From positions 139,587 through 203,586 of the forward strand of contig CANRMP010000001.1 of NCBI GenBank assembly GCA_947631765.1: 64,000 nucleotides of DNA, read 5' to 3'. The DNA is from an uncultured Clostridia bacterium (lineage in GTDB: Bacteria > Bacillota > Clostridia > Oscillospirales > CAG-272). The notes below the pieces were generated by a model. The model was not told the DNA's origin. It searched no databases and was given only the letters and a program-made list of their open reading frames with translations. Numbering within the stretch: position 1 is the first letter of the stretch; the number at the start of each line of letters is the position of its first letter. A program made the translations under genes and the position numbers. This document shows positions 1 through 64,000 of the stretch, one piece after another.

Positions 1-205
1 CCTTTCTCTCCACATAAGCGTTTTCAAACTTATCTGTGGGGCTGAAAGAAGTCTCGACGACTGCTCCTGTAATTACGTTGCGCATTTTGGTTCTGACAAA
101 AGCGGCTCCTTTTCCGGGCTTGACATGCTGGAATTCAATTACCTGCATGACCTTACCGTCCATTTCGAATGTGACTCCGTTTCTGAAATCGCCTGCGGTG
201 ATCAT
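1..205 (-). CDS. efp: Elongation factor P, N-terminal part (gene runs off the window start)
   Basis: Minus-strand translation from the ATG at 205 gives [54 protein letters not shown]. This is the canonical EF-P N-terminus, including the KPGKG loop. A GGAGG Shine-Dalgarno lies about 8 nt upstream. Confidence 0.9.
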
Positions 206-287
206 ATTAAACTACCTCCAAAAGTGTCTTAAGTGTATATCTGTTATATTGTAATATATTTTTTAGGATTTTTCAATACCTTTTTGA

Positions 288-1769
288 TTATTTTCTCATA
301 TTTTTTGCAAAATCTCCGCCGGACGCCCTTTTTTTGCCTTCCGAGGGCGAAATATCCTCGATTTTAAGGGCTGCCTCGTGGGGGATCGGCTTCCACTCGA
401 CCTTTGAGAAAAGGGCAATTAGAAGCGAATAGCGCCCCATAAGGTCAAATATGGGAAAGGTTATGCAAAACCAGAGCTTTTTTATAAATTTCATGGGCAT
501 TATTCGTTTGTGCTCGATAATAAATATATATGCAGCCACAAGAATACTGCCCAAATATGTGTTGAGAGTCCAGCCGACAGTGAACAAAATCAGCAAAAGA
601 AAGGCAATAGGCGCGTTGTTTGCGGCAAGAGTTATGCCAAACGGCTTTAACATATATCGCAAAAACGTGGGCGCGCTTCCGGTTGCAGTGTACGTTGCGG
701 CGCCGAATATAAGTATAGTACGAAGGGTAAAAACCGTAAGACGTTTAAAAATCGAAAAAATCGAGCGGGGATAAATGGTTGTCAGCATGTCAAATGACAT
801 AAAGCGCATTCGAATGTTGTTGAAGACGCGCTTTGCGCCTGTCAGCTTGCTTTTATCCTTGACCTGCGCGCTGCTGTTTGCTATACCGTTTGTAAAAAAT
901 ATGTGATAAAACAGCTTGCCCGCGTTTTCGGTAAACGCTTGCAGATGCCCTTTTGCCCAGCGAATACGCTGTCTCATGGCGATTTTGAAGCTCACGGGCT
1001 GTTCGTCATAGAAAACTGCCGCGTTGCAGTAGGATATTTTGTAGCCCTTTGCCACCGCGTCGGCGCAAAACGCTCTGTCCTCGGTGAGGCTGGTATAATT
1101 CCAGCCGTCCTTTATTATGTCGTTGACAAAGAGAAAACCGGTACCCTGTATTCTTGTTGCAAGGTGGAAAACAGAGCGCGCCCGATGCTCGTTTCGAATA
1201 GTCCTCAGCCAGTGCAGAGCATAGGAGGCGGAAATCCAGTTATCGTCGAAATTTTTTGTGTGGCGATAGGAGGTTATGATTTTTTCTCCCGCGTCGAACG
1301 CCTCGTTCATACGGGTGATATAGTCCTCACTGAGCAGATTATCCGCATCAAATATAAAATATCCTTCAAATGAGTCGGTCCTGTAATCCCTTTCTATGCA
1401 CCGAACAAGATACTGAAGCGCATATCCCTTGGTTCTGTGCTCGGCGTCATGTCGCTCGTAGCATACAGCCCCTCTGTCTCTTGCGATATTTGCCGTATTG
1501 TCACTGCAATTGTCAGCAACAACGAAAACGCTCATAAGGTCCTTCGGATAGTCCTGCCCTTCAATGCTGTCAAGCAGGTTCCCGATAACCTTTTCTTCGT
1601 TTCTTGCCGCGATGAGAATGGCGTATTTGTGGCAGCGTTTTGCCTTGGGAAATTTACGGGTGAAGAATATTCCGGTTATCGCATAAATCGTTCTGTATGA
1701 GAAAAGATCGTCGATAAAGCCGAATATCGTATTGATTATTTTTATTATCTGGTTTAATATCGCGCTCAT
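288..1769 (-). CDS. Family-2 glycosyltransferase, processive synthase type (PgaC/IcaA/cellulose-synthase-like), integral membrane
   Basis: 493 aa. Motifs VVADNCSDNT and FDADNLL, plus a QxxRW motif (RQRIRWAKG). One N-terminal and several C-terminal hydrophobic helices. Confidence 0.8.
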   Translation of the reverse strand: MSAILNQIIKIINTIFGFIDDLFSYRTIYAITGIFFTRKFPKAKRCHKYAILIAARNEEKVIGNLLDSIEGQDYPKDLMSVFVVADNCSDNTANIARDRGAVCYERHDAEHRTKGYALQYLVRCIERDYRTDSFEGYFIFDADNLLSEDYITRMNEAFDAGEKIITSYRHTKNFDDNWISASYALHWLRTIRNEHRARSVFHLATRIQGTGFLFVNDIIKDGWNYTSLTEDRAFCADAVAKGYKISYCNAAVFYDEQPVSFKIAMRQRIRWAKGHLQAFTENAGKLFYHIFFTNGIANSSAQVKDKSKLTGAKRVFNNIRMRFMSFDMLTTIYPRSIFSIFKRLTVFTLRTILIFGAATYTATGSAPTFLRYMLKPFGITLAANNAPIAFLLLILFTVGWTLNTYLGSILVAAYIFIIEHKRIMPMKFIKKLWFCITFPIFDLMGRYSLLIALFSKVEWKPIPHEAALKIEDISPSEGKKRASGGDFAKNMRK

Positions 1770-1804
1770 TTACAGTATACTTCCCGGTTTATCAATATGG
1801 GATG

Positions 1805-2875
1805 TCAAAGGATAATAAGCTCCTTTGGCGCAAGCGTTATGTCCTTTGCGCCGTCCTTGGTGAAAATCACCATGTCCTCAATACGCACTCCGAAGCGCCC
1901 TTCAAGATATATGCCCGGCTCGCAGGTGACAACATGCCCGCTTTCAAAGGGTACATCGGAACCCGCGCTTACACCGGGAGCCTCGTGTATATCCATTCCC
2001 ACGCCGTGACCCAGTCCGTGACCGAAACAGCCCTCGTATCCCGCGGCGTTTATGATGTCCCTTGCAACCTTGTCAATTTCCTTGCCGGTTTTTCCGAGAG
2101 CATAGGAGTCAAGGGCTCTTAGCTGTGCCTCAAGCACCGTGTTGTAAACCTTTTTCATCTCGTCGGTGCATTTGCCGACAACGACGGTTCTTGTCATGTC
2201 GGAGCAGTATCCCTTGTAAAGCGCTCCGAAATCCATTGTGAGAAATCCGCTCTCAAGCTTTACATTGCGCGGAACGCCGTGCGGGCGGGAGGAGGCGGTG
2301 CCGGATACGGCAATCGTGTCAAAGGATACCGACTTTGCCCCGTGCGAGCGCATGTAAAATTCAAGCTCAAGAGCGACGTCGGCTTCGGTTCGCTCGGGAG
2401 TTATGTAACCTAAGATGTGGTCGAAGGCCTTTTCGGCAATTCTCTGCGCCGATATGATTTTTTCAATCTCGTCCTCGTCCTTTTTTATTCTCATTCTTGA
2501 TATGAGGTTGTTTGAAGGACAAAGGGTGTAGCCCTTAAAAATGCCGTCAAGCGCACTTTTTTCGGCGACAGTAACCTTATCCTCCTCAAAGGCTATTTTC
2601 CCGACTCCGTTTTCTTCAAGCAAATCGGAAAACATCTTGGCGCGTGGTCCCTTCATTGTCATGACCTCAAAGCCCGCCTCGGTTTCCTCTCTTGCCGCCT
2701 CAATATAGCGAAAATCGGTGAGAAGATAGGATTTTTTTCTCGTTATCAGCACATATCCGTCCTGAAAATCAAAGCCTGTCAGATAATATTGATTTTTCTC
2801 GCTTGTTACAAGCATTGCGTCAATATCAGGCTCGAGCATTGAAATGAGTCGTTCTCTTTTTGTTGTGTTTGACAT
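1805..2875 (-). CDS. M24 family Xaa-Pro aminopeptidase/dipeptidase
   Basis: 356 aa. Creatinase-like N-domain followed by a pita-bread domain with metal-ligand motifs (DFGALYKGYCSDMTRT, HGLGHGVGMDIHE, EPGIY, RIED). Confidence 0.9.
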   Translation of the reverse strand: MSNTTKRERLISMLEPDIDAMLVTSEKNQYYLTGFDFQDGYVLITRKKSYLLTDFRYIEAAREETEAGFEVMTMKGPRAKMFSDLLEENGVGKIAFEEDKVTVAEKSALDGIFKGYTLCPSNNLISRMRIKKDEDEIEKIISAQRIAEKAFDHILGYITPERTEADVALELEFYMRSHGAKSVSFDTIAVSGTASSRPHGVPRNVKLESGFLTMDFGALYKGYCSDMTRTVVVGKCTDEMKKVYNTVLEAQLRALDSYALGKTGKEIDKVARDIINAAGYEGCFGHGLGHGVGMDIHEAPGVSAGSDVPFESGHVVTCEPGIYLEGRFGVRIEDMVIFTKDGAKDITLAPKELIIL

Positions 2876-2894
2876 ATCATCACCCCATTAATTT

Positions 2895-3749
2895 TTACTG
2901 CGAAATAAGCAGACTTTTATAATAATTTTTCATTGTAAGCGCATCCTCAGCCATGGTTCCGTCCGATTCGCATATGATTCTCGGCGAATATCCGTCTTTA
3001 TATATCGCCTCCATAAGCGGTTCAAAGTCGGGTCCGAAGGTTTTGTCCCCAAAGGTAAGATGCCTCTTTTCTCCTGCCGCCGTGTACTCTATTTTTGAAA
3101 AATGGCAGTGAAGGGAGTCGGCGTACTCATATCCGAGCGCTCTTCCGACAGCGTCGAAAACCCTTCTGTAGTCGTCGGAGGATTTAAAAAGATTTCCTAA
3201 ATTTCGCGCGTTCATATGCCCGAAATCAATAACCGGACACAGCCTTTTGTCGATTTTGCAGATATCTATAACCTCACAAAGCGTGCCGAGCTGTCCGAGC
3301 TTGCCCATGGTTTCAAGTCCGAATTTTACGGACGTGTCGGGAAAGGCAACAAGCGCACGGCTCATTGTGTCTTTTGCGAGGCTTACAGCCTCCTCCCGAC
3401 TGATTTTTGAAGCGCTTCCGGTGTGAATGACTATGATATCTGCGCCCATTGCCTCGCTTGCCCAAAGGGATTTTTTAATATAATCAAGGCTTTTGAGCCG
3501 TTTTTCGGGCTCAGTTCCCGACAGGGATATAAAATACGGAGTGTGGAAGGAGAGCTTTATATTGTACGCCGCCGCCTCCTGTCCTATCTTTTGAAAGGTT
3601 TCAAGAGAGCCGACAACGCCGTTTCCCGCGCTGTACTCATAGCAGTCAAGTCCCATTTGAGAAAGCCACTCGGGCGCTTCATAGGTGTGCTTTTTGCCCG
3701 CGGCATAAAAAGATTTTGAATTTCCGCTCGGTCCGAATATTGCCGACAT
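2895..3749 (-). CDS. TIM-barrel protein of the endonuclease IV / xylose-isomerase-like fold
   Basis: 284 aa. Motifs resemble Nfo-family metal sites: IVIHTGS, GLETMGKLGQLG, IDFGHMNAR, HCHFSKIEYTAAGEKRH. Confidence 0.65.
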   Translation of the reverse strand: MSAIFGPSGNSKSFYAAGKKHTYEAPEWLSQMGLDCYEYSAGNGVVGSLETFQKIGQEAAAYNIKLSFHTPYFISLSGTEPEKRLKSLDYIKKSLWASEAMGADIIVIHTGSASKISREEAVSLAKDTMSRALVAFPDTSVKFGLETMGKLGQLGTLCEVIDICKIDKRLCPVIDFGHMNARNLGNLFKSSDDYRRVFDAVGRALGYEYADSLHCHFSKIEYTAAGEKRHLTFGDKTFGPDFEPLMEAIYKDGYSPRIICESDGTMAEDALTMKNYYKSLLISQ

Positions 3750-3767
3750 ATTATTATCCTTTCAGCT

Positions 3768-4316
3768 TTATTTATATTTGTTGCCCGTCTTCTCGTGCCA
3801 AAGCCTGCAAAGCTCCCCTTGGTCGGGGTGTTTTTTCCAGTACGGGCGCATAAAATACTTTTCGATTCTTCGCTTGAATTTAAAAAAACTGCCTGTGCGG
3901 TCCTTTATGGGCGGCACGTTTACCGAGAGAATACCGAGAGACGCCGCCGCCATGGAATCGGTCAGTATCTGATCGCCAAGCATTGCCGCCTGACTTTTTT
4001 TGATCCCGTTTTCCTTAAGCAGACGAAGAGGCGCACAGGGAAGCGGCTTTTTGGCCTTTGCTATATAAGGGTAGCCAAGCTCTCTGTTAAAAGCCTCCAC
4101 CCGCTCCGGGCAGTTGTTTGAGACAAAGGCAAAGCCTATACCGCTTTTTTTCATGTTCTCAAACCACTCCATAAGTTCTTTCGGAGGCGTGATATCGTCG
4201 TATGTAACAAGAGTGTTGTCTATATCGCACAATACAAAGCTCACGCCGTGTTTGATAAAGAAATTCGGCGTTATGTCGTATATACTTGAAAAAAGATAGT
4301 CAGGGGTTCCGAACAT
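3768..4316 (-). CDS. YqeG-family HAD-IIIA phosphatase
   Basis: 182 aa. HAD motif I (LCDIDNTLV), VSNN, and motif III (MLGDQILTD). Size and layout are typical of YqeG. Confidence 0.85.
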   Translation of the reverse strand: MFGTPDYLFSSIYDITPNFFIKHGVSFVLCDIDNTLVTYDDITPPKELMEWFENMKKSGIGFAFVSNNCPERVEAFNRELGYPYIAKAKKPLPCAPLRLLKENGIKKSQAAMLGDQILTDSMAAASLGILSVNVPPIKDRTGSFFKFKRRIEKYFMRPYWKKHPDQGELCRLWHEKTGNKYK

Positions 4317-4503
4317 TCTTGTTACCTCACTTGCGATGCCACTATTTTATCACAAAATCCCGCGCTTGTAAATAGAAAAAATGTTTATGTTGAAAAAAAG
4401 ACCATTTTGAGCTGCTATAATTGGATATTTGTGCAGAGTTTATGATTTTACCTTGAATTTAATTGTAAACTTGATTATAATGAACAAAAAAAGGAGAGTA
4501 CCT

Positions 4504-5508
4504 ATGAGAAAACGAATACTCATTTTACTTTTAATTATATCGATTTTGACTTCTACGCTTAGCGTTTTGGCTTTTGCCGACGAATTTGCAAGGCAAACAA
4601 TAGAGGTCGGAAGCGCGACGGTTGACGGTGAAATATCAAGCGGTGAATGGGACAAAGCCGAAAAAATCGCCGTAAACCGTGCGGCGACTGCGGATTGCAG
4701 GGACAAGCAATGCGTCGAGGGCGCTTCTACAGTCTCTTTTCGCGCCATGTGGGACGCAAGTCACCTCTATCTGCTTTTTGAGATAGAGGACGATCAATTG
4801 GTTGTGAACGAAAATAAATCGACCTCATACAGAAACGACAGCGTTTTTGTGTATATCGGTGAGGACGATTCGGATTTTTCTTCTTATTCCGACGCGACTT
4901 ATATGCTGTGTCTGTTCCCGTATTTTGAGGAGACCGACTACGACAGCTATAACGAAAACGGAAAATCCGGCACAATTATCTGCCGTAACGGCGAACACGA
5001 CGTAACAAAGGATCAATACAAATGCCGCATAACCGGAAACGAGGAGAGCGGATATTCAATAGTAATGGAGGCTGCCATTGCTTTTGGCGCTGTAAATCCG
5101 GTGGGGGATATGTCCATTGCCTTTGATATTCAATACAACGATTCAAATAGTGCCAAATACGGCTCCACCGAGAACAACCGTGAAGCGATATGGACCTGGT
5201 CGGCAGTAGGCGGGGACAATAAAGGACCCGTTACAAACTTTTCTCTGTGGGGCGCAATGAAGCTGTCCGACCCCGAAGGGAGCATAACGCCGCCCGAGGA
5301 CCCCGAACCGACTCCCGATAATCCCGAGGTGACAACGACAAAGGCGACGGGTTCCGAAAATACGCCGACAGTTACGGATAAACCTTCATCAAATGTCGAA
5401 AATAAAGACGGCTCCTCCTTGGTATTGCCCATTGTAATCGCAATTTTGGCGGTGGTCGTCGTCGGAGCTGTAATTGCAGTGGTTGTTGTCAAGAAAAAGA
5501 AAAGCTGA
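4504..5508 (+). CDS. Surface protein with a CBM9/DOMON-like sugar-binding domain, a Pro/Thr linker and a C-terminal TM anchor
   Basis: I prefer the ATG at 4504, which has AGGAGAG 6 nt upstream, over the track start at 4429. Signal peptide MRKRILILLLIISILTSTLSVLAFA. Motifs EWDKAE and FRAMWDASHLYLLFEIEDD are CBM9-like. PEDPEPTPDNPEVTTT linker, then the hydrophobic tail VLPIVIAILAVVVVGAVIAVVVV-KKKKS. Confidence 0.6.
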   Translation: MRKRILILLLIISILTSTLSVLAFADEFARQTIEVGSATVDGEISSGEWDKAEKIAVNRAATADCRDKQCVEGASTVSFRAMWDASHLYLLFEIEDDQLVVNENKSTSYRNDSVFVYIGEDDSDFSSYSDATYMLCLFPYFEETDYDSYNENGKSGTIICRNGEHDVTKDQYKCRITGNEESGYSIVMEAAIAFGAVNPVGDMSIAFDIQYNDSNSAKYGSTENNREAIWTWSAVGGDNKGPVTNFSLWGAMKLSDPEGSITPPEDPEPTPDNPEVTTTKATGSENTPTVTDKPSSNVENKDGSSLVLPIVIAILAVVVVGAVIAVVVVKKKKS

Positions 5509-5589
5509 GCTTTAAGTTAACAAATACCGTACATGCAAAGCCAAGACTCGCAGATTGTACGAATTTTGAAATTTTTCACGGAGAAAAAT

Positions 5590-7767
5590 ATGAAAGTGTT
5601 AAAAACAGCTTCTTCATTGCTGCTGGTTGTCGTTCTTCTGCTGCAATTTACAGCCTGCAAGAATGAGGGAAAAAACGAACGGGAGGAGCCTGATGTGTTC
5701 ACCTATTCAACAGAAGATGAAAGCGGTTACGATCTGTGGCTTCGCTACCCTACCGTTTCTTCGGCAAACTATCTCAAAAAGGCGAGGGAGCTTATAAGCT
5801 ACATATTGATGCCTGATACCTCGCGTGAGGTGCTGTACAGCGCATATTCGGAGCTTCAAAGGGGGCTTTCCGGACTGCTCGGAACAGACGAAATTCCGAC
5901 AAAGGAAGAAATAGACAAGTCGGGAGCGCTGATACTCGGTGTGGCGGATGATCCCATTGTTTCGGAAATTGCCTCAAAAAACAGTCTTTCGGTGACCGAT
6001 ACCGACGGCTATTTAATAAAAAAGGTCAATATTAACGGCAGTGATGCGACGCTGATTTTGGGTCAGAGCGACAGCGGAGTTCTTTACGGGGCTTTCAAGC
6101 TCCTTGAAATACTTTCAACACAGGAGGATATTTCCTCACTTAGTGTTTCTGACGCGCCGAAAATCAAGTGGCGTGTTCTTAACCAATGGGATAACTGGGA
6201 CGGCAGTATTGAGCGAGGGTACTCGGGTAAATCGATATACGACTGGGGAACGCTTCCCAAAATAAAAGACAGCCGCCTAACGGATTTCGCCCGTGCTAAC
6301 GCCTCTGTCGGAATCAATACCGTTGTGATAAACAACGTCAATACAAGCAACAACTATATAAACAGCAGGTATTTAAGCAAGATTGCCGCCGTTGCCGACG
6401 TGTACAGGCGCTACGGCATACGCCTTGCGCTAAGCGTAAATTTTGACGCGCCCTCGGCTTTAGGAAATCTTACTACCAACGACCCGCTAAGTAAAGACGT
6501 TATCAAATGGTGGCAGGATAAGACTGCCGAGATATATGCGGCAATTCCGGATTTTGCGGGGTTCCTTATAAAGGCGGATTCCGAGGGGCGCTCCGGTCCC
6601 TCAAAGTATCAGCGCACCCACGCCGAGGGAGCTAATATGCTCGCCGACGCGCTTGAGCCGTACGGCGGTATAGTAATGTGGCGCGCTTTCGTTTACGGCG
6701 ACGTTGCAAAAAAGCTCTCGGACGATATATGCAATCAGTCGTATGAGTTCTTTAAACCGCAGGACGAACAATTTAAGGATAATGTGATAATTCAAAGCAA
6801 GAACGGTCCCCGCGATTTTCTGCCCCGTGAGCCTGTTTCACCGCTGTTTGGCGGAATGAAGCAGACAAATATGGGAATTGAGTTTCAGATTACACAGGAA
6901 TATACGGGGCAAAATACCGATCTTTGCTATCTTGTCTCTCAATGGAAATACTATCTTGATTTTGACCTGATGCTAAATGACAGCCCGAAGGATATTCCCA
7001 CAACGCTTTCTCAGATTTTGCAGGGAAATATCTATTCAGAGACAAACACGCTGATAGCGGGAGTTTCCAATGTCGGTAGCTGCGAGAGCTGGAATGACGG
7101 ACTGCTGTCTCAGGCAAACTGGTACGGATTCGGCAGGCTGGCATGGAACCCGGAGCTTACAGAAAAGGAAATCACCGAGACTTGGATCAAAATGACCTTC
7201 AATAATCAGGAAGACGTGGTGAATACAATTTCAAAAATTCTCTACGGCTCCTGGGAGCTGTATGAATCGTACACCTCACCCTATGCAATGGGCATGACGG
7301 CTGCGGTGAGCAACCATTACGACCCCGACCTGTCCTATCGCAACAGTAACGGCACAATTTGTGTGGATCGCGCGGGGATAGGAAATAATCGCAGCTCTAC
7401 AAGTAAAGGAAATAAAACCGACGCCACCGCGCAGTACTCCGAGGAGCTTGCGGCAATTTTAAATAACATTGACACCTGCCCCGAGGAGCTTATATGTTGG
7501 TTTCACCATGTTTCGCCAAAGCGGGTAATGTCAAACGGCAAAACCCTTATCGACAATATTTACGAGGGGCTTGTAGCTGCGCCTCAGGCGGTTTCGGATA
7601 TGAAAACGGCGATTTTGTCGCTGAAAGGGGAAATAGATGACAAGCGGTTTGCAATGATTGTTAAGGATTTTGACGAGCAATATAATAACAGTACGCGCTG
7701 GTCAGAGGCAATGATAAAGTTTTTTGAACAGCAAACAAAAATTACCTGTACCGCACAGGGCAGCTGA
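5590..7767 (+). CDS. aguA: GH67 alpha-glucuronidase, predicted lipoprotein
   Basis: Start chosen at MKVLKTASS (5590). Lipobox LLQFTAC. GH67 hallmark strings GYDLWLRY, LNQWDNWDGSIERGYSG, FLIKADSEGRSGP and GIEFQITQEY. Confidence 0.88.
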   Translation: MKVLKTASSLLLVVVLLLQFTACKNEGKNEREEPDVFTYSTEDESGYDLWLRYPTVSSANYLKKARELISYILMPDTSREVLYSAYSELQRGLSGLLGTDEIPTKEEIDKSGALILGVADDPIVSEIASKNSLSVTDTDGYLIKKVNINGSDATLILGQSDSGVLYGAFKLLEILSTQEDISSLSVSDAPKIKWRVLNQWDNWDGSIERGYSGKSIYDWGTLPKIKDSRLTDFARANASVGINTVVINNVNTSNNYINSRYLSKIAAVADVYRRYGIRLALSVNFDAPSALGNLTTNDPLSKDVIKWWQDKTAEIYAAIPDFAGFLIKADSEGRSGPSKYQRTHAEGANMLADALEPYGGIVMWRAFVYGDVAKKLSDDICNQSYEFFKPQDEQFKDNVIIQSKNGPRDFLPREPVSPLFGGMKQTNMGIEFQITQEYTGQNTDLCYLVSQWKYYLDFDLMLNDSPKDIPTTLSQILQGNIYSETNTLIAGVSNVGSCESWNDGLLSQANWYGFGRLAWNPELTEKEITETWIKMTFNNQEDVVNTISKILYGSWELYESYTSPYAMGMTAAVSNHYDPDLSYRNSNGTICVDRAGIGNNRSSTSKGNKTDATAQYSEELAAILNNIDTCPEELICWFHHVSPKRVMSNGKTLIDNIYEGLVAAPQAVSDMKTAILSLKGEIDDKRFAMIVKDFDEQYNNSTRWSEAMIKFFEQQTKITCTAQGS

Positions 7768-7824
7768 GTTTTTACTAACAAGCGGCAAGAGAGCGGCTTT
7801 TGCCGAAAACACTATAAAAAATCC

Positions 7825-7858
7825 GACCACGGGAATAATCCCGTGGTCAAATTTTTTT
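7825..7858 (+). terminator. Rho-independent terminator after aguA
   Basis: Stem GACCACGGGA / TCCCGTGGTC with loop ATAA, followed by a T7 run. Confidence 0.8.
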
Positions 7859-7944
7859 AAAGCACATGTGGAATTTGCCGAATATTAAAGAAAGAATATG
7901 AAATAATTAATATTGGAAATCACAAAGAAAGGCAGTGCTCGTTT

Positions 7945-8391
7945 ATGAGTGTAAATAAACAAAAGTACAAAAAATATGTCGAAAAGAGCGCGAAAAAGTC
8001 TCCGATAGTCAAAAACTGCGTCAAGGCGTTTCTTGTGGGAGGACTTATTTGCGCCATAGGACAGGCGCTGATGCAGCTTTATATGTATCTTGACATTTCA
8101 GAGGAGGTTTCGAAAGCCCTCGTTTCGGTGTCGCTTATCTTTATAACCGCGCTTCTTACCGGCTTCGGAATATTCGACAATATAGCAAAGCACGCGGGCG
8201 CGGGCACTCTCGTTCCCATAACCGGCTTTGCAAATTCGGTAGTCTCGCCGGCGCTTGACAATAAGTCGGAGGGCTGGATAATGGGGCTCGGGGCTAAGAT
8301 TTTCATAATTGCGGGACCTGTCATTTTGTACGGAACGACTGCAAGCGTCATATACGGGGTTATATATTACCTGTGTAAAGTACTTCTGTAA
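7945..8391 (+). CDS. spoVAC: Stage V sporulation protein AC
   Basis: 148 aa, 4 TM. The N-terminus KYKKYVEKSAKKSPIVKNCVKAFLVGGLICAIGQ and the motif VPITGFANSV are typical of SpoVAC. Confidence 0.9.
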   Translation: MSVNKQKYKKYVEKSAKKSPIVKNCVKAFLVGGLICAIGQALMQLYMYLDISEEVSKALVSVSLIFITALLTGFGIFDNIAKHAGAGTLVPITGFANSVVSPALDNKSEGWIMGLGAKIFIIAGPVILYGTTASVIYGVIYYLCKVLL

Positions 8392-8444
8392 AAAAAATAC
8401 GGGCGCGCCGCGTGAAAGACAAAAAGAAAGGAACAGTCATAAAA

Positions 8445-9440
8445 ATGATAATAAAACTGAAAAGCGCTCCGACAATTACGACCTCTTCCTGTGTCGGAGG
8501 GAAAGAAGAGCGGCGGGGACCGCTCGGCGACAAGCTGGATTTTTACGACGAGTCCGACAAATTCGACTGCGACACATGGGAAAAATCCGAAAGCGAGATG
8601 CAAAGAAGAGCGTTTAATCACCTTCTTTCTAAAAGAAAATTGCAAATATCGGACATAGACGTGCTTATTGCGGGAGATTTAATCAATCAGTGCACCTCGT
8701 CAAGCTATGGGCTTTTAAGCTTTGACATTCCGTATATCGGAATATTCGGGGCGTGCTCCACCGCGGCGCTCGGTCTGGGGCTTTGCGGTATACTCTGCGA
8801 CGGGGGATATACAAAAAACGCGGCGATAGTCACAAGCTCGCATTTTTGCTCCGCAGAGAGGCAGTTCCGTTTCCCGCTTGAATACGGCTCTCAGCGCCCG
8901 CCCACAGCCCAGCATACCGCCACCGCCGCAGGCGCCTTTCTTATCGAAAAAGAGGGAAAAGGGGCGCATATTGACGAGGTGATGTTTGGAATAACGGTTG
9001 ACGCGGGAATTTCAGACGCCAATAATATGGGAGCGGCAATGGCTCCCGCGGCTGTGGATACGCTTTTAAAATATTTCAGAGAGAGCGGCACGGGACTCGA
9101 GGACTATGACCTAATTGTAACCGGCGATCTCGGATACGAGGGACACAGAATTGTTACCGAAATGATGCATACTTTAGGCTACGATATGAGCGGCGTTTAC
9201 AACGACTGCGGGCTTATGCTGTACGACAGGCAAAAGCAGGATATGCACGCGGGAGCCTCGGGATGCGGATGCAGTGCATTTGCAATGGCGGCGTCTGTTC
9301 TTCCGGATATAGTTTCGGGAAAGTACAAAAACGTACTTTTTTTGGGAAGCGGAGCGCTGCTGAGTCAGGCGAGCGTGCTTCAGGGAGAAAATATTCCCGG
9401 AGTTGTGCATCTTGTAAAGCTTTCTCACAGGGAGGGATGA
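8445..9440 (+). CDS. spoVAD: Stage V sporulation protein AD (thiolase-like fold)
   Basis: An ATG at 8445 (MIIKLKSAPTITTS) with AAAGGAA upstream fits the SpoVAD N-terminus better than the GTG at 8412. Thiolase-like GACSTAA. Its position between spoVAC and spoVAE is as expected. Confidence 0.85.
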   Translation: MIIKLKSAPTITTSSCVGGKEERRGPLGDKLDFYDESDKFDCDTWEKSESEMQRRAFNHLLSKRKLQISDIDVLIAGDLINQCTSSSYGLLSFDIPYIGIFGACSTAALGLGLCGILCDGGYTKNAAIVTSSHFCSAERQFRFPLEYGSQRPPTAQHTATAAGAFLIEKEGKGAHIDEVMFGITVDAGISDANNMGAAMAPAAVDTLLKYFRESGTGLEDYDLIVTGDLGYEGHRIVTEMMHTLGYDMSGVYNDCGLMLYDRQKQDMHAGASGCGCSAFAMAASVLPDIVSGKYKNVLFLGSGALLSQASVLQGENIPGVVHLVKLSHREG

Positions 9441-9808
9441 TAATGGGAATTTTTCTTGATTACGTTTATGCGTTCGCGGTGGGCGGAGCCTTTTGCGTTG
9501 TCGCCCAGATATTGATTGATAAAACAAAGCTCACTCCGGCAAGAATCCTTGTCGCCTTTGTTGTGTCGGGAGTTGTGCTCGGAGGAATGGGAATTTACAA
9601 ATATATAGCCGACTTTGCGGGCGCCGGAGCGAGCGTTCCTCTTACCGGATTCGGATACGCACTTTCCGAAGGGGTAAAAAAAGCCATAGATGAAAAGGGA
9701 GCTATAGGTATATTAACCGGCGGACTTTCCGCCACCGCCGCGGGGATTGCTACGTCAATGGTTTTGGCGCTTCTTACGGCGCTTATCTTTAAGAGCAAAA
9801 ATAAATAA
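9437..9808 (+). CDS. spoVAE: Stage V sporulation protein AE (SpoVAEB type)
   Basis: ATGA overlap with the spoVAD stop. Sequence FAVGGAFCVVAQILIDKTKLTPARILV...FAGAGASVPLTGFG matches the SpoVAEB pattern. The track ORF starting at 9263 is an upstream over-extension. Confidence 0.85.
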   Translation: MIMGIFLDYVYAFAVGGAFCVVAQILIDKTKLTPARILVAFVVSGVVLGGMGIYKYIADFAGAGASVPLTGFGYALSEGVKKAIDEKGAIGILTGGLSATAAGIATSMVLALLTALIFKSKNK

Positions 9809-9899
9809 GGATATAAAACGGGGCTTTTTGCAATGCGGCGCAAGGCTCCGCTTTCTTTTGAGAAAAAAAATAATATTATCGGCGGGCATATTCTCGGGA

Positions 9900-9928
9900 T
9901 TGACAAATCGATGATTAAAAGGTATAAT
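9900..9928 (+). promoter_or_regulatory. Consensus sigma-A type promoter upstream of mgsA
   Basis: TTGACA (9900-9905), a 17-nt spacer, then TATAAT (9923-9928). Confidence 0.7.
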
Positions 9929-9975
9929 AATTTGTGAAAGAAAAAAGATAAAAGTACTTTTGAAAGGCAAATAAT

Positions 9976-10476
9976 ATGGATAACTCTGTTACATGCACGG
10001 ACAATCAGGTCGAATACATAATAGGCAAGCAGAAAAACATAGCGCTTATAGCGCACGACAACAAAAAAGCGGAAATTATCGAATGGTGCAAAAAGAATGA
10101 GAATATTTTAAAATCCCATTTTCTTTTCGGAACAGGCACCACCGCAAGAATGATATCCGAAAAGACCTCTCTTCCGGTGAAGGGCTTTAACAGCGGGCCG
10201 CTCGGAGGCGACCAGCAGATAGGAGCAAGGATTGTTGAAGGGAAAATTGACATTGTGATTTTCTTTTCCGACCCGCTGACAGCCCAACCCCATGACCCTG
10301 ACGTGAAGGCGCTGCTCAGAATCGCGCAGGTATATGATATACCGATAGCCAATAACAAGGCGACGGCGGATTTTATTATAACCTCCTCGCTTATGAACGG
10401 CGAGTACGAGCACAGGCTGATAGATTTTAAGCGCAATATTACCGCAAGAGCCGAGAATCTCGACAAAATGGTTTAA
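9976..10476 (+). CDS. mgsA: Methylglyoxal synthase
   Basis: IALIAHDNKK, LFGTGTT, GPLGGDQQIGA and DPLTAQPHDPDVKALLR are the MgsA signature strings. It has about 20 extra N-terminal residues compared with B. subtilis MgsA. Confidence 0.92.
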   Translation: MDNSVTCTDNQVEYIIGKQKNIALIAHDNKKAEIIEWCKKNENILKSHFLFGTGTTARMISEKTSLPVKGFNSGPLGGDQQIGARIVEGKIDIVIFFSDPLTAQPHDPDVKALLRIAQVYDIPIANNKATADFIITSSLMNGEYEHRLIDFKRNITARAENLDKMV

Positions 10477-10533
10477 TGGCGAGCTTTGCGCCATAAAGTC
10501 ATTTTTAAGCCGGTATTAATATTTGATTTTTTA

Positions 10534-10573
10534 ATTTAATGAGGCTGTCGCACATTGGCGACAGCCTCATTAA
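10534..10573. terminator. Long perfect hairpin between convergent genes (bidirectional terminator candidate)
   Basis: TTTAATGAGGCTGTCGC - ACATTG - GCGACAGCCTCATTAAA, a stem of 14 to 17 bp. The A/T runs form part of the stem. Confidence 0.6.
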
Positions 10574-10635
10574 AATACTTGTTTCTTTTGCATCAAGGAA
10601 AGATAATTCGAAAATACCAAATCAGTAAAAAAAGT

Positions 10636-10875
10636 TTAGTCTAAGGAAAAGATATTCGAAAAAACAAAATTAAGAATGAAAACCGCGGCAAGCAGTGCAA
10701 GAGAAGCGCCGATTAATGCGATCAAAGTGACTAAAAATCTTTTTCGTCTTACCTTATTTTCTTTCGGAGTTGCAAGGAAAAGAATCAGAAAAACAACAGA
10801 TGGAACGATTAGAATAATCGACGCCACATCATCGTGATAGCAGAGTAAAATATCAGCATAATTAACACTTCTCAA
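10636..10875 (-). CDS. Small hypothetical membrane protein (2 TM)
   Basis: 79 aa with two clear hydrophobic helices separated by KENKVRRKR. I recognise no family. Confidence 0.4.
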   Translation of the reverse strand: MRSVNYADILLCYHDDVASIILIVPSVVFLILFLATPKENKVRRKRFLVTLIALIGASLALLAAVFILNFVFSNIFSLD

Positions 10876-11002
10876 ATATTTTCTATTTACATTTTATCTT
10901 AATACAGCGATTTGTCAAGACTTTTGTGCTGTTTCTTTTTGTTTTTTTATGATTTTTTATTATCTTTGCATTTTTTCATTATCTTTTTTATTATTTTTGT
11001 TT

Positions 11003-13156
11003 TTATTTTTCCGGTTTGCGCATGGTAAGAGCTATGCGTTTTTTCTCGATATCAACGCTCAGCACCCAAACGGTGACGATGTCGCCGACGCTCAGTATGT
11101 CGGAGGGGTGATTTACCCTCTTTTTGCTTATTTGAGAGATATGAACAAGTCCGTCCTGATGTACGCCTATATCGACAAACGCGCCGAAATCGACCACATT
11201 TCGAACCGTGCCCTTAAGCTCCATACCGGGAGTGAGACTTTCAATTCCGAGCACGTCCGAGCGAAGCATGGGAGGCGGAAGCTCGTCGCGTGGGTCTCTT
11301 CCGGGCTTTGAGAGCTCTTTTACAATGTCAAGCAGAGTCGGAACGCCGATGCCGAGCTTTTCTGAAAGCTTTTCCGCGCCCTTTTCCTCAATAATTTCGT
11401 AAAGCCTTGCGGAGCCCTTGCCCGACACTTCCTTGTCGCCAAGCCCGCACTCTTTAAGCAGAGCCTCGGCGGCGCTGTAGCTTTCGGGATGCACGGAGGT
11501 GTTGTCAAGCAGATTTTCGCTTTCGGGAACTCTCATAAAGCCGGCGCATTGCAAGAACGCCTTCGGTCCGAGCTTCGGGACTCTTTTAAGCTCTTCTCTT
11601 GACTCAAAACAGCCGTTTTCCTCACGGTAGGTCACAATATTTTTGGCGACTGTGGAGTTAATTCCGGCAACGCGGGAAAGAAGCGGCGCGGAGGCGGTGT
11701 TTATATCGACTCCTACCGAGTTGACGCAGTCCTCCACCACCCCGTCAAGCGCTTCGGAAAGCTGATTTTGAGGCATGTCGTGCTGATACTGACCGACTCC
11801 TATGGCCTTGGGGTCGATTTTGACAAGCTCCGCCAGAGGGTCTTGAAGTCTTCTTGCAATTGAAACGGCGCTTCGTAGGTTTACGTCAAATTCGGGAAAT
11901 TCCTCTGCGGCAAGCTTTGAGGCGGAGTATACCGAGGCTCCCGCCTCGCTCACCACCATGTATTTAACCTCGGGAAAATCCTTTATGACGTCAGCCGCAA
12001 AGACCTCGGTCTCGTGTGACGCCGTCCCGTTTCCTATGGCGATTATCTGCACCTTGTATTTTTTTATCCAAGCTGCGATAAAGGCTTTTGCCTGCTCGAT
12101 TTTATTAAAGGGAGGGACAGGATAAATGACCCCGGTGTCAAGCACCTTGCCGGTTTCGTCAACCACCGCCGTTTTACAGCCCATTCTGTATCCCGGGTCA
12201 AGTCCGAGAACAATTTTTCCCTTAACGGGTGCCTGCATAAGCAGCTGGCGCAGGTTTTTGGCAAACAGCTTTATGGCGTCGGTGTCTGCCTTTTCGGTCA
12301 GCATATTTCTTATCTCGCGTTCAATGGACGGGAAAATAAGACGGCCGTACGCGTCCTCTGCGGCAAGGCGAATGACGTCGGCGCAGGGCGAGCTTTCGTT
12401 TTTTAGGTGAACCCCAAGGATTATGTTCATCGCCTTAATCGCGTCAAAATCAATGGAGACCTTTAAAATATCCTCTCTTTCGCCGCGGTTAATAGCAAGA
12501 GTTCTGTGACCGGCAACCTTGTTTAAAGGCTCGGTGTATTCCTTGTAGGTCTCGTATACTCCGAGATTTTCGCAATTGCCCCTTGAGGTGAGATTGCCGT
12601 TCATATAGCATATGTATCTCAGCCTTTTTCTTATATCCGCGTCATCCGATATCATCTCGGCTATTATATCCATGGCGCCCTGAAGCGCTTCCTCCGCGCT
12701 GTTTACGCCGAGCTCTTCATTGATAAAGTCGGCTGCCATTTCGAGCGGAGAAGGGCAGGAGGAGGGCTGCTCGTATATCATATTTGCCAGACCTTCAAGA
12801 CCTTTTGCCTTTGCCACCGAGGCTCTTGTTTTGCGTTTTGGTCTGTAGGGGCGGTATATATCGTCGATTTCGGTCATTGTCTCGGCGTTTTCAAGAGCCG
12901 CGGCTATTTCCTCGGTCATTGCCCCCTGCTCGCTTATAGAGTTAAAAACCTTTTCGCGGTTTTCGTTGAGATTTCTTAAATAGGTGAGCCTTTCGGAAAG
13001 CTCGCGCAGAACCTGGTCGTCAAGCGAGCCGGTTATCTCCTTGCGGTATCTTGCAATAAACGGGATTGTGTTTCCCTCGTCGATAAGGTTTACGGTTGCC
13101 TCGACTCTGTCGGGCTTTAAATTAAATTCTTGTGAAAGTTTTGAAATAATATCCAT
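11003..13156 (-). CDS. tex: Tex-like transcription accessory protein with C-terminal S1 domain
   Basis: 717 aa. The N-terminal IPFIARYRKE motif, a YqgF/RuvC-like central region, HhH motifs, and a C-terminal S1 domain (GTVRNVVDFGAFVDIGVHQDGLVHIS). Confidence 0.92.
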   Translation of the reverse strand: MDIISKLSQEFNLKPDRVEATVNLIDEGNTIPFIARYRKEITGSLDDQVLRELSERLTYLRNLNENREKVFNSISEQGAMTEEIAAALENAETMTEIDDIYRPYRPKRKTRASVAKAKGLEGLANMIYEQPSSCPSPLEMAADFINEELGVNSAEEALQGAMDIIAEMISDDADIRKRLRYICYMNGNLTSRGNCENLGVYETYKEYTEPLNKVAGHRTLAINRGEREDILKVSIDFDAIKAMNIILGVHLKNESSPCADVIRLAAEDAYGRLIFPSIEREIRNMLTEKADTDAIKLFAKNLRQLLMQAPVKGKIVLGLDPGYRMGCKTAVVDETGKVLDTGVIYPVPPFNKIEQAKAFIAAWIKKYKVQIIAIGNGTASHETEVFAADVIKDFPEVKYMVVSEAGASVYSASKLAAEEFPEFDVNLRSAVSIARRLQDPLAELVKIDPKAIGVGQYQHDMPQNQLSEALDGVVEDCVNSVGVDINTASAPLLSRVAGINSTVAKNIVTYREENGCFESREELKRVPKLGPKAFLQCAGFMRVPESENLLDNTSVHPESYSAAEALLKECGLGDKEVSGKGSARLYEIIEEKGAEKLSEKLGIGVPTLLDIVKELSKPGRDPRDELPPPMLRSDVLGIESLTPGMELKGTVRNVVDFGAFVDIGVHQDGLVHISQISKKRVNHPSDILSVGDIVTVWVLSVDIEKKRIALTMRKPEK

Positions 13157-13299
13157 ATATTTTCCTTATTGTATCAGATTTCCCGCCTATTATAACAAAA
13201 ATTTAAAAAATTTGCAATAGAAGTTATAAAAATATTTTTTCTTGGCATATAATTATTCATCAAAAGTGGGACAATTAACTCTTTCTTAATAAAGTTTAC

Positions 13300-13328
13300 T
13301 TGACAACAAAGATATTATGTGGTAAACT
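13300..13328 (+). promoter_or_regulatory. Candidate sigma-A promoter for the lysozyme/cohesin gene pair
   Basis: TTGACA (13300-13305), a 17-nt spacer, then TAAACT (13323-13328). This leaves a leader of about 165 nt. Confidence 0.45.
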
Positions 13329-13497
13329 TAAAAAGTATAGTTATACCAATAGGTAAAAACAGGTAATACAAAAAACAAGAAGTATAACAGGCAGGACACA
13401 AAAACATAAAAACATGTGGGCATGCGAGGCGGCAAAAAACGCCGCTCCAAGTTCAAGGAAAGGATACTTTCGATATGCGAAAGTAATGGTCTGACTT

Positions 13498-15984
13498 ATG
13501 AAAAGACATGTTATTTGTATCATTGTGATTGCCGTAATATTGCTGATTTTCTGTTCTTTTCCCGCAAGCGCCCTCGAAAGCTCTCTTTCGGGTGTTGAAA
13601 TCACAAAGGAAAAAGACGGGTCGAATGCGACGTCATTTACCGTATATGCAGATCAGTCGATGATAGGAAAGATGAATTTAAGCTCCGAGGGGCTTGCCCT
13701 GCTCAAAAGCTTTGAGGGTTATTCAAAATATCCTTATTCCGACTATTCACGCTGGTCTATAGGATACGGCTCGTATGTGTGCTCCATTGACGACGACCCG
13801 TATGAGATTTACCCCAACGGCATATCCAAAATCGAAGCCGAGGAGCTTCTGATGTCAAAACTCGGAAGTTACATAAAATCGGTCAACAAACTTGCAAGTG
13901 ATTACGGCATCGCGCTAAATCAGAATCAGTTTGACGCTCTTGTAAGCTTCACTTACAATTTAGGCGCAAACATCTGGAAAAGGGACGCATCTGATTTTAC
14001 GGTAAAAAGGCTCCTTATAAGCGGAGAATATACCCCGGAGGAGATGGCGGACGCATTTTATATGTGGCGAAACGCCGGGGGAAAAGAAAACGCTGGGCTT
14101 GCAAAGCGCAGACGGCGCGAGGCGGCGCTTTTTAACTCACAAATCAACGTATCCGACCCCGCAAAGGACGGCTACAGCGTAAAATATTACATTGTCAACA
14201 CAAATCTCCTTACCGTGAGGAGTGAGGAGGATACCTCAAGCTCATCTCTCGGCTCGATAAGAAAAAATAACGTTATCCCTATTCTGTATACCAACGAGGC
14301 GGGGAGCCTCGGATTTACCACCTACGCCGCTTATTTCGGCTGGGTATCGATGAAAAATCTCGTGCCTCTTCCGGAAAACTCTGCCATTTCAGTGGCAGGT
14401 GAAGACGATATCGACGAACAGGGAATATTCTACACCTTTGACGAAAATAATATGACCGCCATGGTGGGAGATAACGGAGAAGCCAAGAACAACTCCAAAT
14501 ATGACGGAACGTACAGCGGGTACGTGTATCTCACAAAATATATTTTCCGTTCGGGCAAGGTATACACGCTGACTGCAATAGGTGAAAACGCGTTTACCGA
14601 ATGCTCGACTTTAAAGAAAATTTATATTCCCGCAAGCGTCACGCATATTGCAGACGGCGCCTTCGACCTTTCGGGGCTCGGTGATATTTACTATCCCGGC
14701 GGAAGCTATGCGGAGGAATACGCGAAAAGCAGTCCTTTTAAGGGCACAAACTACAATTGCAGAGCCTCTCACACATACGGCGCATGGAAGATTGTCGATT
14801 GCGGTAACGACACTACACCCCATTACGAGGAGAGCGTGTGTTCTGTTTGCGGGGAGGTAAGGCAGAGAACGGTTATTTCGATATACGTTTCCTCTGTGCC
14901 TGACAAGACCGAATATTATCAGGGAGACAGCTTTGATGTTACGGGCATAAAGGTATCGGCAAAATTCGACGACGGCTCGGACACCGATATCACCTCCTTT
15001 GTAAAATACAGCGGCTTTGACAGCTCAAAGCTCGGGAACAAGGAAATTAAGGTTAAATACGGATCCTTTGATACAAGCTTTACAATAAGAGTGAATAAAA
15101 AGACTCTTGTCGGGATATCGATATCAAAAACCCCGAAAAAGACCACTTTTATCGAGGGAATACCCGTCGATTACAGCGGTCTTGAGGTGCTTGCGCATTA
15201 CGACAACAATTCAAGCGAGGTTATAAAGGAATACGATATTTCGGAGTGTGATATAAACCTTGTCGGAAAACAAACCGTAACCGTCACATATAACGGCTTC
15301 AAGGCGTCTTTTGCAGTAACCATTAAAGCAAAATCGGTAAAGAGCGTCTCAATTGTTAGCTCTCCGTATAAAACCGAATATTACTGCGGCGAAAGCTTTG
15401 ACTTTGACGGGCTTACAATGCACGTTATATACGATAACGGTACCGAAGAGACGGTCGAAGAGGGATTTAGCGTTACAGGATTTAACAACAATACGCCCGG
15501 AGAAAAAAAGGTTCGCTTGTATTTCGGTGGAAAGTACAGCAATATAAAGGTACTTGTAATTCTTAACCGCTTTGTCAGCGACATCTACAAAATCACAAAG
15601 GATAACAAGTGCCTTGTCGGCAAAAACACAACGGTCGGCGCCTTTGTTTCGGCTTTTGAGGCTTCGGACAGAATTGAGATAGTCGGGGCAGACGGAAAAG
15701 CGCTTCCAAAACAAAGCCTTGTCGGCAGCGGATGCCGTGCGATACTCTGGTATAACGAGGATAAGCTTGCCGAGTTTATCGTCTCTGTAAAAGGAGATCT
15801 TAACGGAGACGGGTGCGTGTCCTTTAGCGATTATCTGATGATGAATCGCCATTTCACCTCTCAAATCAAAGACGTTAACACGATGATATACGATATAAAC
15901 AGCGACGGACAGTTTACTCTTGCCGATCTTGTCTGCCTGCTGTCTGAGATCAAAATCAACAACAAGGATGAGCAGTCCGCATAA
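13498..15984 (+). CDS. Secreted multidomain muramidase: GH24-like lysozyme, SH3b-like, BspA-type LRR, 3 Ig-like repeats, C-terminal dockerin
   Basis: Signal peptide ending PASA. Lysozyme block LALLKSFEGYSKYPY...SIGYGS...NQNQFDALVSFTYNLG. LRR block LTAIGENAFTECSTLKKIYIPASVTHIADGAF. Three repeats of about 75 aa (YYQGDSFDVTGIKV, FIEGIPVDYSGLEV, YYCGESFDFDGLTM). Dockerin duplicate Ca-loops DLNGDGCVSFSD and DINSDGQFTLAD. Confidence 0.8.
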   Translation: MKRHVICIIVIAVILLIFCSFPASALESSLSGVEITKEKDGSNATSFTVYADQSMIGKMNLSSEGLALLKSFEGYSKYPYSDYSRWSIGYGSYVCSIDDDPYEIYPNGISKIEAEELLMSKLGSYIKSVNKLASDYGIALNQNQFDALVSFTYNLGANIWKRDASDFTVKRLLISGEYTPEEMADAFYMWRNAGGKENAGLAKRRRREAALFNSQINVSDPAKDGYSVKYYIVNTNLLTVRSEEDTSSSSLGSIRKNNVIPILYTNEAGSLGFTTYAAYFGWVSMKNLVPLPENSAISVAGEDDIDEQGIFYTFDENNMTAMVGDNGEAKNNSKYDGTYSGYVYLTKYIFRSGKVYTLTAIGENAFTECSTLKKIYIPASVTHIADGAFDLSGLGDIYYPGGSYAEEYAKSSPFKGTNYNCRASHTYGAWKIVDCGNDTTPHYEESVCSVCGEVRQRTVISIYVSSVPDKTEYYQGDSFDVTGIKVSAKFDDGSDTDITSFVKYSGFDSSKLGNKEIKVKYGSFDTSFTIRVNKKTLVGISISKTPKKTTFIEGIPVDYSGLEVLAHYDNNSSEVIKEYDISECDINLVGKQTVTVTYNGFKASFAVTIKAKSVKSVSIVSSPYKTEYYCGESFDFDGLTMHVIYDNGTEETVEEGFSVTGFNNNTPGEKKVRLYFGGKYSNIKVLVILNRFVSDIYKITKDNKCLVGKNTTVGAFVSAFEASDRIEIVGADGKALPKQSLVGSGCRAILWYNEDKLAEFIVSVKGDLNGDGCVSFSDYLMMNRHFTSQIKDVNTMIYDINSDGQFTLADLVCLLSEIKINNKDEQSA

Positions 15985-15999
15985 AAGGAAAAAAACAAA

Positions 16000-17439
16000 A
16001 TGAATTTATCTTCCGAAAAAACAAAGCTGCTTGAAAGAGCGATAGTTGTCATATTGGCTTGTCTTATACTTTTCGGCGCCTTTTACACTTCGTACGCGGA
16101 AGGGGAAAACCCCGACGCGGCGCCGCAGGTCGGCGAAAATGAAGACAGCGGCGGAAATGAGCCTGAAGAAGAGACGGGGGATATTAAAATATCCTTCCCC
16201 GAGAAAATATGGCCGGGCTCGGAATTTGAGATAACGCTGTCGGCAAACCTTCCTCTTTCATACGCCGTTTTCGGAAGCATAAGCTTTGAGAGCGACGCTC
16301 TGAATTTCATCGAGTGCCGCGGGGCAGTCCCCGAATGGACTCTGACCCACACGGAGGACGGGTCGACAATAACCTATCTCTGTGTTGACACGCTGCTCTC
16401 CCATAAGGCGGATGGTATGACAGATATTTTGGTGATAAAATTTGCCGCCCGCTCGGATATTCCCGCCGATTCTCTTATCACTTTTAATGTATCCAACCTG
16501 ACGGCGTCCGACGGTGCGGGCGAGACTGTTATTGAAGGCGGAGAGTTTTCAAAAAACCTTTCCCCGGCGCTTAGTCACCCAGCAGGGCTTCAAAGCCTGT
16601 TTGTCAGGGGAAAAAGAGGGGAAGAGTCGGTTGACTATAACGTGGTTCCCGAATTTGACCCGGCGGTTACCGATTATACCGTTTATGTCGATGATATCGG
16701 CGATGAGTTTGAAATGGTATATACCTGCGACGAGTACTCAAGCGCTATTGAAAACAGAATATATACCGACGGCAAGCTCAGCTCATGCGAGCTTAATGTA
16801 ACGTCGGAGGACGGCTTTGAGGGGAGAAAATACATAATATCTTTTTCGGAAATTCAACCTCCCGCCAAAGACGAGAACGAATCAAACGCAAAAATAAAGG
16901 AAATAAGCCTTTCAAACGGTCTGCTCTCACCGAAGTTTTCAGCCTCGGCTTTTGAGTACACGGTTTACATAACCTCAAGTATTGACAGCGTTATAATATC
17001 CGCCCTGACGGAAAGTCCGGACGCCGTTGCCTCAAATTTGACTCTTGATATCAAAAGCGGGGAGAGGCAGGTGTTGACTTGCACCGCAAAGGACGGAACT
17101 GCTTTGGAATATTATTTTACCGTCAAGGTGATAAGCGAGAGGGCTTACGCTGAGCTTGCGGGAGATAATGTTACCGATACTCCAAACTTAAGCTTAAGTT
17201 TGCCGATAATCCTTATTATTCTTTTTGCCGTCGCTTTCACGGGCTTTTTTGTGGGCTTTATAATTGCCGCCGCGGTTAAGAAAAATTCGGGCAAGAGAAC
17301 AGGAAAAAGCAGTAGAGACCTAAAGCTATACGGCAAAAACAGCCTGTACAAAACCGACGCCGCGCCGCTTGACCTTGAGAAAAAGGAAGAAGCCCCTGTC
17401 GACAAGTCGGCAGACAAGGACAAACCGGAGGAGCAATAA
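16000..17439 (+). CDS. Membrane-anchored surface protein: cohesin-like domain, two cadherin-like beta-sandwich repeats, C-terminal TM and charged tail
   Basis: N-terminal hydrophobic segment and an acidic linker. A roughly 130-aa beta-rich module (IKISFPEKIWPGSEFEITL...ILVIKFAARSDIPADSLITFNVSNLTASDG) follows a cohesin-like pattern. Two repeats contain the P.F.P....Y.V.V motif (VVPEFDPAVTDYTVYV, LLSPKFSASAFEYTVYI). TM helix LPIILIILFAVAFTGFFVGFIIAAAV, then a K/E/D-rich tail. Confidence 0.6.
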   Translation: MNLSSEKTKLLERAIVVILACLILFGAFYTSYAEGENPDAAPQVGENEDSGGNEPEEETGDIKISFPEKIWPGSEFEITLSANLPLSYAVFGSISFESDALNFIECRGAVPEWTLTHTEDGSTITYLCVDTLLSHKADGMTDILVIKFAARSDIPADSLITFNVSNLTASDGAGETVIEGGEFSKNLSPALSHPAGLQSLFVRGKRGEESVDYNVVPEFDPAVTDYTVYVDDIGDEFEMVYTCDEYSSAIENRIYTDGKLSSCELNVTSEDGFEGRKYIISFSEIQPPAKDENESNAKIKEISLSNGLLSPKFSASAFEYTVYITSSIDSVIISALTESPDAVASNLTLDIKSGERQVLTCTAKDGTALEYYFTVKVISERAYAELAGDNVTDTPNLSLSLPIILIILFAVAFTGFFVGFIIAAAVKKNSGKRTGKSSRDLKLYGKNSLYKTDAAPLDLEKKEEAPVDKSADKDKPEEQ

Positions 17440-17460
17440 CTTTTGCGAAGGATAAAATAA

Positions 17461-18312
17461 ATGAGCAAAATGACCAAGGAAGAATATCAGGGCGAATTTG
17501 CCTTGATGGTCGATGAGCTGAGCTGTAAGGAAGGCATAAAATACGACGCGCTTTGCAGAATATCCGAAAGCTTTTTAAGACCCTATATCGCAAACCGGTG
17601 CTACAGATATTCAAGCTTAAGGCAGTCGGGTATTGAGGACGATATATTTCACGACGTACTTATAAGACTTATAAAATCCTGTATTGACCAGTTTCTCTAC
17701 AAGGACGGTACGCAAAACTACGATCCCGAGGGCTTTTTAAGGTGGATATATACGGTTGCCCGCAACGTCATAATCGATACCGCCAAGGACTACGGCGCAA
17801 AAAGCTGTACCGAGGTCGGCATTGTAAACGATGACGGAGAGATAATTGACATTCCGAGCGTTGATGACCCCTTTATGTCAATAGAAGCCGCCGACACCTT
17901 AAAGGATTGCCTTAGAACCGTACTTTCTCTTGATTCTTCGCTCCACATTGTCTTTACATGGATAATAAGAGCCATACTTCTTGCAAGATGCGACCTTTCA
18001 CTTGAGGAAAAATATATTGCGGATACCAAAATAAATGCGCTTGTGGTAAAAACCTTTAAGGATTTGACACTCAATGAGATTTACGCCGTGATACTGCTTG
18101 AGGCAAAAAAGCTTGAATGGCTTAGTATCAGCGAGGCGGACAACAAAAGAATCACCCGCATTCTTGAATCTGAGAATACAAACGGAAAATCAATAGGCAA
18201 CACGGTATATTCGGAATTTTTTATGAAAAAAGGGGCGAACGCCACAATAAGCGATTGGGTGAACCGCACAAATATGCGCATAATAAAAGCGGCAAACGCC
18301 GAAGTGCTTTGA
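17461..18312 (+). CDS. Divergent sigma-70 family (ECF-like) sigma factor
   Basis: Region-2-like string DDIFHDVLIRLIK...FLRWIYTVARNVIIDTAKD. The C-terminal ISDWVNRTNMRIIKA resembles region 4.2. At 283 aa it is longer than a classical ECF sigma and has a non-canonical middle part. Confidence 0.55.
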   Translation: MSKMTKEEYQGEFALMVDELSCKEGIKYDALCRISESFLRPYIANRCYRYSSLRQSGIEDDIFHDVLIRLIKSCIDQFLYKDGTQNYDPEGFLRWIYTVARNVIIDTAKDYGAKSCTEVGIVNDDGEIIDIPSVDDPFMSIEAADTLKDCLRTVLSLDSSLHIVFTWIIRAILLARCDLSLEEKYIADTKINALVVKTFKDLTLNEIYAVILLEAKKLEWLSISEADNKRITRILESENTNGKSIGNTVYSEFFMKKGANATISDWVNRTNMRIIKAANAEVL

Positions 18313-18323
18313 AAGGAGGCAGT

Positions 18324-18575
18324 ATGGAACATCCGAGTCTTGAAAAAATCATACGCTTTATTTCCTTTGATGAGCTAAACGAAGAAAATTTAAGCCTTGC
18401 ATCCGAGATAAATCTTCACATGATCGAATGTGCCGACTGCCGCAAGAAAATTCAGTCGATACAAAACACCCTGCAAAGCCTTCTGACATATTCACAGGTG
18501 AAAAATTTGGACGTTTCGGATATGAGTATTGACGACGATATTCAGTCGGAGCTTAACGATTTTTACAGCGAGTAA
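18324..18575 (+). CDS. Small soluble anti-sigma-like protein (zf-HC2 / ZAS-type motif)
   Basis: The ATG at 18324 has AAAGGAGG upstream, 11 nt after the sigma gene stop. The sequence EINLHMIECADCRKKI contains H-x3-C-x2-C at the usual N-terminal position. There is no TM segment, and the tail is acidic. Confidence 0.5.
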   Translation: MEHPSLEKIIRFISFDELNEENLSLASEINLHMIECADCRKKIQSIQNTLQSLLTYSQVKNLDVSDMSIDDDIQSELNDFYSE

Positions 18576-18581
18576 AAAATA

Positions 18582-18629
18582 GCAGAGCAAAGTGGCAACA
18601 AGAGGCCGCATTGCTCTGCCGTGTTTTTT
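18582..18629 (+). terminator. Terminator after the sigma/anti-sigma pair
   Basis: Stem GCAGAGCAA ... TTGCTCTGC (9 bp), followed by CGTGTTTTTT. Confidence 0.65.
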
Positions 18630-18644
18630 CATTTTGCGCATTAA

Positions 18645-18687
18645 AGAAAAAACAAACAGGGCTGCCGCAAATATTTTGAGGCAGCCC
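18645..18687 (-). terminator. Terminator of the rplU-prp-rpmA operon
   Basis: Stem GGGCTGCC / GGCAGCCC, followed on the minus strand by TGTTTGTTTTTT. Confidence 0.7.
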
Positions 18688-18719
18688 GCATGTTTATAAA
18701 AGATGATATTTACCGAAAA

Positions 18720-18998
18720 TTATTCGGCGTAAACACTGACGCACTTTTTGCCGCCGGCAATGTGCTCGAATTTCACCTTGCCGTTTATAAGAGCGTAAAG
18801 TGTGTCGTCAGAACCGATACCGACATTCACACCGGGATGAATGTGCGTTCCGCGCTGTCTGACAATGATATTACCGGCGATAACCGACTGTCCGTCCGCC
18901 TTTTTGACTCCAAGGCGCTTGGATTCGCTGTCACGACCGTTCTTTGTAGAACCGACGCCCTTTTTGTGAGCGAAGAACTGTAAACTGATTCTAAGCAT
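18720..18998 (-). CDS. rpmA: 50S ribosomal protein L27 (with the Firmicutes N-terminal propeptide)
   Basis: [32 protein letters not shown]. The L27 signature is preceded by the 9-residue extension that ends in FF/A, the Prp cleavage site. Confidence 0.97.
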
Positions 18999-19022
18999 TG
19001 ACTTACTCCTTCTTTAATAGAT

Positions 19023-19373
19023 TTACTCTTCGACCTCAGATACCTCAATAAAATCGTAATAATCCTCAAGCATATCGCAAAGCTGAATATAGTAAGCGTA
19101 GAAAAGCCCCGCCACGGCAAAACGCTTGTTTTCATCCTCGGAATACTCGGGAAGGGCAGCAAGGCATTTGACCGTTATATCGGTTGTCTCTTCATCGATT
19201 TTATAGTCGACGTCCGAAGCGTAGGAAACTTCGACGGCATTTATAATAAGCATCGTCATGGCGCTTATGGCCGCGCAGACGATATCGTCTCCCTCATCTG
19301 CAAAGCCTGAGTGACCTGTTTCACGAAAACCGTAATAGATGCCGTTTTTCTTCAAAAATGTAATTTTTGTCAT
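19023..19373 (-). CDS. prp: Ribosomal-processing cysteine protease Prp
   Basis: 116 aa lying between rplU and rpmA. GHSGFADEGDDIVCAAISAM contains the His/Cys catalytic dyad context. Confidence 0.9.
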   Translation of the reverse strand: MTKITFLKKNGIYYGFRETGHSGFADEGDDIVCAAISAMTMLIINAVEVSYASDVDYKIDEETTDITVKCLAALPEYSEDENKRFAVAGLFYAYYIQLCDMLEDYYDFIEVSEVEE

Positions 19374-19379
19374 TTTGAA

Positions 19380-19691
19380 TTAAAGTGCGATGGACTGGAT
19401 TTGAACCTTTGTGTAAGGCTGTCTGTGACCTATTTTCTTCTTTTCGTTCTTCTTTGCTTTGTACTTAAAGACGTAGATCTTCTTAGCCTTGCCGTTCTTC
19501 AAGACGTTTGCAGTGACCGACGCGCCTTCAACATAGGGCGCACCGATGGAGGTTTCGCCGTCCTTGTTTACAACAAGAACCTTGTCGAATGTGACAGTGT
19601 CGTTTTCGGCAGCCTCGAGCTTCTCAACAAAAACGATATCGCCCTCGGTGACCTTGTACTGCTTACCGCCTGTTACGATAATAGCATACAT
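19380..19691 (-). CDS. rplU: 50S ribosomal protein L21
   Basis: Start at [18 protein letters not shown] (19691) with GAAAGGAA upstream. The track ORF start at 19733 is an over-extension. Confidence 0.95.
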
Positions 19692-19788
19692 TTTCGGATA
19701 ATTCCTTTCATCATCGTACCTCAGAGGGTACAAAACTCGCTAAGTTTGGTCTGAGATACACTCAAGTTAGGCGCCAAACGTTATGCGG
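19692..19788 (-). ncRNA. Structured 5' leader of the rplU operon (L21-leader-like)
   Basis: A leader of about 100 nt lies between a consensus promoter and the SD. Nested helices can be drawn by eye: GTTTGG...CCAAAC enclosing TGAG...CTCA, then GTACC-CTCTGA-GGTAC. The position matches the Firmicutes L21 leader. No covariance model was run. Confidence 0.45.
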
Positions 19789-19794
19789 CATGAT

Positions 19795-19823
19795 ATTATA
19801 CCATATATAATACCGCTTGTCAA
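19795..19823 (-). promoter_or_regulatory. Consensus sigma-A promoter of the rplU operon
   Basis: On the minus strand: TTGACA, a 17-nt spacer, then TATAAT (plus-strand tgtcaa at 19818-19823 and attata at 19795-19800). Confidence 0.75.
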
Positions 19824-19867
19824 GGGTTTATATTCCGATTTTTTTCTTTTTCGAAGAAAAATTCAAA

Positions 19868-20728
19868 TTATTTTGAGGCAAGCGCCGCCTTTTTTGCCGC
19901 TGTAAGCGTGTTTTGAAGCAGCATTGTTATTGTCATGGGACCGACGCCGCCCGGAACCGGCGTTATAGCCGAGGCTATTTTTGAAACGCTTTCAAAATCC
20001 ACGTCTCCGCAGAGCTTTCCGTTTTCGTCCCTGTCCATTCCGACGTCGATTACAACCGCGCCTTCTTTTACCATGTCAGAGGTGACAAACTTGGCTTTGC
20101 CGATTGCCACAATAAGAATGTCAGCCCTTTTTGTGACCTCTTTGAGATTTTGCGTTTTGCTGTGACAAATAGTCACAGTGGCGTTTGCATGGAGCATGAG
20201 AAGCGCCATAGGCTTTCCGACTATGTTGCTTCTTCCTACAATCACACATTCCTTGCCGGCAATTTCGATGTTGCTTTCTCTGAGCAGTACCATAATTCCC
20301 GCGGGCGTGCAGGGCAAGAAGTCATAATCGCCGAGCACTATTTTTCCGACGTTTTGAACATGGAAGGCGTCAACGTCCTTGTCGGGGTCTATCCTTGCTA
20401 TGACCTTCTTTTCGTCAAGGTGACGGGGAAGGGGAAGCTGAACCAGTATTCCGTGTATTTCACTGTCGCTATTGAGCGCGTCGATAAGGGAGAGCAGCTC
20501 CCTTTCGGTCGTGCTTTCGGTCAGCTCGTATACTCTTGAAAGAAAGCCGACCTCAAGACATGCATTGTGTTTGTTTTTCACATAAACCTTTGACGCGGAG
20601 TCATCTCCTACAATGACCACCGCAAGCCCCGGGGCATACCCGTTTTCTTTTATAAAAAGCTCGGTCTCGGATTTTATTTTTGCCCGTTCCAAAGCCGAAA
20701 CGGCCTTTCCGTCTATAATATTACTCAT
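19868..20728 (-). CDS. folD: Bifunctional methylenetetrahydrofolate dehydrogenase / methenyl-THF cyclohydrolase
   Basis: Start at MSNIIDGKA (20728). Motifs PGLAVVIVGDDSASKVYVKNK, VQLPLP, GRSNIVGKPMA and PVPGGVGPMT. Confidence 0.95.
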   Translation of the reverse strand: MSNIIDGKAVSALERAKIKSETELFIKENGYAPGLAVVIVGDDSASKVYVKNKHNACLEVGFLSRVYELTESTTERELLSLIDALNSDSEIHGILVQLPLPRHLDEKKVIARIDPDKDVDAFHVQNVGKIVLGDYDFLPCTPAGIMVLLRESNIEIAGKECVIVGRSNIVGKPMALLMLHANATVTICHSKTQNLKEVTKRADILIVAIGKAKFVTSDMVKEGAVVIDVGMDRDENGKLCGDVDFESVSKIASAITPVPGGVGPMTITMLLQNTLTAAKKAALASK

Positions 20729-20760
20729 CTTATTCTCCCTTTTTAGCTGCAATTTTCTAT

Positions 20761-20789
20761 ATTATAAAGCAACCAAGCCGATTTGTAAA
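20761..20789 (-). promoter_or_regulatory. Candidate sigma-A promoter of folD
   Basis: On the minus strand: TTTACA, a 17-nt spacer, then TATAAT, ending about 30 nt upstream of the folD ATG. Confidence 0.55.
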
Positions 20790-21058
20790 GAGCTTTTAAA
20801 AATAAATACCGCACATAAATATAATTTTTTCACCTCTAACGCCGAAAAATGCCAAAGGTGGCGTAGTTAAGGTATATTTTTTAGTATTTAAAGGCGCTTT
20901 TTGCGTGTTTTTTCATCTTGCACAATTATGTATTGCTGCCCGCGACTGTTTTTATCGAATTTCCACAATATTTTTAAATTAATGTGCGTTTTTCCTATCC
21001 TTTTAAACCGAATTTTTGATATCATATATATAATCAAAAAACTATGGAGGTATATTAA

Positions 21059-22570
21059 ATGAACAAAATTATCGCGCTCTTTCTGTTGCTGGCGCTGGCG
21101 GTGACTACGGTTCCCTTTGTCGCCACGGCGGAAGATACGGCGGCGCAAGCCGAAGAACAGCCCGACGTAATAGAAACGACAATAGCGCTCGGTCCTCACG
21201 TCGGTGACTGGACTGTTGACAATAACACCTACAAGGTAGAGGGAAGCTTGCCCAAGGACGACCAACAGCTGTACGTTCTCGGAAACGCAACAGACGGTGA
21301 AGCGACCATTTCTTCTACTATCAACTCGAGTCGTGACAGAATCGGCTATATGTTCGGTATCACCAACTCCGTAAACTCAAGCACCAACAACAACAAAGCC
21401 GAGGTTGTAAAAAGAGATTCCTATTATCTTATTTGGTTCCGCGGAGACCAAGACAGAAAAGTTCAGATCTATCGCATTGAATCGGAAAATGAACAAAAAA
21501 AGGAGGAGATACAGTCCGGAGTAACCGCGGATACGTTTAAGCTCTCCGCAACATACAAGAAAACCGGCGGAAAGGTCGAAATATCGATTTCTATTGACGG
21601 CAAACCGCTCGTCACCTACACGGATGACAAGCCATTTGACGGTATGGGTTACGGCTTAGCAACCCGCGCACAAAACGGCGACAGAGTTTGGACAGACGTT
21701 CAATACTCGGGTCAGGGCGCAGCGCTCACAGACAACGAGCTTGCCTCTCTTAAAGCAAAGGAGGACAGCAAGCTCACATATGTGAAAGGCTCGGGCTCAA
21801 CATACAATCTGAAAAACTCTAACGGTAACACCGAAGTATACGGCGCCAATTTCAACCCTGATAACCTATTCGGAGTCGGAACCGAGCCGCGCTTCTTTGC
21901 CCAATCCAAAGGCGAGGGCGGCAGCACGCTTTCTACGATCACATGGGAAATGGCTGAGGGTATTCCCGCATATTTCGTTATTAACACCCATACCGGAAGT
22001 ACCAGCGGTCGCTATGCAAAGTGGTTCAAGCTCTACGCTTCAAATACAAATGACGACAGCAGCTGGGATCTTATCGCCGCGTCCTTCAATATAGGTCTTG
22101 ATAAAGACAACGCGACGCTTGGAATCAAAACCACCGCCGACAAGGCGTACAGATATTATAAGTTTGAATTTGTACCGGCTACCGGCGGCTTCTACCAGGT
22201 AGCAAGCTTTGAGCTTTACACCGATTCCGGAGAGCAAACTCTCAGCCATTCGGATAATTCCGCAAACTGCACGTTCTTCTATCAGGTAAGCAATACCAAC
22301 GGCTCAAACTACAGAATTATCGGACTTATCAAGGAAGGATACGTTCCCACCTGCAAGGGCGTTACAATTACATTTACAAATGCAGACGGGCAAACCAGAT
22401 CGAAAACGTTCGGAATTGACGACACGCTGACAGTCTATGAGACAATAGAAGGCACGTCCGGAGGCAAAACGGTTACATACAAAGCATGTAGCGGCTCATA
22501 CATCTTCGGATGGGTTATAACCGGTGTGGAAGATGGATATTTCCCCACAGCGGCAGTAGTTGTAGAGTAA
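21059..22570 (+). CDS. Secreted hypothetical protein (lectin/LamG-like N-domain, discoidin-like central domain)
   Basis: Signal peptide MNKIIALFLLLALAVTTVPFVATA. Beta-rich throughout. YRYYKFEF...FYQVASFELY resembles an F5/8 type C signature. No catalytic motif recognised. Confidence 0.5.
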   Translation: MNKIIALFLLLALAVTTVPFVATAEDTAAQAEEQPDVIETTIALGPHVGDWTVDNNTYKVEGSLPKDDQQLYVLGNATDGEATISSTINSSRDRIGYMFGITNSVNSSTNNNKAEVVKRDSYYLIWFRGDQDRKVQIYRIESENEQKKEEIQSGVTADTFKLSATYKKTGGKVEISISIDGKPLVTYTDDKPFDGMGYGLATRAQNGDRVWTDVQYSGQGAALTDNELASLKAKEDSKLTYVKGSGSTYNLKNSNGNTEVYGANFNPDNLFGVGTEPRFFAQSKGEGGSTLSTITWEMAEGIPAYFVINTHTGSTSGRYAKWFKLYASNTNDDSSWDLIAASFNIGLDKDNATLGIKTTADKAYRYYKFEFVPATGGFYQVASFELYTDSGEQTLSHSDNSANCTFFYQVSNTNGSNYRIIGLIKEGYVPTCKGVTITFTNADGQTRSKTFGIDDTLTVYETIEGTSGGKTVTYKACSGSYIFGWVITGVEDGYFPTAAVVVE

Positions 22571-22587
22571 TAGGAGGTATTTGTATA

Positions 22588-22722
22588 ATGAAGCTTGAAT
22601 ACGAAGCCCCCGTCGCCGAAATCGAAGTCTTTGAGACTGAGGATGTTCTTGCAATATCAATCGCTCCGAAGGGTGAAAAAGGAAAACTGACTCCTATCAC
22701 CTGGGATGACTTTATTCAGTAA
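22588..22722 (+). CDS. 44-aa acidic microprotein (MKLEYEAPVAEIEVFETEDVLAISIAPKGEKGKLTPITWDDFIQ)
   Basis: TAGGAGGT lies 9 nt upstream of the ATG at 22588, which is 17 nt after the preceding stop. A strong terminator follows directly. No signal peptide and no Cys. Confidence 0.5.
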   Translation: MKLEYEAPVAEIEVFETEDVLAISIAPKGEKGKLTPITWDDFIQ

Positions 22723-22734
22723 TTTATAGCATTT

Positions 22735-22759
22735 CAAACCGCCCTTTTCGGGCGGTTTG
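22735..22759. terminator. Bidirectional terminator between convergent genes
   Basis: Stem CAAACCGCCC - TTTTC - GGGCGGTTTG, followed by TTCTGCTT. It lies between the microprotein stop (22722) and the stop of the giant minus-strand gene (22784). Confidence 0.8.
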
Positions 22760-22783
22760 TTCTGCTTATATACGAAAAAATGA

Positions 22784-25700
22784 TTATTGGCGCTTGATTT
22801 CGCTGATATCTATGGTGTGAAGGCTGTTGTCAAAATAGAATTCGCCCTCATACGGCATTTTGTCAAGGCAGGTAAGATTTTTATCTGACAGCGAAGCCGA
22901 AATAATGAATTTTGATGCTCCCTTTGTATAGCTCATTTTAAACGCGGGAAAAGCTGCGCACAATTTAGGTCGGATTGTGAAGCGGTCGCCGCAGTCCTTA
23001 AGCCCTATGACAAAGTTAAGATACAGCATATAAAATATTCCGAGAAACGAAGGGTCGCTTTCCGCATAGGAAGGGCATAGCAAGACCAGCTTTGAAACAG
23101 CCTTGTTAAAGCTTCCCTCAAAGATGAGGCGGCATATTTCAAGCATCGGGTCGTTTGATGATAAAAAGGACTCTCTATCGATACTCGGGATATCAAGTCG
23201 CTCGTTCATTTGTCGGCATACCGGCTCGTACATCTTGCAGACAAGATATTTGATAAGTCTTGATATATCCGAATCATTGCCGTAATTTTCAATTGCCCTT
23301 ATTCCGTGCATGTAGACGCTTTCTTTTATCGTGCCGTCAAAATAGGGTATTTTTTCTTTGAGAAATTCGACATCTCCGCTTGTCCTGAAATACTCGGCTA
23401 TTGCGGCGGAAAGGATAATGCCGTCACTGCCGCTCTTTTCAAAAGAGGCGGCGTATTCGATAATTGTTTCTTTGAAGAGCTCGGGGTTTGTGACCGAGAG
23501 AACCGGAAAGCCGTATATGCGCTTGTCAACTTCCTCGCAAAGACCCGAGAAAAATTCGGGTATTCTGTGGCAAACCAAGTGGTCACATTCTTTTAAAGGG
23601 CTGTATATTATAATGCTCGGTCGGTCTGCCACAGGTCCCTCACAGCCGGAAGGGCAGGAGTATTTTTCGTTTGCCGCGTAGAATATCCGAGGCGACTTGT
23701 CATACAGCCCTACAATAATAATTTGCTTGTCTGCGCCCTTACAGGGCTTTGAGACAAATAAGGTGTGCTCTGAGTAAAATCCGCGCCATACCGAGCGATA
23801 AAGCAGGGAGCCTTGCTCTTGTATGCATTTGCAAAGTCTCGGGTCGGACTCCATAGAAAAGGGAATAAGGTCAAGCGCGGCTTCAACCCTCTCGCCGCAC
23901 ACCCTTATTACGAGTACTTGAAGCTCATCGTCAATAAAAATCTCGCACCTTATATCGCACCCCTCAATTTGCCCCACAAAGCTTACAAGATTGTCGCTTT
24001 TTTCTATTGTGTGGCAGGAGGCTAAAAGGTCGTACTTGTTGCCCTTGACAAGCACGCACAGCCGCATAAAGCATGTCAGCGGGTGTGAGTTTTGATAAAG
24101 GGCGATAAGGCGGCTGCTTGAAAGCTTAATTTGCATTTTGCGCCCGAGGCAAAAGTCAATTTCGCACGGCAATAATTCTCTGTAAAAGACCGCCTTTGAG
24201 CTTGTCAAACAGCCGTATGCGGTTTTGTGGGAAGAGGGCAAAGCGTTGCGGGAGGGAGGCGCACACCTAACTACAAGAGTCGGCTCTATCTCTCTTATTT
24301 GATTTAAAACGCTGCGAAAATAACACTCGGGGGAGAGAAAATCCTTGTCGCTGATAAACATTGCCGAAAACGCTTCAAGGGCGCTTGTACTTTGCTCGTC
24401 GTAATCTAAAATAAGGTCGTTTGGCAAAAGCATGGGGCGCACTTTTTCTTTTGTCTCCTCATTTTTGCAAATGACAAAAAGCTTTAGGTGAATTCCCGTC
24501 AAAGACAGTTCATTTACCGCACGGGAAAGGGAAGAAACAAGGGTAATATTGCGTAAATCAGAAGGACACAGGGCGCATACATAGCTAAAGGCGGCGCAGT
24601 CGAATTTTTGGAGCTCCATAGGGCTTACGTCGGGAAGGTCTCTGACCGCTCCCGCCTTAAAGAGAAGAGCGGCAAGCAGTGCTTCCTTTTCCATTACCCG
24701 CCGATAGGTTTTATTATAAGCTTTGCAGCTTTGGAACCGAGAGAGCGCCTCTTTTTCGTTTTCGGCAACGCCGACATAAAACGAGCATCTGAAAATTCCG
24801 TCGGGACATTCCTCAAATACACCGATTTTATAATTATCTCCTTCTTTAGATACGGCGGCGCTGTTAAAGGAGGTGAAAATTACGGTTTTATCGGGAGTTT
24901 GCAAAATAAAGCGGTCATCTTTTATTTTTATATCCTCCTTTGAGCAAAATTCAAGGCAGGCGTTTATTCTGCAAAACGCACCTTTGACGGTAAGAGATAT
25001 TTCGCAAAAGGGCGGCCCCTTCGGCTTTATTATTTTGGCGCTTGATACAATATCACTATGATTTGAAAGGTATTCCGTACATTCGTCGCTGTAGTAAAAC
25101 TCCCCTTCAAAGGCGGCAAAATGCGCCCTTTCGGTGGAAAAGGTCAGCTTTACCGAATTTGCGGTATCTTTCATGTCATATTCTTTAAAGCAGTTTGCTG
25201 TCAGCTCTTTACCCTCTGAAAGAAACATGAGATGACCGCATGAGGAGGCAAAAAAAGAGAGCGATTTATCTCCCGTGGCACAAAGGCTCGGGACAGCGTA
25301 TTTGAGCTTTTTGTCGTCTTTCGGCTTGTCGGTTTTCATAATAAGCTCGGATACCTTGAATTTCGCAAATGACCTTACGCCCTCGGCGCGAAGAAGGTAA
25401 AGATACGGGTTTGCATATTTGCTCCGGCAAAATCTCCTGACAAACACATTGTCGCATGAGTAGTTTGCCGTGGCGACCACCGACATACAAAGGTGTAAGA
25501 GATTGTAGCACCGCACCACGGTTTTCTCGGCGCAGGTGAAATCCACAGCCTCATAAAAGCCGTATTTTCCGAGTGCTTTTTCCTTTCTGAAGTTAAAAAG
25601 AAGAGCCATTGAGGATATTTTAAAGTGCGTCAGGAAAAGAAATGCGGCGTACGGGGAGTATATCTCTTTGCCGATAACTCCCGCATAAGAGAGCTTTTCA

Positions 25701-28351
25701 ATTCCGTTTTCAGAAAAAATATAGTTCATGTTGTTGTCAAGTCTTCCGGTGTGGCAGGAGGTGACTCCCCACAGCCCTCTTTTTGAATAGGCGATATTTT
25801 TTCTGAATACCTTGCTTACAGTGCGCGAAAACAACGTGTCGGGGAAAAGAGGCAAAAACAGGAAGGGGAGCATATAGCTCATGGCGCTTCCGGTTTCGGA
25901 CAGGATTTTAAGCGTCGGGTCAATTTGCAAAAAGTCTTTCTTTTTTGCCGCCGAGGCGAAAAAAGCGGCGGGAAGAGTAGAAATACTCGTCATTTGACCC
26001 CTGTCGCAAGCTCTTGTAATATCAAAGCCTTCAATAAGCCTTTCGCACCTTGCAATTAATATGTCGTCCTCGGGCAATACCTCCCTAAGCCCTTCGTAAA
26101 GGCATATAAGGCAGGTTAAAAGATTCCCGTTTTCTTCGGCAAGAATTGCTTTTGCCCCCGTGGGCGAAAGGGCTTTGACAAAATAGCGGTCATAATACAG
26201 ACCGTAAGAGGTCGGGAGGCGCTCAATAAAAGAAAGCGTATCGGCGATTATCGGATAGCAGGCGGCAACCCGCTCTTTTCCGAGGTCGCAAAACGCCAAA
26301 AGCGAGGTGAGATACAGTCCAAGCTCAGTAGGAGTTATTTCTCTTTCTGTCTCTTTTAAGGGCAAGGCTACGAGTGCGCCATTGCCCACAATGAAATCAT
26401 GCGCGCCGTTTATATGTTTTTCAAGCAGTTTTTGGGGAGTCGGCTTATTTTGTCTTTTGTACATTCCGCCAAGATACAGCACAAAAAGAGGAGCTATAAG
26501 CCAAGTAAGCGCTATATACGGCAAAATATTAAGTCCTAAAAAGACAATACCGCATCCGAGCGCCGACAGCGTGAAAGCGAAAAAATGCTTTGCGCTGTCT
26601 TTTTCCTGCTTTTTCTCGCTTTTTTTCAAAACAATTGCCCCGAAGGCGCAAAACAGACTTTCAAAAAATAAAAAGGGAATAAGAGACACTGCACAGAACG
26701 CCGCAATAATAAAGTCGCATGCAAATGCCAAGCCTTTGCGATTTTCACCCTTTGCAAAGGCAAAACAGATATCTTTTATTATGCCGAAATACGGGATAAA
26801 GCAGAGCAAAAGGGCAAGAAGGTGACACAGGGCAAAAAGATTTAATGCATTTGAAAAAATCAGCAAAAGAAACGCCATTATAGGCGAAAGAGCCGAAAGT
26901 GCCTCGCAAAGCCTTGCCTGTATCAAGCCTTTTTCGCAATTAATAGAGAACTGGGGAAACGAAGGAATACTTTTTCCAAGGTCAAGGGAGGAGGCTTTAA
27001 CGTATGCCTGCGCATGCTCTGTGTACCCGTAGTTCAGCCGCTCTTCTATTTCATCCTCGGGCATTGAGCGCTTGATAAGCAGTGCAAAGGCGATATTGTC
27101 GAAAATGACCGGCGACGATTGTGAATGGCTTTCGTGAAGCGAAATGCGCGAAAATGGCGAGTGCTTTTGCGGAATATAAGCCTTGACTTTTCCGAAAATC
27201 ATTCCCCTTCCGCCGCAAAGCCGGTCTTTTTCAATAATCGGGCGGTTTTGCTTGTGGCTCATTGCCTTAATAAGAGCTTTTATGCATCCCGCGGACGGCT
27301 CACATTCATAGGGAAGAAACAGGGTGTAGGCTGTCACTCCTGTCGCACCTGCGCCTAAAAGGCTGTCAAAAGAGGAGTCGGCGCTTACTATGTCCTGCAT
27401 GTGCGAATAAATGTCACGCGCACAGCAAAAGCGCTTTTTCTCGGGTATATACTGCCTTTTAGGCAGGTAAAAACAAAATCTGTCCCCGTATTTTTTAACA
27501 AGCCTTTCATGCTCGTGCTCAAGCCTTGTAATAATGGCAGAGTCGTCGGGACCTGTAAGACTGCGGCTGTCAGGCAATGTGAGTATTGCCCCATATACAA
27601 GGCTTTTGTCGTCATTTTGAGCTATAAGGCGTTCAAAATAGCGGTAGATTTTGTCGACCCTTGAGCTTTCAATTAATGTTACAACAAGGGTTTTCGGCAG
27701 GTCCTCTATATTTGAGCAGGGGACAAAGCTTCTGCCGTACACTTTCTCAAAGACTCCGGATATAATTGCAAGAACAGGTAAAAAAGAAACCGCGACCGCC
27801 AAAGGAGACCCCAATAAAAGCCCAATCAGCGCACAAATAAAAAGCGCGCTTATCGGAAATACTTTTCGCCTTTTTTTAGAGGTCAGCCCGCAATCGTCTT
27901 TGAGCGAAAAAAGCGCGGCGCCGTCTGTGGCGCTTATCTTGTGAAATGCACAATAGCGCATAACCTTGCGCCTGATTTCGCTTCTTGTTTCGGGAGCTGA
28001 CGTGCGGTATACACTGTTATTTTCAAGTATGCCGCATACCCTTGACAGCAAAGAATAAAGCTCTTCATAGTCGTAGTCAAGGTACAAATTAATGACGTCT
28101 CGTACCTGTTTTGTGCAGACAAGACCGCCTTTTATCGCCCTTTTATATATTTTTTCGACAAACTCGCGCGTTTTGAATATTCCCGCCTCGTCGGTGATAT
28201 TTTCCTTTGCCAAGAGCTTTGCAAGTTCCCGAGGCTCTAAGGTATAATTATTTTCCAAAAGCAGTTTTTCAATTGTTTTGTAATACCTGCCGCGTTTCTC
28301 TCCGGAAAAAAACATAAAAATGTTTCTCCTTTCAGCTTTTGGGGAGAACAC
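22784..28351 (-). CDS. Giant (1855 aa) polytopic membrane protein with a cyclic beta-1,2-glucan synthase-like layout (GT84-like domain and glucan-processing domains)
   Basis: Layout is 2 TM, then a cytoplasmic GT-like block (LVVTLIESSRVD...YGAILTLPDS), then 4-6 TM, then about 1200 soluble residues. The soluble part contains GLWGVTSCH and YGFYEAVDFT, which resemble the GxWGISES and YGFYEAxDYT strings of NdvB/Cgs proteins. This assignment is from memory of motifs only. The start could be 28351 or 28315. Confidence 0.55.
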   Translation of the reverse strand: MFSPKAERRNIFMFFSGEKRGRYYKTIEKLLLENNYTLEPRELAKLLAKENITDEAGIFKTREFVEKIYKRAIKGGLVCTKQVRDVINLYLDYDYEELYSLLSRVCGILENNSVYRTSAPETRSEIRRKVMRYCAFHKISATDGAALFSLKDDCGLTSKKRRKVFPISALFICALIGLLLGSPLAVAVSFLPVLAIISGVFEKVYGRSFVPCSNIEDLPKTLVVTLIESSRVDKIYRYFERLIAQNDDKSLVYGAILTLPDSRSLTGPDDSAIITRLEHEHERLVKKYGDRFCFYLPKRQYIPEKKRFCCARDIYSHMQDIVSADSSFDSLLGAGATGVTAYTLFLPYECEPSAGCIKALIKAMSHKQNRPIIEKDRLCGGRGMIFGKVKAYIPQKHSPFSRISLHESHSQSSPVIFDNIAFALLIKRSMPEDEIEERLNYGYTEHAQAYVKASSLDLGKSIPSFPQFSINCEKGLIQARLCEALSALSPIMAFLLLIFSNALNLFALCHLLALLLCFIPYFGIIKDICFAFAKGENRKGLAFACDFIIAAFCAVSLIPFLFFESLFCAFGAIVLKKSEKKQEKDSAKHFFAFTLSALGCGIVFLGLNILPYIALTWLIAPLFVLYLGGMYKRQNKPTPQKLLEKHINGAHDFIVGNGALVALPLKETEREITPTELGLYLTSLLAFCDLGKERVAACYPIIADTLSFIERLPTSYGLYYDRYFVKALSPTGAKAILAEENGNLLTCLICLYEGLREVLPEDDILIARCERLIEGFDITRACDRGQMTSISTLPAAFFASAAKKKDFLQIDPTLKILSETGSAMSYMLPFLFLPLFPDTLFSRTVSKVFRKNIAYSKRGLWGVTSCHTGRLDNNMNYIFSENGIEKLSYAGVIGKEIYSPYAAFLFLTHFKISSMALLFNFRKEKALGKYGFYEAVDFTCAEKTVVRCYNLLHLCMSVVATANYSCDNVFVRRFCRSKYANPYLYLLRAEGVRSFAKFKVSELIMKTDKPKDDKKLKYAVPSLCATGDKSLSFFASSCGHLMFLSEGKELTANCFKEYDMKDTANSVKLTFSTERAHFAAFEGEFYYSDECTEYLSNHSDIVSSAKIIKPKGPPFCEISLTVKGAFCRINACLEFCSKEDIKIKDDRFILQTPDKTVIFTSFNSAAVSKEGDNYKIGVFEECPDGIFRCSFYVGVAENEKEALSRFQSCKAYNKTYRRVMEKEALLAALLFKAGAVRDLPDVSPMELQKFDCAAFSYVCALCPSDLRNITLVSSLSRAVNELSLTGIHLKLFVICKNEETKEKVRPMLLPNDLILDYDEQSTSALEAFSAMFISDKDFLSPECYFRSVLNQIREIEPTLVVRCAPPSRNALPSSHKTAYGCLTSSKAVFYRELLPCEIDFCLGRKMQIKLSSSRLIALYQNSHPLTCFMRLCVLVKGNKYDLLASCHTIEKSDNLVSFVGQIEGCDIRCEIFIDDELQVLVIRVCGERVEAALDLIPFSMESDPRLCKCIQEQGSLLYRSVWRGFYSEHTLFVSKPCKGADKQIIIVGLYDKSPRIFYAANEKYSCPSGCEGPVADRPSIIIYSPLKECDHLVCHRIPEFFSGLCEEVDKRIYGFPVLSVTNPELFKETIIEYAASFEKSGSDGIILSAAIAEYFRTSGDVEFLKEKIPYFDGTIKESVYMHGIRAIENYGNDSDISRLIKYLVCKMYEPVCRQMNERLDIPSIDRESFLSSNDPMLEICRLIFEGSFNKAVSKLVLLCPSYAESDPSFLGIFYMLYLNFVIGLKDCGDRFTIRPKLCAAFPAFKMSYTKGASKFIISASLSDKNLTCLDKMPYEGEFYFDNSLHTIDISEIKRQ

Positions 28352-28403
28352 AAAAACGCCTTCCCCATAATACTTAAAATATTATGAGGAAGGATTTGAA
28401 AAA

Positions 28404-30527
28404 TTATGTAAGCTTGCCGCAAAACACAACCGTCTTTTTTAACTTGTCGTATTTTTCGTTGCTGTATGAGTGATTTGAAGCTATGGCAATTATTTTCTCG
28501 TCTTTTTTGTTGCCGCTGTCGGGCGAGTATAAAATATCGGCTGCGGTGCTTTCAAAAGAAAGAGATATTAAAGGATGAGAGGCGGCGCCCGAGGCGTCGA
28601 TTCTCAGCGTGTAATAATACTTGTAAACGCTGTCGCCGTAATTTTGCACGCTCACGTTGACGCCTCTTTTTTCGGCGTTTTCCCTTAGTGCAAATTCAAG
28701 GTCGGGCTCGTCAATAAAGAGTACAAGTCTTTCTATTGCGGGATAGTCCTCGATTATCCGACTTATCGAAGACAGTGTGCCCGTGTGAAAATGAGTCAGC
28801 ACCAGGCAGTCGACCTTTGTCACGCCGTCCTCTTCGGTACGCTCTATGGCATCCGACAAAAAGGAATAGCCCGCAAAGGAGTTTTCGACAAGCGTCGCAC
28901 GGTTGTGACTTACAAAGGAGAGAGCATCCGAACGCCCGTCGGTAAGATATATTACCTTTAAATCGTTGTAAGACACGGTAAAGGAGACGATATACAGGCA
29001 CATGAGCGACACAAGGTATAGCCCGAAGGGGATAAAAGCGGTATATTTGCGTTTAAAGCATATAAGGCAGAGCAGAATAAGACAAATTGCGACAATGCCC
29101 GCGGCTTTTGCAAAGCTTCCGTCAAAAGAGAGGGTAAAACCGTCCGAAAACGAATAAAATCCCCGACAGAGAAATATTATAAGGGAGGACAGCGCCTTGA
29201 CGGGAAAGCTTATTGCAAAAGCGATAAAAGGAATAAAGGAAAAAAGCACAATACAGGGTATAAGATATACGCAAAGGGTTATAAGAGGGAGAAAAATAAG
29301 GTTTGATATCGGAGAAATAAGCGAAATGTACCCGAAATAATATATGGTATAGGGCAGTGTAAAGAGATTTGCGCACAAGGTCAGAATACATACCGAAAGC
29401 ACATACACCGAAAAGCGGTTTTTAATCGCTTGGCGTAGGCTTTTTATAATTCGCGCACCTAAGGTTATTATCCCGAGGGTTGAGAAGAAGGAAAGGTGAA
29501 GCCCGATATCGAGAATCGATTTCGGAGAGAGAATACATATAACGCTTACCGCGGCGGCAAGAGTTGTCGGAGGATCCTTTCGCCTTCGTGAAAACTCGGA
29601 GAGAATGTAAATGGCGTACATGAAATACGCGCGCAGAATTGAGGGAGAAAGACCTGCGACAAAGGAATATACAAGTCCGGATACAAGAACAACTATAAGT
29701 CTTGCCGATTTTTTAAGCTTAAAAAGCGAAAGAAGCAGTGTCATAAATCCCATCAGGATTCCAAGATGCAGACCGCTTATTGCAAGCGCGTGAGAAATGC
29801 CGAGCGCAGAGAAGGCGTTTTTTATGTTGCTGCTTAGGAAACTCTTGTCGCCATACATCAAAGCCTTTGACAAGGCAAGGCTGTCGCCCTCAAGGTATCT
29901 TGCAAGAATATGGGAAATAGAGGCGCGAAGCTTTGCACAATGAGTGTACGGGAATATTGCAACATCACCTTCAGAAAAGGTCACCTTGTTTTCATCGTCA
30001 ACTTGGGTTTGGCAGAGTATGCCGCGCGAGAGGTTGTAGCTTTCTTTTAGCGAAAGCTTTGTAAAGCTCGGCTCGATTTGCGGCTCGTCAAGGCGTATAA
30101 GATCGCCTGTTTCATAATCGCTTGCAAAGCTTGTTGAAAGCCTCACCATTACTCCCGCCTTCTTGTTGTCGACGGATTTAAGGTATGCGGTGTAGCTTAC
30201 ATAGTAGTCATAATCGCCTGTCTTTTCTATTATAACCAGCTCGGCGCTCTTATGAGTGCCCGACGCCGCCTGCAATTTTTTTAGGCATAATAGGTCAAAG
30301 GCAGCATAGCTTAAAACAAGGGAGAAAATAATCGGAACAATAATAACGCACGCCAAAGCGGAAATCTGATTTTTTCTGAAAATACAGACAATAAGTGATA
30401 AAAACACTAAAAGAAGCAGGGCAAAAGCAAGCTTTAAGGGAGAAAAGAAGAGACTTGAAAGAAAGAGGGAAACAAGAAAAATAAAGAGCGTAACACAAAG
30501 CGGACGGCGTGAAAGCTGAAAATCCAT
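28404..30527 (-). CDS. comEC: DNA internalisation competence protein ComEC/Rec2 with C-terminal metallo-beta-lactamase domain
   Basis: 707 aa. Competence-domain motif ALGISHALAISGLHLGIL, many TM helices, and the C-terminal VLTHFHTG motif (HxHxDH-like). Confidence 0.88.
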   Translation of the reverse strand: MDFQLSRRPLCVTLFIFLVSLFLSSLFFSPLKLAFALLLLVFLSLIVCIFRKNQISALACVIIVPIIFSLVLSYAAFDLLCLKKLQAASGTHKSAELVIIEKTGDYDYYVSYTAYLKSVDNKKAGVMVRLSTSFASDYETGDLIRLDEPQIEPSFTKLSLKESYNLSRGILCQTQVDDENKVTFSEGDVAIFPYTHCAKLRASISHILARYLEGDSLALSKALMYGDKSFLSSNIKNAFSALGISHALAISGLHLGILMGFMTLLLSLFKLKKSARLIVVLVSGLVYSFVAGLSPSILRAYFMYAIYILSEFSRRRKDPPTTLAAAVSVICILSPKSILDIGLHLSFFSTLGIITLGARIIKSLRQAIKNRFSVYVLSVCILTLCANLFTLPYTIYYFGYISLISPISNLIFLPLITLCVYLIPCIVLFSFIPFIAFAISFPVKALSSLIIFLCRGFYSFSDGFTLSFDGSFAKAAGIVAICLILLCLICFKRKYTAFIPFGLYLVSLMCLYIVSFTVSYNDLKVIYLTDGRSDALSFVSHNRATLVENSFAGYSFLSDAIERTEEDGVTKVDCLVLTHFHTGTLSSISRIIEDYPAIERLVLFIDEPDLEFALRENAEKRGVNVSVQNYGDSVYKYYYTLRIDASGAASHPLISLSFESTAADILYSPDSGNKKDEKIIAIASNHSYSNEKYDKLKKTVVFCGKLT

Positions 30528-30545
30528 ATGTACTTTAAATAAAGC

Positions 30546-30570
30546 GCAAGGCGACCTTATGCCGCCTTGC
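30546..30570 (-). terminator. Terminator of hup
   Basis: Stem GCAAGGCG / CGCCTTGC, followed on the minus strand by GCTTTATTT. Confidence 0.65.
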
Positions 30571-30597
30571 TCCTAAAATTTCTATGTTACGGGAATA

Positions 30598-30870
30598 TCA
30601 GTTCAGCTTTTCACGAAGAGACTTCGTTGCCTTGAACGCGACGGTCTTGCTTTCGGGAATGTCGATAGGCTGCTTTGTTGCGGGGCTGATGCCTTTTCTT
30701 GCAGCTCTTGTTCTGATTTCGAATGTGCCGAATCCTGAAATTGACACATTGTCACCCTCAGAAAGCGCGGAATAAATTGTTCCGATGACAGTATCGACCA
30801 TTGCTTTCGCATCCTTATTCTTTATTCCTGCCTTCTCTGAAATAACGGTAATAAGATCGTTCTTTGTCAT
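30598..30870 (-). CDS. hup: HU family nucleoid-associated DNA-binding protein
   Basis: 90 aa. MTKNDLI..., GFGTFEIRTRAARKG.NP.T-like arm, and ATKSLREKLN at the C-terminus. Confidence 0.96.
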   Translation of the reverse strand: MTKNDLITVISEKAGIKNKDAKAMVDTVIGTIYSALSEGDNVSISGFGTFEIRTRAARKGISPATKQPIDIPESKTVAFKATKSLREKLN

Positions 30871-31164
30871 TTTTCTTTCTCCTTGTTTTTTTGTGTTTGT
30901 TTTGTACTAAAGAATTATAGCACTTTTTTTTACAAATGTAAACGTTTTTATCGATAAATCTGCATTTTTGTTAAATACATATAAATTTCAATGGTAATAA
31001 CCGACTATTTATTTTCTGTTTTTGTGTAATTATGACAAACAAACCATACTGTCTAAAATATTGTACGCAATCTAAACTGCCTTGAAATTTTTTAAAACAT
31101 GTATTGAAAAATTATTCGTTTTGTGATAACATATATGTAAGTTTAATGAAAGGCAGCTTTCGAC

Positions 31165-31776
31165 ATGAAAAGAGAGAGAAGAGACGATATAGTCGCAAGG
31201 GTTGACGACGCTTTTAAGAATCCGGGATACGCCGAGTATTCGGTGGATAAAACCGTTGAGGGAAAATATAAAATGCAAAGAACGCTTATGATTCTTGCTT
31301 ACATATTCGGGTCAATAATAGTTGCGGGTATTGTTATTGCAATTATCAGCGTTGTAAGCGCTTTGGGTATGTTTGCGGTCGTGCTGGTCGCCTTGGTGCC
31401 TCTTGCTTTGTGGATAACGGTGCATTTTACATGGGGCTTTGTATCTATTGAATACAAATACGTCATAGACCACAGCGAGTTCGCCCTTTACACGGTTTAC
31501 GGCGGAAAAAAGGAAAAGCTAACCTTCAAGTGCAAAATGAAGGAATTTGAGCTTATAGCCCCGTATAACGATTACAAGGGAAGGCTTGAAGGCTTTAAGG
31601 CGGACAAAACGATTGAAGCGGTGCCTTCAATGAACGCCGGAGATATTTATATTGCGCTTCACACCGATGAGAATCACGTCAGAACGGCTCTGCTTTTTCA
31701 GGTGACAAATTACACCTTAAGGGCGTTTAAGTACTACAACAAGGACGCGCTTGTTATGACCGAAGCCGCAAGATAA
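31165..31776 (+). CDS. Hypothetical membrane protein (2 TM, cytoplasmic C-domain)
   Basis: 203 aa with two adjacent hydrophobic helices at residues ~40-95. No family recognised. Confidence 0.45.
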   Translation: MKRERRDDIVARVDDAFKNPGYAEYSVDKTVEGKYKMQRTLMILAYIFGSIIVAGIVIAIISVVSALGMFAVVLVALVPLALWITVHFTWGFVSIEYKYVIDHSEFALYTVYGGKKEKLTFKCKMKEFELIAPYNDYKGRLEGFKADKTIEAVPSMNAGDIYIALHTDENHVRTALLFQVTNYTLRAFKYYNKDALVMTEAAR

Positions 31777-31785
31777 ACAAAATTA

Positions 31786-31814
31786 TTGACAAAATTCAAA
31801 TTAAGGTATATAAT
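31786..31814 (+). promoter_or_regulatory. Consensus sigma-A promoter in front of the hyd maturation operon leader
   Basis: TTGACA (31786-31791), a 17-nt spacer, then TATAAT (31809-31814). Confidence 0.7.
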
Positions 31815-31887
31815 ATTTTCACCTGATATCAGGACTTATGTCCGAAGGCAAGGCGATAAAACTTATTTATTTTATTATTTAAGCTAT

Positions 31888-31930
31888 GCTTTCCGTCTTG
31901 CTTTTTGCCGGACGGAAGGCTTATTTTTTA
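31888..31930 (+). terminator. Intrinsic terminator inside the leader (attenuator, or the 3' end of a roughly 100-nt sRNA)
   Basis: GCTTTCCGTC (31888-97) pairs with GACGGAAGGC (31911-20): 10 bp with one G-U and a 13-nt loop. TTATTTTTTA follows. It lies about 50 nt before the TM1266-type gene. Confidence 0.6.
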
Positions 31931-31978
31931 TAAAAAGGCAACTTTTAAAGACTGCCGAAGGAAGGGAATATTACAGTC

Positions 31979-32236
31979 ATGGAAAAACGCGTTGCAATTA
32001 TCGGAATAATAGTGGAGAACACCGACTCGGTCGAAAAGCTCAACTCTATTCTTCACGAATACGGAAGCCTTATAATAGGGAGAATGGGGATCCCGTACAG
32101 AGAAAAAAATATAAACATAATAAGTATTGCGCTTGACGCTCCTCAGGACGTTATATCAAATATTTCCGGGAGAATAGGAAATCTGCCGGGAGTAAGCGTC
32201 AAGACCGCATTTTCAAATGTGATAACCAATGAATGA
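31979..32236 (+). CDS. TM1266-family putative iron-only hydrogenase system regulator (ACT/NikR-C-like small protein)
   Basis: 85 aa. RVAIIGIIVEN...LNSILHEYGSLIIGRMGIPYREKNINIISIALDAP...GVSVKTAFS matches my recollection of the family. It sits directly before hydE. Confidence 0.8.
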   Translation: MEKRVAIIGIIVENTDSVEKLNSILHEYGSLIIGRMGIPYREKNINIISIALDAPQDVISNISGRIGNLPGVSVKTAFSNVITNE

Positions 32237-33284
32237 AAGACAAAAATATCTTGCCGATAAGCTTGAAAATGAACATTCGCTCAGCCTTGCGGAGTATGAG
32301 GAGCTTTTGGTAAGCCGAACGCCCGAGCTTGCAAGCCTTCTTGCAGGTCGGGCAGTCAGCCTCAGAAAAAGCATATATAAAAACCATGTTTATGTGCGCG
32401 GGCTTATCGAAATAAGCAATATATGCAAAAACGACTGCTACTATTGCGGTATCAGAAAAAGCAATAAAAACGTGCAAAGGTACAGGCTTGAAAAGGAAGA
32501 CATTCTGTCCTGCGCCGAAGAGGGCTACCGTCTCGGATTTCGCACCTTTGTCCTTCAAGGCGGCGAGGACGCATTCTTTACAGATGCATATCTTTGCGAT
32601 ATTATCCGTAATATCAAAGAAAGACACCCCGACACTGCGCTGACTCTTTCTTTGGGCGAGCGTAGCCGTGAAAGCTATATTGCGCTTTTTGAGGCAGGCG
32701 CCGACAGGTACCTGCTACGCCACGAAACGGCAGACAAAGAGCATTATAAAAAGCTTCACCCTGTCGGCATGTCATATGACAACCGAATGGAATGTCTCAG
32801 AATACTGCGCGAGACAGGCTATCAGGTGGGATGCGGCTTTATGGTGGGCTCCCCCTTTCAAACCTACGCGGAAATAGCAAAGGATTTAAAGTTTATTGAG
32901 AGGTTTAAGCCGGATATGTGCGGAATAGGTCCTTTTATTCCGCATCACGACACATGCTTTAAGGATATGCCCGCCGGTACGCTCGAGCTTACCTGCTTTT
33001 TGCTCTCGGTGATAAGAATAATTTACCCGAGCGTTTTGCTTCCCGCCACCACCGCTTTGGGAACCATAGACCCGCGCGGCAGGGAACGCGGTATACTTGC
33101 CGGGGCAAATGTGGTGATGCCGAATCTTTCCCCCGTTTCGGTGCGCAAAAAGTACGAGCTGTACGACAACAAAATCTGCACAGGCGAGGAATCCGCCGAG
33201 TGCGTTAAATGTCTTAGTGACAGAATGAAATCAATAGGATATGAAATTGTCACCTCACGCGGTGATATAATAAAGAATAAATAA
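32229..33284 (+). CDS. hydE: [FeFe]-hydrogenase H-cluster radical SAM maturase HydE
   Basis: Radical SAM CxxxCxxC motif (CKNDCYYCGIR), a biotin-synthase-like fold, and gene order hydE-hydG-hydF. Confidence 0.9.
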   Translation: MNERQKYLADKLENEHSLSLAEYEELLVSRTPELASLLAGRAVSLRKSIYKNHVYVRGLIEISNICKNDCYYCGIRKSNKNVQRYRLEKEDILSCAEEGYRLGFRTFVLQGGEDAFFTDAYLCDIIRNIKERHPDTALTLSLGERSRESYIALFEAGADRYLLRHETADKEHYKKLHPVGMSYDNRMECLRILRETGYQVGCGFMVGSPFQTYAEIAKDLKFIERFKPDMCGIGPFIPHHDTCFKDMPAGTLELTCFLLSVIRIIYPSVLLPATTALGTIDPRGRERGILAGANVVMPNLSPVSVRKKYELYDNKICTGEESAECVKCLSDRMKSIGYEIVTSRGDIIKNK

Positions 33285-33324
33285 AAATAAAGTATAACGC
33301 CAAATAAGGCGAAAAGGAGAAAAA

Positions 33325-34773
33325 ATGGCAGTATATAATCCGAAATCACTTAAAGCCGAAGAATTTATAAACCATGAAGAAATAGAGGAAACTCTTGAGT
33401 ACGCCGAGAAAAACAAGAACAACGTAGAGCTAATCGACGAGATTTTAAATAAAGCCCGTCCGAAAAAGGACGGAAAGAGCGTCACCTGCGCGGGTCTTAC
33501 TCACAGAGAAGCCTCCGTGCTGCTTGCCTGCGATATTCCCGAAAAGGTCGAAGAGATATACAAAATCGCCGAGGAGATAAAGCTTGCCTTTTACGGCAAC
33601 AGAATCGTGCTTTTTGCGCCCCTCTACCTTTCAAATTACTGCGTGAACGGCTGCTTGTACTGCCCGTATCATTACAAGAACAAGCACATACCTCGCCGCA
33701 AGCTCACGCAGGAGGAGGTTGAAAAGGAGGTTATTGCGCTTCAGGATATGGGTCACAAGCGCCTTGCCATTGAGGCGGGCGAGGACCCTGTCAATAACCC
33801 CATCGAGTATATTCTTGACTGCATAAAGACAATTTACGGCATAAAGCACAAAAACGGCGCTATACGCCGCGTGAATGTGAATATTGCGGCAACCACGGTT
33901 GAAAACTACAGAAAGCTCAAAGAAGCGGGTATCGGCACCTATATTCTCTTTCAGGAAACCTATCACAAGGAAAGCTATGAAAAGCTCCACCCCACGGGTC
34001 CAAAGCACAATTACGCCTACCACACCGAGGCAATGGACCGCGCAATGGAAGGCGGTATAGATGACGTCGGACTCGGAGTGCTGTTCGGACTTGAGCTCTA
34101 TAAATACGAGTTTGCGGGGCTTATCATGCACGCCGAACACCTTGAAGCGGTGCACGGGGTGGGGCCCCACACAATAAGCGTACCCCGCGTCAAAAGAGCG
34201 GACGACATCGACCCCGACGCCTTTGACAATTCGATATCCGACGAGACGTTTGCAAAAATTGCCGCCTGCATAAGGCTTGCCGTGCCGTATACCGGAATGA
34301 TCATTTCAACCCGCGAAAGCGAGGCAGTGCGCACAAAGCTTTTGCGGCTCGGCGTTTCGCAGGTAAGCGGCGGCTCCCGCACCTCTGTGGGAGGCTACGC
34401 CGAGAAGGAGCGCCCGCACGACACCGAGCAGTTTGACGTTTCAGACCAGCGCTCGCTTGACGAGGTGGTGTGCTGGCTTATGGAAAACGGTCATATACCC
34501 TCATTCTGCACCGCCTGCTACAGAGAGGGCAGAACGGGCGACCGCTTTATGAGTCTATGTAAAAGCGGTCAGATACTCAACTGCTGTCACCCCAACGCGC
34601 TTATGACGCTTACCGAGTATCTTGTCGACTACGCCTCCGAAAAGACCAAAAAGGTCGGCTTTGAGCTTATCGAAAAAGAGCTTGAAAAGATACCTAACGA
34701 GAAGGTAAAGTCAATAGCAAGGGAAAATATCGAAAACATTAAAAATTCAAACCGCCGCGACTTCAGGTTTTAA
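33325..34773 (+). CDS. hydG: [FeFe]-hydrogenase H-cluster radical SAM maturase HydG
   Basis: 482 aa. CVNGCLYCPY radical SAM motif. The C-terminal CxxC...C cluster region (FCTACYREGRTGD..., CKSGQILNCCHPN) is typical of ThiH/HydG. Confidence 0.92.
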   Translation: MAVYNPKSLKAEEFINHEEIEETLEYAEKNKNNVELIDEILNKARPKKDGKSVTCAGLTHREASVLLACDIPEKVEEIYKIAEEIKLAFYGNRIVLFAPLYLSNYCVNGCLYCPYHYKNKHIPRRKLTQEEVEKEVIALQDMGHKRLAIEAGEDPVNNPIEYILDCIKTIYGIKHKNGAIRRVNVNIAATTVENYRKLKEAGIGTYILFQETYHKESYEKLHPTGPKHNYAYHTEAMDRAMEGGIDDVGLGVLFGLELYKYEFAGLIMHAEHLEAVHGVGPHTISVPRVKRADDIDPDAFDNSISDETFAKIAACIRLAVPYTGMIISTRESEAVRTKLLRLGVSQVSGGSRTSVGGYAEKERPHDTEQFDVSDQRSLDEVVCWLMENGHIPSFCTACYREGRTGDRFMSLCKSGQILNCCHPNALMTLTEYLVDYASEKTKKVGFELIEKELEKIPNEKVKSIARENIENIKNSNRRDFRF

Positions 34774-34782
34774 GGAGAATGT

Positions 34783-35991
34783 ATGGGTTTAAATGACGTA
34801 ATATCCGCCGAGCGCCCGCACATAGTTTTTTTCGGTATGCGCAATGCGGGAAAATCGAGCGTTGTTAATGCAGTCACCGGGCAGGAGCTTGCCCTTGTAT
34901 CCGAGATTAAGGGAACCACAACCGATCCGGTTAAAAAGGCAATGGAGCTTTTGCCGCTCGGACCGGTTGTAATTGTCGACACCCCGGGAATTGACGACGC
35001 GGGTTACCTCGGAGAGCTCAGAGTAAAGAAGGCAAAACAGGCGCTGACATATACAAATATCGCGGTTCTTGTGGTTGACGTCTCGGCAGGCTTGAGCGCC
35101 GCCGACAGAGAGCTTATCGCCGCGTTTGAGGAAAAAAACATTCCGTATATTACAGCTTTCAACAAGTGCGACCTTCTTGAAGCTGTTCCGGAAAATTCGC
35201 AAAACTCAATATACGTCAGTGCCAAGACAGGCTATAATATATATGAGCTCAAGGAAATGCTTGCCCGCGTGATAAAAGAGAGCGGGGAAGAGGACAAAAA
35301 GCTTGTTTCGGACATTTTAACTCCGGGCGACATTGCGGTTCTTGTGGTTCCGATTGACAAAGCGGCACCCAAGGGCAGACTGATTTTGCCGCAGCAGCAG
35401 ACAATACGCGACCTGCTTGACAGCGGCTGTGTTTCGGTGGTCTGTCGTGACAGCGAGCTAAAAGAAACGCTGAATAAGATTCAAAAGCCGAAAATTGTCA
35501 TAACCGATTCCCAAGCCTTTGAGAGGGTGGCAAAAGAGACGCCCAAGGACATACTTATGACCTCTTTTTCGATTCTTTTTGCCCGCTACAAGGGCGCGCT
35601 CCCACAGCTTATAGAGGGCGCTTCAAAGCTTGATAACCTTCATGACGGCGATATAATTCTGATATCCGAGGGCTGCACCCATCACCGCCAGTGCGATGAT
35701 ATCGGCACGGTGAAGCTTCCGGCGTGGATAAAAAAGTACACCGGCAAAGCGCTTGACTTTGAGTTTTCCTCGGGAAAGGGCTTTCCGGAGGACCTCTCGA
35801 AATATTCGCTTGTTGTCCATTGCGGAGCCTGTATGCTGAGCGTTAAGGAGCTTGCCGCCCGCACGGAGCTTGCAAAAAAGCAGAAAATACCCATGACTAA
35901 TTACGGCATGACGATAGCTCACGTGCACGGCGTGCTCCGCCGCGCACTTGCCCCTTTTCCCGACGTTTTGAAAATACTTGATAAAAACTGA
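34783..35991 (+). CDS. hydF: [FeFe]-hydrogenase maturation GTPase HydF
   Basis: P-loop GMRNAGKSS, DTPG, NKCD, and the C-terminal cluster motif EGCTHHRQCDD...VHCGAC. Confidence 0.92.
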   Translation: MGLNDVISAERPHIVFFGMRNAGKSSVVNAVTGQELALVSEIKGTTTDPVKKAMELLPLGPVVIVDTPGIDDAGYLGELRVKKAKQALTYTNIAVLVVDVSAGLSAADRELIAAFEEKNIPYITAFNKCDLLEAVPENSQNSIYVSAKTGYNIYELKEMLARVIKESGEEDKKLVSDILTPGDIAVLVVPIDKAAPKGRLILPQQQTIRDLLDSGCVSVVCRDSELKETLNKIQKPKIVITDSQAFERVAKETPKDILMTSFSILFARYKGALPQLIEGASKLDNLHDGDIILISEGCTHHRQCDDIGTVKLPAWIKKYTGKALDFEFSSGKGFPEDLSKYSLVVHCGACMLSVKELAARTELAKKQKIPMTNYGMTIAHVHGVLRRALAPFPDVLKILDKN

Positions 35992-36005
35992 AAGACGACA
36001 TATGG

Positions 36006-36055
36006 AGCGTTTATCCCGAGGAAAAATCCAAGGGATGAACGCTTTTTCGTTTTCT
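36006..36055 (+). terminator. Terminator after hydF
   Basis: Stem AGCGTTTATCCC ... GGGATGAACGCT, followed by TTTTTCGTTTTC. Confidence 0.65.
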
Positions 36056-36208
36056 TTGCGCCTTTGCGGCAAAAGCGCACAAAATATTCGGCGCTCTCAA
36101 AGGAGGCGCCGCAAGAGCGCCGAGAAAGGAAAGATTTGAAGCCTTTTCGGAGGCAAAAAAGAAAAATTAAAAAGCCGAAATATTTTTTTGCCAAAAGGTT
36201 TGCAATAT

Positions 36209-36237
36209 TTGCGGGAATATGTTATAATAACTGTGCT
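36209..36237 (+). promoter_or_regulatory. Candidate sigma-A promoter of the LRR lipoprotein gene
   Basis: TTGCAA (36209-14), a 17-nt spacer, then TATAAT (36232-37) with a TG at -15/-14. Confidence 0.6.
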
Positions 36238-36336
36238 AAAATAAAAACGGTCAAAATGACCAAAAAGGAGAGAAAAATGAAAAAAATTATCTCAATCATT
36301 CTGACCCTTACCACCGCGGCGGTGTTCGCGTCGTGC

Positions 36337-36345
36337 GGGGGGGGG
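36337..36345 (+). repeat. Homopolymeric G9 tract at the signal-peptide/mature-protein junction
   Basis: Counted directly: tgc GGGGGGGGG taa. It lies immediately after the lipobox Cys codon. Confidence 0.95.
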
Positions 36346-36529
36346 TAATACCGGAAATACCTCTGACCTGTCAGGCGTAACGGGGACGACTGCTCCGACA
36401 GTAACGACAGATCCCACTCAATCACAAGAGCCGATTCCCGACAGCCAAGGCTTGCTGTACGAGTTGAACGAAGCAGGCGATGCGTACACGGTTGTCGGAA
36501 TTGCGGAATCCGCAAATTCCGATATTGAA

Positions 36530-38030
36530 ATTCCGGCAACGCACGAGGGACTGCCGGTGACGGCAATTGGTAAAGATGCCTTCAATGGTTACCTCTTCCA
36601 TAAATATATTGAAATCATTACAATTCCTGCCAGCGTGACATTGATTGGTGAGCGTGCCTTTGCTTATTGCGCAAGGCTTACAAGTATTACTGTTGATAAA
36701 GGAAATCCCGTATATCACAGTTCCGGGAACTGTTTAATTGAAACAGAAGGAAAAGTGCTTATCGCCGGATGCAAAACCAGTGAAATTCCGAGTGACGGTA
36801 GTGTGACGACAATCGGAGAGGAGGCCTTTGAGGGTTGCGCAAGTTTGACAAGTATCACGATTCCTGACAGCGTGACGGAGATTGGCATGCAAGCCTTCTC
36901 AAACTGCATCGGTCTTGCGAGTATTACCATACCGGGCAGTGTGAAGACAATCGGCGAATCTGCCTTTGAAGGTTGCACAGGTTTGACAAGTATCACGGTT
37001 GCCGAAGGAAATCCCGTATATCACAGTGCGGGTAACTGCCTTATTGAAACAGAAGCAAAAGTCCTGATTTTGGGTTGCAAAACCAGTGAGATCCCAAGTG
37101 ACGGAAGTGTGACGAAAATTGGCGATGCTGCTTTTGGTAGATGTGAAGGTTTGACAAACATCACAATTCCGGATGGAGTGATGGTAATTGGAGAAGCTGC
37201 CTTTTGGAGTTGCTCAGGTCTCACAAGTATTACGATACCGGATGGCGTAACGACCATTGGCGACGGAGCCTTTGAATACTGCGAAGGGCTGACAAGCATC
37301 ACGATACCGGACAGCGTTACGACAATCGGCGACTCCGTATTCAGCAACTGCACAGGTCTTACAAGCATAACTATACCTGATGGCGTAACGACAATCGGCG
37401 GCGGCACCTTTGCAGCGTGCACAGGTCTTACAAGCATTACAATTCCTGATAGCATTACAAAAATTGGTGGGTATGCCTTTTCTGGTTGTGAAGGTCTTAC
37501 AAGCATAACGATACCAGATGGTGTAACGATAATCGACTACTCCGCTTTCGGCCATTGCACAGGTCTTACAAGCATAACTATACCTGATGGCGTTACGACA
37601 ATCGGCGACTCCGTATTCAGCAACTGCACAGGTCTTACAAGCATAACGATACCAGACAGTGTAACTGCAATCGGTGACTTCGCCTTTTGGTATTCTGGTC
37701 TTACAAGTATAACAATTCCGAACAGCGTAACTGCAATCGGCGACTCCGCCTTTGAAAGTTGCACGGGTCTTACGAGCATAACGATACCGGACAGCGTTAT
37801 AGAGATTGGCCACTCGGCTTTTTATGGTTGCTTTGGTCTTGTGAGTGTTACCATACCGGGTAGCGTGGCAACAATCGGTGATCGTGCCTTTAGTGGTTGC
37901 ACAGGGCTTACAAGCATCATCATCTCGGATGGCGTGACGGAGATTGGCATGCAAGCCTTCTCAAACTGCATCGGTCTTGCGAGTATTACCATACCGGGCA
38001 GTGTGAAGACAATCGGCGAGGATCCCTTTT
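36530..38030 (+). repeat. In-frame 69-bp-periodic LRR coding repeats, including long identical direct repeats
   Basis: An 89-bp stretch gcgtgacggagattggcatgcaagcc...gaagacaatcggcga occurs at about 36869-36957 and again at 37932-38020. A further block of ~57 bp (cgttacgacaatcggcgactccgtattcagcaactgcacaggtcttacaagcataac) occurs at 37315 and 37591, an offset of 276 = 4 x 69 bp. Confidence 0.85.
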
Positions 38031-38154
38031 GGTGCTGTGGAGTACTTACCGACATTTATTATGGCGGAAACGAGACGCAATGGGCAGAAATACTGTCTGA
38101 TTATAACGACATCCCCGAAACCGCAACTATACATTACAACAGCAAATAATAATA

Positions 38155-38187
38155 AATCCCCGACTCTGGCTCCGAGTCGGGGATTTT
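38155..38187. terminator. Bidirectional terminator between the LRR gene and the Bce-type operon
   Basis: Stem ATCCCCGACTC / GAGTCGGGGAT (11 bp) with a T5 run downstream on the plus strand and a T-rich run on the minus strand. Confidence 0.8.
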
Positions 38188-38212
38188 TGGCGCCGCGTGC
38201 GCTTCTTGTCTA

Positions 38213-38386
38213 TCATTGCATTTTTTCAATAAGTCCCAAAGTAAAATCAGTGGCTGTTTTGATAAGATAAATTAAAAACAGCAAAATCGCCGCGGGAAGC
38301 GCCAAAATAATCATAAGACAAAGTCCGGTATATGACACTATTGCCGAAATAACTTTGCATATTAAGCTTTTTTCACTTTTTGCCAT
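38213..38386 (-). CDS. 57-aa hydrophobic microprotein downstream of the BceB-like permease (below the ORF-track cutoff)
   Basis: Read by hand: MAKSEKSLICKVISAIVSYTGLCLMIILALPAAILLFLIYLIKTATDFTLGLIEKMQ. It starts 15 nt after the permease stop and ends before the operon terminator. It has no convincing SD. Confidence 0.35.
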   Translation of the reverse strand: MAKSEKSLICKVISAIVSYTGLCLMIILALPAAILLFLIYLIKTATDFTLGLIEKMQ

Positions 38387-38401
38387 ATTTCAAAAAATAT
38401 A

Positions 38402-40477
38402 TTATGCGTTTTGCTCTTTCGCGTCGCTTACGATTTTGTAATAAGCGCCCGCTGTCAGCTTGTACACCGCCGCATAGAACAGTGCAAACACTATAAGGCT
38501 TATGCCGGTAGTTGCGGCAAAGAGAGTAACGCTCTCAAACCCGAAAAGCAAAAGCAGCTTGCGTATTATCGGGAAGGCGAACGCAAGATGGGACGCCGCA
38601 AGAAGGAGCGGGAGAAAAAATACCGTGAGAAGCTGTGAATTGATGCTCTTTTTTATATCCTTCTTTGTCATGCCCACCTTCTGCATAATGGAAAAGCGCG
38701 CCTCGTCCTCGTACCCTTCGGAAAGCTGTTTATAGTAGATTATAAGCACGGCGGCAAGCGTGAATACAATGCTCAGTATTATGCCGATGTAAAACAGCGT
38801 GCCGAACATGCCGTAAAAATCCTGCCTGTTTTCCTCGCGCGACGATATGGAAGAATAATACGCGCCGTAGTTTATTTCCATTTCCCCCGCGTGGGTAGAC
38901 GAAGAGTATATTTTTTCATTGATTGACCTGCAGAGCGCTATCTCCTCTTTTGCTTCAAGCGAAGTGTCAAAATCGTACATCAGACGGTATTGCAGCATAC
39001 CTTCTCCCAAAGAGTCCCTCATGTCCGCTATGCCGTAGATTGCGTACTCAAGGTCTGGGACGGCTATCACCATGCAGGGCGATATAATATAGCCCTCGCC
39101 GTGCTCGAATTTTTTTGCCTCATATTTTTTTATACGAAACGTTCTTCCGCCGTTAAAGGACAATGTGTCGCCCTCAAATTCATGCCGGTATACGCATATA
39201 ATTGCCTCGTCCTTTTCAAGAGAGATGTCCTCGCCAACGTTCGCGTTAAAATCGGAGAGCGGAACAAAAAGAAACTGAAAAACGTTTGCCATAACGTCGA
39301 CGCCGTGGGCAACAGAGCTTATCTTACTTGCATCAAGCTCGACCTTGCCGTCAATAAGCAGCCCGGAAACGGCAACCGAGCGGTAGGAGAGAATATTACT
39401 CGGCTCTGCCTCGGCGTCGGCTGTCATATTGTCTATATCGCGCTTTATCGCTTTTGAAGTTTGGTCTGAGAGCCCTTTTAAGTCGCCGAATCTGAAGGTT
39501 ATGTTAATATCGCGCGGATAACGCTGATTTACCGCGTTTTCTTCCCCGAAATACAGGCAGGCGGTTGAGGATATCATGACAAGCACCATAGTGGCAAGTA
39601 TACATATTGAAGCAAGCCCCGCGCCGTTTCGTTTCATGCGAAACGCCATAGAGGACAGGGAGACAAAGTGACTTGGCTTATAGTAATATCCCTTTTTCTT
39701 TTGCAAAAGTCTGCAAAAGAGTACAGACCCCGATATCATGAGCAGATACGTGCCGGCAATAACCATTAAAACCGCCACAAAGAACCACGCAAGCGCAGTT
39801 ATCGGGTCCTTTATCGTGACTGCGATATAGTACGCGCCGCCAAGGATAAGTGCGCCGAGTATTCCCAAAAGCCAATTCGCACGCGGCGGCTTTTCGCCGG
39901 TATTCTCACCGTGCAAAAGCTGCATTGCGCTTGCAAAGCGTACCTGACGTATCGAGTTTAAAAGCAAAAGCAGAAATATTACGCCGAATACCTCGAGCGT
40001 TCTTAAAATTGCCGGCAGTGACACCGAAAGGTCGAAGCTTACATCTTCGTTCATTATGTTGACAAATCCGAGCTCGGCAAGCTTTGAAAACGATATCCCG
40101 AGTATCAGCCCCATTGAGAGCGAGATAAGAGCTACAATAAGCGTTTCAAAGCAGAGTATGCGCGCAATGCTTCGCTTGCCCATGCCGAGTATGTTATAAA
40201 GTCCGAATTCTTTTTTGCGCCGCCGCATCAGAAAGGAATTTGTATAAAAGAGAAATATACATGCAAATACCGCGATAACCGCGCTCCCGAGCGCTAACAT
40301 ACTACGCACCGATTCCGCGCCCATCATAGAGTCGGGCACACTGCAAATGCCGATGTACATTATGATATAGAACATCATCACCATGCCCGTGCAGGTCAAA
40401 ATGTACGGAAGATACATTCTTTTGTTTTTTCGAACTCCGTCAAGGGCAAGCTTCGGATAAAACAATAACGCCTTCAT
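38402..40477 (-). CDS. BceB-type (FtsX-domain) ABC permease, 10 TM with a large extracellular domain
   Basis: 691 aa. Two FtsX-like 4-helix blocks flank an extracellular region of about 220 aa. Overlaps the ATPase gene by 4 nt. Confidence 0.85.
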   Translation of the reverse strand: MKALLFYPKLALDGVRKNKRMYLPYILTCTGMVMMFYIIMYIGICSVPDSMMGAESVRSMLALGSAVIAVFACIFLFYTNSFLMRRRKKEFGLYNILGMGKRSIARILCFETLIVALISLSMGLILGISFSKLAELGFVNIMNEDVSFDLSVSLPAILRTLEVFGVIFLLLLLNSIRQVRFASAMQLLHGENTGEKPPRANWLLGILGALILGGAYYIAVTIKDPITALAWFFVAVLMVIAGTYLLMISGSVLFCRLLQKKKGYYYKPSHFVSLSSMAFRMKRNGAGLASICILATMVLVMISSTACLYFGEENAVNQRYPRDINITFRFGDLKGLSDQTSKAIKRDIDNMTADAEAEPSNILSYRSVAVSGLLIDGKVELDASKISSVAHGVDVMANVFQFLFVPLSDFNANVGEDISLEKDEAIICVYRHEFEGDTLSFNGGRTFRIKKYEAKKFEHGEGYIISPCMVIAVPDLEYAIYGIADMRDSLGEGMLQYRLMYDFDTSLEAKEEIALCRSINEKIYSSSTHAGEMEINYGAYYSSISSREENRQDFYGMFGTLFYIGIILSIVFTLAAVLIIYYKQLSEGYEDEARFSIMQKVGMTKKDIKKSINSQLLTVFFLPLLLAASHLAFAFPIIRKLLLLFGFESVTLFAATTGISLIVFALFYAAVYKLTAGAYYKIVSDAKEQNA

Positions 40478-41238
40478 CTTGCTTCACCTCCAGATAAAAG
40501 GAGGGTCAGAGTGTCGGATATTTTCTGATAGAACTGCTCGTTTGTGTCCTCGCCTCTGTAAAGCTGGTGAAATACCTCGCCGTCCTTGATAAATAGAACG
40601 CGCCCCGCAAAGCTTGCGGCTTTTACCGAATGGGTAACCATTATGATCGTGTGACCGAGCTTATTAATGCTTGAAAAAATCCTTAAAATATCGTCTGCCG
40701 ACCTTGAATCGAGAGCGCCTGTGGGCTCGTCTGCCAAAATCAGCTTCGGGTTTGTGATTATTGCCCTTGCCACGGCGGCGCGCTGCTTCTGCCCGCCCGA
40801 GACCTCATAAGGATACTTTTTAAGAATTTCCTCTATCCCGAGCTCTTTGGCAATGGGTATCAGCGCTTTATGCATCTGGTCGTGGCTCTTACCCGCCAAA
40901 ACGAGAGGCAGATAAATGTTGTCCTCAATTGTAAAGGTGTCGAGAATATTAAATTCCTGAAAGACAAATCCGAGATTTTTGCGCCTGTATGCGGCAATCT
41001 CTGCTTCCTTTATTTCAGAGAGGTCAAAGCCGTCAAGAAGCACGCTTCCCTTTGTGGGTCTGTCAAGAGCGGCAAGAATGTTGAGAAGAGTGGTTTTTCC
41101 CGAGCCGGATTCGCCCATTATGGCGACAAATTCTCCCTTTTCAACACTGAAATTCACGTTTTTGAGCGCCTCTGTACGATTTCCTCCGAATCTTGGGACG
41201 TAGGTTTTTTTAAGTCCGGTAACTTTTAAAATAGCCAT
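40474..41238 (-). CDS. BceA-type ABC transporter ATP-binding protein
   Basis: Walker A GESGSGKTT, signature SGGQKQR, Walker B LILADEPTGALD. MacB/LolD-type subfamily. Confidence 0.92.
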   Translation of the reverse strand: MAILKVTGLKKTYVPRFGGNRTEALKNVNFSVEKGEFVAIMGESGSGKTTLLNILAALDRPTKGSVLLDGFDLSEIKEAEIAAYRRKNLGFVFQEFNILDTFTIEDNIYLPLVLAGKSHDQMHKALIPIAKELGIEEILKKYPYEVSGGQKQRAAVARAIITNPKLILADEPTGALDSRSADDILRIFSSINKLGHTIIMVTHSVKAASFAGRVLFIKDGEVFHQLYRGEDTNEQFYQKISDTLTLLLSGGEAR

Positions 41239-41329
41239 TGTAGTTTCCTCCGAAAAGTTTTCTGCTTATATTTTAGCAGAAAGGGGAAATGAGAAGCCAT
41301 AGATAAGGCTTACATTTCCCGCTTTGAAT

Positions 41330-41345
41330 CTTACACTTTTGTAAG
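41330..41345 (-). promoter_or_regulatory. Inverted repeat CTTACA-N4-TGTAAG, candidate BceR-type response-regulator box upstream of the ABC genes
   Basis: A perfect 6+6 palindrome about 92 nt upstream of the bceA-like ATG and about 60 nt upstream of an extended -10 (TGcTAAAAT, plus-strand 41269-41277). It fits the TNACA-N4-TGTAA type consensus I recall for Bce-like regulators. Confidence 0.45.
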
Positions 41346-41348
41346 AAG

Positions 41349-42338
41349 CTATTCTTTTATCTTTTTGTACTCTTCAAGACCGATATAAACCGAAGTCCCC
41401 TTTCCGAGCTTTGAGGTGACGCGTATATTTGTTCCGAGATTTTGGCATATGCGGCGACAGAGATAAAGCCCTATTCCGCTTGCCCTTTTGTCAATTCGCC
41501 CATTGTATCCGGTATATCCCTTTTCGAAAACCCGCGGGATATCCTCAGGAGCAATGCCTATTCCGGTATCCTCTATGCAAAGCTCCTTGTTTTCGGTAAA
41601 AAATATTTTAATTTTGCCCTCACGCGTGTATTTTAAAGCGTTTGAAAGCACCTGCTCAATGACAAAGGACAGCCATTTTTCGTCCGTTATTATCTCATAA
41701 TTTATTTCTTCATATTCAAGGCGAAGCTTACGGTCAATAAATTCCGAGGAAAGCTTTGCAAGCGCTTGCTTTATTACAGAGTCAAGGTCTGTGCCATTAA
41801 ACACATAGTCGCCCGAATCCGAGTCAAGCCTTAGATAGGCAAGCACCATTTCAACATACTGCTCAATGCGAAGCAGCTCAAGAAGAGCCCTTCTTGAAAG
41901 CGGAGTGTCCTCATTCTGCAGGGTCAGGCGCATTGCGGCAATCGGCGTTTTTATCTGATGCACCCACACCGTGTAGTATTCCATGGTATCCTGTATGCGC
42001 GAGGCAGTCTGCGCTTCAAGCTCGCTTATTTCGGCTTTAAGCGTCCTTATTATTTCCTGATAGTCGGCGCTCTCGATACTACGTGCGTCAGGTAGGGATG
42101 TAATCAGCGCGGCGCTCTGCTTTTTGAGTTCAAGCAGGCATTTGTGTCTCTCTTTTTGGCGTAAAAAATCCACGGCGACAAATATTATGCCGACAATCAG
42201 GCAAAGAAAGGCGGGGTAAAGCAGGGCCTTTGGCGGCAGGCGGCATAAAAGAAAGGTTATGAGAAAAAGCGCAAAGAAAACAATATACGAAGCTATAAGC
42301 GTTTTGTGAGCTTTTAAGTATGAAATAAAGAGTTTCAC
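41349..42338 (-). CDS. BceS-type intramembrane-sensing histidine kinase
   Basis: I prefer the GTG at 42338 (AAAGGAA upstream), which gives 329 aa. Two TM helices with a minimal loop, H-box VHQIKTPIAAM, and an HATPase_c domain (EDTGIGI, GIGLYL). The track ORF start at 42482 overlaps the upstream gene. Confidence 0.85.
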   Translation of the reverse strand: MKLFISYLKAHKTLIASYIVFFALFLITFLLCRLPPKALLYPAFLCLIVGIIFVAVDFLRQKERHKCLLELKKQSAALITSLPDARSIESADYQEIIRTLKAEISELEAQTASRIQDTMEYYTVWVHQIKTPIAAMRLTLQNEDTPLSRRALLELLRIEQYVEMVLAYLRLDSDSGDYVFNGTDLDSVIKQALAKLSSEFIDRKLRLEYEEINYEIITDEKWLSFVIEQVLSNALKYTREGKIKIFFTENKELCIEDTGIGIAPEDIPRVFEKGYTGYNGRIDKRASGIGLYLCRRICQNLGTNIRVTSKLGKGTSVYIGLEEYKKIKE

Positions 42339-42349
42339 GGAAATTCCTT

Positions 42350-43078
42350 TCAGCAAAAAAGATAAAAATGCCTGATAAGTGCGAAAATCAAAAGATGCGC
42401 CGGATATCCGATATAGAAGAACCACTTTGAAAAGGCGCTCTTGTTTTCTGCCCTTTTGCCGCTGTAAAAATATATAATGCAAAGTCCCGAAAGCGCCATC
42501 CCGGTTATGGTTAACAGCGCGTTTGCAATATCCAAGGTGTGCGTGCTCTCAAAGCGTGAAATAAGAAAACAGAGAAAATAAAGCGTTGTCGAGATTATAT
42601 ATGCGGCTTTTGTTCTTGCGGAGCTTTTGCCGCTCCATATAAAGAGAATTGTGAAGAACGGTGCAAACACACCCCAATCGCATAAAAGCGTGAGTGCGGC
42701 AAAAACTACGATGAGCAATATTTGAATTGCGGGACGCTTGATTTTATCTTCGGTAAGGCAGATAAGAAAACACAAAAAAAGGGTAAAAAGCATGTTGAGG
42801 TTTTTGTATCCGAGCGCCGCGTAATAGGGAACTTGAGATATTATTGCAAACAAAAGAAGCCTTGCAGCGTATTTTTTCTTTGATCTTGTGCAATTGTACC
42901 CTTCAACAAGAAAATAACACATTGTAATTGCAGTAAAGCTGCCAAGCCCCGTAAGAAATGAATAAAGCAAGCCGTTATTAAAAAGGATCCTTGCCGCATG
43001 ACTTATTACCATTGCGGCAAACGCCGCGTATTTAACAGCCTCTCTGTTAAGTTTTTTAAAAGCCATGTCACTCAACAA
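42350..43078 (-). CDS. TraX-family polytopic membrane protein (acyltransferase-like) lying between the response regulator and the kinase
   Basis: AAMVISHAARILF, CYFLVEGYNCTRSKKKYAARLLLFAIISQVPYY and the C-terminal FFYIGYPAHLLIF match the TraX pattern (MliDH..., F.l.EG..hT+....Y..RL..Fa.iS..P, fY.fYP.HL). Confidence 0.65.
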   Translation of the reverse strand: MLSDMAFKKLNREAVKYAAFAAMVISHAARILFNNGLLYSFLTGLGSFTAITMCYFLVEGYNCTRSKKKYAARLLLFAIISQVPYYAALGYKNLNMLFTLFLCFLICLTEDKIKRPAIQILLIVVFAALTLLCDWGVFAPFFTILFIWSGKSSARTKAAYIISTTLYFLCFLISRFESTHTLDIANALLTITGMALSGLCIIYFYSGKRAENKSAFSKWFFYIGYPAHLLIFALIRHFYLFC

Positions 43079-43739
43079 TATAGCCTACGCCGAATTTTGT
43101 CACTATGAAATTTTCAAGTCCCGCCGCGTCAAGCTTTTTTCTAAGCCGATTTATATTTACTGTCAAAGTGTTGTCGTCAATAAACGTCTCGGTCTTCCAC
43201 AAGCGCTCCATTAGCTTCTCGCGGCTGACAATTCTGCCCTTGTTTTCCATAAGGCAGAGCAGGATTTTGTATTCGTTTTTGGTGAGGGTTATATCTTCGT
43301 CCTTGTATCTTAGCGTTCCGTTTCCGGTGTTTAAAAACGCGCCTCTGTGCCAAAGCACCGGTACAGTGTCCGAAAAATCGTATGTTCTGCGAAGCAGCGC
43401 CTGAATTTTTGCCATAAGCACGCTTTGATCAAACGGCTTTGCAATAAAATCGTCGGCGCCCATATTCATTGCCATTATGATATTCATGTTGTCGGAGGCG
43501 GAGGAAATAAATATTATCGGTACTTTTGAGATTTTGCGCAGCTCTTGGCACCAATGGTAACCGTTGAAAAACGGCAGAGCGACGTCAAGCAGTATTATAT
43601 GGGGCTGAAACTGCGCGTATTCGGTGAGAATTTCGTGAAAGTTCACGGCAATATGCGTTTCAAGCTCCCACATGCGCGCCGCCTCTTTTACGGCGTTTGC
43701 TATTCCCATATCGTCCTCAACAATAAAGAGTCTGTACAT
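43068..43739 (-). CDS. OmpR-family response regulator (BceR-like)
   Basis: Start at MYRLFIVEDD (43739, GGAGG upstream). Receiver Asp in ILLDVALP. The C-terminal winged helix ends in GVGYIVE. Confidence 0.92.
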   Translation of the reverse strand: MYRLFIVEDDMGIANAVKEAARMWELETHIAVNFHEILTEYAQFQPHIILLDVALPFFNGYHWCQELRKISKVPIIFISSASDNMNIIMAMNMGADDFIAKPFDQSVLMAKIQALLRRTYDFSDTVPVLWHRGAFLNTGNGTLRYKDEDITLTKNEYKILLCLMENKGRIVSREKLMERLWKTETFIDDNTLTVNINRLRKKLDAAGLENFIVTKFGVGYIVE

Positions 43740-43802
43740 TAAAGCCTCCGCGTTTTTTTCCTTTTTGTCTATTCTATCACCATACTTTAAAAAAGTCAAC
43801 CG

Positions 43803-43832
43803 TAAAAAATGCCGCCCGATAATCGGGCGGCA
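43803..43832 (-). terminator. Terminator of the malic enzyme gene
   Basis: Stem TGCCGCCCGA / TCGGGCGGCA, followed on the minus strand by TTTTTTAC. Confidence 0.8.
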
Positions 43833-43867
43833 GGGTAATTTCGGGGATATTCAAGTAAAAAAGAATA

Positions 43868-45046
43868 TCAGATTCTTGCAACTCCGCTTTCTCTTGCGGC
43901 TGTTGCAACGGCTTTTGCGACGGCGTCCTTAACGCGCGGGTCAAAGGGATCGGGGAGAATATAGTCCGGGCAAAGCTCATCGTCTGAAATTAGGCCTGCA
44001 AGCGCCTTGGCGGCGGCTATCTTCATCTCTTCGTTTATGTCCGAGGCTCTGCAGTCAAGCGCTCCGCGGAAAACTCCGGGGAAGGCGAGAAGGTTGTTTA
44101 TTTGATTTGGATAATCGCTTCTTCCGGTACCCACAATGTAGGCTCCCGCTTCTTTTGCCTCCTCGGGCATGATTTCGGGAACGGGGTTTGCCATGGCAAA
44201 AACTATCGGCTTTTCCGCCATGGAACGCACCATCTCTTTTGTGAGAAGTCCGGGCTTTGACACGCCGATAAACACGTCGGCGCCCTTAATTACGCTTGAA
44301 AGGGGACCGCAAAGTCTTTCGGGATTTGAAATTAGCGCAAGGCGCCTGTGCTCCTCTGTCGGCATGGATTTTTCATCATCGATGCAAACTGCGCCGTTTC
44401 TTGCAACGTAAATAATATTTTTTGCGCCGAAGGACATAAGCAGTCTGCCGATTGCATTGCCTGCCGCTCCCGCGCCGCTGAAAACAATTTTAAGCTCTTC
44501 AATCTTCTTTCCCGTGAGCTTAAGCGCGTTCATAAGGGCGGCGGCGGTGATTATTGCCGTTCCGTGCTGGTCGTCATGGAAAATCGGAATATCCGACACT
44601 TCCTTTAATTTTCTTTCAATTTCAAAACAGCGGGGCGCCGAGATATCTTCAAGATTTACGCCGCCGAAAGAGCCGAGAAGCAGGGAAACCGTGTTTACAA
44701 ATGTGTCGACGTCCTTTGTTCTCACGCACAGGGGAATAGCGTCAACGTCTCCGAACTGCTTGAAAAGAAGCGCCTTTCCTTCCATGACCGGCATTCCCGC
44801 CTCGGGACCGATGTCTCCGAGCCCGAGCACCGCACTTCCGTCGGTAATGACGGCGACCGTGTTCCAACGGGAGGTCAGCTCATAGGATTTGTTTATATCC
44901 TTTTGTATTTCAAGACAGGGCTCCGCAACGCCCGGAGTGTACGCAAGAGATAGGTTTGTTTTGTCTTTTACGCTTACCGTGGGCGTTATTCTTATTTTGC
45001 CCTTCCACTCATAATGTTTTTTTAAAGATTCTTCTTTGATGTTCAT
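43868..45046 (-). CDS. NAD(P)-dependent malic enzyme (short, MaeB N-domain / YtsJ type)
   Basis: Start at MNIKEESLKKH (45046, AAAGGAA upstream). Motifs AYTPGVAEPC, VITDGSAVLGLGDIGP, PVMEGKALLFK and GAGAAG. Confidence 0.9.
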   Translation of the reverse strand: MNIKEESLKKHYEWKGKIRITPTVSVKDKTNLSLAYTPGVAEPCLEIQKDINKSYELTSRWNTVAVITDGSAVLGLGDIGPEAGMPVMEGKALLFKQFGDVDAIPLCVRTKDVDTFVNTVSLLLGSFGGVNLEDISAPRCFEIERKLKEVSDIPIFHDDQHGTAIITAAALMNALKLTGKKIEELKIVFSGAGAAGNAIGRLLMSFGAKNIIYVARNGAVCIDDEKSMPTEEHRRLALISNPERLCGPLSSVIKGADVFIGVSKPGLLTKEMVRSMAEKPIVFAMANPVPEIMPEEAKEAGAYIVGTGRSDYPNQINNLLAFPGVFRGALDCRASDINEEMKIAAAKALAGLISDDELCPDYILPDPFDPRVKDAVAKAVATAARESGVARI

Positions 45047-45232
45047 ATGAAATTCCTTTCGGCGTTTTTTGTAAATCATTGTGTGTTTTAATAAGCCGTT
45101 TCCTATTGTAGCATAAATCCGGAGCTTTTGCAATAATTTTTTAGATTAAAAAAACACACGCGGCAAACAATTTATATGAGAAAGAAATTTCTTTATATAG
45201 AGCAAATTAAAATCGAAGAAAGGTAAATAAAT

Positions 45233-46006
45233 ATGAAAAGATTCTTTTCTTTTGTTCTTGTGCTTATTTGTCTGTTTTCGGCGGGAAACGCGGCGTTTGC
45301 GGACAAATGCACGGCGTACAATTGGTACTGCACAAACAATAACGACCATACGCTTCCAAAACTCGGGCGGGATCTTGCAATTATCACAAAATACGACGGA
45401 TATTACGCCAACTGCAATGTAAAGGGCGGCGATAAGGTCATATACCTTACCTTTGACGCGGGTTATGAAAACGGAAACGTTGCAAAGATTCTTGACGCGC
45501 TTAAGGCGCATAACGCCACGGGCGCGTTTTTTATTCTCGGCAATCTCATAAAGCGTAACGGTGAGCTTGTTATGCGAATGGTCAATGAGGGACATATGGT
45601 GTGCAATCACACAAGAAGCCATCCGGACATGACCGAGATAACCGACAAAAGAATGTTTTTTTCCCAGCTTGACAGCCTTGCAAAGATGTATTTTGAGCTT
45701 ACGGGCAAGGAAATGGCAAAGGTTTACCGCCCGCCCGAGGGGAGATTCAGCGAGCAAAATCTCTGCTTTGCAAAAGAGCTCGGCTATAAGACGGTTTTCT
45801 GGAGCTTTGCCTATGCCGACTGGGACAACAACAAGCAAATGAGCGAGGAAAAAGCGCTTGAAAAAATACTTGCCCATATCCACAACGGGGAAGTTATGCT
45901 GCTTCACCCCACCTCCGCCACAAACGCGGCAATTCTTGACAGACTGCTCACAAAGCTTGAGGACGACGGATACCGTTTCGGCTCTCTTGAGGAGCTTTGG
46001 AAATGA
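45233..46006 (+). CDS. pdaA: Delta-lactam-biosynthetic de-N-acetylase (spore cortex), PdaA-like
   Basis: Signal peptide. IYLTFDAGYENGN, GAFFILGN, EGHMVCNHTRSHPDM, YRPPEGRFSE, GYKTVFWSFAYADW and LLHPTS align block for block with B. subtilis PdaA as I remember it. Confidence 0.75.
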   Translation: MKRFFSFVLVLICLFSAGNAAFADKCTAYNWYCTNNNDHTLPKLGRDLAIITKYDGYYANCNVKGGDKVIYLTFDAGYENGNVAKILDALKAHNATGAFFILGNLIKRNGELVMRMVNEGHMVCNHTRSHPDMTEITDKRMFFSQLDSLAKMYFELTGKEMAKVYRPPEGRFSEQNLCFAKELGYKTVFWSFAYADWDNNKQMSEEKALEKILAHIHNGEVMLLHPTSATNAAILDRLLTKLEDDGYRFGSLEELWK

Positions 46007-46689
46007 GATGCCCTTCCTTGATTTTCCGGCTGCTTTCAATAGCGCTTGTCCTCTCGTTTTTGCCGGCGTTTGCCCTGCCTTTCGTTTTTGCGCGGGAGGA
46101 AGAGAAAATCAACGAAAAAAAGTACGTGGCTCTGACCTTTGACGACGGTCCGCACCCGAGGCAAACCGAAAAAATACTCGACCTGCTTGACTCTTATAAT
46201 ATCAAAGCCACCTTTTTTGTAATAGGCTTGAATTTAGAGCAGTGGGGAGATATCGTGGCAAGAGAAATAAGGTCGGGACACGAGGTCGGCAACCACACTT
46301 TTTCCCATAAGCATTTAATCTCAGAAAAGCCGGAGGAGCTCAGAAGCGATCTGCAAAAAACCGATAGTATGTTAAAAAATAAATATTCCTACAAGACAAG
46401 GCTGTTCAGACCACCGGAAGGATATATAAGCGATTCGGTGAGAAGCATTTCCGAGGAATTCGGCTATACAACGGTGCTTTGGAACGTCGATACAAGAGAC
46501 TGGGCAAACACTGAGACCGAAAAGATCGTGTCGACTGTAATACGTCATGTAAAGAGCGGAGATATCATTCTTTTTCACGACTACGTCGTGGGGGAAAGCC
46601 ACACTTACGAGGCGCTTTTGACGCTTATCCCGTGGCTTTGTAATGAAGGGTACAGCTTTGCTACCGTGTCCGAGCTTTATGGACTTTGA
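46003..46689 (+). CDS. Polysaccharide deacetylase (NodB homology domain), secreted
   Basis: The ATG at 46003 forms an ATGA overlap with the pdaA stop. VALTFDDGPHP, ATFFVIG, GHEVGNHTFSH, LFRPPEG and DTRDW are the five NodB motifs. Confidence 0.88.
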   Translation: MRCPSLIFRLLSIALVLSFLPAFALPFVFAREEEKINEKKYVALTFDDGPHPRQTEKILDLLDSYNIKATFFVIGLNLEQWGDIVAREIRSGHEVGNHTFSHKHLISEKPEELRSDLQKTDSMLKNKYSYKTRLFRPPEGYISDSVRSISEEFGYTTVLWNVDTRDWANTETEKIVSTVIRHVKSGDIILFHDYVVGESHTYEALLTLIPWLCNEGYSFATVSELYGL

Positions 46690-46795
46690 AAATAATTAAA
46701 GACCGAGGGCAATTTCGAAATCGAAGGCGACCTCGGCCTTTTTAATACATAAAAGCGACGATTTTTTGAAATATATTATTTTTTTGCAATACCTC

Positions 46796-46824
46796 TTGAC
46801 AAACAATACATCGTATGATATAGT
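46796..46824 (+). promoter_or_regulatory. Sigma-A promoter of the PadR operon, overlapped by an inverted repeat
   Basis: TTGACA (46796-801), a 17-nt spacer, then TATAGT (46819-24). The 9-bp inverted repeat CAATACATC (46804-12) / GATGTATTG (46837-45) brackets the -10 and the start site. Confidence 0.6.
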
Positions 46825-46864
46825 ATTATGCAGTAAGATGTATTGAAGAAGGGAGCGAGCGCTT

Positions 46865-47179
46865 TTGGATGTCAAGCTCAAAAGGGGAATACTTGAGGTA
46901 TGTGTGCTGGCGGCTATAAAAAACGAGGACTCATACGGGTACCAGATAATAAAGGATATGAAGCCTTATGTTGAAATATCCGAGTCCACATTATATCCCA
47001 TATTGCGCAGACTTGAGATGTCGGAGTGTCTGAAAGTAAGGTCTGTGGAGCATAACGGGAGGCTGAGAAAGTATTACAGCATCACAAAGACGGGGAAAAA
47101 AAGAATTGAAACGTTTGTCGGGGAATGGAAAGAGATAGTGTCTATTTATAATTATATTGTGAGGGAGGACGGCAAATAA
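46865..47179 (+). CDS. PadR-family transcriptional regulator
   Basis: 104 aa. The sequence LEVCVLAAIKNEDSYGYQIIKDM...STLYPILRRLEMSECL is a PadR winged helix. A TTG start is implied by the track. Confidence 0.9.
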   Translation: MDVKLKRGILEVCVLAAIKNEDSYGYQIIKDMKPYVEISESTLYPILRRLEMSECLKVRSVEHNGRLRKYYSITKTGKKRIETFVGEWKEIVSIYNYIVREDGK

Positions 47180-47784
47180 TGAACAAGGAAAAGTTTCTTT
47201 CGGCAATTGAAGCAAGACTTAACGGTCTGCCTTTGGGAGATACAAAGAAGGCTCTTGATTATTACAGTGAGCTTATTGAGGACAGAATGGAGGAGGGAAT
47301 GAGCGAAAATGAGGCGGTCGCCTCTTTGGGGAATCCCGACGAGGTCGCAAATCAGATACTTATGGACATGCCCCTTCAAAAGCTTGTGGGAAAAAAGGTA
47401 AAACAGCGTCGCAGTCTCGGCGTTCTTGCGACGGTTCTTCTTATTATTTCTTCCCCGATGTGGGTTCCGCTTGTATTGGCGGCACTTATAGTTGTCGCGG
47501 CGGTCATAATATCAATCTTTTCGATTTTTATCGCCTTTTATGCGGCTGTAATATCAATGGGAGCCGTTTCGCTTGCTGGGATAGCTACCTTTCCCATTCT
47601 GCTTGTACACGGCAATATCGGTCCGTCGCTTTTTATGCTGAGCGCCGCCTTTATTATTGCCGGAGCCGCCATATTCATGCTTATCGGCGTCAATCGCCTT
47701 ACGCTTTTATTTATAAAGCTGTTAAAGCTCATTTTTGTCGGAATTAAGAGTCTCATTGTCGGAAAGGGGAGTGAAAAAGCGTGA
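47179..47784 (+). CDS. DUF1700-type membrane protein (PadR-associated sensor-like partner)
   Basis: FLSAIEARLNGLPLGDTKKALDYYSELIEDRMEEGMSENEAVASLGNPDEVA is the characteristic N-terminal helical domain. TM helices follow. Confidence 0.75.
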   Translation: MNKEKFLSAIEARLNGLPLGDTKKALDYYSELIEDRMEEGMSENEAVASLGNPDEVANQILMDMPLQKLVGKKVKQRRSLGVLATVLLIISSPMWVPLVLAALIVVAAVIISIFSIFIAFYAAVISMGAVSLAGIATFPILLVHGNIGPSLFMLSAAFIIAGAAIFMLIGVNRLTLLFIKLLKLIFVGIKSLIVGKGSEKA

Positions 47785-48818
47785 AAAAATCCACAAAGAT
47801 ATCAATGATCGTCGCCACGTGTCTTATAGCGCTCGGAGCTTTAATATTTTTTGCGGCGTTTGTTGTTTTTGATTTTGATATTTCAAGGTTTTCGACCGAT
47901 GTGGAATACGAAAATGTGACTTACGTTATTGAGGATGAATTTACAAGTATTGAGGTCGACGACATTGAAAGCGATATTAATATCTATCCCACTGAGGGAA
48001 AATGCACAGTCGTCACAAACGAGTCGGAATATATTAAAGATACTGTCGAGGTCGAGAACGGCAGACTGATAATAAAGCGCCAAGATACGAGAAAATGGTA
48101 TCAGCGTATTCAAATAAGCTTCTCTTTTACCGAGGAGGTAACCCTTTCACTTTACCTGCCAAAAAGCGAATACGAAAGTCTGAAGCTGAAAGCGGTGAGC
48201 GGAGATATTACCGTTCCGGAGGGCTTTACATTTGTTGACACCGACCTTATGACTACAAGCGGGGACATTAATTTTTCGGCGGTGTCGCAAAGCATAACCA
48301 CATTAAAGAGCACAAGCGGAAATATAAACGTTGAAAACACAGTCGGCGGGACTGTCAGGATAAAAGCCACAAGCGGAGATTTGAAAATATCAAGCTGCAA
48401 GGCTCAAAATTTGAATGTCGAAACATTAAGCGGTGAAATAAGGCTTACTAATGCTGAGCTCGGCGCCCTGAGCCTTAAAACCACAAGCGGAGATATGAAT
48501 CTAAATAACTTAACCTTGTCGGGAAACATAAGCTTTAATACCACAAGCGGCGAGGTTGAGCTTTGCGAGGTAATTGCCAAAGGTGAGCTTGAAATTGAGG
48601 CTGTAAGCGGGGACATTGATATTGAGGACTCCGACGCCGCCTCAATTGACATAAAGACAGTCAGCGGCGACGTACGCGGAACTCTTCTTTCTCCGAAAAA
48701 TTTTATCTACAGCACTACAAGCGGAAACGTACGTGTTCCCGCGTCAAGCTCCGAGGCGGGAGAGTGCAGGGTTAAAACCACAAGCGGAGATATAAAACTC
48801 AGCTTATCGGATAAATAG
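47781..48818 (+). CDS. DUF4097-type beta-helical repeat protein (LiaG-like), N-terminal TM anchor
   Basis: 345 aa. About 10 repeats are built around SGDI/SGNI/SGEI every ~18-20 residues. 4-nt overlap with the upstream gene. Confidence 0.75.
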   Translation: MKKSTKISMIVATCLIALGALIFFAAFVVFDFDISRFSTDVEYENVTYVIEDEFTSIEVDDIESDINIYPTEGKCTVVTNESEYIKDTVEVENGRLIIKRQDTRKWYQRIQISFSFTEEVTLSLYLPKSEYESLKLKAVSGDITVPEGFTFVDTDLMTTSGDINFSAVSQSITTLKSTSGNINVENTVGGTVRIKATSGDLKISSCKAQNLNVETLSGEIRLTNAELGALSLKTTSGDMNLNNLTLSGNISFNTTSGEVELCEVIAKGELEIEAVSGDIDIEDSDAASIDIKTVSGDVRGTLLSPKNFIYSTTSGNVRVPASSSEAGECRVKTTSGDIKLSLSDK

Positions 48819-48826
48819 AATAAAAT

Positions 48827-48859
48827 AAGGCTGTTGCATTTTTCTCTTGCAACAGCCTT
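48827..48859. terminator. Bidirectional terminator between convergent genes
   Basis: Stem AAGGCTGTTGCA / TGCAACAGCCTT (12 bp) with loop TTTTTCTCT. Confidence 0.8.
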
Positions 48860-48878
48860 GTATAATTTGTTCGAATAT

Positions 48879-49763
48879 TTAGTTAATTCCGAGGATTGCC
48901 GCAAGGCGGTTCTTTTGTGCGGCGCTTTTATACGCTCCCTCATAATCGCCGATGGTTTTACAGCTGTACTCAAGGTCGGAATAAATAGAGTACCTGAACG
49001 GCGCGTCGCTTAACCCCTCGTCAAACGACTCGACTATTTCGGAAAGCAGTGTGCGAGCGCGGGCATGGTTGGAGGACGCCATTGACAGTCTTGCGTGGAT
49101 GTGTTTTTTTAGCAGAGGATTTGAAATTTTCATCTGGTCAAAGACCTGCGCCGCAAGCTCGTGCTTGCCGATGCGGATAAGCCGAAGAAGAAAGTCGTAT
49201 ATTAAAGCCTCGTGCGCTTTCTGCGCAAAACCGTTTTCGGGCAGAGTGACGTTTTCGGTAAATTTGTGCTGCTTTACCCGCCGACACTTATTTATTTCAT
49301 AATCTATCGCCTCGGACAGTGCACATTCGACCGGAATATATGAGAGGTATTCCTTCGCTTTTTCAAAAAGAGAGCAGGCGGCGGTAAAGTCTCCCGCCTC
49401 ATACATTTTTTTGCCCTCAAGGAGCGATGAGGAGGCAAAATAGAGCGCAAGCTCAATGTCAGGTGTTTCGCACTTTTTCGAAAGCTCAAGACAACCCGAA
49501 AAATCCTTGTCAAAATAGAGCTTTCGCACCTTGTCAATTATTCGCAGCTTTATAAATGGCGTCGGGTCGTCTGTCTCGGAAATAAAATATCCTGCGTCTA
49601 TATCAAGCTTTTTTGCAATGTAATCGAGCGTTGCAAGCGAGGGAAGCGCGGAGCCGTTTTCAATTTTGCTCAGCATATTTCTCGTTATGAACTCACCGCA
49701 CAAATCTTTTTGCGTAAAGCCCCTGTCAAGGCGTACTTTTTTTATTTTTTCGCCTGTTGTCAT
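48879..49763 (-). CDS. XRE-type HTH regulator with a C-terminal TPR-like helical domain (RNPP/Rgg-like architecture)
   Basis: N-terminal IKKVRLDRGFTQKDLCGEFITRNMLSKIENGSALPSLATLDYIAKKL, followed by about 220 aa of helical repeats. Confidence 0.8.
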   Translation of the reverse strand: MTTGEKIKKVRLDRGFTQKDLCGEFITRNMLSKIENGSALPSLATLDYIAKKLDIDAGYFISETDDPTPFIKLRIIDKVRKLYFDKDFSGCLELSKKCETPDIELALYFASSSLLEGKKMYEAGDFTAACSLFEKAKEYLSYIPVECALSEAIDYEINKCRRVKQHKFTENVTLPENGFAQKAHEALIYDFLLRLIRIGKHELAAQVFDQMKISNPLLKKHIHARLSMASSNHARARTLLSEIVESFDEGLSDAPFRYSIYSDLEYSCKTIGDYEGAYKSAAQKNRLAAILGIN

Positions 49764-50296
49764 AAAGAAGAATCCTTTGCGAAAATGCTGTTTCCGTTGC
49801 TGTCAATACCCACGTAAAGCGGAAAATCCTTGATTTCCATACGCTTTACCGATTCACAGCCAAGCTCCTCAAAGGCGATAACCTCGGCAGATTTAATGCA
49901 GGAGGCGGCAAGAGCTCCCGCGCCTCCGACAGCGCACAGATAAATACCTCTGTTACGCACAATAGCCTTGTAAACCTCCTTTGACCTGTCCCCCTTGCCT
50001 ATCATGCATTTAAGCCCGAGATCAATCAGGCGCGGCGCGTAAGGGTCCATACGCGACGAGGTGGTGGGACCGCAGGAACCCGTCGGCATATTTGCTTTTG
50101 CGGGGGTCGGACCGGCGTAATATATTGTGCTGTTTTTTATTTCAAAGGGAAGAGGCTTGCCACTGTCAAGCAGTGCGAAAAATCGCTTGTGTGCGGCGTC
50201 TCTTGCCGTATATATTGTGCCGGAAAGGTATATAAGCTCTCCCGCCTTCAATGTTCCGACCCAGCTTTCTATATCGGATGTGTTAAGTTTTTTCAT
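49760..50296 (-). CDS. Fe-S type hydro-lyase beta subunit (class I fumarate hydratase / L-tartrate dehydratase C-terminal domain)
   Basis: 178 aa. Motifs LSGTIYTARDAAHKR, YYAGPTP, GSCGPTTSSRMD, MIGKGDRS and LCAVGGAGAL. Confidence 0.88.
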   Translation of the reverse strand: MKKLNTSDIESWVGTLKAGELIYLSGTIYTARDAAHKRFFALLDSGKPLPFEIKNSTIYYAGPTPAKANMPTGSCGPTTSSRMDPYAPRLIDLGLKCMIGKGDRSKEVYKAIVRNRGIYLCAVGGAGALAASCIKSAEVIAFEELGCESVKRMEIKDFPLYVGIDSNGNSIFAKDSSL

Positions 50297-50481
50297 TGCG
50301 GTCTCCCATTAAGTACTATATTTATTTGTATTGTATCTCACAAGTGTTAATAAATTGTGAATTTGAGAGCAAACAATTGATAATATGACAAAATTGTGAT
50401 ACTATAAACAAGGTATAATTAATTTTATAAAATAAATATAGTATTTAAAAGGGTATTTTGAGAAGAAAGGAGTGAAACGTT

Positions 50482-52692
50482 CTGAGGGATAACAGCAAAA
50501 TAAGCGATGAGATTTTAGAGCTTCTGAGAGCCAAAGGCATAGAACAAAGCGACATACTTTCCTTTGCCTGTCTTGACCTTGACGACAGAGAAATATATAG
50601 TGACGGCTATCTGATTTTAACCGCAAAAAAGCTTATAAGGTTTTTCGGCTATGAATATACCGAATATCCGGTCGAAAAAATCGAAAAAACCGACGTGGAG
50701 GAGCTTATTTCCTGCTGTCGCGCTTTTGCGCGCATTGACGGGAGGGATGTGCTTCTTTCCTACTTTTCGTTTTCCGCAAAGAACGACGTGTATAAGGTGG
50801 CGCACACCTTTGAGAAGCTCAAGAACGGGGAAGAATGCAGGGATTTTCCGGATGAGGCTTATTGCCCCAAATGCGGAAGAAGATACGCCGACGCTTCAAG
50901 AAAATTCTGCCCGAACTGTATGGACAGAGGGAAAATAATCGTCCGAATGAGCGGATTTTTCTTAAAATACAAGTTTAAAATGCTGATAATACTCGCAATG
51001 CTGGTGCTTATGAGCGCGCTTGCGGCAATAACCCCTTACATAACCTCGGGCTTTTACTTTGACGAGGTGCTCAGCAAGGAAGGCTCCTTTTACGGAATGA
51101 TCACCTTTGTCCTTGCCATAATAATATCGCTTCGGGTTTTCAGACTGCTTGTCAATCTGATTAACGATATAGTCAGCACCCGCATATCCGCGCAGATAGT
51201 GAACGATATCAAAAAGACTATCTTCAAGGCGATAGAGCGCCTTTCGGTCAGCTTTTTCACCTCGCGCTCTACAGGCGGACTTATGAATCAGGTCAACAAC
51301 GATTCAAACAGAATCTATTGGTTCTTTGTGGACGGTCTTCCGGTTATTATAATAAATGCGGTGCAGTTTATAACCGTGTTTATTATCATGATGTGCATAA
51401 ACCCGCTTCTTACCTTGCTTTCGCTTTTGATGGTGCCGGTTGTGGCAATTCTCATAGGCAAGCTTTTCAGGCACAGTCAGAAGCTCCATTTCAGGCGGTA
51501 TTCAAAGGAAAGGTCGATGAACGGTCTGCTTTCTGACCTTCTTACCGGTATTCGGGTTGTCAAAACCTTCTCAAGAGAAAAGAACGAAAGCGCCCGCTTC
51601 GACAGGGCAAGCACCTCTCTTGCAAGAGAGAGCAAGAGAGTTTCAACCTTCGGCTCCACCGCCTTTCCGATGGTCAACCAGCTTGTGTATATCGGAGTCG
51701 TCGTGGTTTGGGGCTTTGGCGGATTTATGATAATAGACGGAAGCTTCGGGCTTACATACGGAATGCTTTTGACCTTTATCGCATATATCGGCATGATATA
51801 CGACCCGCTTTACACCTTTGTCAATATGATGCAGTCAGCTTCCGAAAGCTTTAGCGCAATGAGCCGACTTTTTGAAATAATGGACGCCATGCCCGAGGTC
51901 AAGGAGTCCGAAAACCCCGTCCATAAAGCCGAGTTTGAGGGACGGGTCACCTTTCGGGACGTGAAATTCTCATACGTGAAAAATCGCCGCATCCTTGACG
52001 GTATAAGCTTTGACATCGAGCCCGGGGGAGCCATTGGGATAGTCGGTCATACGGGAGCGGGAAAAAGTACCATTGCAAACCTGCTTATGCGCCTTTACGA
52101 CGTCGAAGAGGGCGAAATACTCATCGACGGGGTAAATATAAAGGATTACGCCTTTGAGGACCTGCACCGCAATATTGCTATTGTGTCTCAGGAAACGTAT
52201 CTGTTTTGCGGTACCATAATGGAAAACATAAAGTACGCCTGCCCGGACGCTACCAAGGAGCAGGTCATGCAGGCGGCAAAGGCGGCGGGAGCACATGACT
52301 TTATCATAAAGCTTCCGGACGCATACGAAACAAAGGTAGGCTTTGGATACAAGGACCTTTCGGGAGGTGAAAGACAGCGCCTGTCAATTGCAAGAGCATT
52401 GCTCAGAGACCCCAAAATTTTGATTCTTGACGAGGCGACCGCCGCAATGGATACCCAGACCGAGCGAATGATACAGGACACTCTTGACAGCCTTGCAAAG
52501 TCGCGCACCACAATAACCATAGCTCACCGACTTTCAACGCTGAGAAGCGCGGATTATCTTATCGTTATAAAGGACAAAAAAATGCCCGAGTTCGGCACTC
52601 ACACCGAGCTTATAAAGAAAAAGGGAATATACTACACACTTTATATGCTTCAGCTTGAAGCGCTGAAAAACGCCGGTATCGCCGAAAACTGA
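50482..52692 (+). CDS. ABC exporter half-transporter (TMD-NBD) with an N-terminal zinc-ribbon domain of about 150 aa; start codon uncertain
   Basis: NBD motifs GHTGAGKST, LSGGERQR, ILILDEATAAMD and IAHRL, with a 6-TM exporter TMD. The N-domain carries CPKCGRRY...CPNCMD. The frame is open from 50476 and the homology to the paralogue starts near 50500. However, the first ATG/GTG/TTG in frame is the GTG at 50695. A CTG at 50482 lies 9 nt after the SD AAAGGAG. Confidence 0.7.
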   Translation: MRDNSKISDEILELLRAKGIEQSDILSFACLDLDDREIYSDGYLILTAKKLIRFFGYEYTEYPVEKIEKTDVEELISCCRAFARIDGRDVLLSYFSFSAKNDVYKVAHTFEKLKNGEECRDFPDEAYCPKCGRRYADASRKFCPNCMDRGKIIVRMSGFFLKYKFKMLIILAMLVLMSALAAITPYITSGFYFDEVLSKEGSFYGMITFVLAIIISLRVFRLLVNLINDIVSTRISAQIVNDIKKTIFKAIERLSVSFFTSRSTGGLMNQVNNDSNRIYWFFVDGLPVIIINAVQFITVFIIMMCINPLLTLLSLLMVPVVAILIGKLFRHSQKLHFRRYSKERSMNGLLSDLLTGIRVVKTFSREKNESARFDRASTSLARESKRVSTFGSTAFPMVNQLVYIGVVVVWGFGGFMIIDGSFGLTYGMLLTFIAYIGMIYDPLYTFVNMMQSASESFSAMSRLFEIMDAMPEVKESENPVHKAEFEGRVTFRDVKFSYVKNRRILDGISFDIEPGGAIGIVGHTGAGKSTIANLLMRLYDVEEGEILIDGVNIKDYAFEDLHRNIAIVSQETYLFCGTIMENIKYACPDATKEQVMQAAKAAGAHDFIIKLPDAYETKVGFGYKDLSGGERQRLSIARALLRDPKILILDEATAAMDTQTERMIQDTLDSLAKSRTTITIAHRLSTLRSADYLIVIKDKKMPEFGTHTELIKKKGIYYTLYMLQLEALKNAGIAEN

Positions 52693-52725
52693 GCCGGGTC
52701 TAAACGTTAAAGAAAGGCAGAAAAC

Positions 52726-53247
52726 ATGGCAGTAACAATAAACAACGTTGTAAAGATTATATACCTGACAAAAGAAAATGCCGCCTTTTACAAAAGCGGG
52801 GATTTTATAGGTATGCGATATACCGACGAAGAGGGCAATGAGAGCGACTGCGGCAGAGTGTATTTTCACAGACTTTTCCCCTATACCGAGCTTTGGACAA
52901 ACATTTCGGTTATGGATAAGGACTCGCAGGAGTTCGGAATCATTGCAAATATCGATGATTTTGAAAAGGAAGATTCCGAGCTTATAAGAAAAGAGCTTCT
53001 TGCAAAATATTTTGTACCGAAAATAAAATCAATCCTTACGCTTAAAGAAAAGCTCGGCTATTCAAGCTGGACGGTTGACACCGACGCTGGAGTCGTCACC
53101 TTTACGGTAAGGGATACCTTCCGCTCGATGATAAGAATAGGGGAAAGCCGCATATACGTTATTGACAATGACGGCAACCGATATGAAATCGAGAATTACA
53201 ACAAGCTTGATAAAAAATCGTATAAGAAAATAGAGCTGTATATCTGA
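52726..53247 (+). CDS. DUF1854-like small cytoplasmic protein sandwiched between the two ABC genes
   Basis: 173 aa. Strings FHRLFPYT, FGIIANIDDF, KYFVPKIKSI, WTVDTDAGVVTF and VIDNDGNRYEIENYNKLDKKSYKKIE match my recollection of this family. Not verified by HMM. Confidence 0.6.
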   Translation: MAVTINNVVKIIYLTKENAAFYKSGDFIGMRYTDEEGNESDCGRVYFHRLFPYTELWTNISVMDKDSQEFGIIANIDDFEKEDSELIRKELLAKYFVPKIKSILTLKEKLGYSSWTVDTDAGVVTFTVRDTFRSMIRIGESRIYVIDNDGNRYEIENYNKLDKKSYKKIELYI

Positions 53248-53294
53248 TATACCGTAAAACGGGACAAAAAACAGCTTTTGCGGCGGGAGATACT

Positions 53295-55496
53295 GTGACT
53301 GAATACGAATATAAAATTTTTGAAAAAATAAAACATTTGATACCGGATAAAGCCGAAGAGCTGCCCGAGGCAGTTCTTACATACGACATATCCGGCGAAA
53401 AAATAATAAGCGACCAAATGGCTGCCGTGTTTTATAAGGATTCATATTTCCTTGTTGAAAACGGCAGGGTCTCGCTTTGTGAAAAAATATTGCCTGATGA
53501 CAGGTTTGAAGCCCGTATGCTTATGGGGTGCGTTCAGCTTGAGCACAAGAGAGAGGAGAAGGCAAGGCTTGTCTGCCGCTCCACCCTAAAGCACAAAACC
53601 GAGTTTTTTGTGATAACGGCAAGACTTTGCGCAATACTTGAAGGCAGAGAGTACAAAGAAGACCCCTCCCAAGCCATGCGCTTTTGCGTCAAATGCAAAA
53701 GACCGCTCTCAAGGGACATCGAAGGGGACAGATGTCTGCGATGTATGGACAAGAGCAAGTATGTAAAGCGGCTATGGGAAATAATGAAGGGCAGCAGGGC
53801 GTACCTTTTGCTGTCGATAGTGCTGTTTTTTGTGGTAACCGGAATTAATCTTATCGCCCCGCAGATTCAAAGAGTGCTTGTGGACGATTATATAACCCCG
53901 AGAAACAAGGATATTCTCCCCTTTGTGTTCATCGTTATTTCGATGTTCGGCATCAATTTGCTTTCAAGACTTATCGAAATACTTCGAAGCAGGATTCTTA
54001 TAAAGGCTAACACCGACGTTATAACAAGACTGCGCTCCACCGTTTTTGAAAAGGTGCAAAAGCTTTCGGTCGCAAGCGTTTCAAGGCGCACCGCTGGAAA
54101 CATAATGCACAGGGTCACGGGGGACACAACCACCATTCAGAATTTTATGACAAATGAAATTCCCGGCTTTATTCAGCAAGCGCTGATGTTTATTGCGGTG
54201 GCAATAATTCTTTTTGCCTATGACTGGAAGCTTGCCCTTCTGATAATTCTGCCGATGCCGCTTGCAATTGTCGCTCACAGGCTTTTCAGGAGTAGAACAA
54301 GAAAGATGTATCGGCGCCAGTGGCAGGTGGGAGACCAGGTGCAGACTCTGCTTCACGATATCTTTTCCGGAATCAGAGTCGTCAAATCCTTCGGAATGGA
54401 GTCTTATGAAAACCGGCGCTTTGAAAAGGAAACCGATGAAGAATGCAGAATAAGAATAAGAAACGAGCGCTTTTTCGCAATTTTTTCGCCGGTCGTCAAT
54501 TTCCTTATGGGAATGGGCGAATTTGTCCTGCTTTACTATGTGGGAAATAAGGTGATAGGCGGCGAAATGTCGCTTGGCGAAATGGCGGTATTTTCAACAT
54601 ACGTCAGCCTAATCTACGGACCTATGCGAATTTTTGCCAATATCACAAGACAGCTGACAATGCTTATGGTGGCAGTCGCGCGGGTTTTCGAGATAATTGA
54701 CGAAAAGATAGACGTTGACGACGCTCTGGGCGCTGTCAATGTTAAAATCAAGGGAAATATAGAGCTTTGTCACGTGTCGTTCGGCTACGACGAGTCAAAG
54801 GAGGTCCTTCACGACATATCTCTTTCGATAAAGCCCGGAGAGATGGTGGGAATTGTCGGAAGGTCAGGAGTGGGCAAGTCGACGCTTATAAACCTTGTCA
54901 TGCGAATGTATGACGTGACCGACGGCAAAATACTTATCGACGGGCACGATATTAAAGACATTTCTCAGGAATGTCTGCGCTCGCAAATAGGCGCGGTTCT
55001 TCAGGAAACCTTCCTTTTCAGCGGTTCGATATACGATAATATCGCCTACGCAAAGCCGGATGCGGACAGGGAAGAGGTAATACGCGCTGCAAAGCTTGCA
55101 GGCGCACATTCGTTTATTATTAAGCTTCCCGACGCCTACAACACTTATGTCGGCGAGAGGGGATATACGCTTTCGGGCGGGGAAAGGCAGAGAGTTTCAA
55201 TTGCAAGAGCCTTACTGCACGATCCGAGAATACTCATTTTGGACGAGGCGACAGCCTCTCTTGACACCGAAACGGAAAAGCAGATACAGGACGCGCTTGC
55301 GAACCTCATAGCCGACAGAACCACAATTGCAATTGCGCACAGGCTCTCAACGCTGAGAAACGCGACAAGGATAGTCGTGCTTGACGGCGCGGGTATTGCC
55401 GAGGTGGGTACTCACAACGAGCTTATGAGCAAAAAGGGAATATATTACGGACTTGTCATGGCGCAAAGACAGATGTCGAAAATGCGTACCGAGTAA
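53295..55496 (+). CDS. ABC exporter half-transporter (TMD-NBD) with an N-terminal zinc-ribbon domain, paralogue of 50482..52692
   Basis: 733 aa with a GTG start after GGGAGA. The N-domain has CVKCKRPL...CLRCMD. NBD motifs GRSGVGKST, LSGGERQR, ILILDEATASLD and IAHRL. Confidence 0.88.
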   Translation: MTEYEYKIFEKIKHLIPDKAEELPEAVLTYDISGEKIISDQMAAVFYKDSYFLVENGRVSLCEKILPDDRFEARMLMGCVQLEHKREEKARLVCRSTLKHKTEFFVITARLCAILEGREYKEDPSQAMRFCVKCKRPLSRDIEGDRCLRCMDKSKYVKRLWEIMKGSRAYLLLSIVLFFVVTGINLIAPQIQRVLVDDYITPRNKDILPFVFIVISMFGINLLSRLIEILRSRILIKANTDVITRLRSTVFEKVQKLSVASVSRRTAGNIMHRVTGDTTTIQNFMTNEIPGFIQQALMFIAVAIILFAYDWKLALLIILPMPLAIVAHRLFRSRTRKMYRRQWQVGDQVQTLLHDIFSGIRVVKSFGMESYENRRFEKETDEECRIRIRNERFFAIFSPVVNFLMGMGEFVLLYYVGNKVIGGEMSLGEMAVFSTYVSLIYGPMRIFANITRQLTMLMVAVARVFEIIDEKIDVDDALGAVNVKIKGNIELCHVSFGYDESKEVLHDISLSIKPGEMVGIVGRSGVGKSTLINLVMRMYDVTDGKILIDGHDIKDISQECLRSQIGAVLQETFLFSGSIYDNIAYAKPDADREEVIRAAKLAGAHSFIIKLPDAYNTYVGERGYTLSGGERQRVSIARALLHDPRILILDEATASLDTETEKQIQDALANLIADRTTIAIAHRLSTLRNATRIVVLDGAGIAEVGTHNELMSKKGIYYGLVMAQRQMSKMRTE

Positions 55497-55505
55497 AAGT
55501 AAAAT

Positions 55506-56267
55506 ATGAAGACTGCAAAAGACGCCGAGAGGTTTGAGAGGGCGTATAACGCCGTAATGTGGTCGCCCGATAACCCCGAGGGCCAAAAGATCGGAAATCT
55601 CGGAGAAAAGGCGCTTCACGCCGTGTTAAAGTACTATTTTGAGCCTGACGGGACAAAGCACGAGATAAAGGTCGGACCCTTTTTTGCCGACGCAGCCTCG
55701 GAGCGAAAAATCATTGAAATTCAGACAAAAAATTTATACGCTCTGCGAAAAAAGCTTGACTTTTTGGTTATATCTTATAAGGTCCTGCTGGTACACCCGA
55801 TAGCGGAAAATAAAACCGTGTGTTGGGTCGACCCTTTAAGCGGAGATATTAAAAGCCGAAAGAAATCCCCGAAAAAGGGCAGTATATACGACGCTCTGCC
55901 CGAGCTGTACGCTATAGAGGATTTTATCGGCGAGGAAAATTTCACCTTGTGTATTATGACGGTCGACGTCGATGAATACCGCCTTCTTGACGGATACGGT
56001 AAAGACAAAAAGAAACGCGCCACAAAATACGAGCGTGTCCCGACTTCAATTAATTCCGAAATATATTTTAAGGACAAGAGAGATTTTTACATGCTAATTC
56101 CGCCCTGCCTTAAAGAGCGCTTCACAATTGAGGATTTTAACCGCGCCGTCAGGATGCGGGGCATTGCCGCAAGCCGCGCGCTAAAATTTCTTTTGGATAT
56201 CGGACTTGTGAATTTTATCGGCAAAGAGGGCAGAAAAAATATTTATGAAATAGCAAAATCCGACTGA
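55506..56267 (+). CDS. Hypothetical protein, PD-(D/E)XK nuclease-like N-domain (CoiA-like EIQ motif) with a C-terminal winged-helix-like region
   Basis: GEKALHAVLKYYFEP...FFADAASERKIIEIQTKN fits an H...D...E.Q.K restriction-endonuclease-fold pattern. The C-terminal LKFLLDIGLVNFIGKEGRKNIYEI looks like a wHTH. It starts 10 nt after the ABC stop. Confidence 0.4.
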   Translation: MKTAKDAERFERAYNAVMWSPDNPEGQKIGNLGEKALHAVLKYYFEPDGTKHEIKVGPFFADAASERKIIEIQTKNLYALRKKLDFLVISYKVLLVHPIAENKTVCWVDPLSGDIKSRKKSPKKGSIYDALPELYAIEDFIGEENFTLCIMTVDVDEYRLLDGYGKDKKKRATKYERVPTSINSEIYFKDKRDFYMLIPPCLKERFTIEDFNRAVRMRGIAASRALKFLLDIGLVNFIGKEGRKNIYEIAKSD

Positions 56268-56329
56268 AAAATCTCGCCGCGGCAATAAGCCGCGGCAGGA
56301 AGAAACAACTTTATTTATGTAATTTCACT

Positions 56330-57208
56330 TTATTCTTGCTCTGCGTCCGAATAATACGTATCGATAGCGCTTGCAAGGCAGCTTGCAAACAGCTTCTCGT
56401 ATTCGGGGTCGATAAGGTTTGCAATGTCGATATCGCTTGTCATAAATCCGCACTCAACAAGTATTGACGAGGGGTTTGCGTATTTAAGAGAATAAAGTCG
56501 GATCGAATCGTTGTATATTATGGGGAAGCGCGAGGAGGCGCCCTTGTCAAGCAGTGAGGAGGCAATGCCGTTGGCAAGCAGATCCATTTCGGAATGATAT
56601 TCCGAGTTGTAGTATATTCTCGCGCCGTTGACGTCGCTGCTCGAGAAGGAATCGCAATGAATGGATATCATAAGGTCGATGTCAGTCTGTGAGTTGACCC
56701 AATCTACCCGCCTTTCTATATTGCATATGTCGTCCTTCATGCCGGCGGGCGAGGTCATGCTGTCGTCCTCACGAATCATAACCACCGTATAACCCATTTC
56801 TTCAAGCGCGTCCCGCAGTTTTTTTGATATTTCAAGCGTTACGTCGCTTTCATAATAAGGTTTGCCGTCATTGTCGGTAATTGTCGAGTTTGTGCCCTTG
56901 TCCTTCCAGCCGTGCCCCGCGTCAATACAAACGGTGATGCCTTTTGGCGGCACCTCAGGCGTTGAGGGGCTGTTTGGGTCCTCCGAGCCCGGGGTTGTTA
57001 CGTCGGGTGCGTTTGTGGAAGAAGAAAGAGTCGTTGAGTTGTTTTTTGTATCCTCTTTTTTACTGCTTCCCGCAACGCTTATAAGACTGCAAAGCAAAAA
57101 AATAGCAAGAACAATGCAAATTGCCGCTATCGGTCTTTTATATTCATTTAAAACGTTCAAAGCAAATGTGCCTCCCATAAAAGGTTTATACCACAATAAG
57201 TATAGCAT
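56330..57208 (-). CDS. N-acetylmuramoyl-L-alanine amidase (Amidase_3), membrane-anchored
   Basis: TM helix, Ser/Thr/Pro linker, then CIDAGHG...DVTLEI...ISIHCDS...ECGFMTS, the Zn ligands of Amidase_3. The exact start is uncertain (57208 or 57178). Confidence 0.85.
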   Translation of the reverse strand: MLYLLWYKPFMGGTFALNVLNEYKRPIAAICIVLAIFLLCSLISVAGSSKKEDTKNNSTTLSSSTNAPDVTTPGSEDPNSPSTPEVPPKGITVCIDAGHGWKDKGTNSTITDNDGKPYYESDVTLEISKKLRDALEEMGYTVVMIREDDSMTSPAGMKDDICNIERRVDWVNSQTDIDLMISIHCDSFSSSDVNGARIYYNSEYHSEMDLLANGIASSLLDKGASSRFPIIYNDSIRLYSLKYANPSSILVECGFMTSDIDIANLIDPEYEKLFASCLASAIDTYYSDAEQE

Positions 57209-57277
57209 AAGTTAAGAAAGCCTTGTTAAACAATTTGTAAATTAAATATAATAAAATAATTCTGAAAGGAAAACACG

Positions 57278-57847
57278 ATGAAAAAGCACATTAAAATCAA
57301 CAAAGGCGTAATAATCCTCTCGGTACTGCTCGCGGTTATTCTGATTTACTGCTTTGTCTACGGAATTTTCATGAATGTCCAGACAAAAAAGATAAGGGAT
57401 ATTTGCGACGATTATTTTGAGGATTTTGCAAAATTCTCCGAGTTTGACGGCGACTACCTGTCAAGAAAAGAGCTGCTGGACCTCAAGGATAATATGAGGG
57501 CGGCGCTTGGAAAATATTTTATCGACGACGAGGACGTGAGCGAAAGAGTCTTTAAATCAAACGACGAATATTACGACTATATGAACGACAACCATATACA
57601 GCTCCGCTCGTGTGAAATCAAGGCAAAGCCCGACGAATACAGGATAAGCTTTGACGGCTTCAACAAAGCCACAATTTCGGTTTACGTCGATTTTTCTTAC
57701 ATATACATGGGAAAAAGAGTAAACAGTCAAGACAGCTATTACGATTATTATTACCAACTGAGCTTTGAAAGATCCGGCGGAAAGTGGTATATCACATATG
57801 CCGATTCGATGTACGATACAGCGATACTGACCGGAGGTATGAACTAA
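57278..57847 (+). CDS. Hypothetical membrane-anchored protein
   Basis: 189 aa with one N-terminal TM helix and an acidic, Tyr-rich ectodomain. Its stop overlaps the start of the following ABC ATPase gene. Confidence 0.45.
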   Translation: MKKHIKINKGVIILSVLLAVILIYCFVYGIFMNVQTKKIRDICDDYFEDFAKFSEFDGDYLSRKELLDLKDNMRAALGKYFIDDEDVSERVFKSNDEYYDYMNDNHIQLRSCEIKAKPDEYRISFDGFNKATISVYVDFSYIYMGKRVNSQDSYYDYYYQLSFERSGGKWYITYADSMYDTAILTGGMN

Positions 57848-58770
57848 TGGAAAAAGTACTTGAGGTAAAGAATTTGAGCAAAAGTCTTTCCGGACGGCTT
57901 ATAATAAACGACGTCAGCTTCGACGTTTTCTCCGGAGAGGTATTCGGTTTTCTCGGACCGAACGGCGCGGGCAAGTCCACGACAATCAAAATGATACTCG
58001 GACTGCTCACCGAGGACTGCGGAACCATAACAATAAACGGCTTCGACCACCGCAAGGAATATGAAAAGTCGATGAAGAAGGTGGGCGGAATAGTGGAAAA
58101 TCCCGAAATGTATGAAAACCTTTCGGGAAGGACAAATATTGAAATGTACGCAAGGCTTCATGAGGGAGTTACACCCGAGCGAATAAACGAGGTAATCGAG
58201 CTTGTCGGAATGACGCTTTGGGCAAAGGAAAAGGTCAAAAAATACTCTCTCGGAATGAAGCAAAGAATGGGAATTGCCCAGGCGCTTGTTCACAGACCAA
58301 ATCTACTGATACTTGACGAGCCCACAAACGGTCTTGACGCTCAGGGGATTATGGAGCTTAGAAACATGCTAAAAAGGCTTGCCCACGAGGAGGGGGTCGC
58401 AATTCTTGTATCCTCCCATCAGCTTTTTGAAATGGAGCAGATGTGCGACAGAATTTGCATAATTTCAAGAGGCAAAATAGCGGCGATAAACACAATAGAG
58501 GAGCTGAGAGCGCTTGGCGGCGAGGATAATTACCTGCTCAGCACCGCCGATGTAAATCGCGCCGTCGAGATACTAAATAGTGCGGGCAAAGGAAATATAA
58601 TAAAGCAGACGGCGGAAGGAAAGCTTACGCTTGTCGCCTCGGATGAAGAAATATCAGGCATTATAAAGCTGCTTTCCACCTCGGATGTATTAATCACCGG
58701 AGTAAACAAGATAACCGCTTCGCTTGAAGAAGCATATATTGAGATTTTGAACGGAGGTGCGAAAAAATGA
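57847..58770 (+). CDS. ABC transporter ATP-binding protein (ABC-2 / DrrA-like subfamily)
   Basis: Start at MEKVLEVKNLSK (GGAGG upstream). Motifs GPNGAGKST, LGMKQRMGIAQAL and LLILDEPTNGLD. Confidence 0.92.
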   Translation: MEKVLEVKNLSKSLSGRLIINDVSFDVFSGEVFGFLGPNGAGKSTTIKMILGLLTEDCGTITINGFDHRKEYEKSMKKVGGIVENPEMYENLSGRTNIEMYARLHEGVTPERINEVIELVGMTLWAKEKVKKYSLGMKQRMGIAQALVHRPNLLILDEPTNGLDAQGIMELRNMLKRLAHEEGVAILVSSHQLFEMEQMCDRICIISRGKIAAINTIEELRALGGEDNYLLSTADVNRAVEILNSAGKGNIIKQTAEGKLTLVASDEEISGIIKLLSTSDVLITGVNKITASLEEAYIEILNGGAKK

Positions 58771-60281
58771 CCGGATTAAAGGCGCTTATTCATAACGAGC
58801 TTATAAAATCGGTAAAGCGTTCCGCCATTATACTGTTTATCATAATGATATCGCTGACTCTTATTCTGGGCGCGCTTGTTTCGCTTGTGTTCAGCATTTC
58901 CGACGGAATTATATCCGACGTCAATTATATGGACAACATAGACGAGTCTATCGAAAGCACAAGAGAGTTGTATCTTTCAGCCACCGACCCTGCGGATAAG
59001 CTGAGCTATGCGGAACAGCTTTCGGAATATGAGGCGCAAAAGTACCTTCTTGAAGACGAGGATTACACCATTGCCGCTTACAAATACGCCATGTATTATG
59101 ACGCTGTCGATATGTATTCAAGCCTTATTTTCCAAGGGTATTATGACGACATAATATCGGGAAGCGGTCATATTTCGGATGAAATTCTCAGCGAGTACAG
59201 CTATATTTTCGATATAGACGTAACACAGGCTCAAGTGTATGCCGACGAATACAAGAGCATTAAGAGCTTTGACGATTATATCGACTACATGAATAAGCAG
59301 ATTAACAGCTCAAATCTCACATCCGACCAAAAGGAAATTGAGAAAAGGGCGCTTGAATATCACGTGATGATCGATCCCGATGGAAGCGATATTTATTCCT
59401 CTCAATCTATAGAGCAATACAAAACCTTGGCTTATTCAATTAACGACAAGCATGATTATCCCGAGTCGCTCAGCGTGCTTTCCTACGAAAAAGAGGAAGA
59501 GTACAGAAATGCGCTTGCCGCCCTTGAAACAAGCTTTAATAAGGGAGCAGGCGTGAACTCGGGCAGGTATTACGGAGAGCTCACCTCGGAGGTTATGCTT
59601 TCGGTGTCAATGTCGTTTACGATGATTATACTTGTAGTTATTTCGGGCGGCATGATATCCTCCGAGATTACCTCGGGCTCCATTAAATCCTTGGTTATCG
59701 CTCCCGTAAAGCGTTATAAGATAGCGCTTGCGAAAATAATAACTATCGCGGTATACGGGCTTGGTCTTACCCTTGTAGCTTATCTTGTAACGTTTATTAT
59801 CGTATCGCTGATATACGGAGGACCGTCTGCAATAATGCCGTACGTCACCTCGTTTTCGCTTGTGATTCCGGGACCGCTGTACCTGCTTATTAAATTCCTC
59901 ATTTACTACTTTGAGGCAATGGTATACGCAATGTTTGCCTTTATGCTGTCGGTACTCACAAAGAACACCGCCATTTCGGTGGCAATTCCCCTGCTTATCG
60001 ATATGGTGATTTCGGGAATAGGACAGCTTGTTGCACTGCTCAGCGGCAATAATATCGTAAGCATGGTAATAAACTGCCTGCCGACAAGTCATTTTGATAT
60101 ATGCAGCAGACTCTTCGGATTCTCCGCGTCGGGCATTAACATAACGCTTAACGGGGAAACACTCTCGGGCGTCGCAAGCTCCCCTTCGCCTGTTATATCC
60201 TTTATTTATCTGTTCGTCTTGGGGCTTGGAATGACGCTTGCGGCAATAGACACATTCAGACATCGGGACATAGTCAAATAA
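58767..60281 (+). CDS. ABC-2 type permease with a large extracytoplasmic domain
   Basis: 504 aa. One N-terminal TM, a soluble segment of about 240 aa, then 5 TM helices. 4-nt overlap with the ATPase gene. Confidence 0.75.
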   Translation: MTGLKALIHNELIKSVKRSAIILFIIMISLTLILGALVSLVFSISDGIISDVNYMDNIDESIESTRELYLSATDPADKLSYAEQLSEYEAQKYLLEDEDYTIAAYKYAMYYDAVDMYSSLIFQGYYDDIISGSGHISDEILSEYSYIFDIDVTQAQVYADEYKSIKSFDDYIDYMNKQINSSNLTSDQKEIEKRALEYHVMIDPDGSDIYSSQSIEQYKTLAYSINDKHDYPESLSVLSYEKEEEYRNALAALETSFNKGAGVNSGRYYGELTSEVMLSVSMSFTMIILVVISGGMISSEITSGSIKSLVIAPVKRYKIALAKIITIAVYGLGLTLVAYLVTFIIVSLIYGGPSAIMPYVTSFSLVIPGPLYLLIKFLIYYFEAMVYAMFAFMLSVLTKNTAISVAIPLLIDMVISGIGQLVALLSGNNIVSMVINCLPTSHFDICSRLFGFSASGINITLNGETLSGVASSPSPVISFIYLFVLGLGMTLAAIDTFRHRDIVK

Positions 60282-60298
60282 AAACCGCATATAATTTT

Positions 60299-60335
60299 AA
60301 CCGGAAGAGCAAAGGCCGCCCTTCCGGTTTTTATT
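60299..60335. terminator. Bidirectional terminator (ABC-2 operon / sigG)
   Basis: Stem AACCGGAAG / CTTCCGGTT, followed by TTTTATTTAT. Confidence 0.75.
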
Positions 60336-60351
60336 TATATAGAAAGCCGCG

Positions 60352-61146
60352 TCACATATGATGCCTTATTTTTTCGAGTGCGCCCTTTTCGAGTCTTGAG
60401 ACCTGAGCCTGTGAAATGCCTATAAGCGCGGCTATTTCGGTTTGAGTTTTGCCTTTGTAAAAGCGTAGGTTGATTATCTTTTTTTCTCTTTCGGAAAGCT
60501 TTTTAATAGCCTCCTTCAGGGCGATGGATTCAAGCCACGCTTCGTCGGTGTTGTCGGTGTCGCTTATCTGGTCCATAATATAAATGGAATCGGAGGACGA
60601 GCCGTCGGAATAGACCGGGTCAAAAAGCGAGACAGGCTCGATAATGGCTTCAAGAGCGGAAACAACCTCCTCTTTTGTGTGCTTTTCCCCGTTTTTTTCA
60701 AGCTCGGCGCATATACTCTCGATTGTCGGCTCCGCACAGCCCGATTTGCTTATGTTTTCTCTTATGCAAAGCGCTTTATAGGCAAGGTCTCTAACACTCC
60801 TGCTGACTCTGACGGCGTTGTTGTCTCTTAAATACCTTCTCACCTCTCCTATAATCATCGGCACCGCATAGGTGCTGAACTGAACGTCAAGCGAGGTGTT
60901 GAAATTGTCCACCGCTTTTATAAGCCCCACGCATCCCACCTGAAAGAGATCGTCAAGGTTTTCGCCTCTGCTTGCAAAACGTTGAATGATACTGAGCACA
61001 AGGCGCAAATTGCCGTCTATCATCTTTTGGCGCGCCTCCTTGTCCCCCTTTTTGCTCCTTTCAAGAAGCTCCGCCTTTTCCTCACAGGTCAGCACCTTGA
61101 GCTTTGACGTGTTTATTCCGCATATTACCACTTTATTATAATACAT
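60352..61146 (-). CDS. sigG: Sporulation sigma factor SigG
   Basis: VVICGINTSKLKVLTCEE...GDKEARQKMIDGNLRLVLSIIQRF..RGENLDDLFQVGCVGLIKAVDNF....VQFSTYAVPMIIGEVRRYLRDNNAVRVSRSVRDLAYKAL is nearly colinear with B. subtilis SigG as I remember it. Confidence 0.85.
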   Translation of the reverse strand: MYYNKVVICGINTSKLKVLTCEEKAELLERSKKGDKEARQKMIDGNLRLVLSIIQRFASRGENLDDLFQVGCVGLIKAVDNFNTSLDVQFSTYAVPMIIGEVRRYLRDNNAVRVSRSVRDLAYKALCIRENISKSGCAEPTIESICAELEKNGEKHTKEEVVSALEAIIEPVSLFDPVYSDGSSSDSIYIMDQISDTDNTDEAWLESIALKEAIKKLSEREKKIINLRFYKGKTQTEIAALIGISQAQVSRLEKGALEKIRHHM

Positions 61147-61172
61147 TTATATAACCTTTCCTTTCTGTTCTT

Positions 61173-61200
61173 TTGTCCGAAAAATTCGTTTTTCGGACAA
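61173..61200 (-). promoter_or_regulatory. Perfect 12-bp hairpin in the sigG 5' region, about 25 nt upstream of the ATG
   Basis: TTGTCCGAAAAA - TTCG - TTTTTCGGACAA, located just 5' of the SD (GAAAGGAAAGG) on the minus strand. Confidence 0.5.
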
Positions 61201-61454
61201 AAATCCTTTTTTTGTAAGCGGCGCCGCAAAACTGTTTTTTGCTGTCTTGATTATTGACAAAACATGCAGAGTGTAATTCTTCTTTTGGCAAGGTAATTGT
61301 TGGTTATAGAAAGTTTACAATATGTATTTGATTTTTAAATAAGGCGGTGATAAAATAATAAGCAAATTATAAAAGCTTGTATATTATTTGCGTATCGGCG
61401 GCGCTTGTCGGTTTATAATAATACGCATAGGATAAGAAAGGACGATAATGACAT

Positions 61455-62612
61455 ATGAAAAAATACCGTCTTATCAGTTGGTGGAAGCTTTTAATTGTTG
61501 ACACGGTTGCGCTTGCTCTGGTGCTCTCTGTTTTCTGCTATTTTCACCATATAAGAGAGATGTGGTTCTTGCCGAGCCTTGAAGACGGAGATGAGCCAAG
61601 CATCACAACCGCAGGCATGATAAGACCCCCGAAGGCGACGACCCCGCAAAATAACAGCACAAAGCCGCCCGTAACCCAAGGAACCGACGGTCCCGATGGG
61701 ACTGCCTCGCAAAGCGGAGAGAATAATACAGATCCTCCCGAACCGGTTGACGAAGGGGATTTCGGCGCACGCTTTCCCGGAGTTTTTCTTGCCGAGGGCG
61801 AGCTTATTTCAGAGCCTGATCGCTATGTGAGCCACGATATAAGCATTACCTATAACAAGGTCACAATACAAATCAGCGGGCACGATGTGATGTATCACTA
61901 TTATGACGTGTATATCCGCAATATTGAGAACCTGTACACCGTGACAATCACGGGAACTACGAATAAAAGTCTCGATTCGCTCGAAAAAATGGGCTCACAG
62001 CTTACAGATGAGAATGATGAGCTGATAAACGACGGGCTTCCGGTACTCAGCATGAACGGCGACTTTTGGAAGCGCAATAAGGCGCTTATTGCCGAAAGAA
62101 ACTATGTGCTTTACAAGGAGAGCGATTATATCAACAATGATATATGCGTGCTCTACTATGACGGCACAATGGAGGTAATTACTCCCTCGGAGTTTAACTT
62201 GCAGGAGGTTAAAGACAAAATCCCCTATCAGATATGGTATTTCGGACCCGGACTGCTTAACAAGGACGGTGAGCCGCGCGGGGAAAGCTCGAGCGATTAC
62301 AAGGTGGACGGCGCAAGCTACAACGGCATTATCGGGGGGAGAAACCCGAGAGCGGCTCTTGGATATTACGAGCCGGGACATTACGCATTTGTCGTGGTAG
62401 ACGGCAGAAGCGACGCGTCATACGGTATAAACGTTCCGAACCTTGCGAAAATAATGTCGGATATCGGCTGTAAGGTTGCGTACAATCTTGATGGCGGAAA
62501 CAGCGCGCAGGTCAAGTTCAACGGAGAATATCAGCGCAAGAGCGACCAAAAGCAGGGTCAAAGATCGCTTAACGATATTGTCTGCGTTGGAGAAGTGATA
62601 AAAAAAGACTAA
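61455..62612 (+). CDS. Phosphodiester glycosidase family (DUF2233/NAGPA-like) secreted protein, N-terminal TM anchor
   Basis: TM helix, Pro/Thr linker, and a C-terminal block PRAALGYYEPGHYAFVVVDGR...YNLDGGNSAQ typical of this family. Confidence 0.65.
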   Translation: MKKYRLISWWKLLIVDTVALALVLSVFCYFHHIREMWFLPSLEDGDEPSITTAGMIRPPKATTPQNNSTKPPVTQGTDGPDGTASQSGENNTDPPEPVDEGDFGARFPGVFLAEGELISEPDRYVSHDISITYNKVTIQISGHDVMYHYYDVYIRNIENLYTVTITGTTNKSLDSLEKMGSQLTDENDELINDGLPVLSMNGDFWKRNKALIAERNYVLYKESDYINNDICVLYYDGTMEVITPSEFNLQEVKDKIPYQIWYFGPGLLNKDGEPRGESSSDYKVDGASYNGIIGGRNPRAALGYYEPGHYAFVVVDGRSDASYGINVPNLAKIMSDIGCKVAYNLDGGNSAQVKFNGEYQRKSDQKQGQRSLNDIVCVGEVIKKD

Positions 62613-62634
62613 AAGGCAAAATATTATAACACCG

Positions 62635-62660
62635 TCCGCCGCGTTATTTGACGCGGCGGA
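62635..62660 (+). terminator. Hairpin after the glycosidase gene
   Basis: Stem TCCGCCGCG / CGCGGCGGA (9 bp) with only a weak T-run. Confidence 0.5.
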
Positions 62661-62783
62661 TGTATATTGTATTTATTCTTTCTTTTTTAAAATAAATAGG
62701 CGATTTTGTATTGACTATTATCAAAAGATATGATAAAATTAAAACAACAAAAAAATAAATGTAAATGAAAGGACGGGAAAGCC

Positions 62784-63587
62784 GTGGGAACATTTCTCAG
62801 CACTCTCATTGAGTTTTTAACCTCTGCGGGAATAAGACTTATTATTGCCATTGCTTTTGTTGGTATCACCTGGTATCTTACAAAAAAATTATTCAAGCTT
62901 CTTTCAAAATCAAAGAAACTGTCGTCTCTTGACAAGACGGTCAGCAAATTTGCAATTAATTGTCTCGCCTTTATTACAAGGGCAATTATACTTGTAATCG
63001 GCGCCTCGATTTTGGGAGTCGACATGACCTCCGTTGTGGCTATTTTTGCGGCACTCGGTGTTACAGTCGGTCTTGCGCTTCAAGGCGGACTTTCAAACAT
63101 TACCGGCGGAATTATTATACTTATCTTCAAGCCCTTCAGAATCGACAATTTTGTTGAGGCAAACGGCGTTGTGGGAACGGTTACTGATATAAATATATTC
63201 TACACCGTGCTTAAAACCCCCGACAACAAGACAATTTACATGCCCAATTCGAGCGTTTCCAACGTTAACGTCATCAACTACTCGGTTGAGGATATCAGAA
63301 GAGTGGACTTTGTCTTCTCGGTTGAATACGGCGCAAATACCGACGGCGTTAAAGCGCTTCTTCTTGATGTTGCGTCTAAAAATGAGCTGGTTCTTAAAAA
63401 TCCCGCTCCCACCTCGCGTATAGATTCCTTTAATGAAAACTCAATAAGAGTAAATCTGCGCGTATGGTGCCAAAACAGCGATTATTGGGAAGTTTATTTC
63501 TCAATCAATGAGGCTGTTAAAGCGGGCTTTGAAAAGTACGGCGTCACAATTCCGTTCAATCAGCTTACGGTTCATATCGATAAATAA
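62784..63587 (+). CDS. MscS-family small-conductance mechanosensitive channel
   Basis: 267 aa. Three TM helices, the pore helix GVTVGLALQGGLSNITGGIIILIFKPF, and a beta-domain with VGTVTDINIFYT. Confidence 0.9.
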   Translation: MGTFLSTLIEFLTSAGIRLIIAIAFVGITWYLTKKLFKLLSKSKKLSSLDKTVSKFAINCLAFITRAIILVIGASILGVDMTSVVAIFAALGVTVGLALQGGLSNITGGIIILIFKPFRIDNFVEANGVVGTVTDINIFYTVLKTPDNKTIYMPNSSVSNVNVINYSVEDIRRVDFVFSVEYGANTDGVKALLLDVASKNELVLKNPAPTSRIDSFNENSIRVNLRVWCQNSDYWEVYFSINEAVKAGFEKYGVTIPFNQLTVHIDK

Positions 63588-63671
63588 GAAACAAAAAGAC
63601 TATGAAATAAGTTTTCGCCTGTGTGTTTTTTTCCTCTCACACGGGCGATTTTTCACGAAAGGCAGGAAAAG

Positions 63672-64000
63672 ATGAAGGTAAAGGCAGTTTTGTTTGATCT
63701 TGACGGCACACTGCTCAATATGGATCAAGATGAATTTGTAAACGGATATTTCAAATTGTTGGCGCGCAAAATGATACCGCACGGGTACACTGCGGATAAG
63801 CTTTTCGATACTGTCTGGAAGGGAACCGCCGAAATGGTGAAAAACGACGGCAGTAAAACCAACGAGGAGGCTTTTTGGAGCAAGGCGCGCGAAATATACG
63901 GCGAAAAGATAATTGAGGACAAACCGCTCTTTGATGAGTTTTACATAAAGGATTTTCGGGGAGCCGAGGTGTTTTGCAAGAGAAATCCAAAAGCGAAAGA
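63672..64000 (+). CDS. HAD-superfamily hydrolase, N-terminal part (runs off the window end)
   Basis: The ATG at 63672 is preceded by GGCAGGAAAAG. MKVKAVLFDLDGTLLNM is HAD motif I. The frame stays open to position 64000. Confidence 0.8.
   Translation, partial: MKVKAVLFDLDGTLLNMDQDEFVNGYFKLLARKMIPHGYTADKLFDTVWKGTAEMVKNDGSKTNEEAFWSKAREIYGEKIIEDKPLFDEFYIKDFRGAEVFCKRNPKAK

Follow-up and report, generated by a model that had tools for sequence, protein, structure and literature searches.

A dockerin-bearing GH24 muramidase encoded beside a membrane-anchored cohesin protein in a gut Clostridia bacterium: a candidate surface-display pair

A GH24-dockerin protein was listed in R. flavefaciens FD-1 (Rincon 2010, PMC2930009), and rumen dockerins fused to putative lysozymes and D-Ala-D-Ala carboxypeptidases have been reported together with a competition hypothesis (PMC6487960). 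In R. champanellensis, a cohesin and a GH25 lysozyme are joined in ScaK (as cited in PMC6780208), and a "lyticome" has been proposed (PMC6403190). Single-cohesin anchors with a C-terminal transmembrane (TM) helix are also described in two other reports (PMC11557425, PMC13463774). Here, we analyzed a 64-kb stretch of DNA (the window) from an uncultured gut Clostridia bacterium, in which a muramidase with a dockerin (gene 1) is followed by a membrane protein with a single cohesin (gene 2). The first-pass annotation had recognized this combination, which stands, but had presented it as a system not yet described, which is too strong in view of the published precedents. The gene 1/gene 2 pair belongs, as a variant, to the known cohesin-dockerin display systems and is not a new kind of machine; what appears to be new is a dedicated, conserved muramidase-cohesin operon, in many cases with a sigma-like/anti-sigma-like pair.

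Both reading frames, gene 1 (13498..15984, 828 aa) and gene 2 (16000..17439, 479 aa), had been correctly placed on the + strand, to which all features given here belong. The two genes show an operon-like spacing of 15 nt, gene 2 beginning at the 16th base, as its earlier description as lying "16 nt downstream" implied, and an AGGA ribosome-binding site can be read upstream of gene 2. A consensus scan gave a promoter-like site (13300..13328; TTGACA, 17 nt, TAAACT, with a TG before the -10) about 170 nt 5' of gene 1, which is a candidate only, the number of promoter-like sites in the region not being above shuffled expectation. No + strand terminator-like site was found between the gene ends; the sole two on this strand are at 13100 and 14114, the latter falling within gene 1. 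Other products of the window include GH67 and CBM9-like proteins, and the organism therefore degrades plant glycans.

Pfam and PDB matches identify gene 1 as a Sec-exported GH24 muramidase with several domains and a C-terminal dockerin, an architecture common to about 30 clusters, and the domain matches of the two genes are far beyond chance. The signal peptide (13498..13575), read from the sequence as MKRHVICIIVIAVILLIFCSFPASA with cleavage before LE, has a counterpart in the hydrophobic N-terminal segment kept in orthologs. The catalytic domain (Phage_lysozyme; 13675..14142, Pfam residues 70-208, 1.8e-23) matches solved GH24 lysozymes in PDB sequence comparison (9kbq, 3.3e-17; 8b2s, 2.2e-12), and its catalytic residues are intact (E73-x8-D82-x4-S87): the E-x8-D-x4-S/T motif is kept in 8/8 aligned orthologs, and E73 and D82 are invariant in 30/30. 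It is followed by an SH3b-like segment (14170..14382), for which the match is weak in gene 1 itself (SH3_3, E 0.13), the call being strengthened by the PF08239 domain precomputed for many orthologs, and by a BspA-type LRR region (14395..14733; LRR_5 at 358-400, 29.0 bits for a cutoff of 27.7), which also matches PDB LRR proteins such as 4gt6. Next comes a Cys/His knuckle (14740..14871), whose residues C421, H425, C448, and C451 are invariant in 30/30 orthologs. Searches gave no significant Pfam family for it and a ZnF_RZ-type match at chance level (E 0.28); it is probably a small Zn-binding module. Three Big_3 Ig-like repeats (14875..15567; Pfam, three stretches, 1.5e-28) form a stalk and lead to a module (15568..15786) with 29-63 % identity across orthologs, for which the Pfam search gave no match. 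The dockerin, with its two Ca-binding loops (15787..15951; Dockerin_1 at 765-814, 33.8 bits for a cutoff of 22.9), matches the PDB dockerins 6kg9 and 2y3n. Its halves are asymmetric, the second being better conserved in the alignment; D767, D771, G772, D778, D799, D803, and D810 are invariant in 30/30 orthologs, and the loop strings DLNGDGCVSFSD and DINSDGQFTLAD are present as originally quoted. The signal peptide, lysozyme block, LRR, three Ig-like repeats and dockerin of the first-pass annotation were all recovered.

Gene 2 encodes a type-I membrane protein with a cohesin at its N-terminus. The signal peptide (16000..16098), delimited from the sequence and from ortholog N-termini by cleavage after a conserved YA and before E, is directly followed by an acidic linker of 26 aa (16099-16176) and by a divergent cohesin module (16177..16575). 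Whereas dockerin and Phage_lysozyme domains were found directly by Pfam in gene 1, the Pfam search of the gene 2 protein returned no Cohesin and a direct sequence search of its N-domain no PDB match. Nevertheless, we regard this domain as a cohesin by transitive homology and predicted fold, because Pfam Cohesin is present in 54 of its 76 HMM relatives (the orthologs P0011 and L012 exceed the Pfam cutoff), the family profile matches solved PDB cohesins at 4.8e-7, and the AF2 model (pLDDT 94.3, pTM 0.87) retrieves cohesins with Foldseek. Indeed, the top 27 Foldseek matches are cohesins, as are 31 of the top 32, the best being 2vo8 (E 5.5e-9; TM 0.75-0.78). The profile and the model thus argue against a different fold, a possibility that had been raised at the outset. 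The cohesin is followed by two cadherin-like beta-sandwich repeats forming a stalk (16585..17154), in agreement with the initial reading. The second gave a weak Pfam Cadherin-like match (303-380, E 5.9e-4), and the presence of the first is suggested by internal similarity (E 0.002) and by orthologs, in which the domain scores 30-53 bits and the first repeat in some cases passes Pfam; 58/76 relatives contain a cadherin-like domain. A hydrophobicity scan placed a C-terminal TM helix at 17197..17280 (about residues 400-427), a feature common to most family members. The charged cytoplasmic tail beyond it (17281..17436) measures 52 aa and not 60 aa as first estimated, is poorly conserved, and contains 13 K/R and 11 D/E, with K/R enriched beside the membrane. 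Neither an LPXTG-type motif on reading the sequence nor an SLH match in Pfam was found in gene 2, consistent with the anchoring mode originally proposed.

Two further genes follow. Gene 3 (17461..18312, 283 aa), 21 nt past gene 2, tentatively resembles a sigma-70/ECF factor on the basis of sub-threshold matches (Sigma70_r2, 22.2 bits for a cutoff of 24; TIGR02937, 32.5 bits for a cutoff of 42.9); its AF2 model was poor and gave no significant Foldseek match. It is kept in the five other syntenic loci (L001, L003, L005, where it is incomplete, L007, and L011). Gene 4 (18324..18575, 83 aa), which also has a gene call in L002, gave no Pfam or PDB match; its alignment displays an invariant H32-x3-C36-x2-C39 motif, as in zinc-binding anti-sigma factors, to which it may tentatively be assigned.

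Adjacency was assessed in eight distinct complete full-length orthologous loci, plus the partial L006, representing three genomic contexts: the main one (the window, L001, L003, L005, L007, and L011), a second (L012/L013), and a third (L014/L015). In 8/8 full-length loci, gene 2 follows gene 1 on the same strand with a gap of 5-64 nt, and this conserved adjacency persists down to 34-38 % gene 1 identity. The six main-context loci (48-67 % gene 1 identity) lie between tex and rplU-prp-rpmA, beside spoVA, and the locus occurs in a single copy, inherited vertically amid housekeeping genes; where the pair occurs in L012 and L014, the spoVA operon and the sigma-like neighbors are absent. The window and each main-synteny locus retrieved contain a single dockerin and a single cohesin of this family; L014 has one further, divergent cohesin. 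In L014, another cohesin-TM protein lies beside a transglutaminase-like protein whose tail resembles a dockerin; this second pair of neighbors suggests that the lineage habitually gives each enzyme its own socket. No cohesin of the gene 2 kind was found in 80 generic GH24 loci (426 kb).

These data make it reasonably probable that a private cohesin-dockerin pair displays an active muramidase on the surface of its producer. Both products would leave the cell via Sec, the C-terminal helix of gene 2 keeping it in the membrane while its cohesin projects outward on the two cadherin-like domains. The dockerin of gene 1 would plug into this cohesin in a Ca2+-dependent manner, and the pre-dockerin module, Big_3 repeats, Cys/His knuckle, and LRR would form a long stalk with the GH24 domain and the SH3b-like wall-binding domain at its far end. 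That the two are cognate is supported by an adjacency kept in eight loci and three contexts. On the other hand, identity to the window copies is 14-44 % for the cohesin versus 31-67 % for the dockerin, a difference that does not suggest tight co-conservation and would count against a private pair, as would the related dockerin-bearing lysozymes found without a neighboring cohesin (L016 and L017) and the cohesin-cadherin-TM proteins found without a neighboring lysozyme (L008 and L009). Such unpaired relatives fit a situation in which, as in a cellulosome or amylosome, the dockerin is received by a scaffoldin from another locus, while gene 2 anchors other dockerin proteins to the membrane in a general way. 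The plant-glycan enzymes of the window point the same way, as do published ruminococcal systems in which many dockerins, including those of GH24-, LRR-, and transglutaminase-dockerin proteins, share a cohesin, and the reported TM-anchored single cohesins to which no partner is assigned. We nevertheless consider this unlikely, given an adjacency that extends across three unrelated contexts, to 34-38 % gene 1 identity and with short gaps throughout, and a 64-kb window in which no other cohesin or dockerin was found.

If the enzyme is displayed as proposed, we lean slightly, and tentatively, toward an enzyme that works outward, on peptidoglycan that is foreign or free, for competition or scavenging, as a minimal "lyticome". 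This is favored by the placement of the catalytic domain at the distal end, separated from the anchor by about 500 aa of the LRR and Ig modules typical of surface adhesins, and by published precedents and proposals of dockerin- or cohesin-linked lysozymes as anticompetitor tools. The same tether could instead confine and position an autolysin acting on the cell's own wall during growth, daughter-cell separation, sporulation, or germination, which we consider possible but less probable. A single-copy, vertically inherited locus in a housekeeping neighborhood conserved from tex to rplU-prp-rpmA in six loci is as compatible with a core physiological autolysin as with a weapon, and no immunity gene is evident there. 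An autolysin would also suit the SH3b-like module adjoining the catalytic domain, the SLH (self-wall anchor), CHAP, and M23 (partner hydrolases) domains seen with homologous lysozyme-SH3 modules of related Clostridia, and a sigma-like/anti-sigma-like pair that could sense envelope state from the same operon. However, an inner-wall enzyme would not require a roughly 500-aa stalk, and a cellulosomal GH25 lysozyme has reportedly been linked to action on other species. The sporulation role suggested initially has the nearby spoVA operon as its one support, and spoVA, like the sigma-like neighbors, is missing from the two other contexts with the pair. Finally, membership of Phage_lysozyme and sub-threshold NCBIfam matches to a gene-transfer-agent endolysin and to SpmX might evoke a prophage endolysin that has degenerated, or a BspA-like adhesin using a noncatalytic lysozyme fold for binding or localization, as SpmX does; this is highly improbable for a protein with a Sec signal peptide, six extra modules, and catalytic Glu and Asp invariant in 30 orthologs, encoded between housekeeping flanks free of phage genes.

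Among known systems, the best structural and profile matches of gene 2 are the cohesins of NagJ (GH84) and NanJ (GH33), Clostridium perfringens glycosidases that form noncellulosomal cohesin-dockerin complexes (2vo8, 2jh2, 2o4e, and 2w1n), which are likewise employed outside plant-biomass degradation. These cohesins lie inside secreted enzymes and link enzymes together against host glycans; they are not membrane anchors, whereas that of gene 2 is membrane-anchored. In working principle only, the pair also resembles the FtsEX-dependent hydrolases (CwlO, PcsB, and RipC), which are secreted and both held and positioned by the extracellular domain of a membrane protein. FtsEX recruits CwlO or PcsB in Firmicutes and offers an analog for action on the cell's own wall, but the proteins are unrelated and the gene 1/gene 2 locus has neither an ATPase nor coiled-coil regulation. 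The anchoring scaffoldins of cellulosomes and amylosomes (C. thermocellum OlpA, OlpB, OlpC, and SdbA, R. flavefaciens ScaE, and R. bromii Sca2 and Sca5) similarly use a cell-bound cohesin to catch secreted dockerin-bearing enzymes, and they share their fold with gene 2, whose Foldseek matches include the OlpC, ScaB, ScaC, and ScaE cohesins. They differ in having SLH or sortase anchors and many plant-glycan or starch enzymes, whereas gene 2 has one cohesin and a C-terminal TM helix and is encoded directly after one peptidoglycan hydrolase. The anchors of Lachnoclostridium sp. MSJ-17, H. luporum, C. cibarium, R. difficilis, and Ruminococcus sp. HUN007 share the single cohesin and C-terminal TM helix, but the accessible parts of the reports (PMC11557425, PMC13463774) give their partners as not known or presumed glycoside hydrolases and mention neither an adjacent muramidase-dockerin gene nor a cadherin-like stalk. 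ScaK, the FD-1 GH24-dockerin protein, and the rumen dockerin-lysozymes also place a peptidoglycan hydrolase in a cohesin-dockerin network, with competition or defense as the proposed role. The last two are catalog entries without an assigned partner, and in ScaK the cohesin is on the lysozyme itself, a GH25 enzyme, which joins a large cellulosome; gene 1, by contrast, is a GH24 enzyme with the dockerin on its own chain and a membrane cohesin of its own encoded alongside.

The window contains two ORFs on the + strand exactly where the first-pass annotation had placed them, at 13498..15984 (828 aa; gene 1, the dockerin-bearing GH24 muramidase) and at 16000..17439 (479 aa; gene 2, the membrane protein with the N-terminal cohesin). 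They are separated by 15 nt, with an AGGA ribosome-binding site ahead of gene 2, and are followed on the same strand by a 283-aa ORF that starts 21 nt after gene 2 (17461..18312; gene 3, sigma-like) and by an 83-aa ORF (18324..18575; gene 4, anti-sigma-like). In a site scan of the locus, terminator-like sites on the + strand occurred only at position 13100, before gene 1 begins, and at 14114, within that gene; none lay at the gene ends or in between. The promoter-like site at 13300-13328, upstream of gene 1, is a candidate only, because the number of such sites in the scan was no higher than in shuffled sequence. An Rfam search of the window gave no match. The locus lies among housekeeping genes, flanked by the spoVA operon, mgsA, and tex and, at the opposite end, by rpmA-prp-rplU and folD. 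Elsewhere in the window, a CBM9-like protein and a GH67 alpha-glucuronidase (4429-7767), both without a dockerin, indicate from their sequences a xylan-using organism, and two radical-SAM genes followed by HydF (32229-35991) look like the HydE/HydG/HydF maturation set of an [FeFe]-hydrogenase, which would fit a strict anaerobe.

The product of gene 1 directly matches both solved GH24 lysozymes/muramidases and solved dockerins. Its membership of the GH24 family is supported by the Pfam Phage_lysozyme profile at residues 70-208 (1.8e-23, 83.6 bits vs a cutoff of 22.3), by a PDB match to the GH24 muramidase 8b2s (2.2e-12), and by the alignment, in which the catalytic Glu/Asp/Thr-or-Ser set of the family is found: the motif E73-x8-D82-x4-S87 is kept in 8/8 aligned orthologues, with Thr instead of Ser in locus L014. 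These three residues correspond to E11, D20, and T26 of T4 lysozyme. At the other end of the protein, Dockerin_1 (PF00404) matches residues 765-814 (33.8 bits vs a cutoff of 22.9). A dockerin is expected to contain twice a segment of ~22 residues made of a Ca-binding loop (D/N at positions 1, 3, and 5; D at 12) and then a helix, and this duplication is present in gene 1, with the Ca-loop strings DLNGDGCVSFSD and DINSDGQFTLAD. E73 and D82, as well as the loop Asp/Gly of both dockerin halves, are invariant in 30/30 orthologous clusters, so that purifying selection acts on the enzyme as well as on the dockerin. Pfam also recognizes an LRR (LRR_5, 29.0 bits, cutoff 27.7) and three stretches of Big_3 (1.5e-28), and a Sec signal peptide can be read at the N-terminus. 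The domain composition first proposed for this protein is thus borne out for the GH24, LRR, three Big_3, and dockerin modules; the SH3b-like segment gives a weak match here (E 0.13), and SH3_3 is present in many orthologues. The proposal of a type I dockerin stands as far as the dockerin goes, the "type I" label having its support in the name of the Pfam family only; dockerin types I, II, and III are defined by the partner cohesin and by phylogeny. The two halves of the gene 1 dockerin are asymmetric in the orthologue alignment, unlike those of classical dual-mode type I dockerins; the second half, TL(A/S/T)D(L/M)VC(L/M)L, is the better conserved one in the six syntenic orthologues, and this asymmetry hints at a single binding mode.

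Two further observations concern the other modules of gene 1. Residues 415-458 (window 14740-14871) contain a Cys/His knuckle (C421, H425, C448, and C451) that does not vary among 30 orthologues and for which Pfam gave no significant match. Numerous copies of this unit of ~40 aa (H-x-Y...W...C...C-x-x-C-G) occur in a lysozyme protein of another locus (L017, 7001-9334) and in the second cohesin-TM protein of L014 (3510-5012, -); it may represent an undescribed extracellular Zn-ribbon repeat. The LRR has a counterpart of akin module type in the window itself, in a 565-aa protein (36452-38149) that is nearly all BspA-type LRR (LRR_5, E 1.3e-137) and carries no dockerin.

Gene 2, searched alone or as a two-sequence profile, gave no Pfam Cohesin, NCBIfam, or PDB cohesin match, and a word-index homologue search returned two matches only. 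These direct searches yielded no cohesin, and it took a 38-sequence profile and a structure model to find one. By using residues 55-195 aligned with a 47 %-identical relative as the query of an exhaustive HMM search of 1.84 billion representatives, we identified 76 proteins at E<1e-3, most of them with a signal peptide and a C-terminal TM helix; Pfam Cohesin was found in 54 of the 76 and Cadherin-like in 58. The Pfam Cohesin threshold (PF00963, 24.1 bits) is exceeded by two orthologues, P0011 (30.6 bits) and the gene 2 counterpart in L012 (29.4 bits), and the cohesin profile membership of gene 2 is therefore acquired via transitive homology, the window protein itself having no Pfam Cohesin match. 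Against the PDB, the 38-sequence profile matched the cohesins of Clostridium cellulolyticum CipC and C. perfringens NagJ at ~5e-7 (4.8e-7) and that of A. cellulolyticus ScaB at ~2e-5. The AF2 model of the N-domain, built from the family alignment (pLDDT 94.3, pTM 0.87), is all-beta with 10 strand elements and conforms to the cohesin fold, a nine-stranded flattened beta-sandwich of the jelly-roll type. In a Foldseek search of the PDB with this model, the top 27 matches, and 31 of the top 32, were cohesins, the closest being that of C. perfringens GH33 (2vo8; E 5.5e-9, TM 0.75-0.78); the non-cellulosomal cohesins of C. perfringens came nearest, then type I cohesins. The first-pass annotation had named a non-cohesin fold of this domain as one result that would undo its reading, and profile, AF2 model, Foldseek, and orthologues all show a cohesin instead. 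More generally, divergent cohesins overlooked by Pfam can be recovered by profile searches and structure prediction. Downstream of the cohesin lie two cadherin-like repeats, a TM helix at ~400-427, and a weakly conserved cytoplasmic tail, charged as had been described and 52 aa long, not 60. Neither an LPXTG-type motif nor an SLH module (Pfam) was found in gene 2, in agreement with the anchor originally proposed, the C-terminal TM helix.

The four-gene block between tex and rplU is also present in L001, L003 (a rabbit-gut MAG labelled "uncultured Clostridia bacterium"), L005, L007, and L011, and partially in L006, where an upstream fragment ends with the same dockerin tail as gene 1. The pair formed by genes 1 and 2 occurs in two other contexts: in L012/L013 (GCA_017463445.1), which have wholly different flanks (Ca-ATPase, NrdR) and no sigma-like gene, a lysozyme-dockerin gene is followed after a 24-nt gap by a cohesin-cadherin-TM gene, and in L014/L015 the gap is 5 nt. 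The MAGs with the pair include CANPZU01 as well as GCA_017463445.1. Identity to the window drops in the nonsyntenic loci to 34-38 % for gene 1 and to 14-21 % for the cohesin, and adjacency is retained in every full-length orthologous locus read in the three contexts (gaps of 5-64 nt). With family-specific HMMs, the 64-kb window and every locus of the main synteny group each gave exactly one cohesin and one dockerin; L014 has one further, divergent cohesin beyond the pair. As a background control, 80 generic GH24 metagenome loci (426 kb), returned by a second metagenome scan, contained no cohesin of the gene 2 family. The first metagenome scan gave no matches, and the GTDB genome scan matched one MAG with gene 1 and none with gene 2, so that the species of the window is absent from the GTDB representatives; the names attached to more distant matches make a place in the Oscillospiraceae plausible. 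More distant relatives lack an adjacent partner: no cohesin gene adjoins the short lysozyme-SH3-dockerin protein of L016 or the lysozyme-SH3-LRR protein of L017, which has a divergent dockerin-like tail, and no lysozyme gene adjoins the cohesin-cadherin-TM proteins of L008 and L009. The coupling is therefore a trait of this orthologous group and not of all dockerin-lysozymes. A homologue meant as a negative control, P0107, has no Pfam dockerin and proved unclean because its tail resembles a divergent dockerin (GDADGNG...DFDGSGKVNDWD).

All the family members checked are unnamed or called "hypothetical protein" in the source databases. In related bacteria, the lysozyme(-SH3) core (P0107-P0196) is found fused to SLH, Flg_new repeats, CHAP, peptidase M23, or peptidase M14, and one 1319-aa protein (P0120) combines M14, lysozyme, Big_3, dockerin, and cohesin. 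Next to the window locus, at 21059-22570 and 22784-28351 (-), lie a 503-aa ORF without a Pfam match and a 1,855-aa ORF whose sole match is a weak Glycoamylase domain; both are kept beside the locus in L002. In L014, a second side-by-side pair (2009-5012, -) lies 1 kb from the lysozyme pair. Its members are a 492-aa transglutaminase-core protein, the tail of which resembles a degenerate dockerin, and a protein of 501 aa in which a Pfam-positive cohesin is combined with Cys-rich repeats and a C-terminal TM helix. This second pair suggests that an arrangement of one socket per enzyme recurs in these organisms.

Gene 3 resembles an ECF sigma factor, its family scores all being below threshold (Sigma70_r2, 22.2 bits with a cutoff of 24; TIGR02937, 32.5 bits with a cutoff of 42.9). 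The stretch WIYTVARN is similar to region 2 and ATISDWVNRTNMRIIKA to region 4.2, and one orthologue carries PF04542. A five-sequence profile of gene 3 had no match in the PDB, and its AF2 model, of low confidence (pLDDT 64.5), had no significant Foldseek match, the best being a chain of a mycobacterial transcription-initiation complex and sigma-E region 2. In gene 4, the zinc anti-sigma motif H-x3-C-x2-C is present, and H32, C36, and C39 do not vary among three orthologues; the remainder of the protein matched nothing in Pfam or the PDB. Both genes are kept in the syntenic loci and missing in L012 and L014, where the pair occurs in other contexts; the family is very narrow, with only 5 clusters among 5.8 billion proteins. 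In L009 (GCA_031549535.1, 8001-11303), a distant cohesin-cadherin-TM member precedes a canonical ECF sigma factor of 184 aa with regions 2 and 4, after which comes a 381-aa membrane protein; a 541-aa dockerin protein lies 4 kb upstream. Cohesin-TM genes adjoining sigma factors may be a recurring arrangement.

The best-supported reading of these data is that genes 1 and 2 encode a private cohesin-dockerin tether, and their cognate pairing is likely, as judged from sequence and gene order. Gene 2 would be a type-I membrane protein, its signal peptide being cut after a conserved YA|E and the K/R-rich residues past the TM helix remaining on the cytoplasmic side, with the cohesin held outward by the two cadherin-like domains. 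The muramidase would dock to this cohesin via its C-terminus, so that its catalytic and SH3b-like domains would sit at the far end of a stalk formed by a pre-dockerin module, the three Big_3 repeats, the Cys/His knuckle, and the LRR.

What the tethered enzyme acts upon can be read in several ways. It is quite possible that it acts outward, in competition or peptidoglycan scavenging: the long, adhesin-like stalk would carry the catalytic domain to the point most distant from the membrane, and both a precedent and the hypothesis itself appear in published work (PMC6487960, PMC6403190, PMC6780208). That gene 1 is instead an autolysin is somewhat less likely; the locus occurs in a single copy, in a syntenic housekeeping neighbourhood, it contains no immunity gene, gene 1 has an SH3b-like module, and the same lysozyme-SH3 core is paired with SLH, CHAP, or M23 in related bacteria. 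A prophage endolysin or lysis cassette, which would be a compact enzyme in a phage neighbourhood with holin and structural genes, was rejected: the flanking genes are tex, spoVA, mgsA, and rplU-prp-rpmA, and the product is 828 aa long and carries surface modules behind a Sec signal peptide. A sporulation-specific reading of the pair was also discarded, its support being wanting. A more elaborate scenario, which we consider improbable, would make the four genes a self-contained envelope module found only in this uncultured Clostridia lineage, in which an atypical sigma/anti-sigma pair switches on a muramidase armed only in its private membrane socket, and in which many such one-to-one pairs, encoded next to each other, address non-glycan surface enzymes (muramidase, transglutaminase-like protease), as a natural minimal "lyticome" for contact-dependent killing of, or feeding on, neighbours.

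The separate ingredients of the private tether are all in print, and the novelty initially claimed for a cohesin dedicated to a peptidoglycan hydrolase was overstated, while the module itself is real and its cognate pairing likely. The catalogue of Ruminococcus flavefaciens FD-1 includes a GH24-dockerin protein, 28 LRR-dockerin proteins, and transglutaminase-dockerin proteins (PMC2930009). In the rumen, dockerins are fused to putative lysozymes and D-Ala-D-Ala carboxypeptidases, for which a role in competition was hypothesized (PMC6487960), and the term "lyticome" was coined in PMC6403190. A GH25 lysozyme is part of ScaK of R. champanellensis, as cited in PMC6780208 and PMC13463774, and single-cohesin anchors with a C-terminal TM helix are described with unknown partners (PMC11557425, PMC13463774). 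The literature, covered in part, mentions no conserved operon coupling a muramidase-dockerin to a membrane cohesin of its own, which is weak evidence of novelty. The locus is chiefly of value as a natural, minimal, and testable instance of a wall hydrolase tethered by cohesin and dockerin: a clean and conserved case in which this interaction is apparently dedicated to one peptidoglycan hydrolase and a membrane anchor. Should binding and activity prove true, there would be a concrete two-protein instance, open to testing, of the so far hypothetical "lyticome", one group of orphan TM-anchored single cohesins of gut Clostridia would gain a partner, and a naturally orthogonal cohesin-dockerin pair would become available to protein engineers.

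Cohesin-dockerin pairs are familiar chiefly from plant-fibre-degrading cellulosomes, which they glue together. The locus differs from a cellulosome or amylosome in three respects. These complexes are built on a multi-cohesin scaffoldin that brings several enzymes together, whereas gene 2 has a single cohesin, and neither a second cohesin nor a second dockerin was found in the 64-kb window; their dockerins are borne by enzymes acting on plant polysaccharides or starch, whereas the sole dockerin of the window is on a GH24 muramidase; and they are anchored by SLH or sortase, whereas gene 2 uses a C-terminal TM helix. It is the anchoring scaffoldins that the gene 1/gene 2 locus resembles in its manner of working.

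Follow-up and report, generated by a model that had tools for sequence, protein, structure and literature searches.

Does a run of nine guanines, located where the signal peptide of a predicted surface lipoprotein meets its mature part, mark a switch captured in its OFF position, a decaying gene, or an error in the sequence? This question is raised by a locus in the window, i.e., the whole stretch of 64 kb from an uncultured Clostridia bacterium analysed in this work, for which a preliminary description, made from the DNA letters, had proposed an ON/OFF switch driven by slipped-strand mispairing. Homopolymer contingency loci are textbook features of Gram-negative mucosal pathogens: in Campylobacter jejuni, Neisseria, Haemophilus and Helicobacter, genes for surface structures contain G/C homopolymers of 8-13 nt within their 5' coding portion, and slipped-strand mispairing at these loci leads to stochastic ON/OFF switching. 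In gut Firmicutes, most of the known phase variation involves invertible DNA segments, e.g., those of C. difficile, and in the literature on Clostridia it is described through invertible elements. Our literature searches found no report of homopolymer-driven surface-protein switching in Clostridia, consistent with the remark of the preliminary description that few such reports exist for gut Clostridia.

In this work, we examined the anatomy of the locus, the length of the tract in other assemblies of the same species, its genomic surroundings and its homologues, and weighed the proposed switch against the explanations that compete with it.

Architecture of the locus

The features of the locus are listed in Table 1. 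Every upstream element named in the preliminary description (promoter, Shine-Dalgarno sequence and ATG) was located, and the TAA stands directly after the tract, as it had reported. The complete OFF-state translation from this ATG is MKKIISIILTLTTAAVFASCGGG* (23 codons), which by inspection reads as a lipoprotein signal peptide, with MKK followed by IISIILTLTTAAV and a putative lipobox F-A-S-C, whose Cys is codon 20 (36334-36); in other alleles, the lipobox is I-A-S-C. In the assembly ERZ27249588, the gene caller gives the same short ORF with a length of 30 aa, starting at the upstream ATG (window 36256). The G9 tract is uninterrupted, occupies codons 21-23 in the 5' coding region, and exceeds the ~7 nt taken as the minimum for a homopolymer of interest in a 5' coding region or promoter.

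Table 1. Features of the LRR lipoprotein locus, with positions numbered along the window.
Feature	Position	Strand	Description
Sigma-70-like promoter, predicted	36200..36228	+	TTGCAA, 17-nt spacer, TG-extended TATAAT; 10/12 matches
Shine-Dalgarno AGGAG	36266..36270	+	6 nt 5' of the ATG; direct sequence reading
Signal-peptide ORF, OFF state	36277..36348	+	ATG at 36277-79; MKKIISIILTLTTAAVFAS-C-GGG, then TAA at 36346-48
Poly-G tract G9	36337..36345	+	GGG GGG GGG; out of frame, TAA directly 3'
Mature-protein frame	36344..38149	+	begins GGT AAT (G-NTGNTSDLSG...); stop at 38147-49
Bidirectional terminator-like hairpin	38154..38186	.	3' of the body stop

The +1 frame is free of stop codons from 36305 up to the one listed in Table 1, in agreement with the different frame of about 1.8 kb with some 20 LRRs originally described, and its body comprises 600 codons. 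The encoded mature protein consists of a Gly/Thr/Ser/Pro linker of ~35 aa, ~20 BspA-type LRRs of 23 aa each, and a C-terminal tail of ~35 aa, and at the DNA level the LRR body has a repeat period of 69 nt. The body has no in-frame start codon before 36452, where a TTG stands that lacks a convincing Shine-Dalgarno sequence, so the description of this body as having neither an ATG nor a Shine-Dalgarno sequence of its own was accurate. In-silico deletion of one G (G8) yielded the single 623-aa ORF that had been predicted, and the resulting protein matched Pfam LRR_5 (PF13306, BspA-type) over five stretches with E = 2.8e-137 and 451 bits (cutoff 27.7). The 565-aa ORF of the window had no record in the protein look-up. 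The terminator-like hairpin after the stop indicates that the LRR gene unit is monocistronic, and the gene product is predicted to be a BspA-type LRR surface protein anchored to the membrane through the lipobox Cys.

Apart from the G9 tract, no run of G or C in the 64 kb exceeds 6 nt, and GGG accounts for only 14% of the Gly codons of the window. In dinucleotide-preserving shuffles, a G/C 8-mer arose ~0.86 times per window and the observed count was reached in 24 of 100, and therefore the length of the run alone is not significant; G9 carries weight because it falls precisely where the signal peptide meets the mature protein and because it is polymorphic between samples. Furthermore, all homopolymers of 7 nt or more (A/T) or 6 nt or more (G/C) were screened for ORFs that a 1-nt indel would join, which flagged two sites, G9 and a T7 at 9337. 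The latter was rejected as a frameshift, as it is the normal spoVAD/spoVAE boundary, where spoVAD and a spoVAE/spoVAC-like gene (window 8412-9808) abut at the T7 run. Since no homopolymer-linked ORF break was found besides G9, the window bears no sign of systematic homopolymer error.

Length variants of the tract in other samples

Other assemblies of the species were found through exact-sequence look-up of the neighbouring proteins, and four more of them, independent of one another, reach the tract; all comparison contigs are metagenome assemblies with, judging by the contig names, ~4-5x coverage. The tract is G9, and the gene OFF, in both the window genome and the contig L001 (ERZ27249588). 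In L002 (ERZ27249325) it reads TGC-GC-G10, 3 nt longer than G9, and the gene is OFF in the same frame as with G9, while in L068 (ERZ27249440) it is G10, OFF in the other frame, with a 41-aa ORF called. In L070 (ERZ27060145) the tract is G8 and in frame, and the called ORF passes through it to the contig end; this only ON allele lies 33 nt from the contig end, with a support of possibly 1-2 reads. Thus, four forms (G8, G9, G10 and GC+G10) occur in five sequences whose flanks are 99.9% identical within each clade, and the length sets the reading frame: G8 gives the 623-aa fusion, G9 stops at once, and G10 stops 11 codons later. The comparison of related strains that the preliminary description had suggested as a check showed a variable length, and neither of the patterns named there as refuting the switch, i.e., a uniform G8 or a G9 fixed in all relatives, was found at the assembly level.

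The alignments place this variation against a nearly invariant background. Between the window and L001, 7964 bp were aligned with 5 mismatches and no gaps; between the window and L002, 9120 bp with 3 mismatches and 1 gap, which is the tract; and between L068 and L070, 5.7 kb with 3 mismatches and the 2-nt gap of the tract. The tract therefore changed in two of the three within-clade comparisons, versus ~4e-4 substitutions per site, roughly a thousand-fold excess over ordinary sites. It is the only small indel between contigs at least 99.9% identical (5.7-9 kb), the sole other indel in the alignments being a 10-bp deletion in traX of ERZ27249440. This deletion (CCCTTTTTTT, at ~2205 of contig L084) divides traX into ORFs of 116 aa and 122 aa, and may reflect a genuine difference between strains or an error of assembly.

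The body ORF is uninterrupted in all four OFF alleles (477-600 codons). Two types of body were distinguished: type A, with 600 aa after the tract, is present in the window, L001 and L002, and type B, with 477 aa, in L068 and L070, whose bodies differ by 1 aa in 477. The first 13 and the last ~38 residues are identical between types A and B, with the repeat blocks between them rearranged or replaced, which suggests that recombination or a cassette-like process diversifies the protein in addition to the proposed tract switch. The existence of two very different allelic bodies in the same gene makes its product a plausible object of selection by the host (IgA) or by phage. The promoter sequence (36200-36228) displays no difference between both clades of the species.

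The L002 allele has two further peculiarities. Its TGC-GC-G10 sequence (L002 3459-3480) resembles a GC duplication before the tract, or a G12 with one G-to-C change. Its signal peptide carries a Phe-to-Ile change in common with the type-B clade, yet its body is of type A, a combination that may point to intragenic recombination.

In different samples, eight low-coverage contigs (L003-L007, L079, L082 and L083) end 104-160 nt upstream of the tract, at positions equivalent to window 36177-36233, where the sequence is conserved, and L070 starts at the equivalent of 36304. Assemblies appear to be interrupted systematically near the tract, and the contig ends near it could be due to poor read-through or to heterogeneity in the assembly graph.

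Genomic context and homologues

The LRR gene is flanked by hydE/G/F on one side and on the other by a convergently oriented BceAB-like ABC transporter together with a two-component system. A sister species (GCA_947588825.1, contigs L088-L093), whose HydG is 92% identical, has only traX between hydF and the malic-enzyme gene, and is devoid of the LRR gene, a 57-aa gene, the FtsX/ABC (BceAB-like) pair, the histidine kinase and the response regulator. Accordingly, the LRR gene belongs to an accessory block of ~7 kb (window ~36000-43800). The best named HydG matches, with 88-89% identity, were Clostridia, Clostridiales and Acutalibacteraceae MAGs. The presence of spoVA genes indicates an endospore former, and together with the HydG matches it points to an uncultured spore-forming lineage of Clostridia near Acutalibacteraceae. 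Collections rarely contain this species, whose clusters have 1-9 members. Elsewhere in the window, an ORF of 1855 aa on the minus strand (22784-28351) had no NCBIfam match; its counterpart in the sister species carries the Pfam domain Glycoamylase (PF10091).

A search with the N-terminal protein sequence returned a single homologue (P0121), 53% identical over the N-terminal 120 aa, in which the reading frame is uninterrupted, with the arrangement MKKIIILILALTMAAVLAS-C-GGSGGN...LRR and the lipobox L-A-S-C. Its junction codons are TGC GGA GGG AGT GGG GGC AAT, i.e., mixed Gly codons with no pure G run. The intact junction of this homologue indicates that the fused single-ORF lipoprotein is the ancestral state and that the pure G run is lineage-specific. 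No ON-form protein with the N-terminus of the window was returned from a set of 5.8 billion proteins, a negative that is unreliable as the same search also missed the L002 and L070 products; in the full-length protein search no orthologue was visible, the results being swamped by long repetitive LRR proteins. The scan of genome contigs with signal-peptide-word patterns gave, as the only match among those listed, a small Ruminococcoides lipoprotein, which is unrelated and was discarded; the species of the window was not among the matches listed. Metagenome contigs yielded 53 distant BspA-type homologues, none from the species of the window, and a G/C run of at least 8 at the lipobox was present in none of these 53 loci.

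A G9 run was also observed in a metagenome contig of an unrelated organism (L027, Ga0114993_10001475, 3816-3824). It is intergenic, follows a terminator-like hairpin, precedes by ~130 nt an unrelated LRR_5 gene with an ordinary signal peptide, and could be a promoter-proximal poly-G tract of that different organism.

Alternative explanations for the length variation

The variation could reflect a plain pseudogene or mutational hot spot, that is, an accessory gene that is dispensable and in the course of being lost would contain a site prone to errors, and the different lengths of this site would represent neutral decay. Four of the five alleles are out of frame, the gene and the neighbouring ABC/two-component block are absent from the sister species, which makes relaxed selection possible, and the protein search described above gave no ON form; all these observations are compatible with decay. 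We nonetheless regard this explanation as unlikely, given that there is an in-frame G8 allele with nearly the same body as the G10 allele, that no OFF allele carries a second disabling mutation over 1.4-1.8 kb, and that both clades have kept the promoter, the Shine-Dalgarno sequence and the signal peptide. Moreover, the OFF alleles occupy two frames and occur in both clades, which argues for repeated recent events and not for one old lesion. If, on the other hand, the true tract were G8 everywhere and the gene intact, the odd lengths would be homopolymer miscalls of sequencing or assembly. G-tracts are a known difficulty for Illumina sequencing, as they disturb the reads, and the allele lengths reported here come from assemblies, with low coverage in the comparison contigs; the eight contigs that end upstream of the tract likewise suggest poor read-through. 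Against such an artefact, which we hold to be very unlikely, G9 was obtained independently in the window genome and in ERZ27249588, which are 5 SNPs apart in 8 kb; the 5.7-9 kb alignments contain no other difference in homopolymer length, despite common A7/T7 runs; and no other gene of the window is broken at a homopolymer.

Recoding has also to be considered, since it is well established that transcription can slip at homopolymers. The G9 allele would then be decoded in part, either through RNA-polymerase slippage on the G run or through an RF2-like +1 ribosomal frameshift at GGG-UAA, in which the G run would act as an internal Shine-Dalgarno-like stimulator, as in prfB; the tract would set a graded expression of the lipoprotein instead of turning it on and off. 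Both G9 and GC+G10 do read GGG GGG GGG TAA T with the body in the +1 frame. However, slippage is best documented for A/T runs, the Rfam scan of the window returned no element, and the combination of a conserved offset and a slippery context, as expected of a programmed frameshift or transcriptional slippage, was not found among the relatives. Because the alleles (G8, G9 and G10) occupy all three frames, with no conserved frame offset, recoding was rejected as the main explanation, and we give hardly any credence to it in either of its forms.

Discussion

Our results indicate that the locus is probably a hypermutable poly-G contingency locus, captured OFF (G9) in the window. The switch put forward in the preliminary description is supported by the G8, G9, G10 and GC+G10 alleles that distinguish the assemblies and by the intact bodies of the OFF alleles. 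According to the model that we propose, the first three Gly codons on the mature side would have been turned into an uninterrupted poly-G run, in which slipped-strand mispairing during replication would add or remove Gs. With G8 or G11, signal peptide and LRR body would form one ORF (ON), and the lipoprotein would be made, exported, lipidated and displayed. With G9, translation would halt at the TAA directly 3' of the tract, and with G10 it would halt 11 codons later; in both cases the gene would be OFF, with only a signal-peptide-sized product of 23-34 aa and a body kept silent, as it has no usable start of its own. Such changes would presumably be reversible at high frequency, and their benefit might consist in escape from host antibody or phage, or in altered adhesion.

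If this is true, a poly-G switch on a BspA-type adhesin-like lipoprotein extends the homopolymer strategy to commensal Clostridia. Such genes are split or labelled as pseudogenes by annotation pipelines, and assemblies are prone to end at them; therefore, these loci are likely under-counted in MAG catalogues. The interest of the finding lies mainly in the biology of surface variation in the gut microbiome and in MAG annotation.

The mechanism proposed here is already known from other systems; the novelty lies in the host, which belongs to spore-forming Clostridia near Acutalibacteraceae. One tract was found here in 64 kb, in contrast to the Gram-negative mucosal pathogens Campylobacter jejuni, Neisseria, Haemophilus and Helicobacter, whose genomes each contain dozens of such loci. 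The nearest systems by protein class are the internalin InlA of Listeria monocytogenes and the BspA-like proteins of Candidatus Mycoplasma girerdii. In inlA, a 5' poly(A) tract alternates between A6 and A7 with a mutation rate ~1000-fold above that of point mutations (PMC2831843), and the approximately thousand-fold excess estimated here from the comparison of assemblies is of the same order as that measured for this poly-A tract (PMC2831843). InlA and the protein of the window are both LRR surface proteins of Firmicutes with a homopolymer at the extreme 5' end of the gene; in inlA the loss of one base results in a tiny truncated peptide, and natural isolates that are otherwise identical differ solely in tract length (PMC2831843). 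Nevertheless, inlA belongs to a pathogen, its poly-A is located at codons 2-4, its LRRs are of the internalin type, its anchor is LPXTG, and its switching frequency was measured (PMC2831843).

The BspA-like surface proteins of Candidatus Mycoplasma girerdii contain simple repeats of variable length (PMC5476646). They share with the locus of the window the BspA/TpLRR-type family, a repeat-length variation seen in metagenomes, and a majority of predicted OFF forms with a minority of ON forms; they differ in having dinucleotide repeats and at least 28 paralogues, in belonging to a wall-less Mollicute, and in that their frequencies were measured at the read level (PMC5476646).

The closest analogue is found in another gut commensal, Bifidobacterium breve UCC2003, in which the pilin genes bbr_0113 and bbr_1889 are switched through replication slippage at an intragenic G-tract (PMC9187656). 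There, a poly-G tract (G10-12) parts an ORF with the secretion signal from the ORF of the surface-protein body, and the latter ORF lacks its own start; the sequence deposited in the databases is an out-of-frame form, and the tract lengths vary within the B. breve population (PMC9187656). B. breve is an actinobacterium, and its switch controls a sortase-dependent LPXTG pilin encoded by the first gene of an operon (PMC9187656); in contrast, the window presents a member of the Clostridia with a BspA-type LRR protein that is predicted to be anchored through its lipobox and monocistronically encoded, with the tract directly after the codon of the putatively lipidated Cys.

What the first reader, a model, noticed from the sequence alone, without database searches (positions are those of the whole stretch)
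50476..55496. Twin ABC exporter genes, each with an N-terminal zinc-ribbon/PH-like cytoplasmic domain, bracketing a DUF1854-like gene
Both exporters are TMD-NBD half-transporters with fully canonical Walker A, signature, Walker B-Glu and H-loop motifs, so both ATP sites should be active. Each carries an extra N-terminal module of about 150-170 aa. These modules are homologous to each other and end in a C-x2-C...C-x2-C-MD zinc ribbon (CPKCGRRY...CPNCMD and CVKCKRPL...CLRCMD) just before TM1. Between the two genes lies a 173-aa soluble DUF1854-like protein. Cytoplasmic zinc-ribbon domains on exporters are uncommon. Together with a dedicated soluble partner, they suggest a substrate-delivery or regulatory mechanism that I cannot match to a characterised system.
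Basis: partly seen in the sequence, partly recalled or inferred. Interest (0 to 1): 0.65.

Follow-up and report, generated by a model that had tools for sequence, protein, structure and literature searches.

The report
Heterodimeric ABC exporter with DUF1854 partner
This is a real, widely conserved three-gene operon of gut Clostridia: two paralogous ABC exporter halves, each with a PH-like plus zinc-ribbon cytoplasmic head, and a small DUF1854 partner protein; it belongs to an already annotated but biochemically unstudied family first linked to cyanophycin-like polymer export, yet here it occurs without any cyanophycin synthetase, so its cargo is unknown.

Summary
At 50482-55496 lie ABC-A (736 aa), a DUF1854 protein (173 aa) and ABC-B (733 aa). 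Both ABC proteins have canonical ATPase motifs. Each has a ~160-aa N-terminal module ending in an invariant CxxC...CxxC motif just before TM1. An AlphaFold model (pLDDT 90) shows the module is a PH-like fold followed by the Cys4 segment.

It is not an unmatched system. The best NCBIfam hits are the "cyanophycin metabolism-associated" ABC transporter and DUF1854 models, though below their cut-offs. Price et al. proposed DUF1854 as a subunit of an ABC exporter cofit with cphA/cphA'. A Ralstonia cphA-linked ABC protein carries the same N-module (hhalign 97.6%).

New here:
- The heterodimeric A-DUF1854-B form dominates in Clostridia (56 clean triads in 87 loci). A and B fall on opposite sides of one well-supported branch.
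- It is independent of cphA, which is absent from this genome and from 34 of 38 DUF1854-positive class genomes.
- Natural ABC-DUF1854 fusions exist.
- No neighbour is broadly conserved.

ABC-A lacks a canonical start. A CTG at 50482 aligns with a relative's ATG and is identical in contigs from four runs of two studies.

Verdict: new variant of a known, uncharacterised kind. The cargo is unknown. Interest is moderate.

The parts
50355..50433 (+). AT-rich intergenic region with several sigma-70-like promoter matches upstream of ABC-A
   Evidence: Consensus scan only. This is weak evidence.
50466..50472 (+). Shine-Dalgarno-like AAAGGAG
   Evidence: Read from the sequence. The same GAAAGGAGTG precedes the ATG of the closest relative at the same spacing.
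50482..52692 (+). ABC-A half-transporter, 736 aa, probable CTG start
   Evidence: The frame is open from 50476, with no canonical start before 50695. The CTG aligns with the relative's ATG and is unchanged in four runs. Pfam gives PF00664 and PF00005. NF052233 scores 529 bits against a cut-off of 880.
50482..50862 (+). ABC-A N-terminal PH-like domain
   Evidence: The AF2 model from alignment A3 has pLDDT 90.1 and shows a helix, seven strands and a C-terminal helix. Foldseek top hits are all PH/PTB domains.
50863..50919 (+). ABC-A Cys4 zinc-ribbon motif CPKC-x11-CPNC
   Evidence: The four Cys are invariant in A1 and A3. Pfam and PDB give only weak zinc-ribbon hits.
50983..51807 (+). ABC-A transmembrane domain (PF00664)
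   Evidence: E 3.6e-34.
51994..52443 (+). ABC-A nucleotide-binding domain (PF00005), canonical motifs
52726..53247 (+). DUF1854 protein, 173 aa, soluble
   Evidence: PF08909, E 2.2e-35. NF052234 scores 78.5 bits against a cut-off of 150. The AF2 model has pLDDT 91.5 and shows two strand-rich halves, each ending in a helix. There is no significant PDB match by sequence or fold.
53295..55496 (+). ABC-B half-transporter, 733 aa, GTG start
   Evidence: All 56 B-position proteins form one clade.
53685..53744 (+). ABC-B Cys4 zinc-ribbon motif CVKC-x12-CLRC
53805..54626 (+). ABC-B transmembrane domain (PF00664)
   Evidence: E 3.8e-47.
54807..55256 (+). ABC-B nucleotide-binding domain (PF00005), canonical motifs
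55506..56267 (+). 253-aa protein of unknown function, 9 nt after ABC-B, probably co-transcribed
   Evidence: No Pfam, NCBIfam or significant PDB hit. Two homologues are listed as PF26351 DUF8091 in the contig gene tables. A cluster homologue lies in 6 of the 87 loci analysed; in five of them it is immediately or closely downstream of a triad.
56275..56297 (.). GC-rich hairpin between the operon and the convergent amidase gene; likely terminator
   Evidence: 9 pairs, 8 of them G-C. It was scored on the minus strand. Use on the plus strand is inferred.

Best explanation
The locus is one operon. It encodes a heterodimeric type-IV-fold (MsbA/Sav1866-like) ABC exporter, ABC-A plus ABC-B, and a cytoplasmic accessory subunit, DUF1854. 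A co-transcribed 253-aa protein of unknown role probably follows.

Each half-transporter starts with a cytoplasmic PH-like domain tied to TM1 through a Cys4 zinc ribbon. The two heads would therefore sit at the membrane-cytosol interface beside the transmembrane domains. DUF1854 binds the cytoplasmic side of the transporter.

I infer that the PH/Zn heads and DUF1854 together form a cytosolic recognition or gating platform. It would select or load a cytoplasmically made cargo into the exporter, by analogy with the N-terminal C39/CLD domains of PCAT/HlyB and the C-terminal cargo-binding domain of Wzt. Transport would be driven by two active ATP sites.

The system is a paralogous branch of the cphA-associated ABC/DUF1854 exporter family. 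Its cargo is not a CphA product, because cphA is absent. The cargo is unknown; I guess an envelope-related or peptide-like molecule.

Shown: the gene and domain architecture, the folds (predicted), conservation, the A/B paralogy, co-occurrence, the fusions and cphA independence. Inferred: heterodimer formation, zinc binding, where DUF1854 docks, the direction of transport and the nature of the cargo. The confidence given applies to the architecture and to the model of an exporter complex with an accessory subunit. For any specific cargo class my confidence is 0.2 or less.
For: Architecture and motifs.

N-module:
- PH-like fold.
- Invariant Cys4.
- The N-domain profile finds 1314 representative clusters. 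In 149 of the 150 listed hits the best stretch begins within the first 75 residues; full-length hits are 724-972 aa.

Triad conservation:
- 56 clean A-DUF1854-B triads in 87 loci.
- More than 541 genomic places encode a relative of the DUF1854 protein.
- B forms a single clade (99 SH-aLRT) and all A rows lie on the other side of that branch, with parallel sub-clades. This fits one old duplication and co-inheritance.

Link between DUF1854 and the ABC proteins:
- The same 21 of 31 related genomes have both the N-domain and DUF1854.
- Natural fusions of N-domain, TMD, NBD and DUF1854 exist: P0138, P0170 and P0200.
- Price et al. report cofitness of DUF1854 with the ABC transporter and cphA/cphA'.

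Same head in a cphA-linked Ralstonia ABC protein: hhalign 97.6%, E 4.6e-12.

cphA independence:
- None in this 98%-complete genome. The best hit there is a DapF-MurE fusion.
- None in any of the 18 sampled congeners.
- In 201 class genomes, 38 have DUF1854, 39 have cphA and only 4 have both, against 7.4 expected. The two are never adjacent.

Operon structure: gaps of 33, 47 and 9 nt, with a hairpin only after the fourth gene.
Against: - There is no experimental or multimer-model evidence for the A/B/DUF1854 complex or its stoichiometry.
- The role of the PH/Zn head as a cargo or adaptor dock rests on analogy only.
- DUF1854 has no significant structural neighbour and no detectable similarity to the N-domain, so its function is not constrained.
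- No broadly conserved neighbour gene points to a cargo.
- Zinc binding is inferred from the motif. The Pfam zinc-ribbon hits are below their cut-offs.
- The CTG start implies weak or unusual initiation of ABC-A. If it is not used, ABC-A would lack half of its PH domain.
Confidence: 0.6

Rival explanations
1. It exports a cyanophycin-like amino-acid polymer, as proposed for the beta-proteobacterial ABC/DUF1854 pair, and the NCBIfam name applies directly.
For: The best NCBIfam hits are NF052233 and NF052234. The N-domain architecture is shared with a cphA-linked Ralstonia ABC protein. Price et al. report cofitness with cphA/cphA'.
Against: The scores are far below the equivalog cut-offs: 529 and 543 against 880, and 78.5 against 150. 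There is no cphA in this genome or in any of the 18 sampled congeners. In the class sample, 34 of 38 DUF1854-positive genomes lack cphA, and the two are never adjacent.
Confidence: 0.07
2. It is a housekeeping envelope-lipid or cell-wall-precursor flippase (MsbA-like). The PH/Zn heads and DUF1854 act as regulators that couple export to envelope status.
For: MsbA models are the second-best NCBIfam hits, at 427-451 bits. Cell-wall genes recur loosely nearby. These are polysaccharide deacetylases (window, L009, L011, L014), Amidase_3 (window), PBP5 (L013), a dcw cluster (L015), and VanY next to the pair-type locus. Price et al. suggested a cell-wall role.
Against: The MsbA scores are below the cut-off of 602 and reflect the shared exporter core. 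The cell-wall neighbours are not conserved across the 87 loci. The system is present in only 19% of class genomes, so it is not essential housekeeping.
Confidence: 0.2
3. It is a generic multidrug or peptide efflux pump. DUF1854 and the N-domains are lineage-specific decorations without a role in cargo selection.
For: The heterodimeric exporter fold and the canonical sites resemble SmdAB- and Tet(46)-like heterodimers. No cargo gene is linked.
Against: The N-domain, the Cys4 motif and DUF1854 are strictly co-conserved over deep divergence, from Bacillota to Proteobacteria and Poribacteria. DUF1854 has fused to the ABC protein repeatedly. This argues for an integral mechanistic role.
Confidence: 0.15
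4. ABC-A is a decaying gene: it has lost its start codon, and the triad is being inactivated in this strain.
For: There is no ATG, GTG or TTG between the TGA at 50473 and 50695.
Against: The frame is open over all 736 codons, with no stops. The N-terminal 70 residues are conserved with relatives. The CTG sits at the exact position of the relative's ATG, with a good SD and a 9-nt spacer. The same sequence is found in four runs from two studies.
Confidence: 0.08

Closest known systems
Cyanophycin-synthetase-associated ABC transporter plus DUF1854 protein (NCBIfam NF052233 and NF052234; Price et al. DUF1854 proposal; example Ralstonia wenshanensis p56D2, KOL96_03340 and KOL96_03345)
   Same: Both have a PH-like plus Cys4 N-terminal head, an exporter TMD, an NBD and an adjacent DUF1854 gene. 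The full-length HMM aligns from the N-domain onward.
   Different: The known system has one ABC gene (presumably a homodimer) next to divergent cphA/cphA'. Here there are two co-evolving paralogues flanking DUF1854, there is no cphA in the genome, and the scores are below the equivalog cut-offs.
Pair-type ABC plus DUF1854 locus of Clostridia, including a second locus in this same genome (G000:C5, locus L108)
   Same: The same N-domain, Cys4 motif and DUF1854 partner.
   Different: It has a single ABC gene of 750-840 aa and a shorter DUF1854 of 162 aa. It forms a separate clade. It is often followed by a c-di-AMP receptor gene.
PCAT and HlyB-type ABC exporters with N-terminal C39 peptidase or C39-like domains
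   Same: They are half-transporters of the same exporter fold, with an extra N-terminal cytoplasmic domain before TM1 that recognises cargo. This is stated from established knowledge of those families.
   Different: The N-domain here is PH-like plus a zinc ribbon, not a C39 fold. No leader-peptide substrate gene, membrane-fusion protein or outer-membrane partner is present.
Wzt of O-antigen ABC transporters (C-terminal cargo-binding beta-sandwich on the NBD)
   Same: A beta-rich accessory module is attached to the C-terminus of the NBD. The natural ABC-DUF1854 fusions have the same topology.
   Different: Wzt belongs to a different ABC class (type V, with a separate TMD). No sequence or fold similarity was detected.
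Bacterial PH domains (for example PDB 3dcx of the DUF1696 family, and 3b77)
   Same: The fold is similar (Foldseek probability 1.0, TM-score by target up to 0.68).
   Different: There is no sequence-level match to any Pfam PH family. Those proteins are not fused to ABC exporters or to a zinc ribbon.

Membership tests
ABC exporter half-transporter (PF00664 TMD plus PF00005 NBD; MsbA/Sav1866-type fold) | ABC_membrane domain followed by an ABC_tran domain on one chain | tested here: met
   both proteins. PF00664 E 3.6e-34 and 3.8e-47; PF00005 E 3.3e-33 and 1.3e-35.
ABC exporter half-transporter (PF00664 TMD plus PF00005 NBD; MsbA/Sav1866-type fold) | Canonical Walker A, Q-loop, LSGGQ/E signature, Walker B-Glu and H-loop | tested here: met
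   Motifs are GHTGAGKS / GRSGVGKS, VSQE / VLQE, LSGGE, ILILDE, and IAHR in both.
NF052233 cyanophycin metabolism-associated ABC transporter (equivalog) | Score at or above the curated cut-off of 880 bits | tested here: not met
   529.1 bits (A) and 542.6 bits (B). It is the top hit, but the score fits a paralogue.
NF052233 cyanophycin metabolism-associated ABC transporter (equivalog) | Genomic association with cphA | tested here: not met
   no cphA in this genome or in the 18 sampled congeners; no association across 201 class genomes.
NF052233 cyanophycin metabolism-associated ABC transporter (equivalog) | N-terminal PH-like plus Cys4 module before the TMD | tested here: met
   the HMM aligns from profile position 17; hhalign 97.6% to the Ralstonia cphA-linked ABC N-domain.
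DUF1854 (PF08909) | Score above the Pfam gathering threshold of 26.8 bits | tested here: met
   121.8 bits, residues 45-170.
NF052234 cyanophycin metabolism-associated DUF1854 protein (equivalog) | Score at or above 150 bits | tested here: not met
   78.5 bits.
PH-like fold | Seven-stranded beta-sandwich capped by a C-terminal helix | tested here: met
   AF2 pLDDT 90.1, strands at 26-94 and a helix at 96-113; the top 50 Foldseek PDB hits are almost all PH, PTB or PH-like domains (best E 9.6e-4). This is a predicted structure, not an experimental one.
Zinc ribbon (Cys4) | Two CxxC knuckles with conserved spacing; metal binding | tested here: inconclusive
   The motif is invariant. Pfam zinc-ribbon hits score 16 bits against cut-offs of 25-27. 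PDB profile hits to zinc-ribbon proteins have E of 0.01 or worse. Metal binding cannot be tested here.
PCAT / type I secretion ABC (C39 or C39-like N-domain) | Peptidase C39 or C39-like domain at the N-terminus | tested here: not met
   no C39 hit; the HlyB and bacteriocin models align only from about residue 160 onward.

The most novel reading that the evidence does not exclude
The A-DUF1854-B triad is a distinct, cphA-independent exporter class of gut Clostridia. Two PH/zinc-ribbon heads and one two-lobed DUF1854 subunit would form an asymmetric cytosolic loading or gating device of a kind not yet seen in ABC exporters. It would handle a so far unknown, possibly envelope- or signalling-related, cargo. 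The sister pair-type system travels with a c-di-AMP receptor gene.
Probability: 0.3. Interest if true: 0.7.

Novelty: new variant of a known kind. Interest (0 to 1): 0.45.

Why it matters
ABC exporters with dedicated cytosolic accessory subunits are rare. The best understood examples, the PCAT C39 domains and the Wzt cargo-binding domain, showed how cargo is selected.

This family is large. The N-domain profile finds 1314 clusters at 50% identity. DUF1854 is present in about one in five sampled genomes of this class, and more than 541 genomic places encode a relative. No member has a solved structure, a known cargo or any biochemistry.

In Clostridia the system is decoupled from cphA. The database name "cyanophycin metabolism-associated" should therefore not be transferred to these genes. 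The whole family may have a more general function than polymer export.

The heterodimeric triad with a single DUF1854 gene is a natural asymmetric version. It should be a good target for AlphaFold-Multimer or cryo-EM work.

Tried and rejected
1. Homology between DUF1854 and the N-domain, or an internal duplication in DUF1854: hhalign found nothing (probability below 2%).
2. Structural neighbours of DUF1854: Foldseek against the PDB gave no hit at E <= 0.001, and TM-scores were below 0.3. A sequence search of the PDB gave only chance hits.
3. cphA elsewhere in the genome: the best hit is a DapF-MurE fusion and the others are Mur or ATP-grasp enzymes.
4. Word-indexed homologue search with the ABC-B N-domain returned only 2 proteins, because the domain diverges too fast.
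5. The search for related loci with the N-domain alignment failed because no conserved 7-10-column stretch exists. The DUF1854 alignment was used instead.
6. Neighbour clustering over 87 loci found no gene family beyond the triad in more than 15 loci. A divergent GH106-like gene occurs in 15 loci, not including the window. The DUF8091-like gene occurs in 6.
7. An assembly error as the cause of the missing start codon is unlikely. Contigs of four runs from two studies agree at the start region; the two runs of the second study each differ by a single-base change about 50 nt upstream.
8. The literature library holds only one paper that mentions DUF1854 or PF08909.
9. The 253-aa downstream protein has no Pfam, NCBIfam or significant PDB match.
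Full report
**Observation**

The window holds four closely spaced plus-strand genes between 50.4 and 56.3 kb.
- ABC-A is open from 50476 to 52692.
- A 173-aa protein lies at 52726-53247.
- ABC-B lies at 53295-55496.
- A 253-aa ORF lies at 55506-56267.

The gaps between them are 33, 47 and 9 nt. Pfam assigns ABC_membrane plus ABC_tran to both large proteins and DUF1854 (PF08909, E 2.2e-35) to the small one. Both NBDs carry canonical Walker A, Q-loop, LSGGE, ILILDE and H-loop motifs.

Both ABC proteins have about 160 residues before TM1, ending in CPKC-x11-CPNC-MD and CVKC-x12-CLRC-MD. The two proteins are 38% identical overall. Their N-modules, compared alone, align with E 4e-5.

**Start codon of ABC-A**

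50476 is only the first codon after a TGA, and the first ATG/GTG/TTG in frame is at 50695. Orthologues are 736-738 aa and begin at the equivalent of 50482.

In the closest related genome, the sequence GAAAGGAGTG-N7-ATG aligns base for base with GAAAGGAGTG-N7-CTG in the window. Contigs of four metagenome runs from two studies show no change at the start region; the two runs of the second study each differ by a single base about 50 nt upstream. These runs are labelled as rabbit-gut and gut metagenomes.

I read this as a real CTG start at 50482 rather than an assembly error or a dead gene.

**What the parts are**

An AlphaFold2 model of the ABC-A N-module was built on 50 diverse homologues (A3). 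It has mean pLDDT 90.1 and shows a helix, seven strands and a long C-terminal helix, followed by the Cys4 segment.

Foldseek against the PDB returns almost only PH, PTB and PH-like domains: Sin1 PH, GRK2 PH, CCM2 PTB, Rtt106, and the bacterial PH proteins 3dcx and 3b77. Probability is about 1.0, the best E-value is 9.6e-4, and the TM-score by target reaches 0.68.

The four cysteines are the only invariant columns in both N-domain alignments. They are present in 142 of 147 full-length ABC proteins in the DUF1854 loci. Sequence matches to Pfam and PDB zinc ribbons are only weak, so zinc binding is inferred from the motif.

DUF1854 was modelled on 62 homologues, with pLDDT 91.5. It has two strand-rich halves, each ending in a helix. 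It has no significant PDB neighbour by fold or by sequence. It shows no detectable similarity to the N-domain or between its own halves.

**It belongs to a named family**

The best NCBIfam hit for both ABC proteins is NF052233, "cyanophycin metabolism-associated ABC transporter". The alignment starts inside the N-module. The scores are 529 and 543 bits against a cut-off of 880.

The small protein best matches NF052234, the associated DUF1854 protein, at 78.5 bits against a cut-off of 150.

The only paper in the library that mentions DUF1854 is Price et al. (bioRxiv 10.1101/072470). They found DUF1854 cofit with an ABC transporter and cphA/cphA' in two beta-proteobacteria. They proposed it as a subunit of an exporter for an amino-acid polymer, and they noted fusions.

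On the Ralstonia wenshanensis plasmid record p56D2 (1.8 Mb), the locus reads cphA-cphA' divergent from ABC-DUF1854. The N-terminus of that ABC protein matches my N-domain profile at 97.6% probability (E 4.6e-12) and carries CPTC...CPQC.

The PH-like plus zinc-ribbon head and the DUF1854 partner are therefore hallmarks of the whole family. They are not a peculiarity of this window.

**What is different here**

*Heterodimeric form.* A scan of one genome per species found more than 541 places encoding a DUF1854 relative. The 80 best-matching loci that were kept come almost entirely from uncultured gut and rumen Clostridia. In the 87 loci analysed, 56 are clean triads of ABC(N-domain, Zn)-DUF1854-ABC(N-domain, Zn).

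In a maximum-likelihood tree of the exporter cores, all 56 B-position proteins form one clade (99 SH-aLRT). All A-position proteins lie on the other side of that branch, with parallel sub-clades. True single-ABC pair-type systems form a separate clade. This fits one old duplication followed by co-inheritance, as expected for an obligate heterodimer.

*Second system in this genome.* The same genome also has a pair-type system on another contig: an 838-aa ABC protein with the same head, plus a 162-aa DUF1854.

*Independence from cphA.* This 98%-complete genome has no cphA, and its best hit is a DapF-MurE fusion. None of the 18 sampled congeners has cphA, although 17 of them have the system.

In 201 genomes of the class, 38 have DUF1854, 39 have cphA and only 4 have both, against 7.4 expected. 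The two are never adjacent.

*Self-contained module.* Clustering all neighbours over the 87 loci found nothing conserved beyond the triad. The exceptions are a divergent GH106-like gene in 15 loci (not in the window) and the 253-aa DUF8091-like gene in 6 loci, including the window.

**Evidence that DUF1854 is a physical partner**

The N-domain and DUF1854 occur in exactly the same 21 of 31 related genomes.

Among N-domain hits from a 1.8-billion-protein library, proteins of 935, 948 and 972 aa have the order N-domain, TMD, NBD, DUF1854. In these fusions DUF1854 is tethered to the C-terminus of the NBD. In 149 of the 150 listed hits the best stretch begins within the first 75 residues of the protein.

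**Mechanism (inferred)**

ABC-A and ABC-B form a heterodimeric exporter with two competent ATP sites. Each PH-like head is held close to TM1 by the zinc ribbon, on the cytoplasmic face. DUF1854 docks on the cytoplasmic side.

Together they would act as a platform that recognises, loads or gates a cytoplasmic cargo. The analogy is to the N-terminal C39/CLD domains of PCAT/HlyB and the C-terminal cargo-binding domain of Wzt, and it rests on established knowledge of those systems.

The cargo cannot be named from this evidence. A CphA product is unlikely. Loose recurrence of cell-wall genes near different loci is compatible with an envelope role, but it is not conserved enough to count as evidence. 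These genes are polysaccharide deacetylases, an amidase, PBP5, a dcw cluster and VanY.

**Verdict**

I classify it as a new variant of a known kind, namely the heterodimeric, cphA-independent branch. Interest is moderate. The family is large, structurally unusual and unstudied, but the architecture itself is already catalogued.

Noticed in passing
window 50472-50484: ABC-A has no ATG, GTG or TTG start. A CTG at 50482, 9 nt after a GGAG, sits exactly where the closest relative has its ATG. The sequence is identical in contigs of four metagenome runs from two studies, so this is probably a genuine CTG-initiated gene.
   Followed up: yes
G000:C5 about 128.2-131.6 kb (locus L108 7222-10591); also L016, L110, L111: The same genome has a second, pair-type system: an 838-aa ABC protein with the PH/Zn head, plus a 162-aa DUF1854. 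In 4 of 5 informative pair-type loci, DUF1854 is followed directly by a DarA/PstA-like c-di-AMP receptor gene (PF06153), while the genes further downstream differ. This hints at a link to c-di-AMP signalling.
   Followed up: partly
window 55506-56267: A 253-aa protein starts 9 nt after ABC-B. It has no Pfam, NCBIfam or significant PDB match here. Two homologues are listed as DUF8091 (PF26351) in the contig gene tables. A homologue lies immediately or closely downstream of a triad in five loci: the window, L009, L011, L028 and the more distant Eisenbergiella locus L090. A sixth homologue is in L089.
   Followed up: partly
locus L028 (CAVGEY010000007.1), 6738-17830: Two complete triads lie tail to tail, flanking the DUF8091-like gene. 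Several congeners also carry two or three N-domain ABC genes, so the system is often present in more than one copy.
   Followed up: no
loci L013, L030, L031, L033, L038-L040, L045, L046, L049, L052, L069 and others: A GH106-like (alpha-L-rhamnosidase family) protein of about 800 aa recurs next to the triad in 15 loci. It lies directly and divergently upstream of ABC-A in L030, L031, L040, L045, L046, L049 and L069. It is absent from the window.
   Followed up: partly
G000:C9:50070-52430 (locus L001 376-2736): A 786-aa fusion of diaminopimelate epimerase (DapF) with a MurE-type Mur ligase. It turned up as the best, false, cphA candidate.
   Followed up: partly
window 48879-50296 (minus strand): A fumarase C-terminal (beta) subunit gene overlaps an HTH_3 regulator gene, divergent from the ABC operon. 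The same pair sits beside the triad in L009 and L011, so this looks like local synteny within the genus.
   Followed up: no
control genomes: PF08909 (DUF1854) scores above its cut-off in Sulfolobus acidocaldarius. The domain therefore reaches into Archaea.
   Followed up: no
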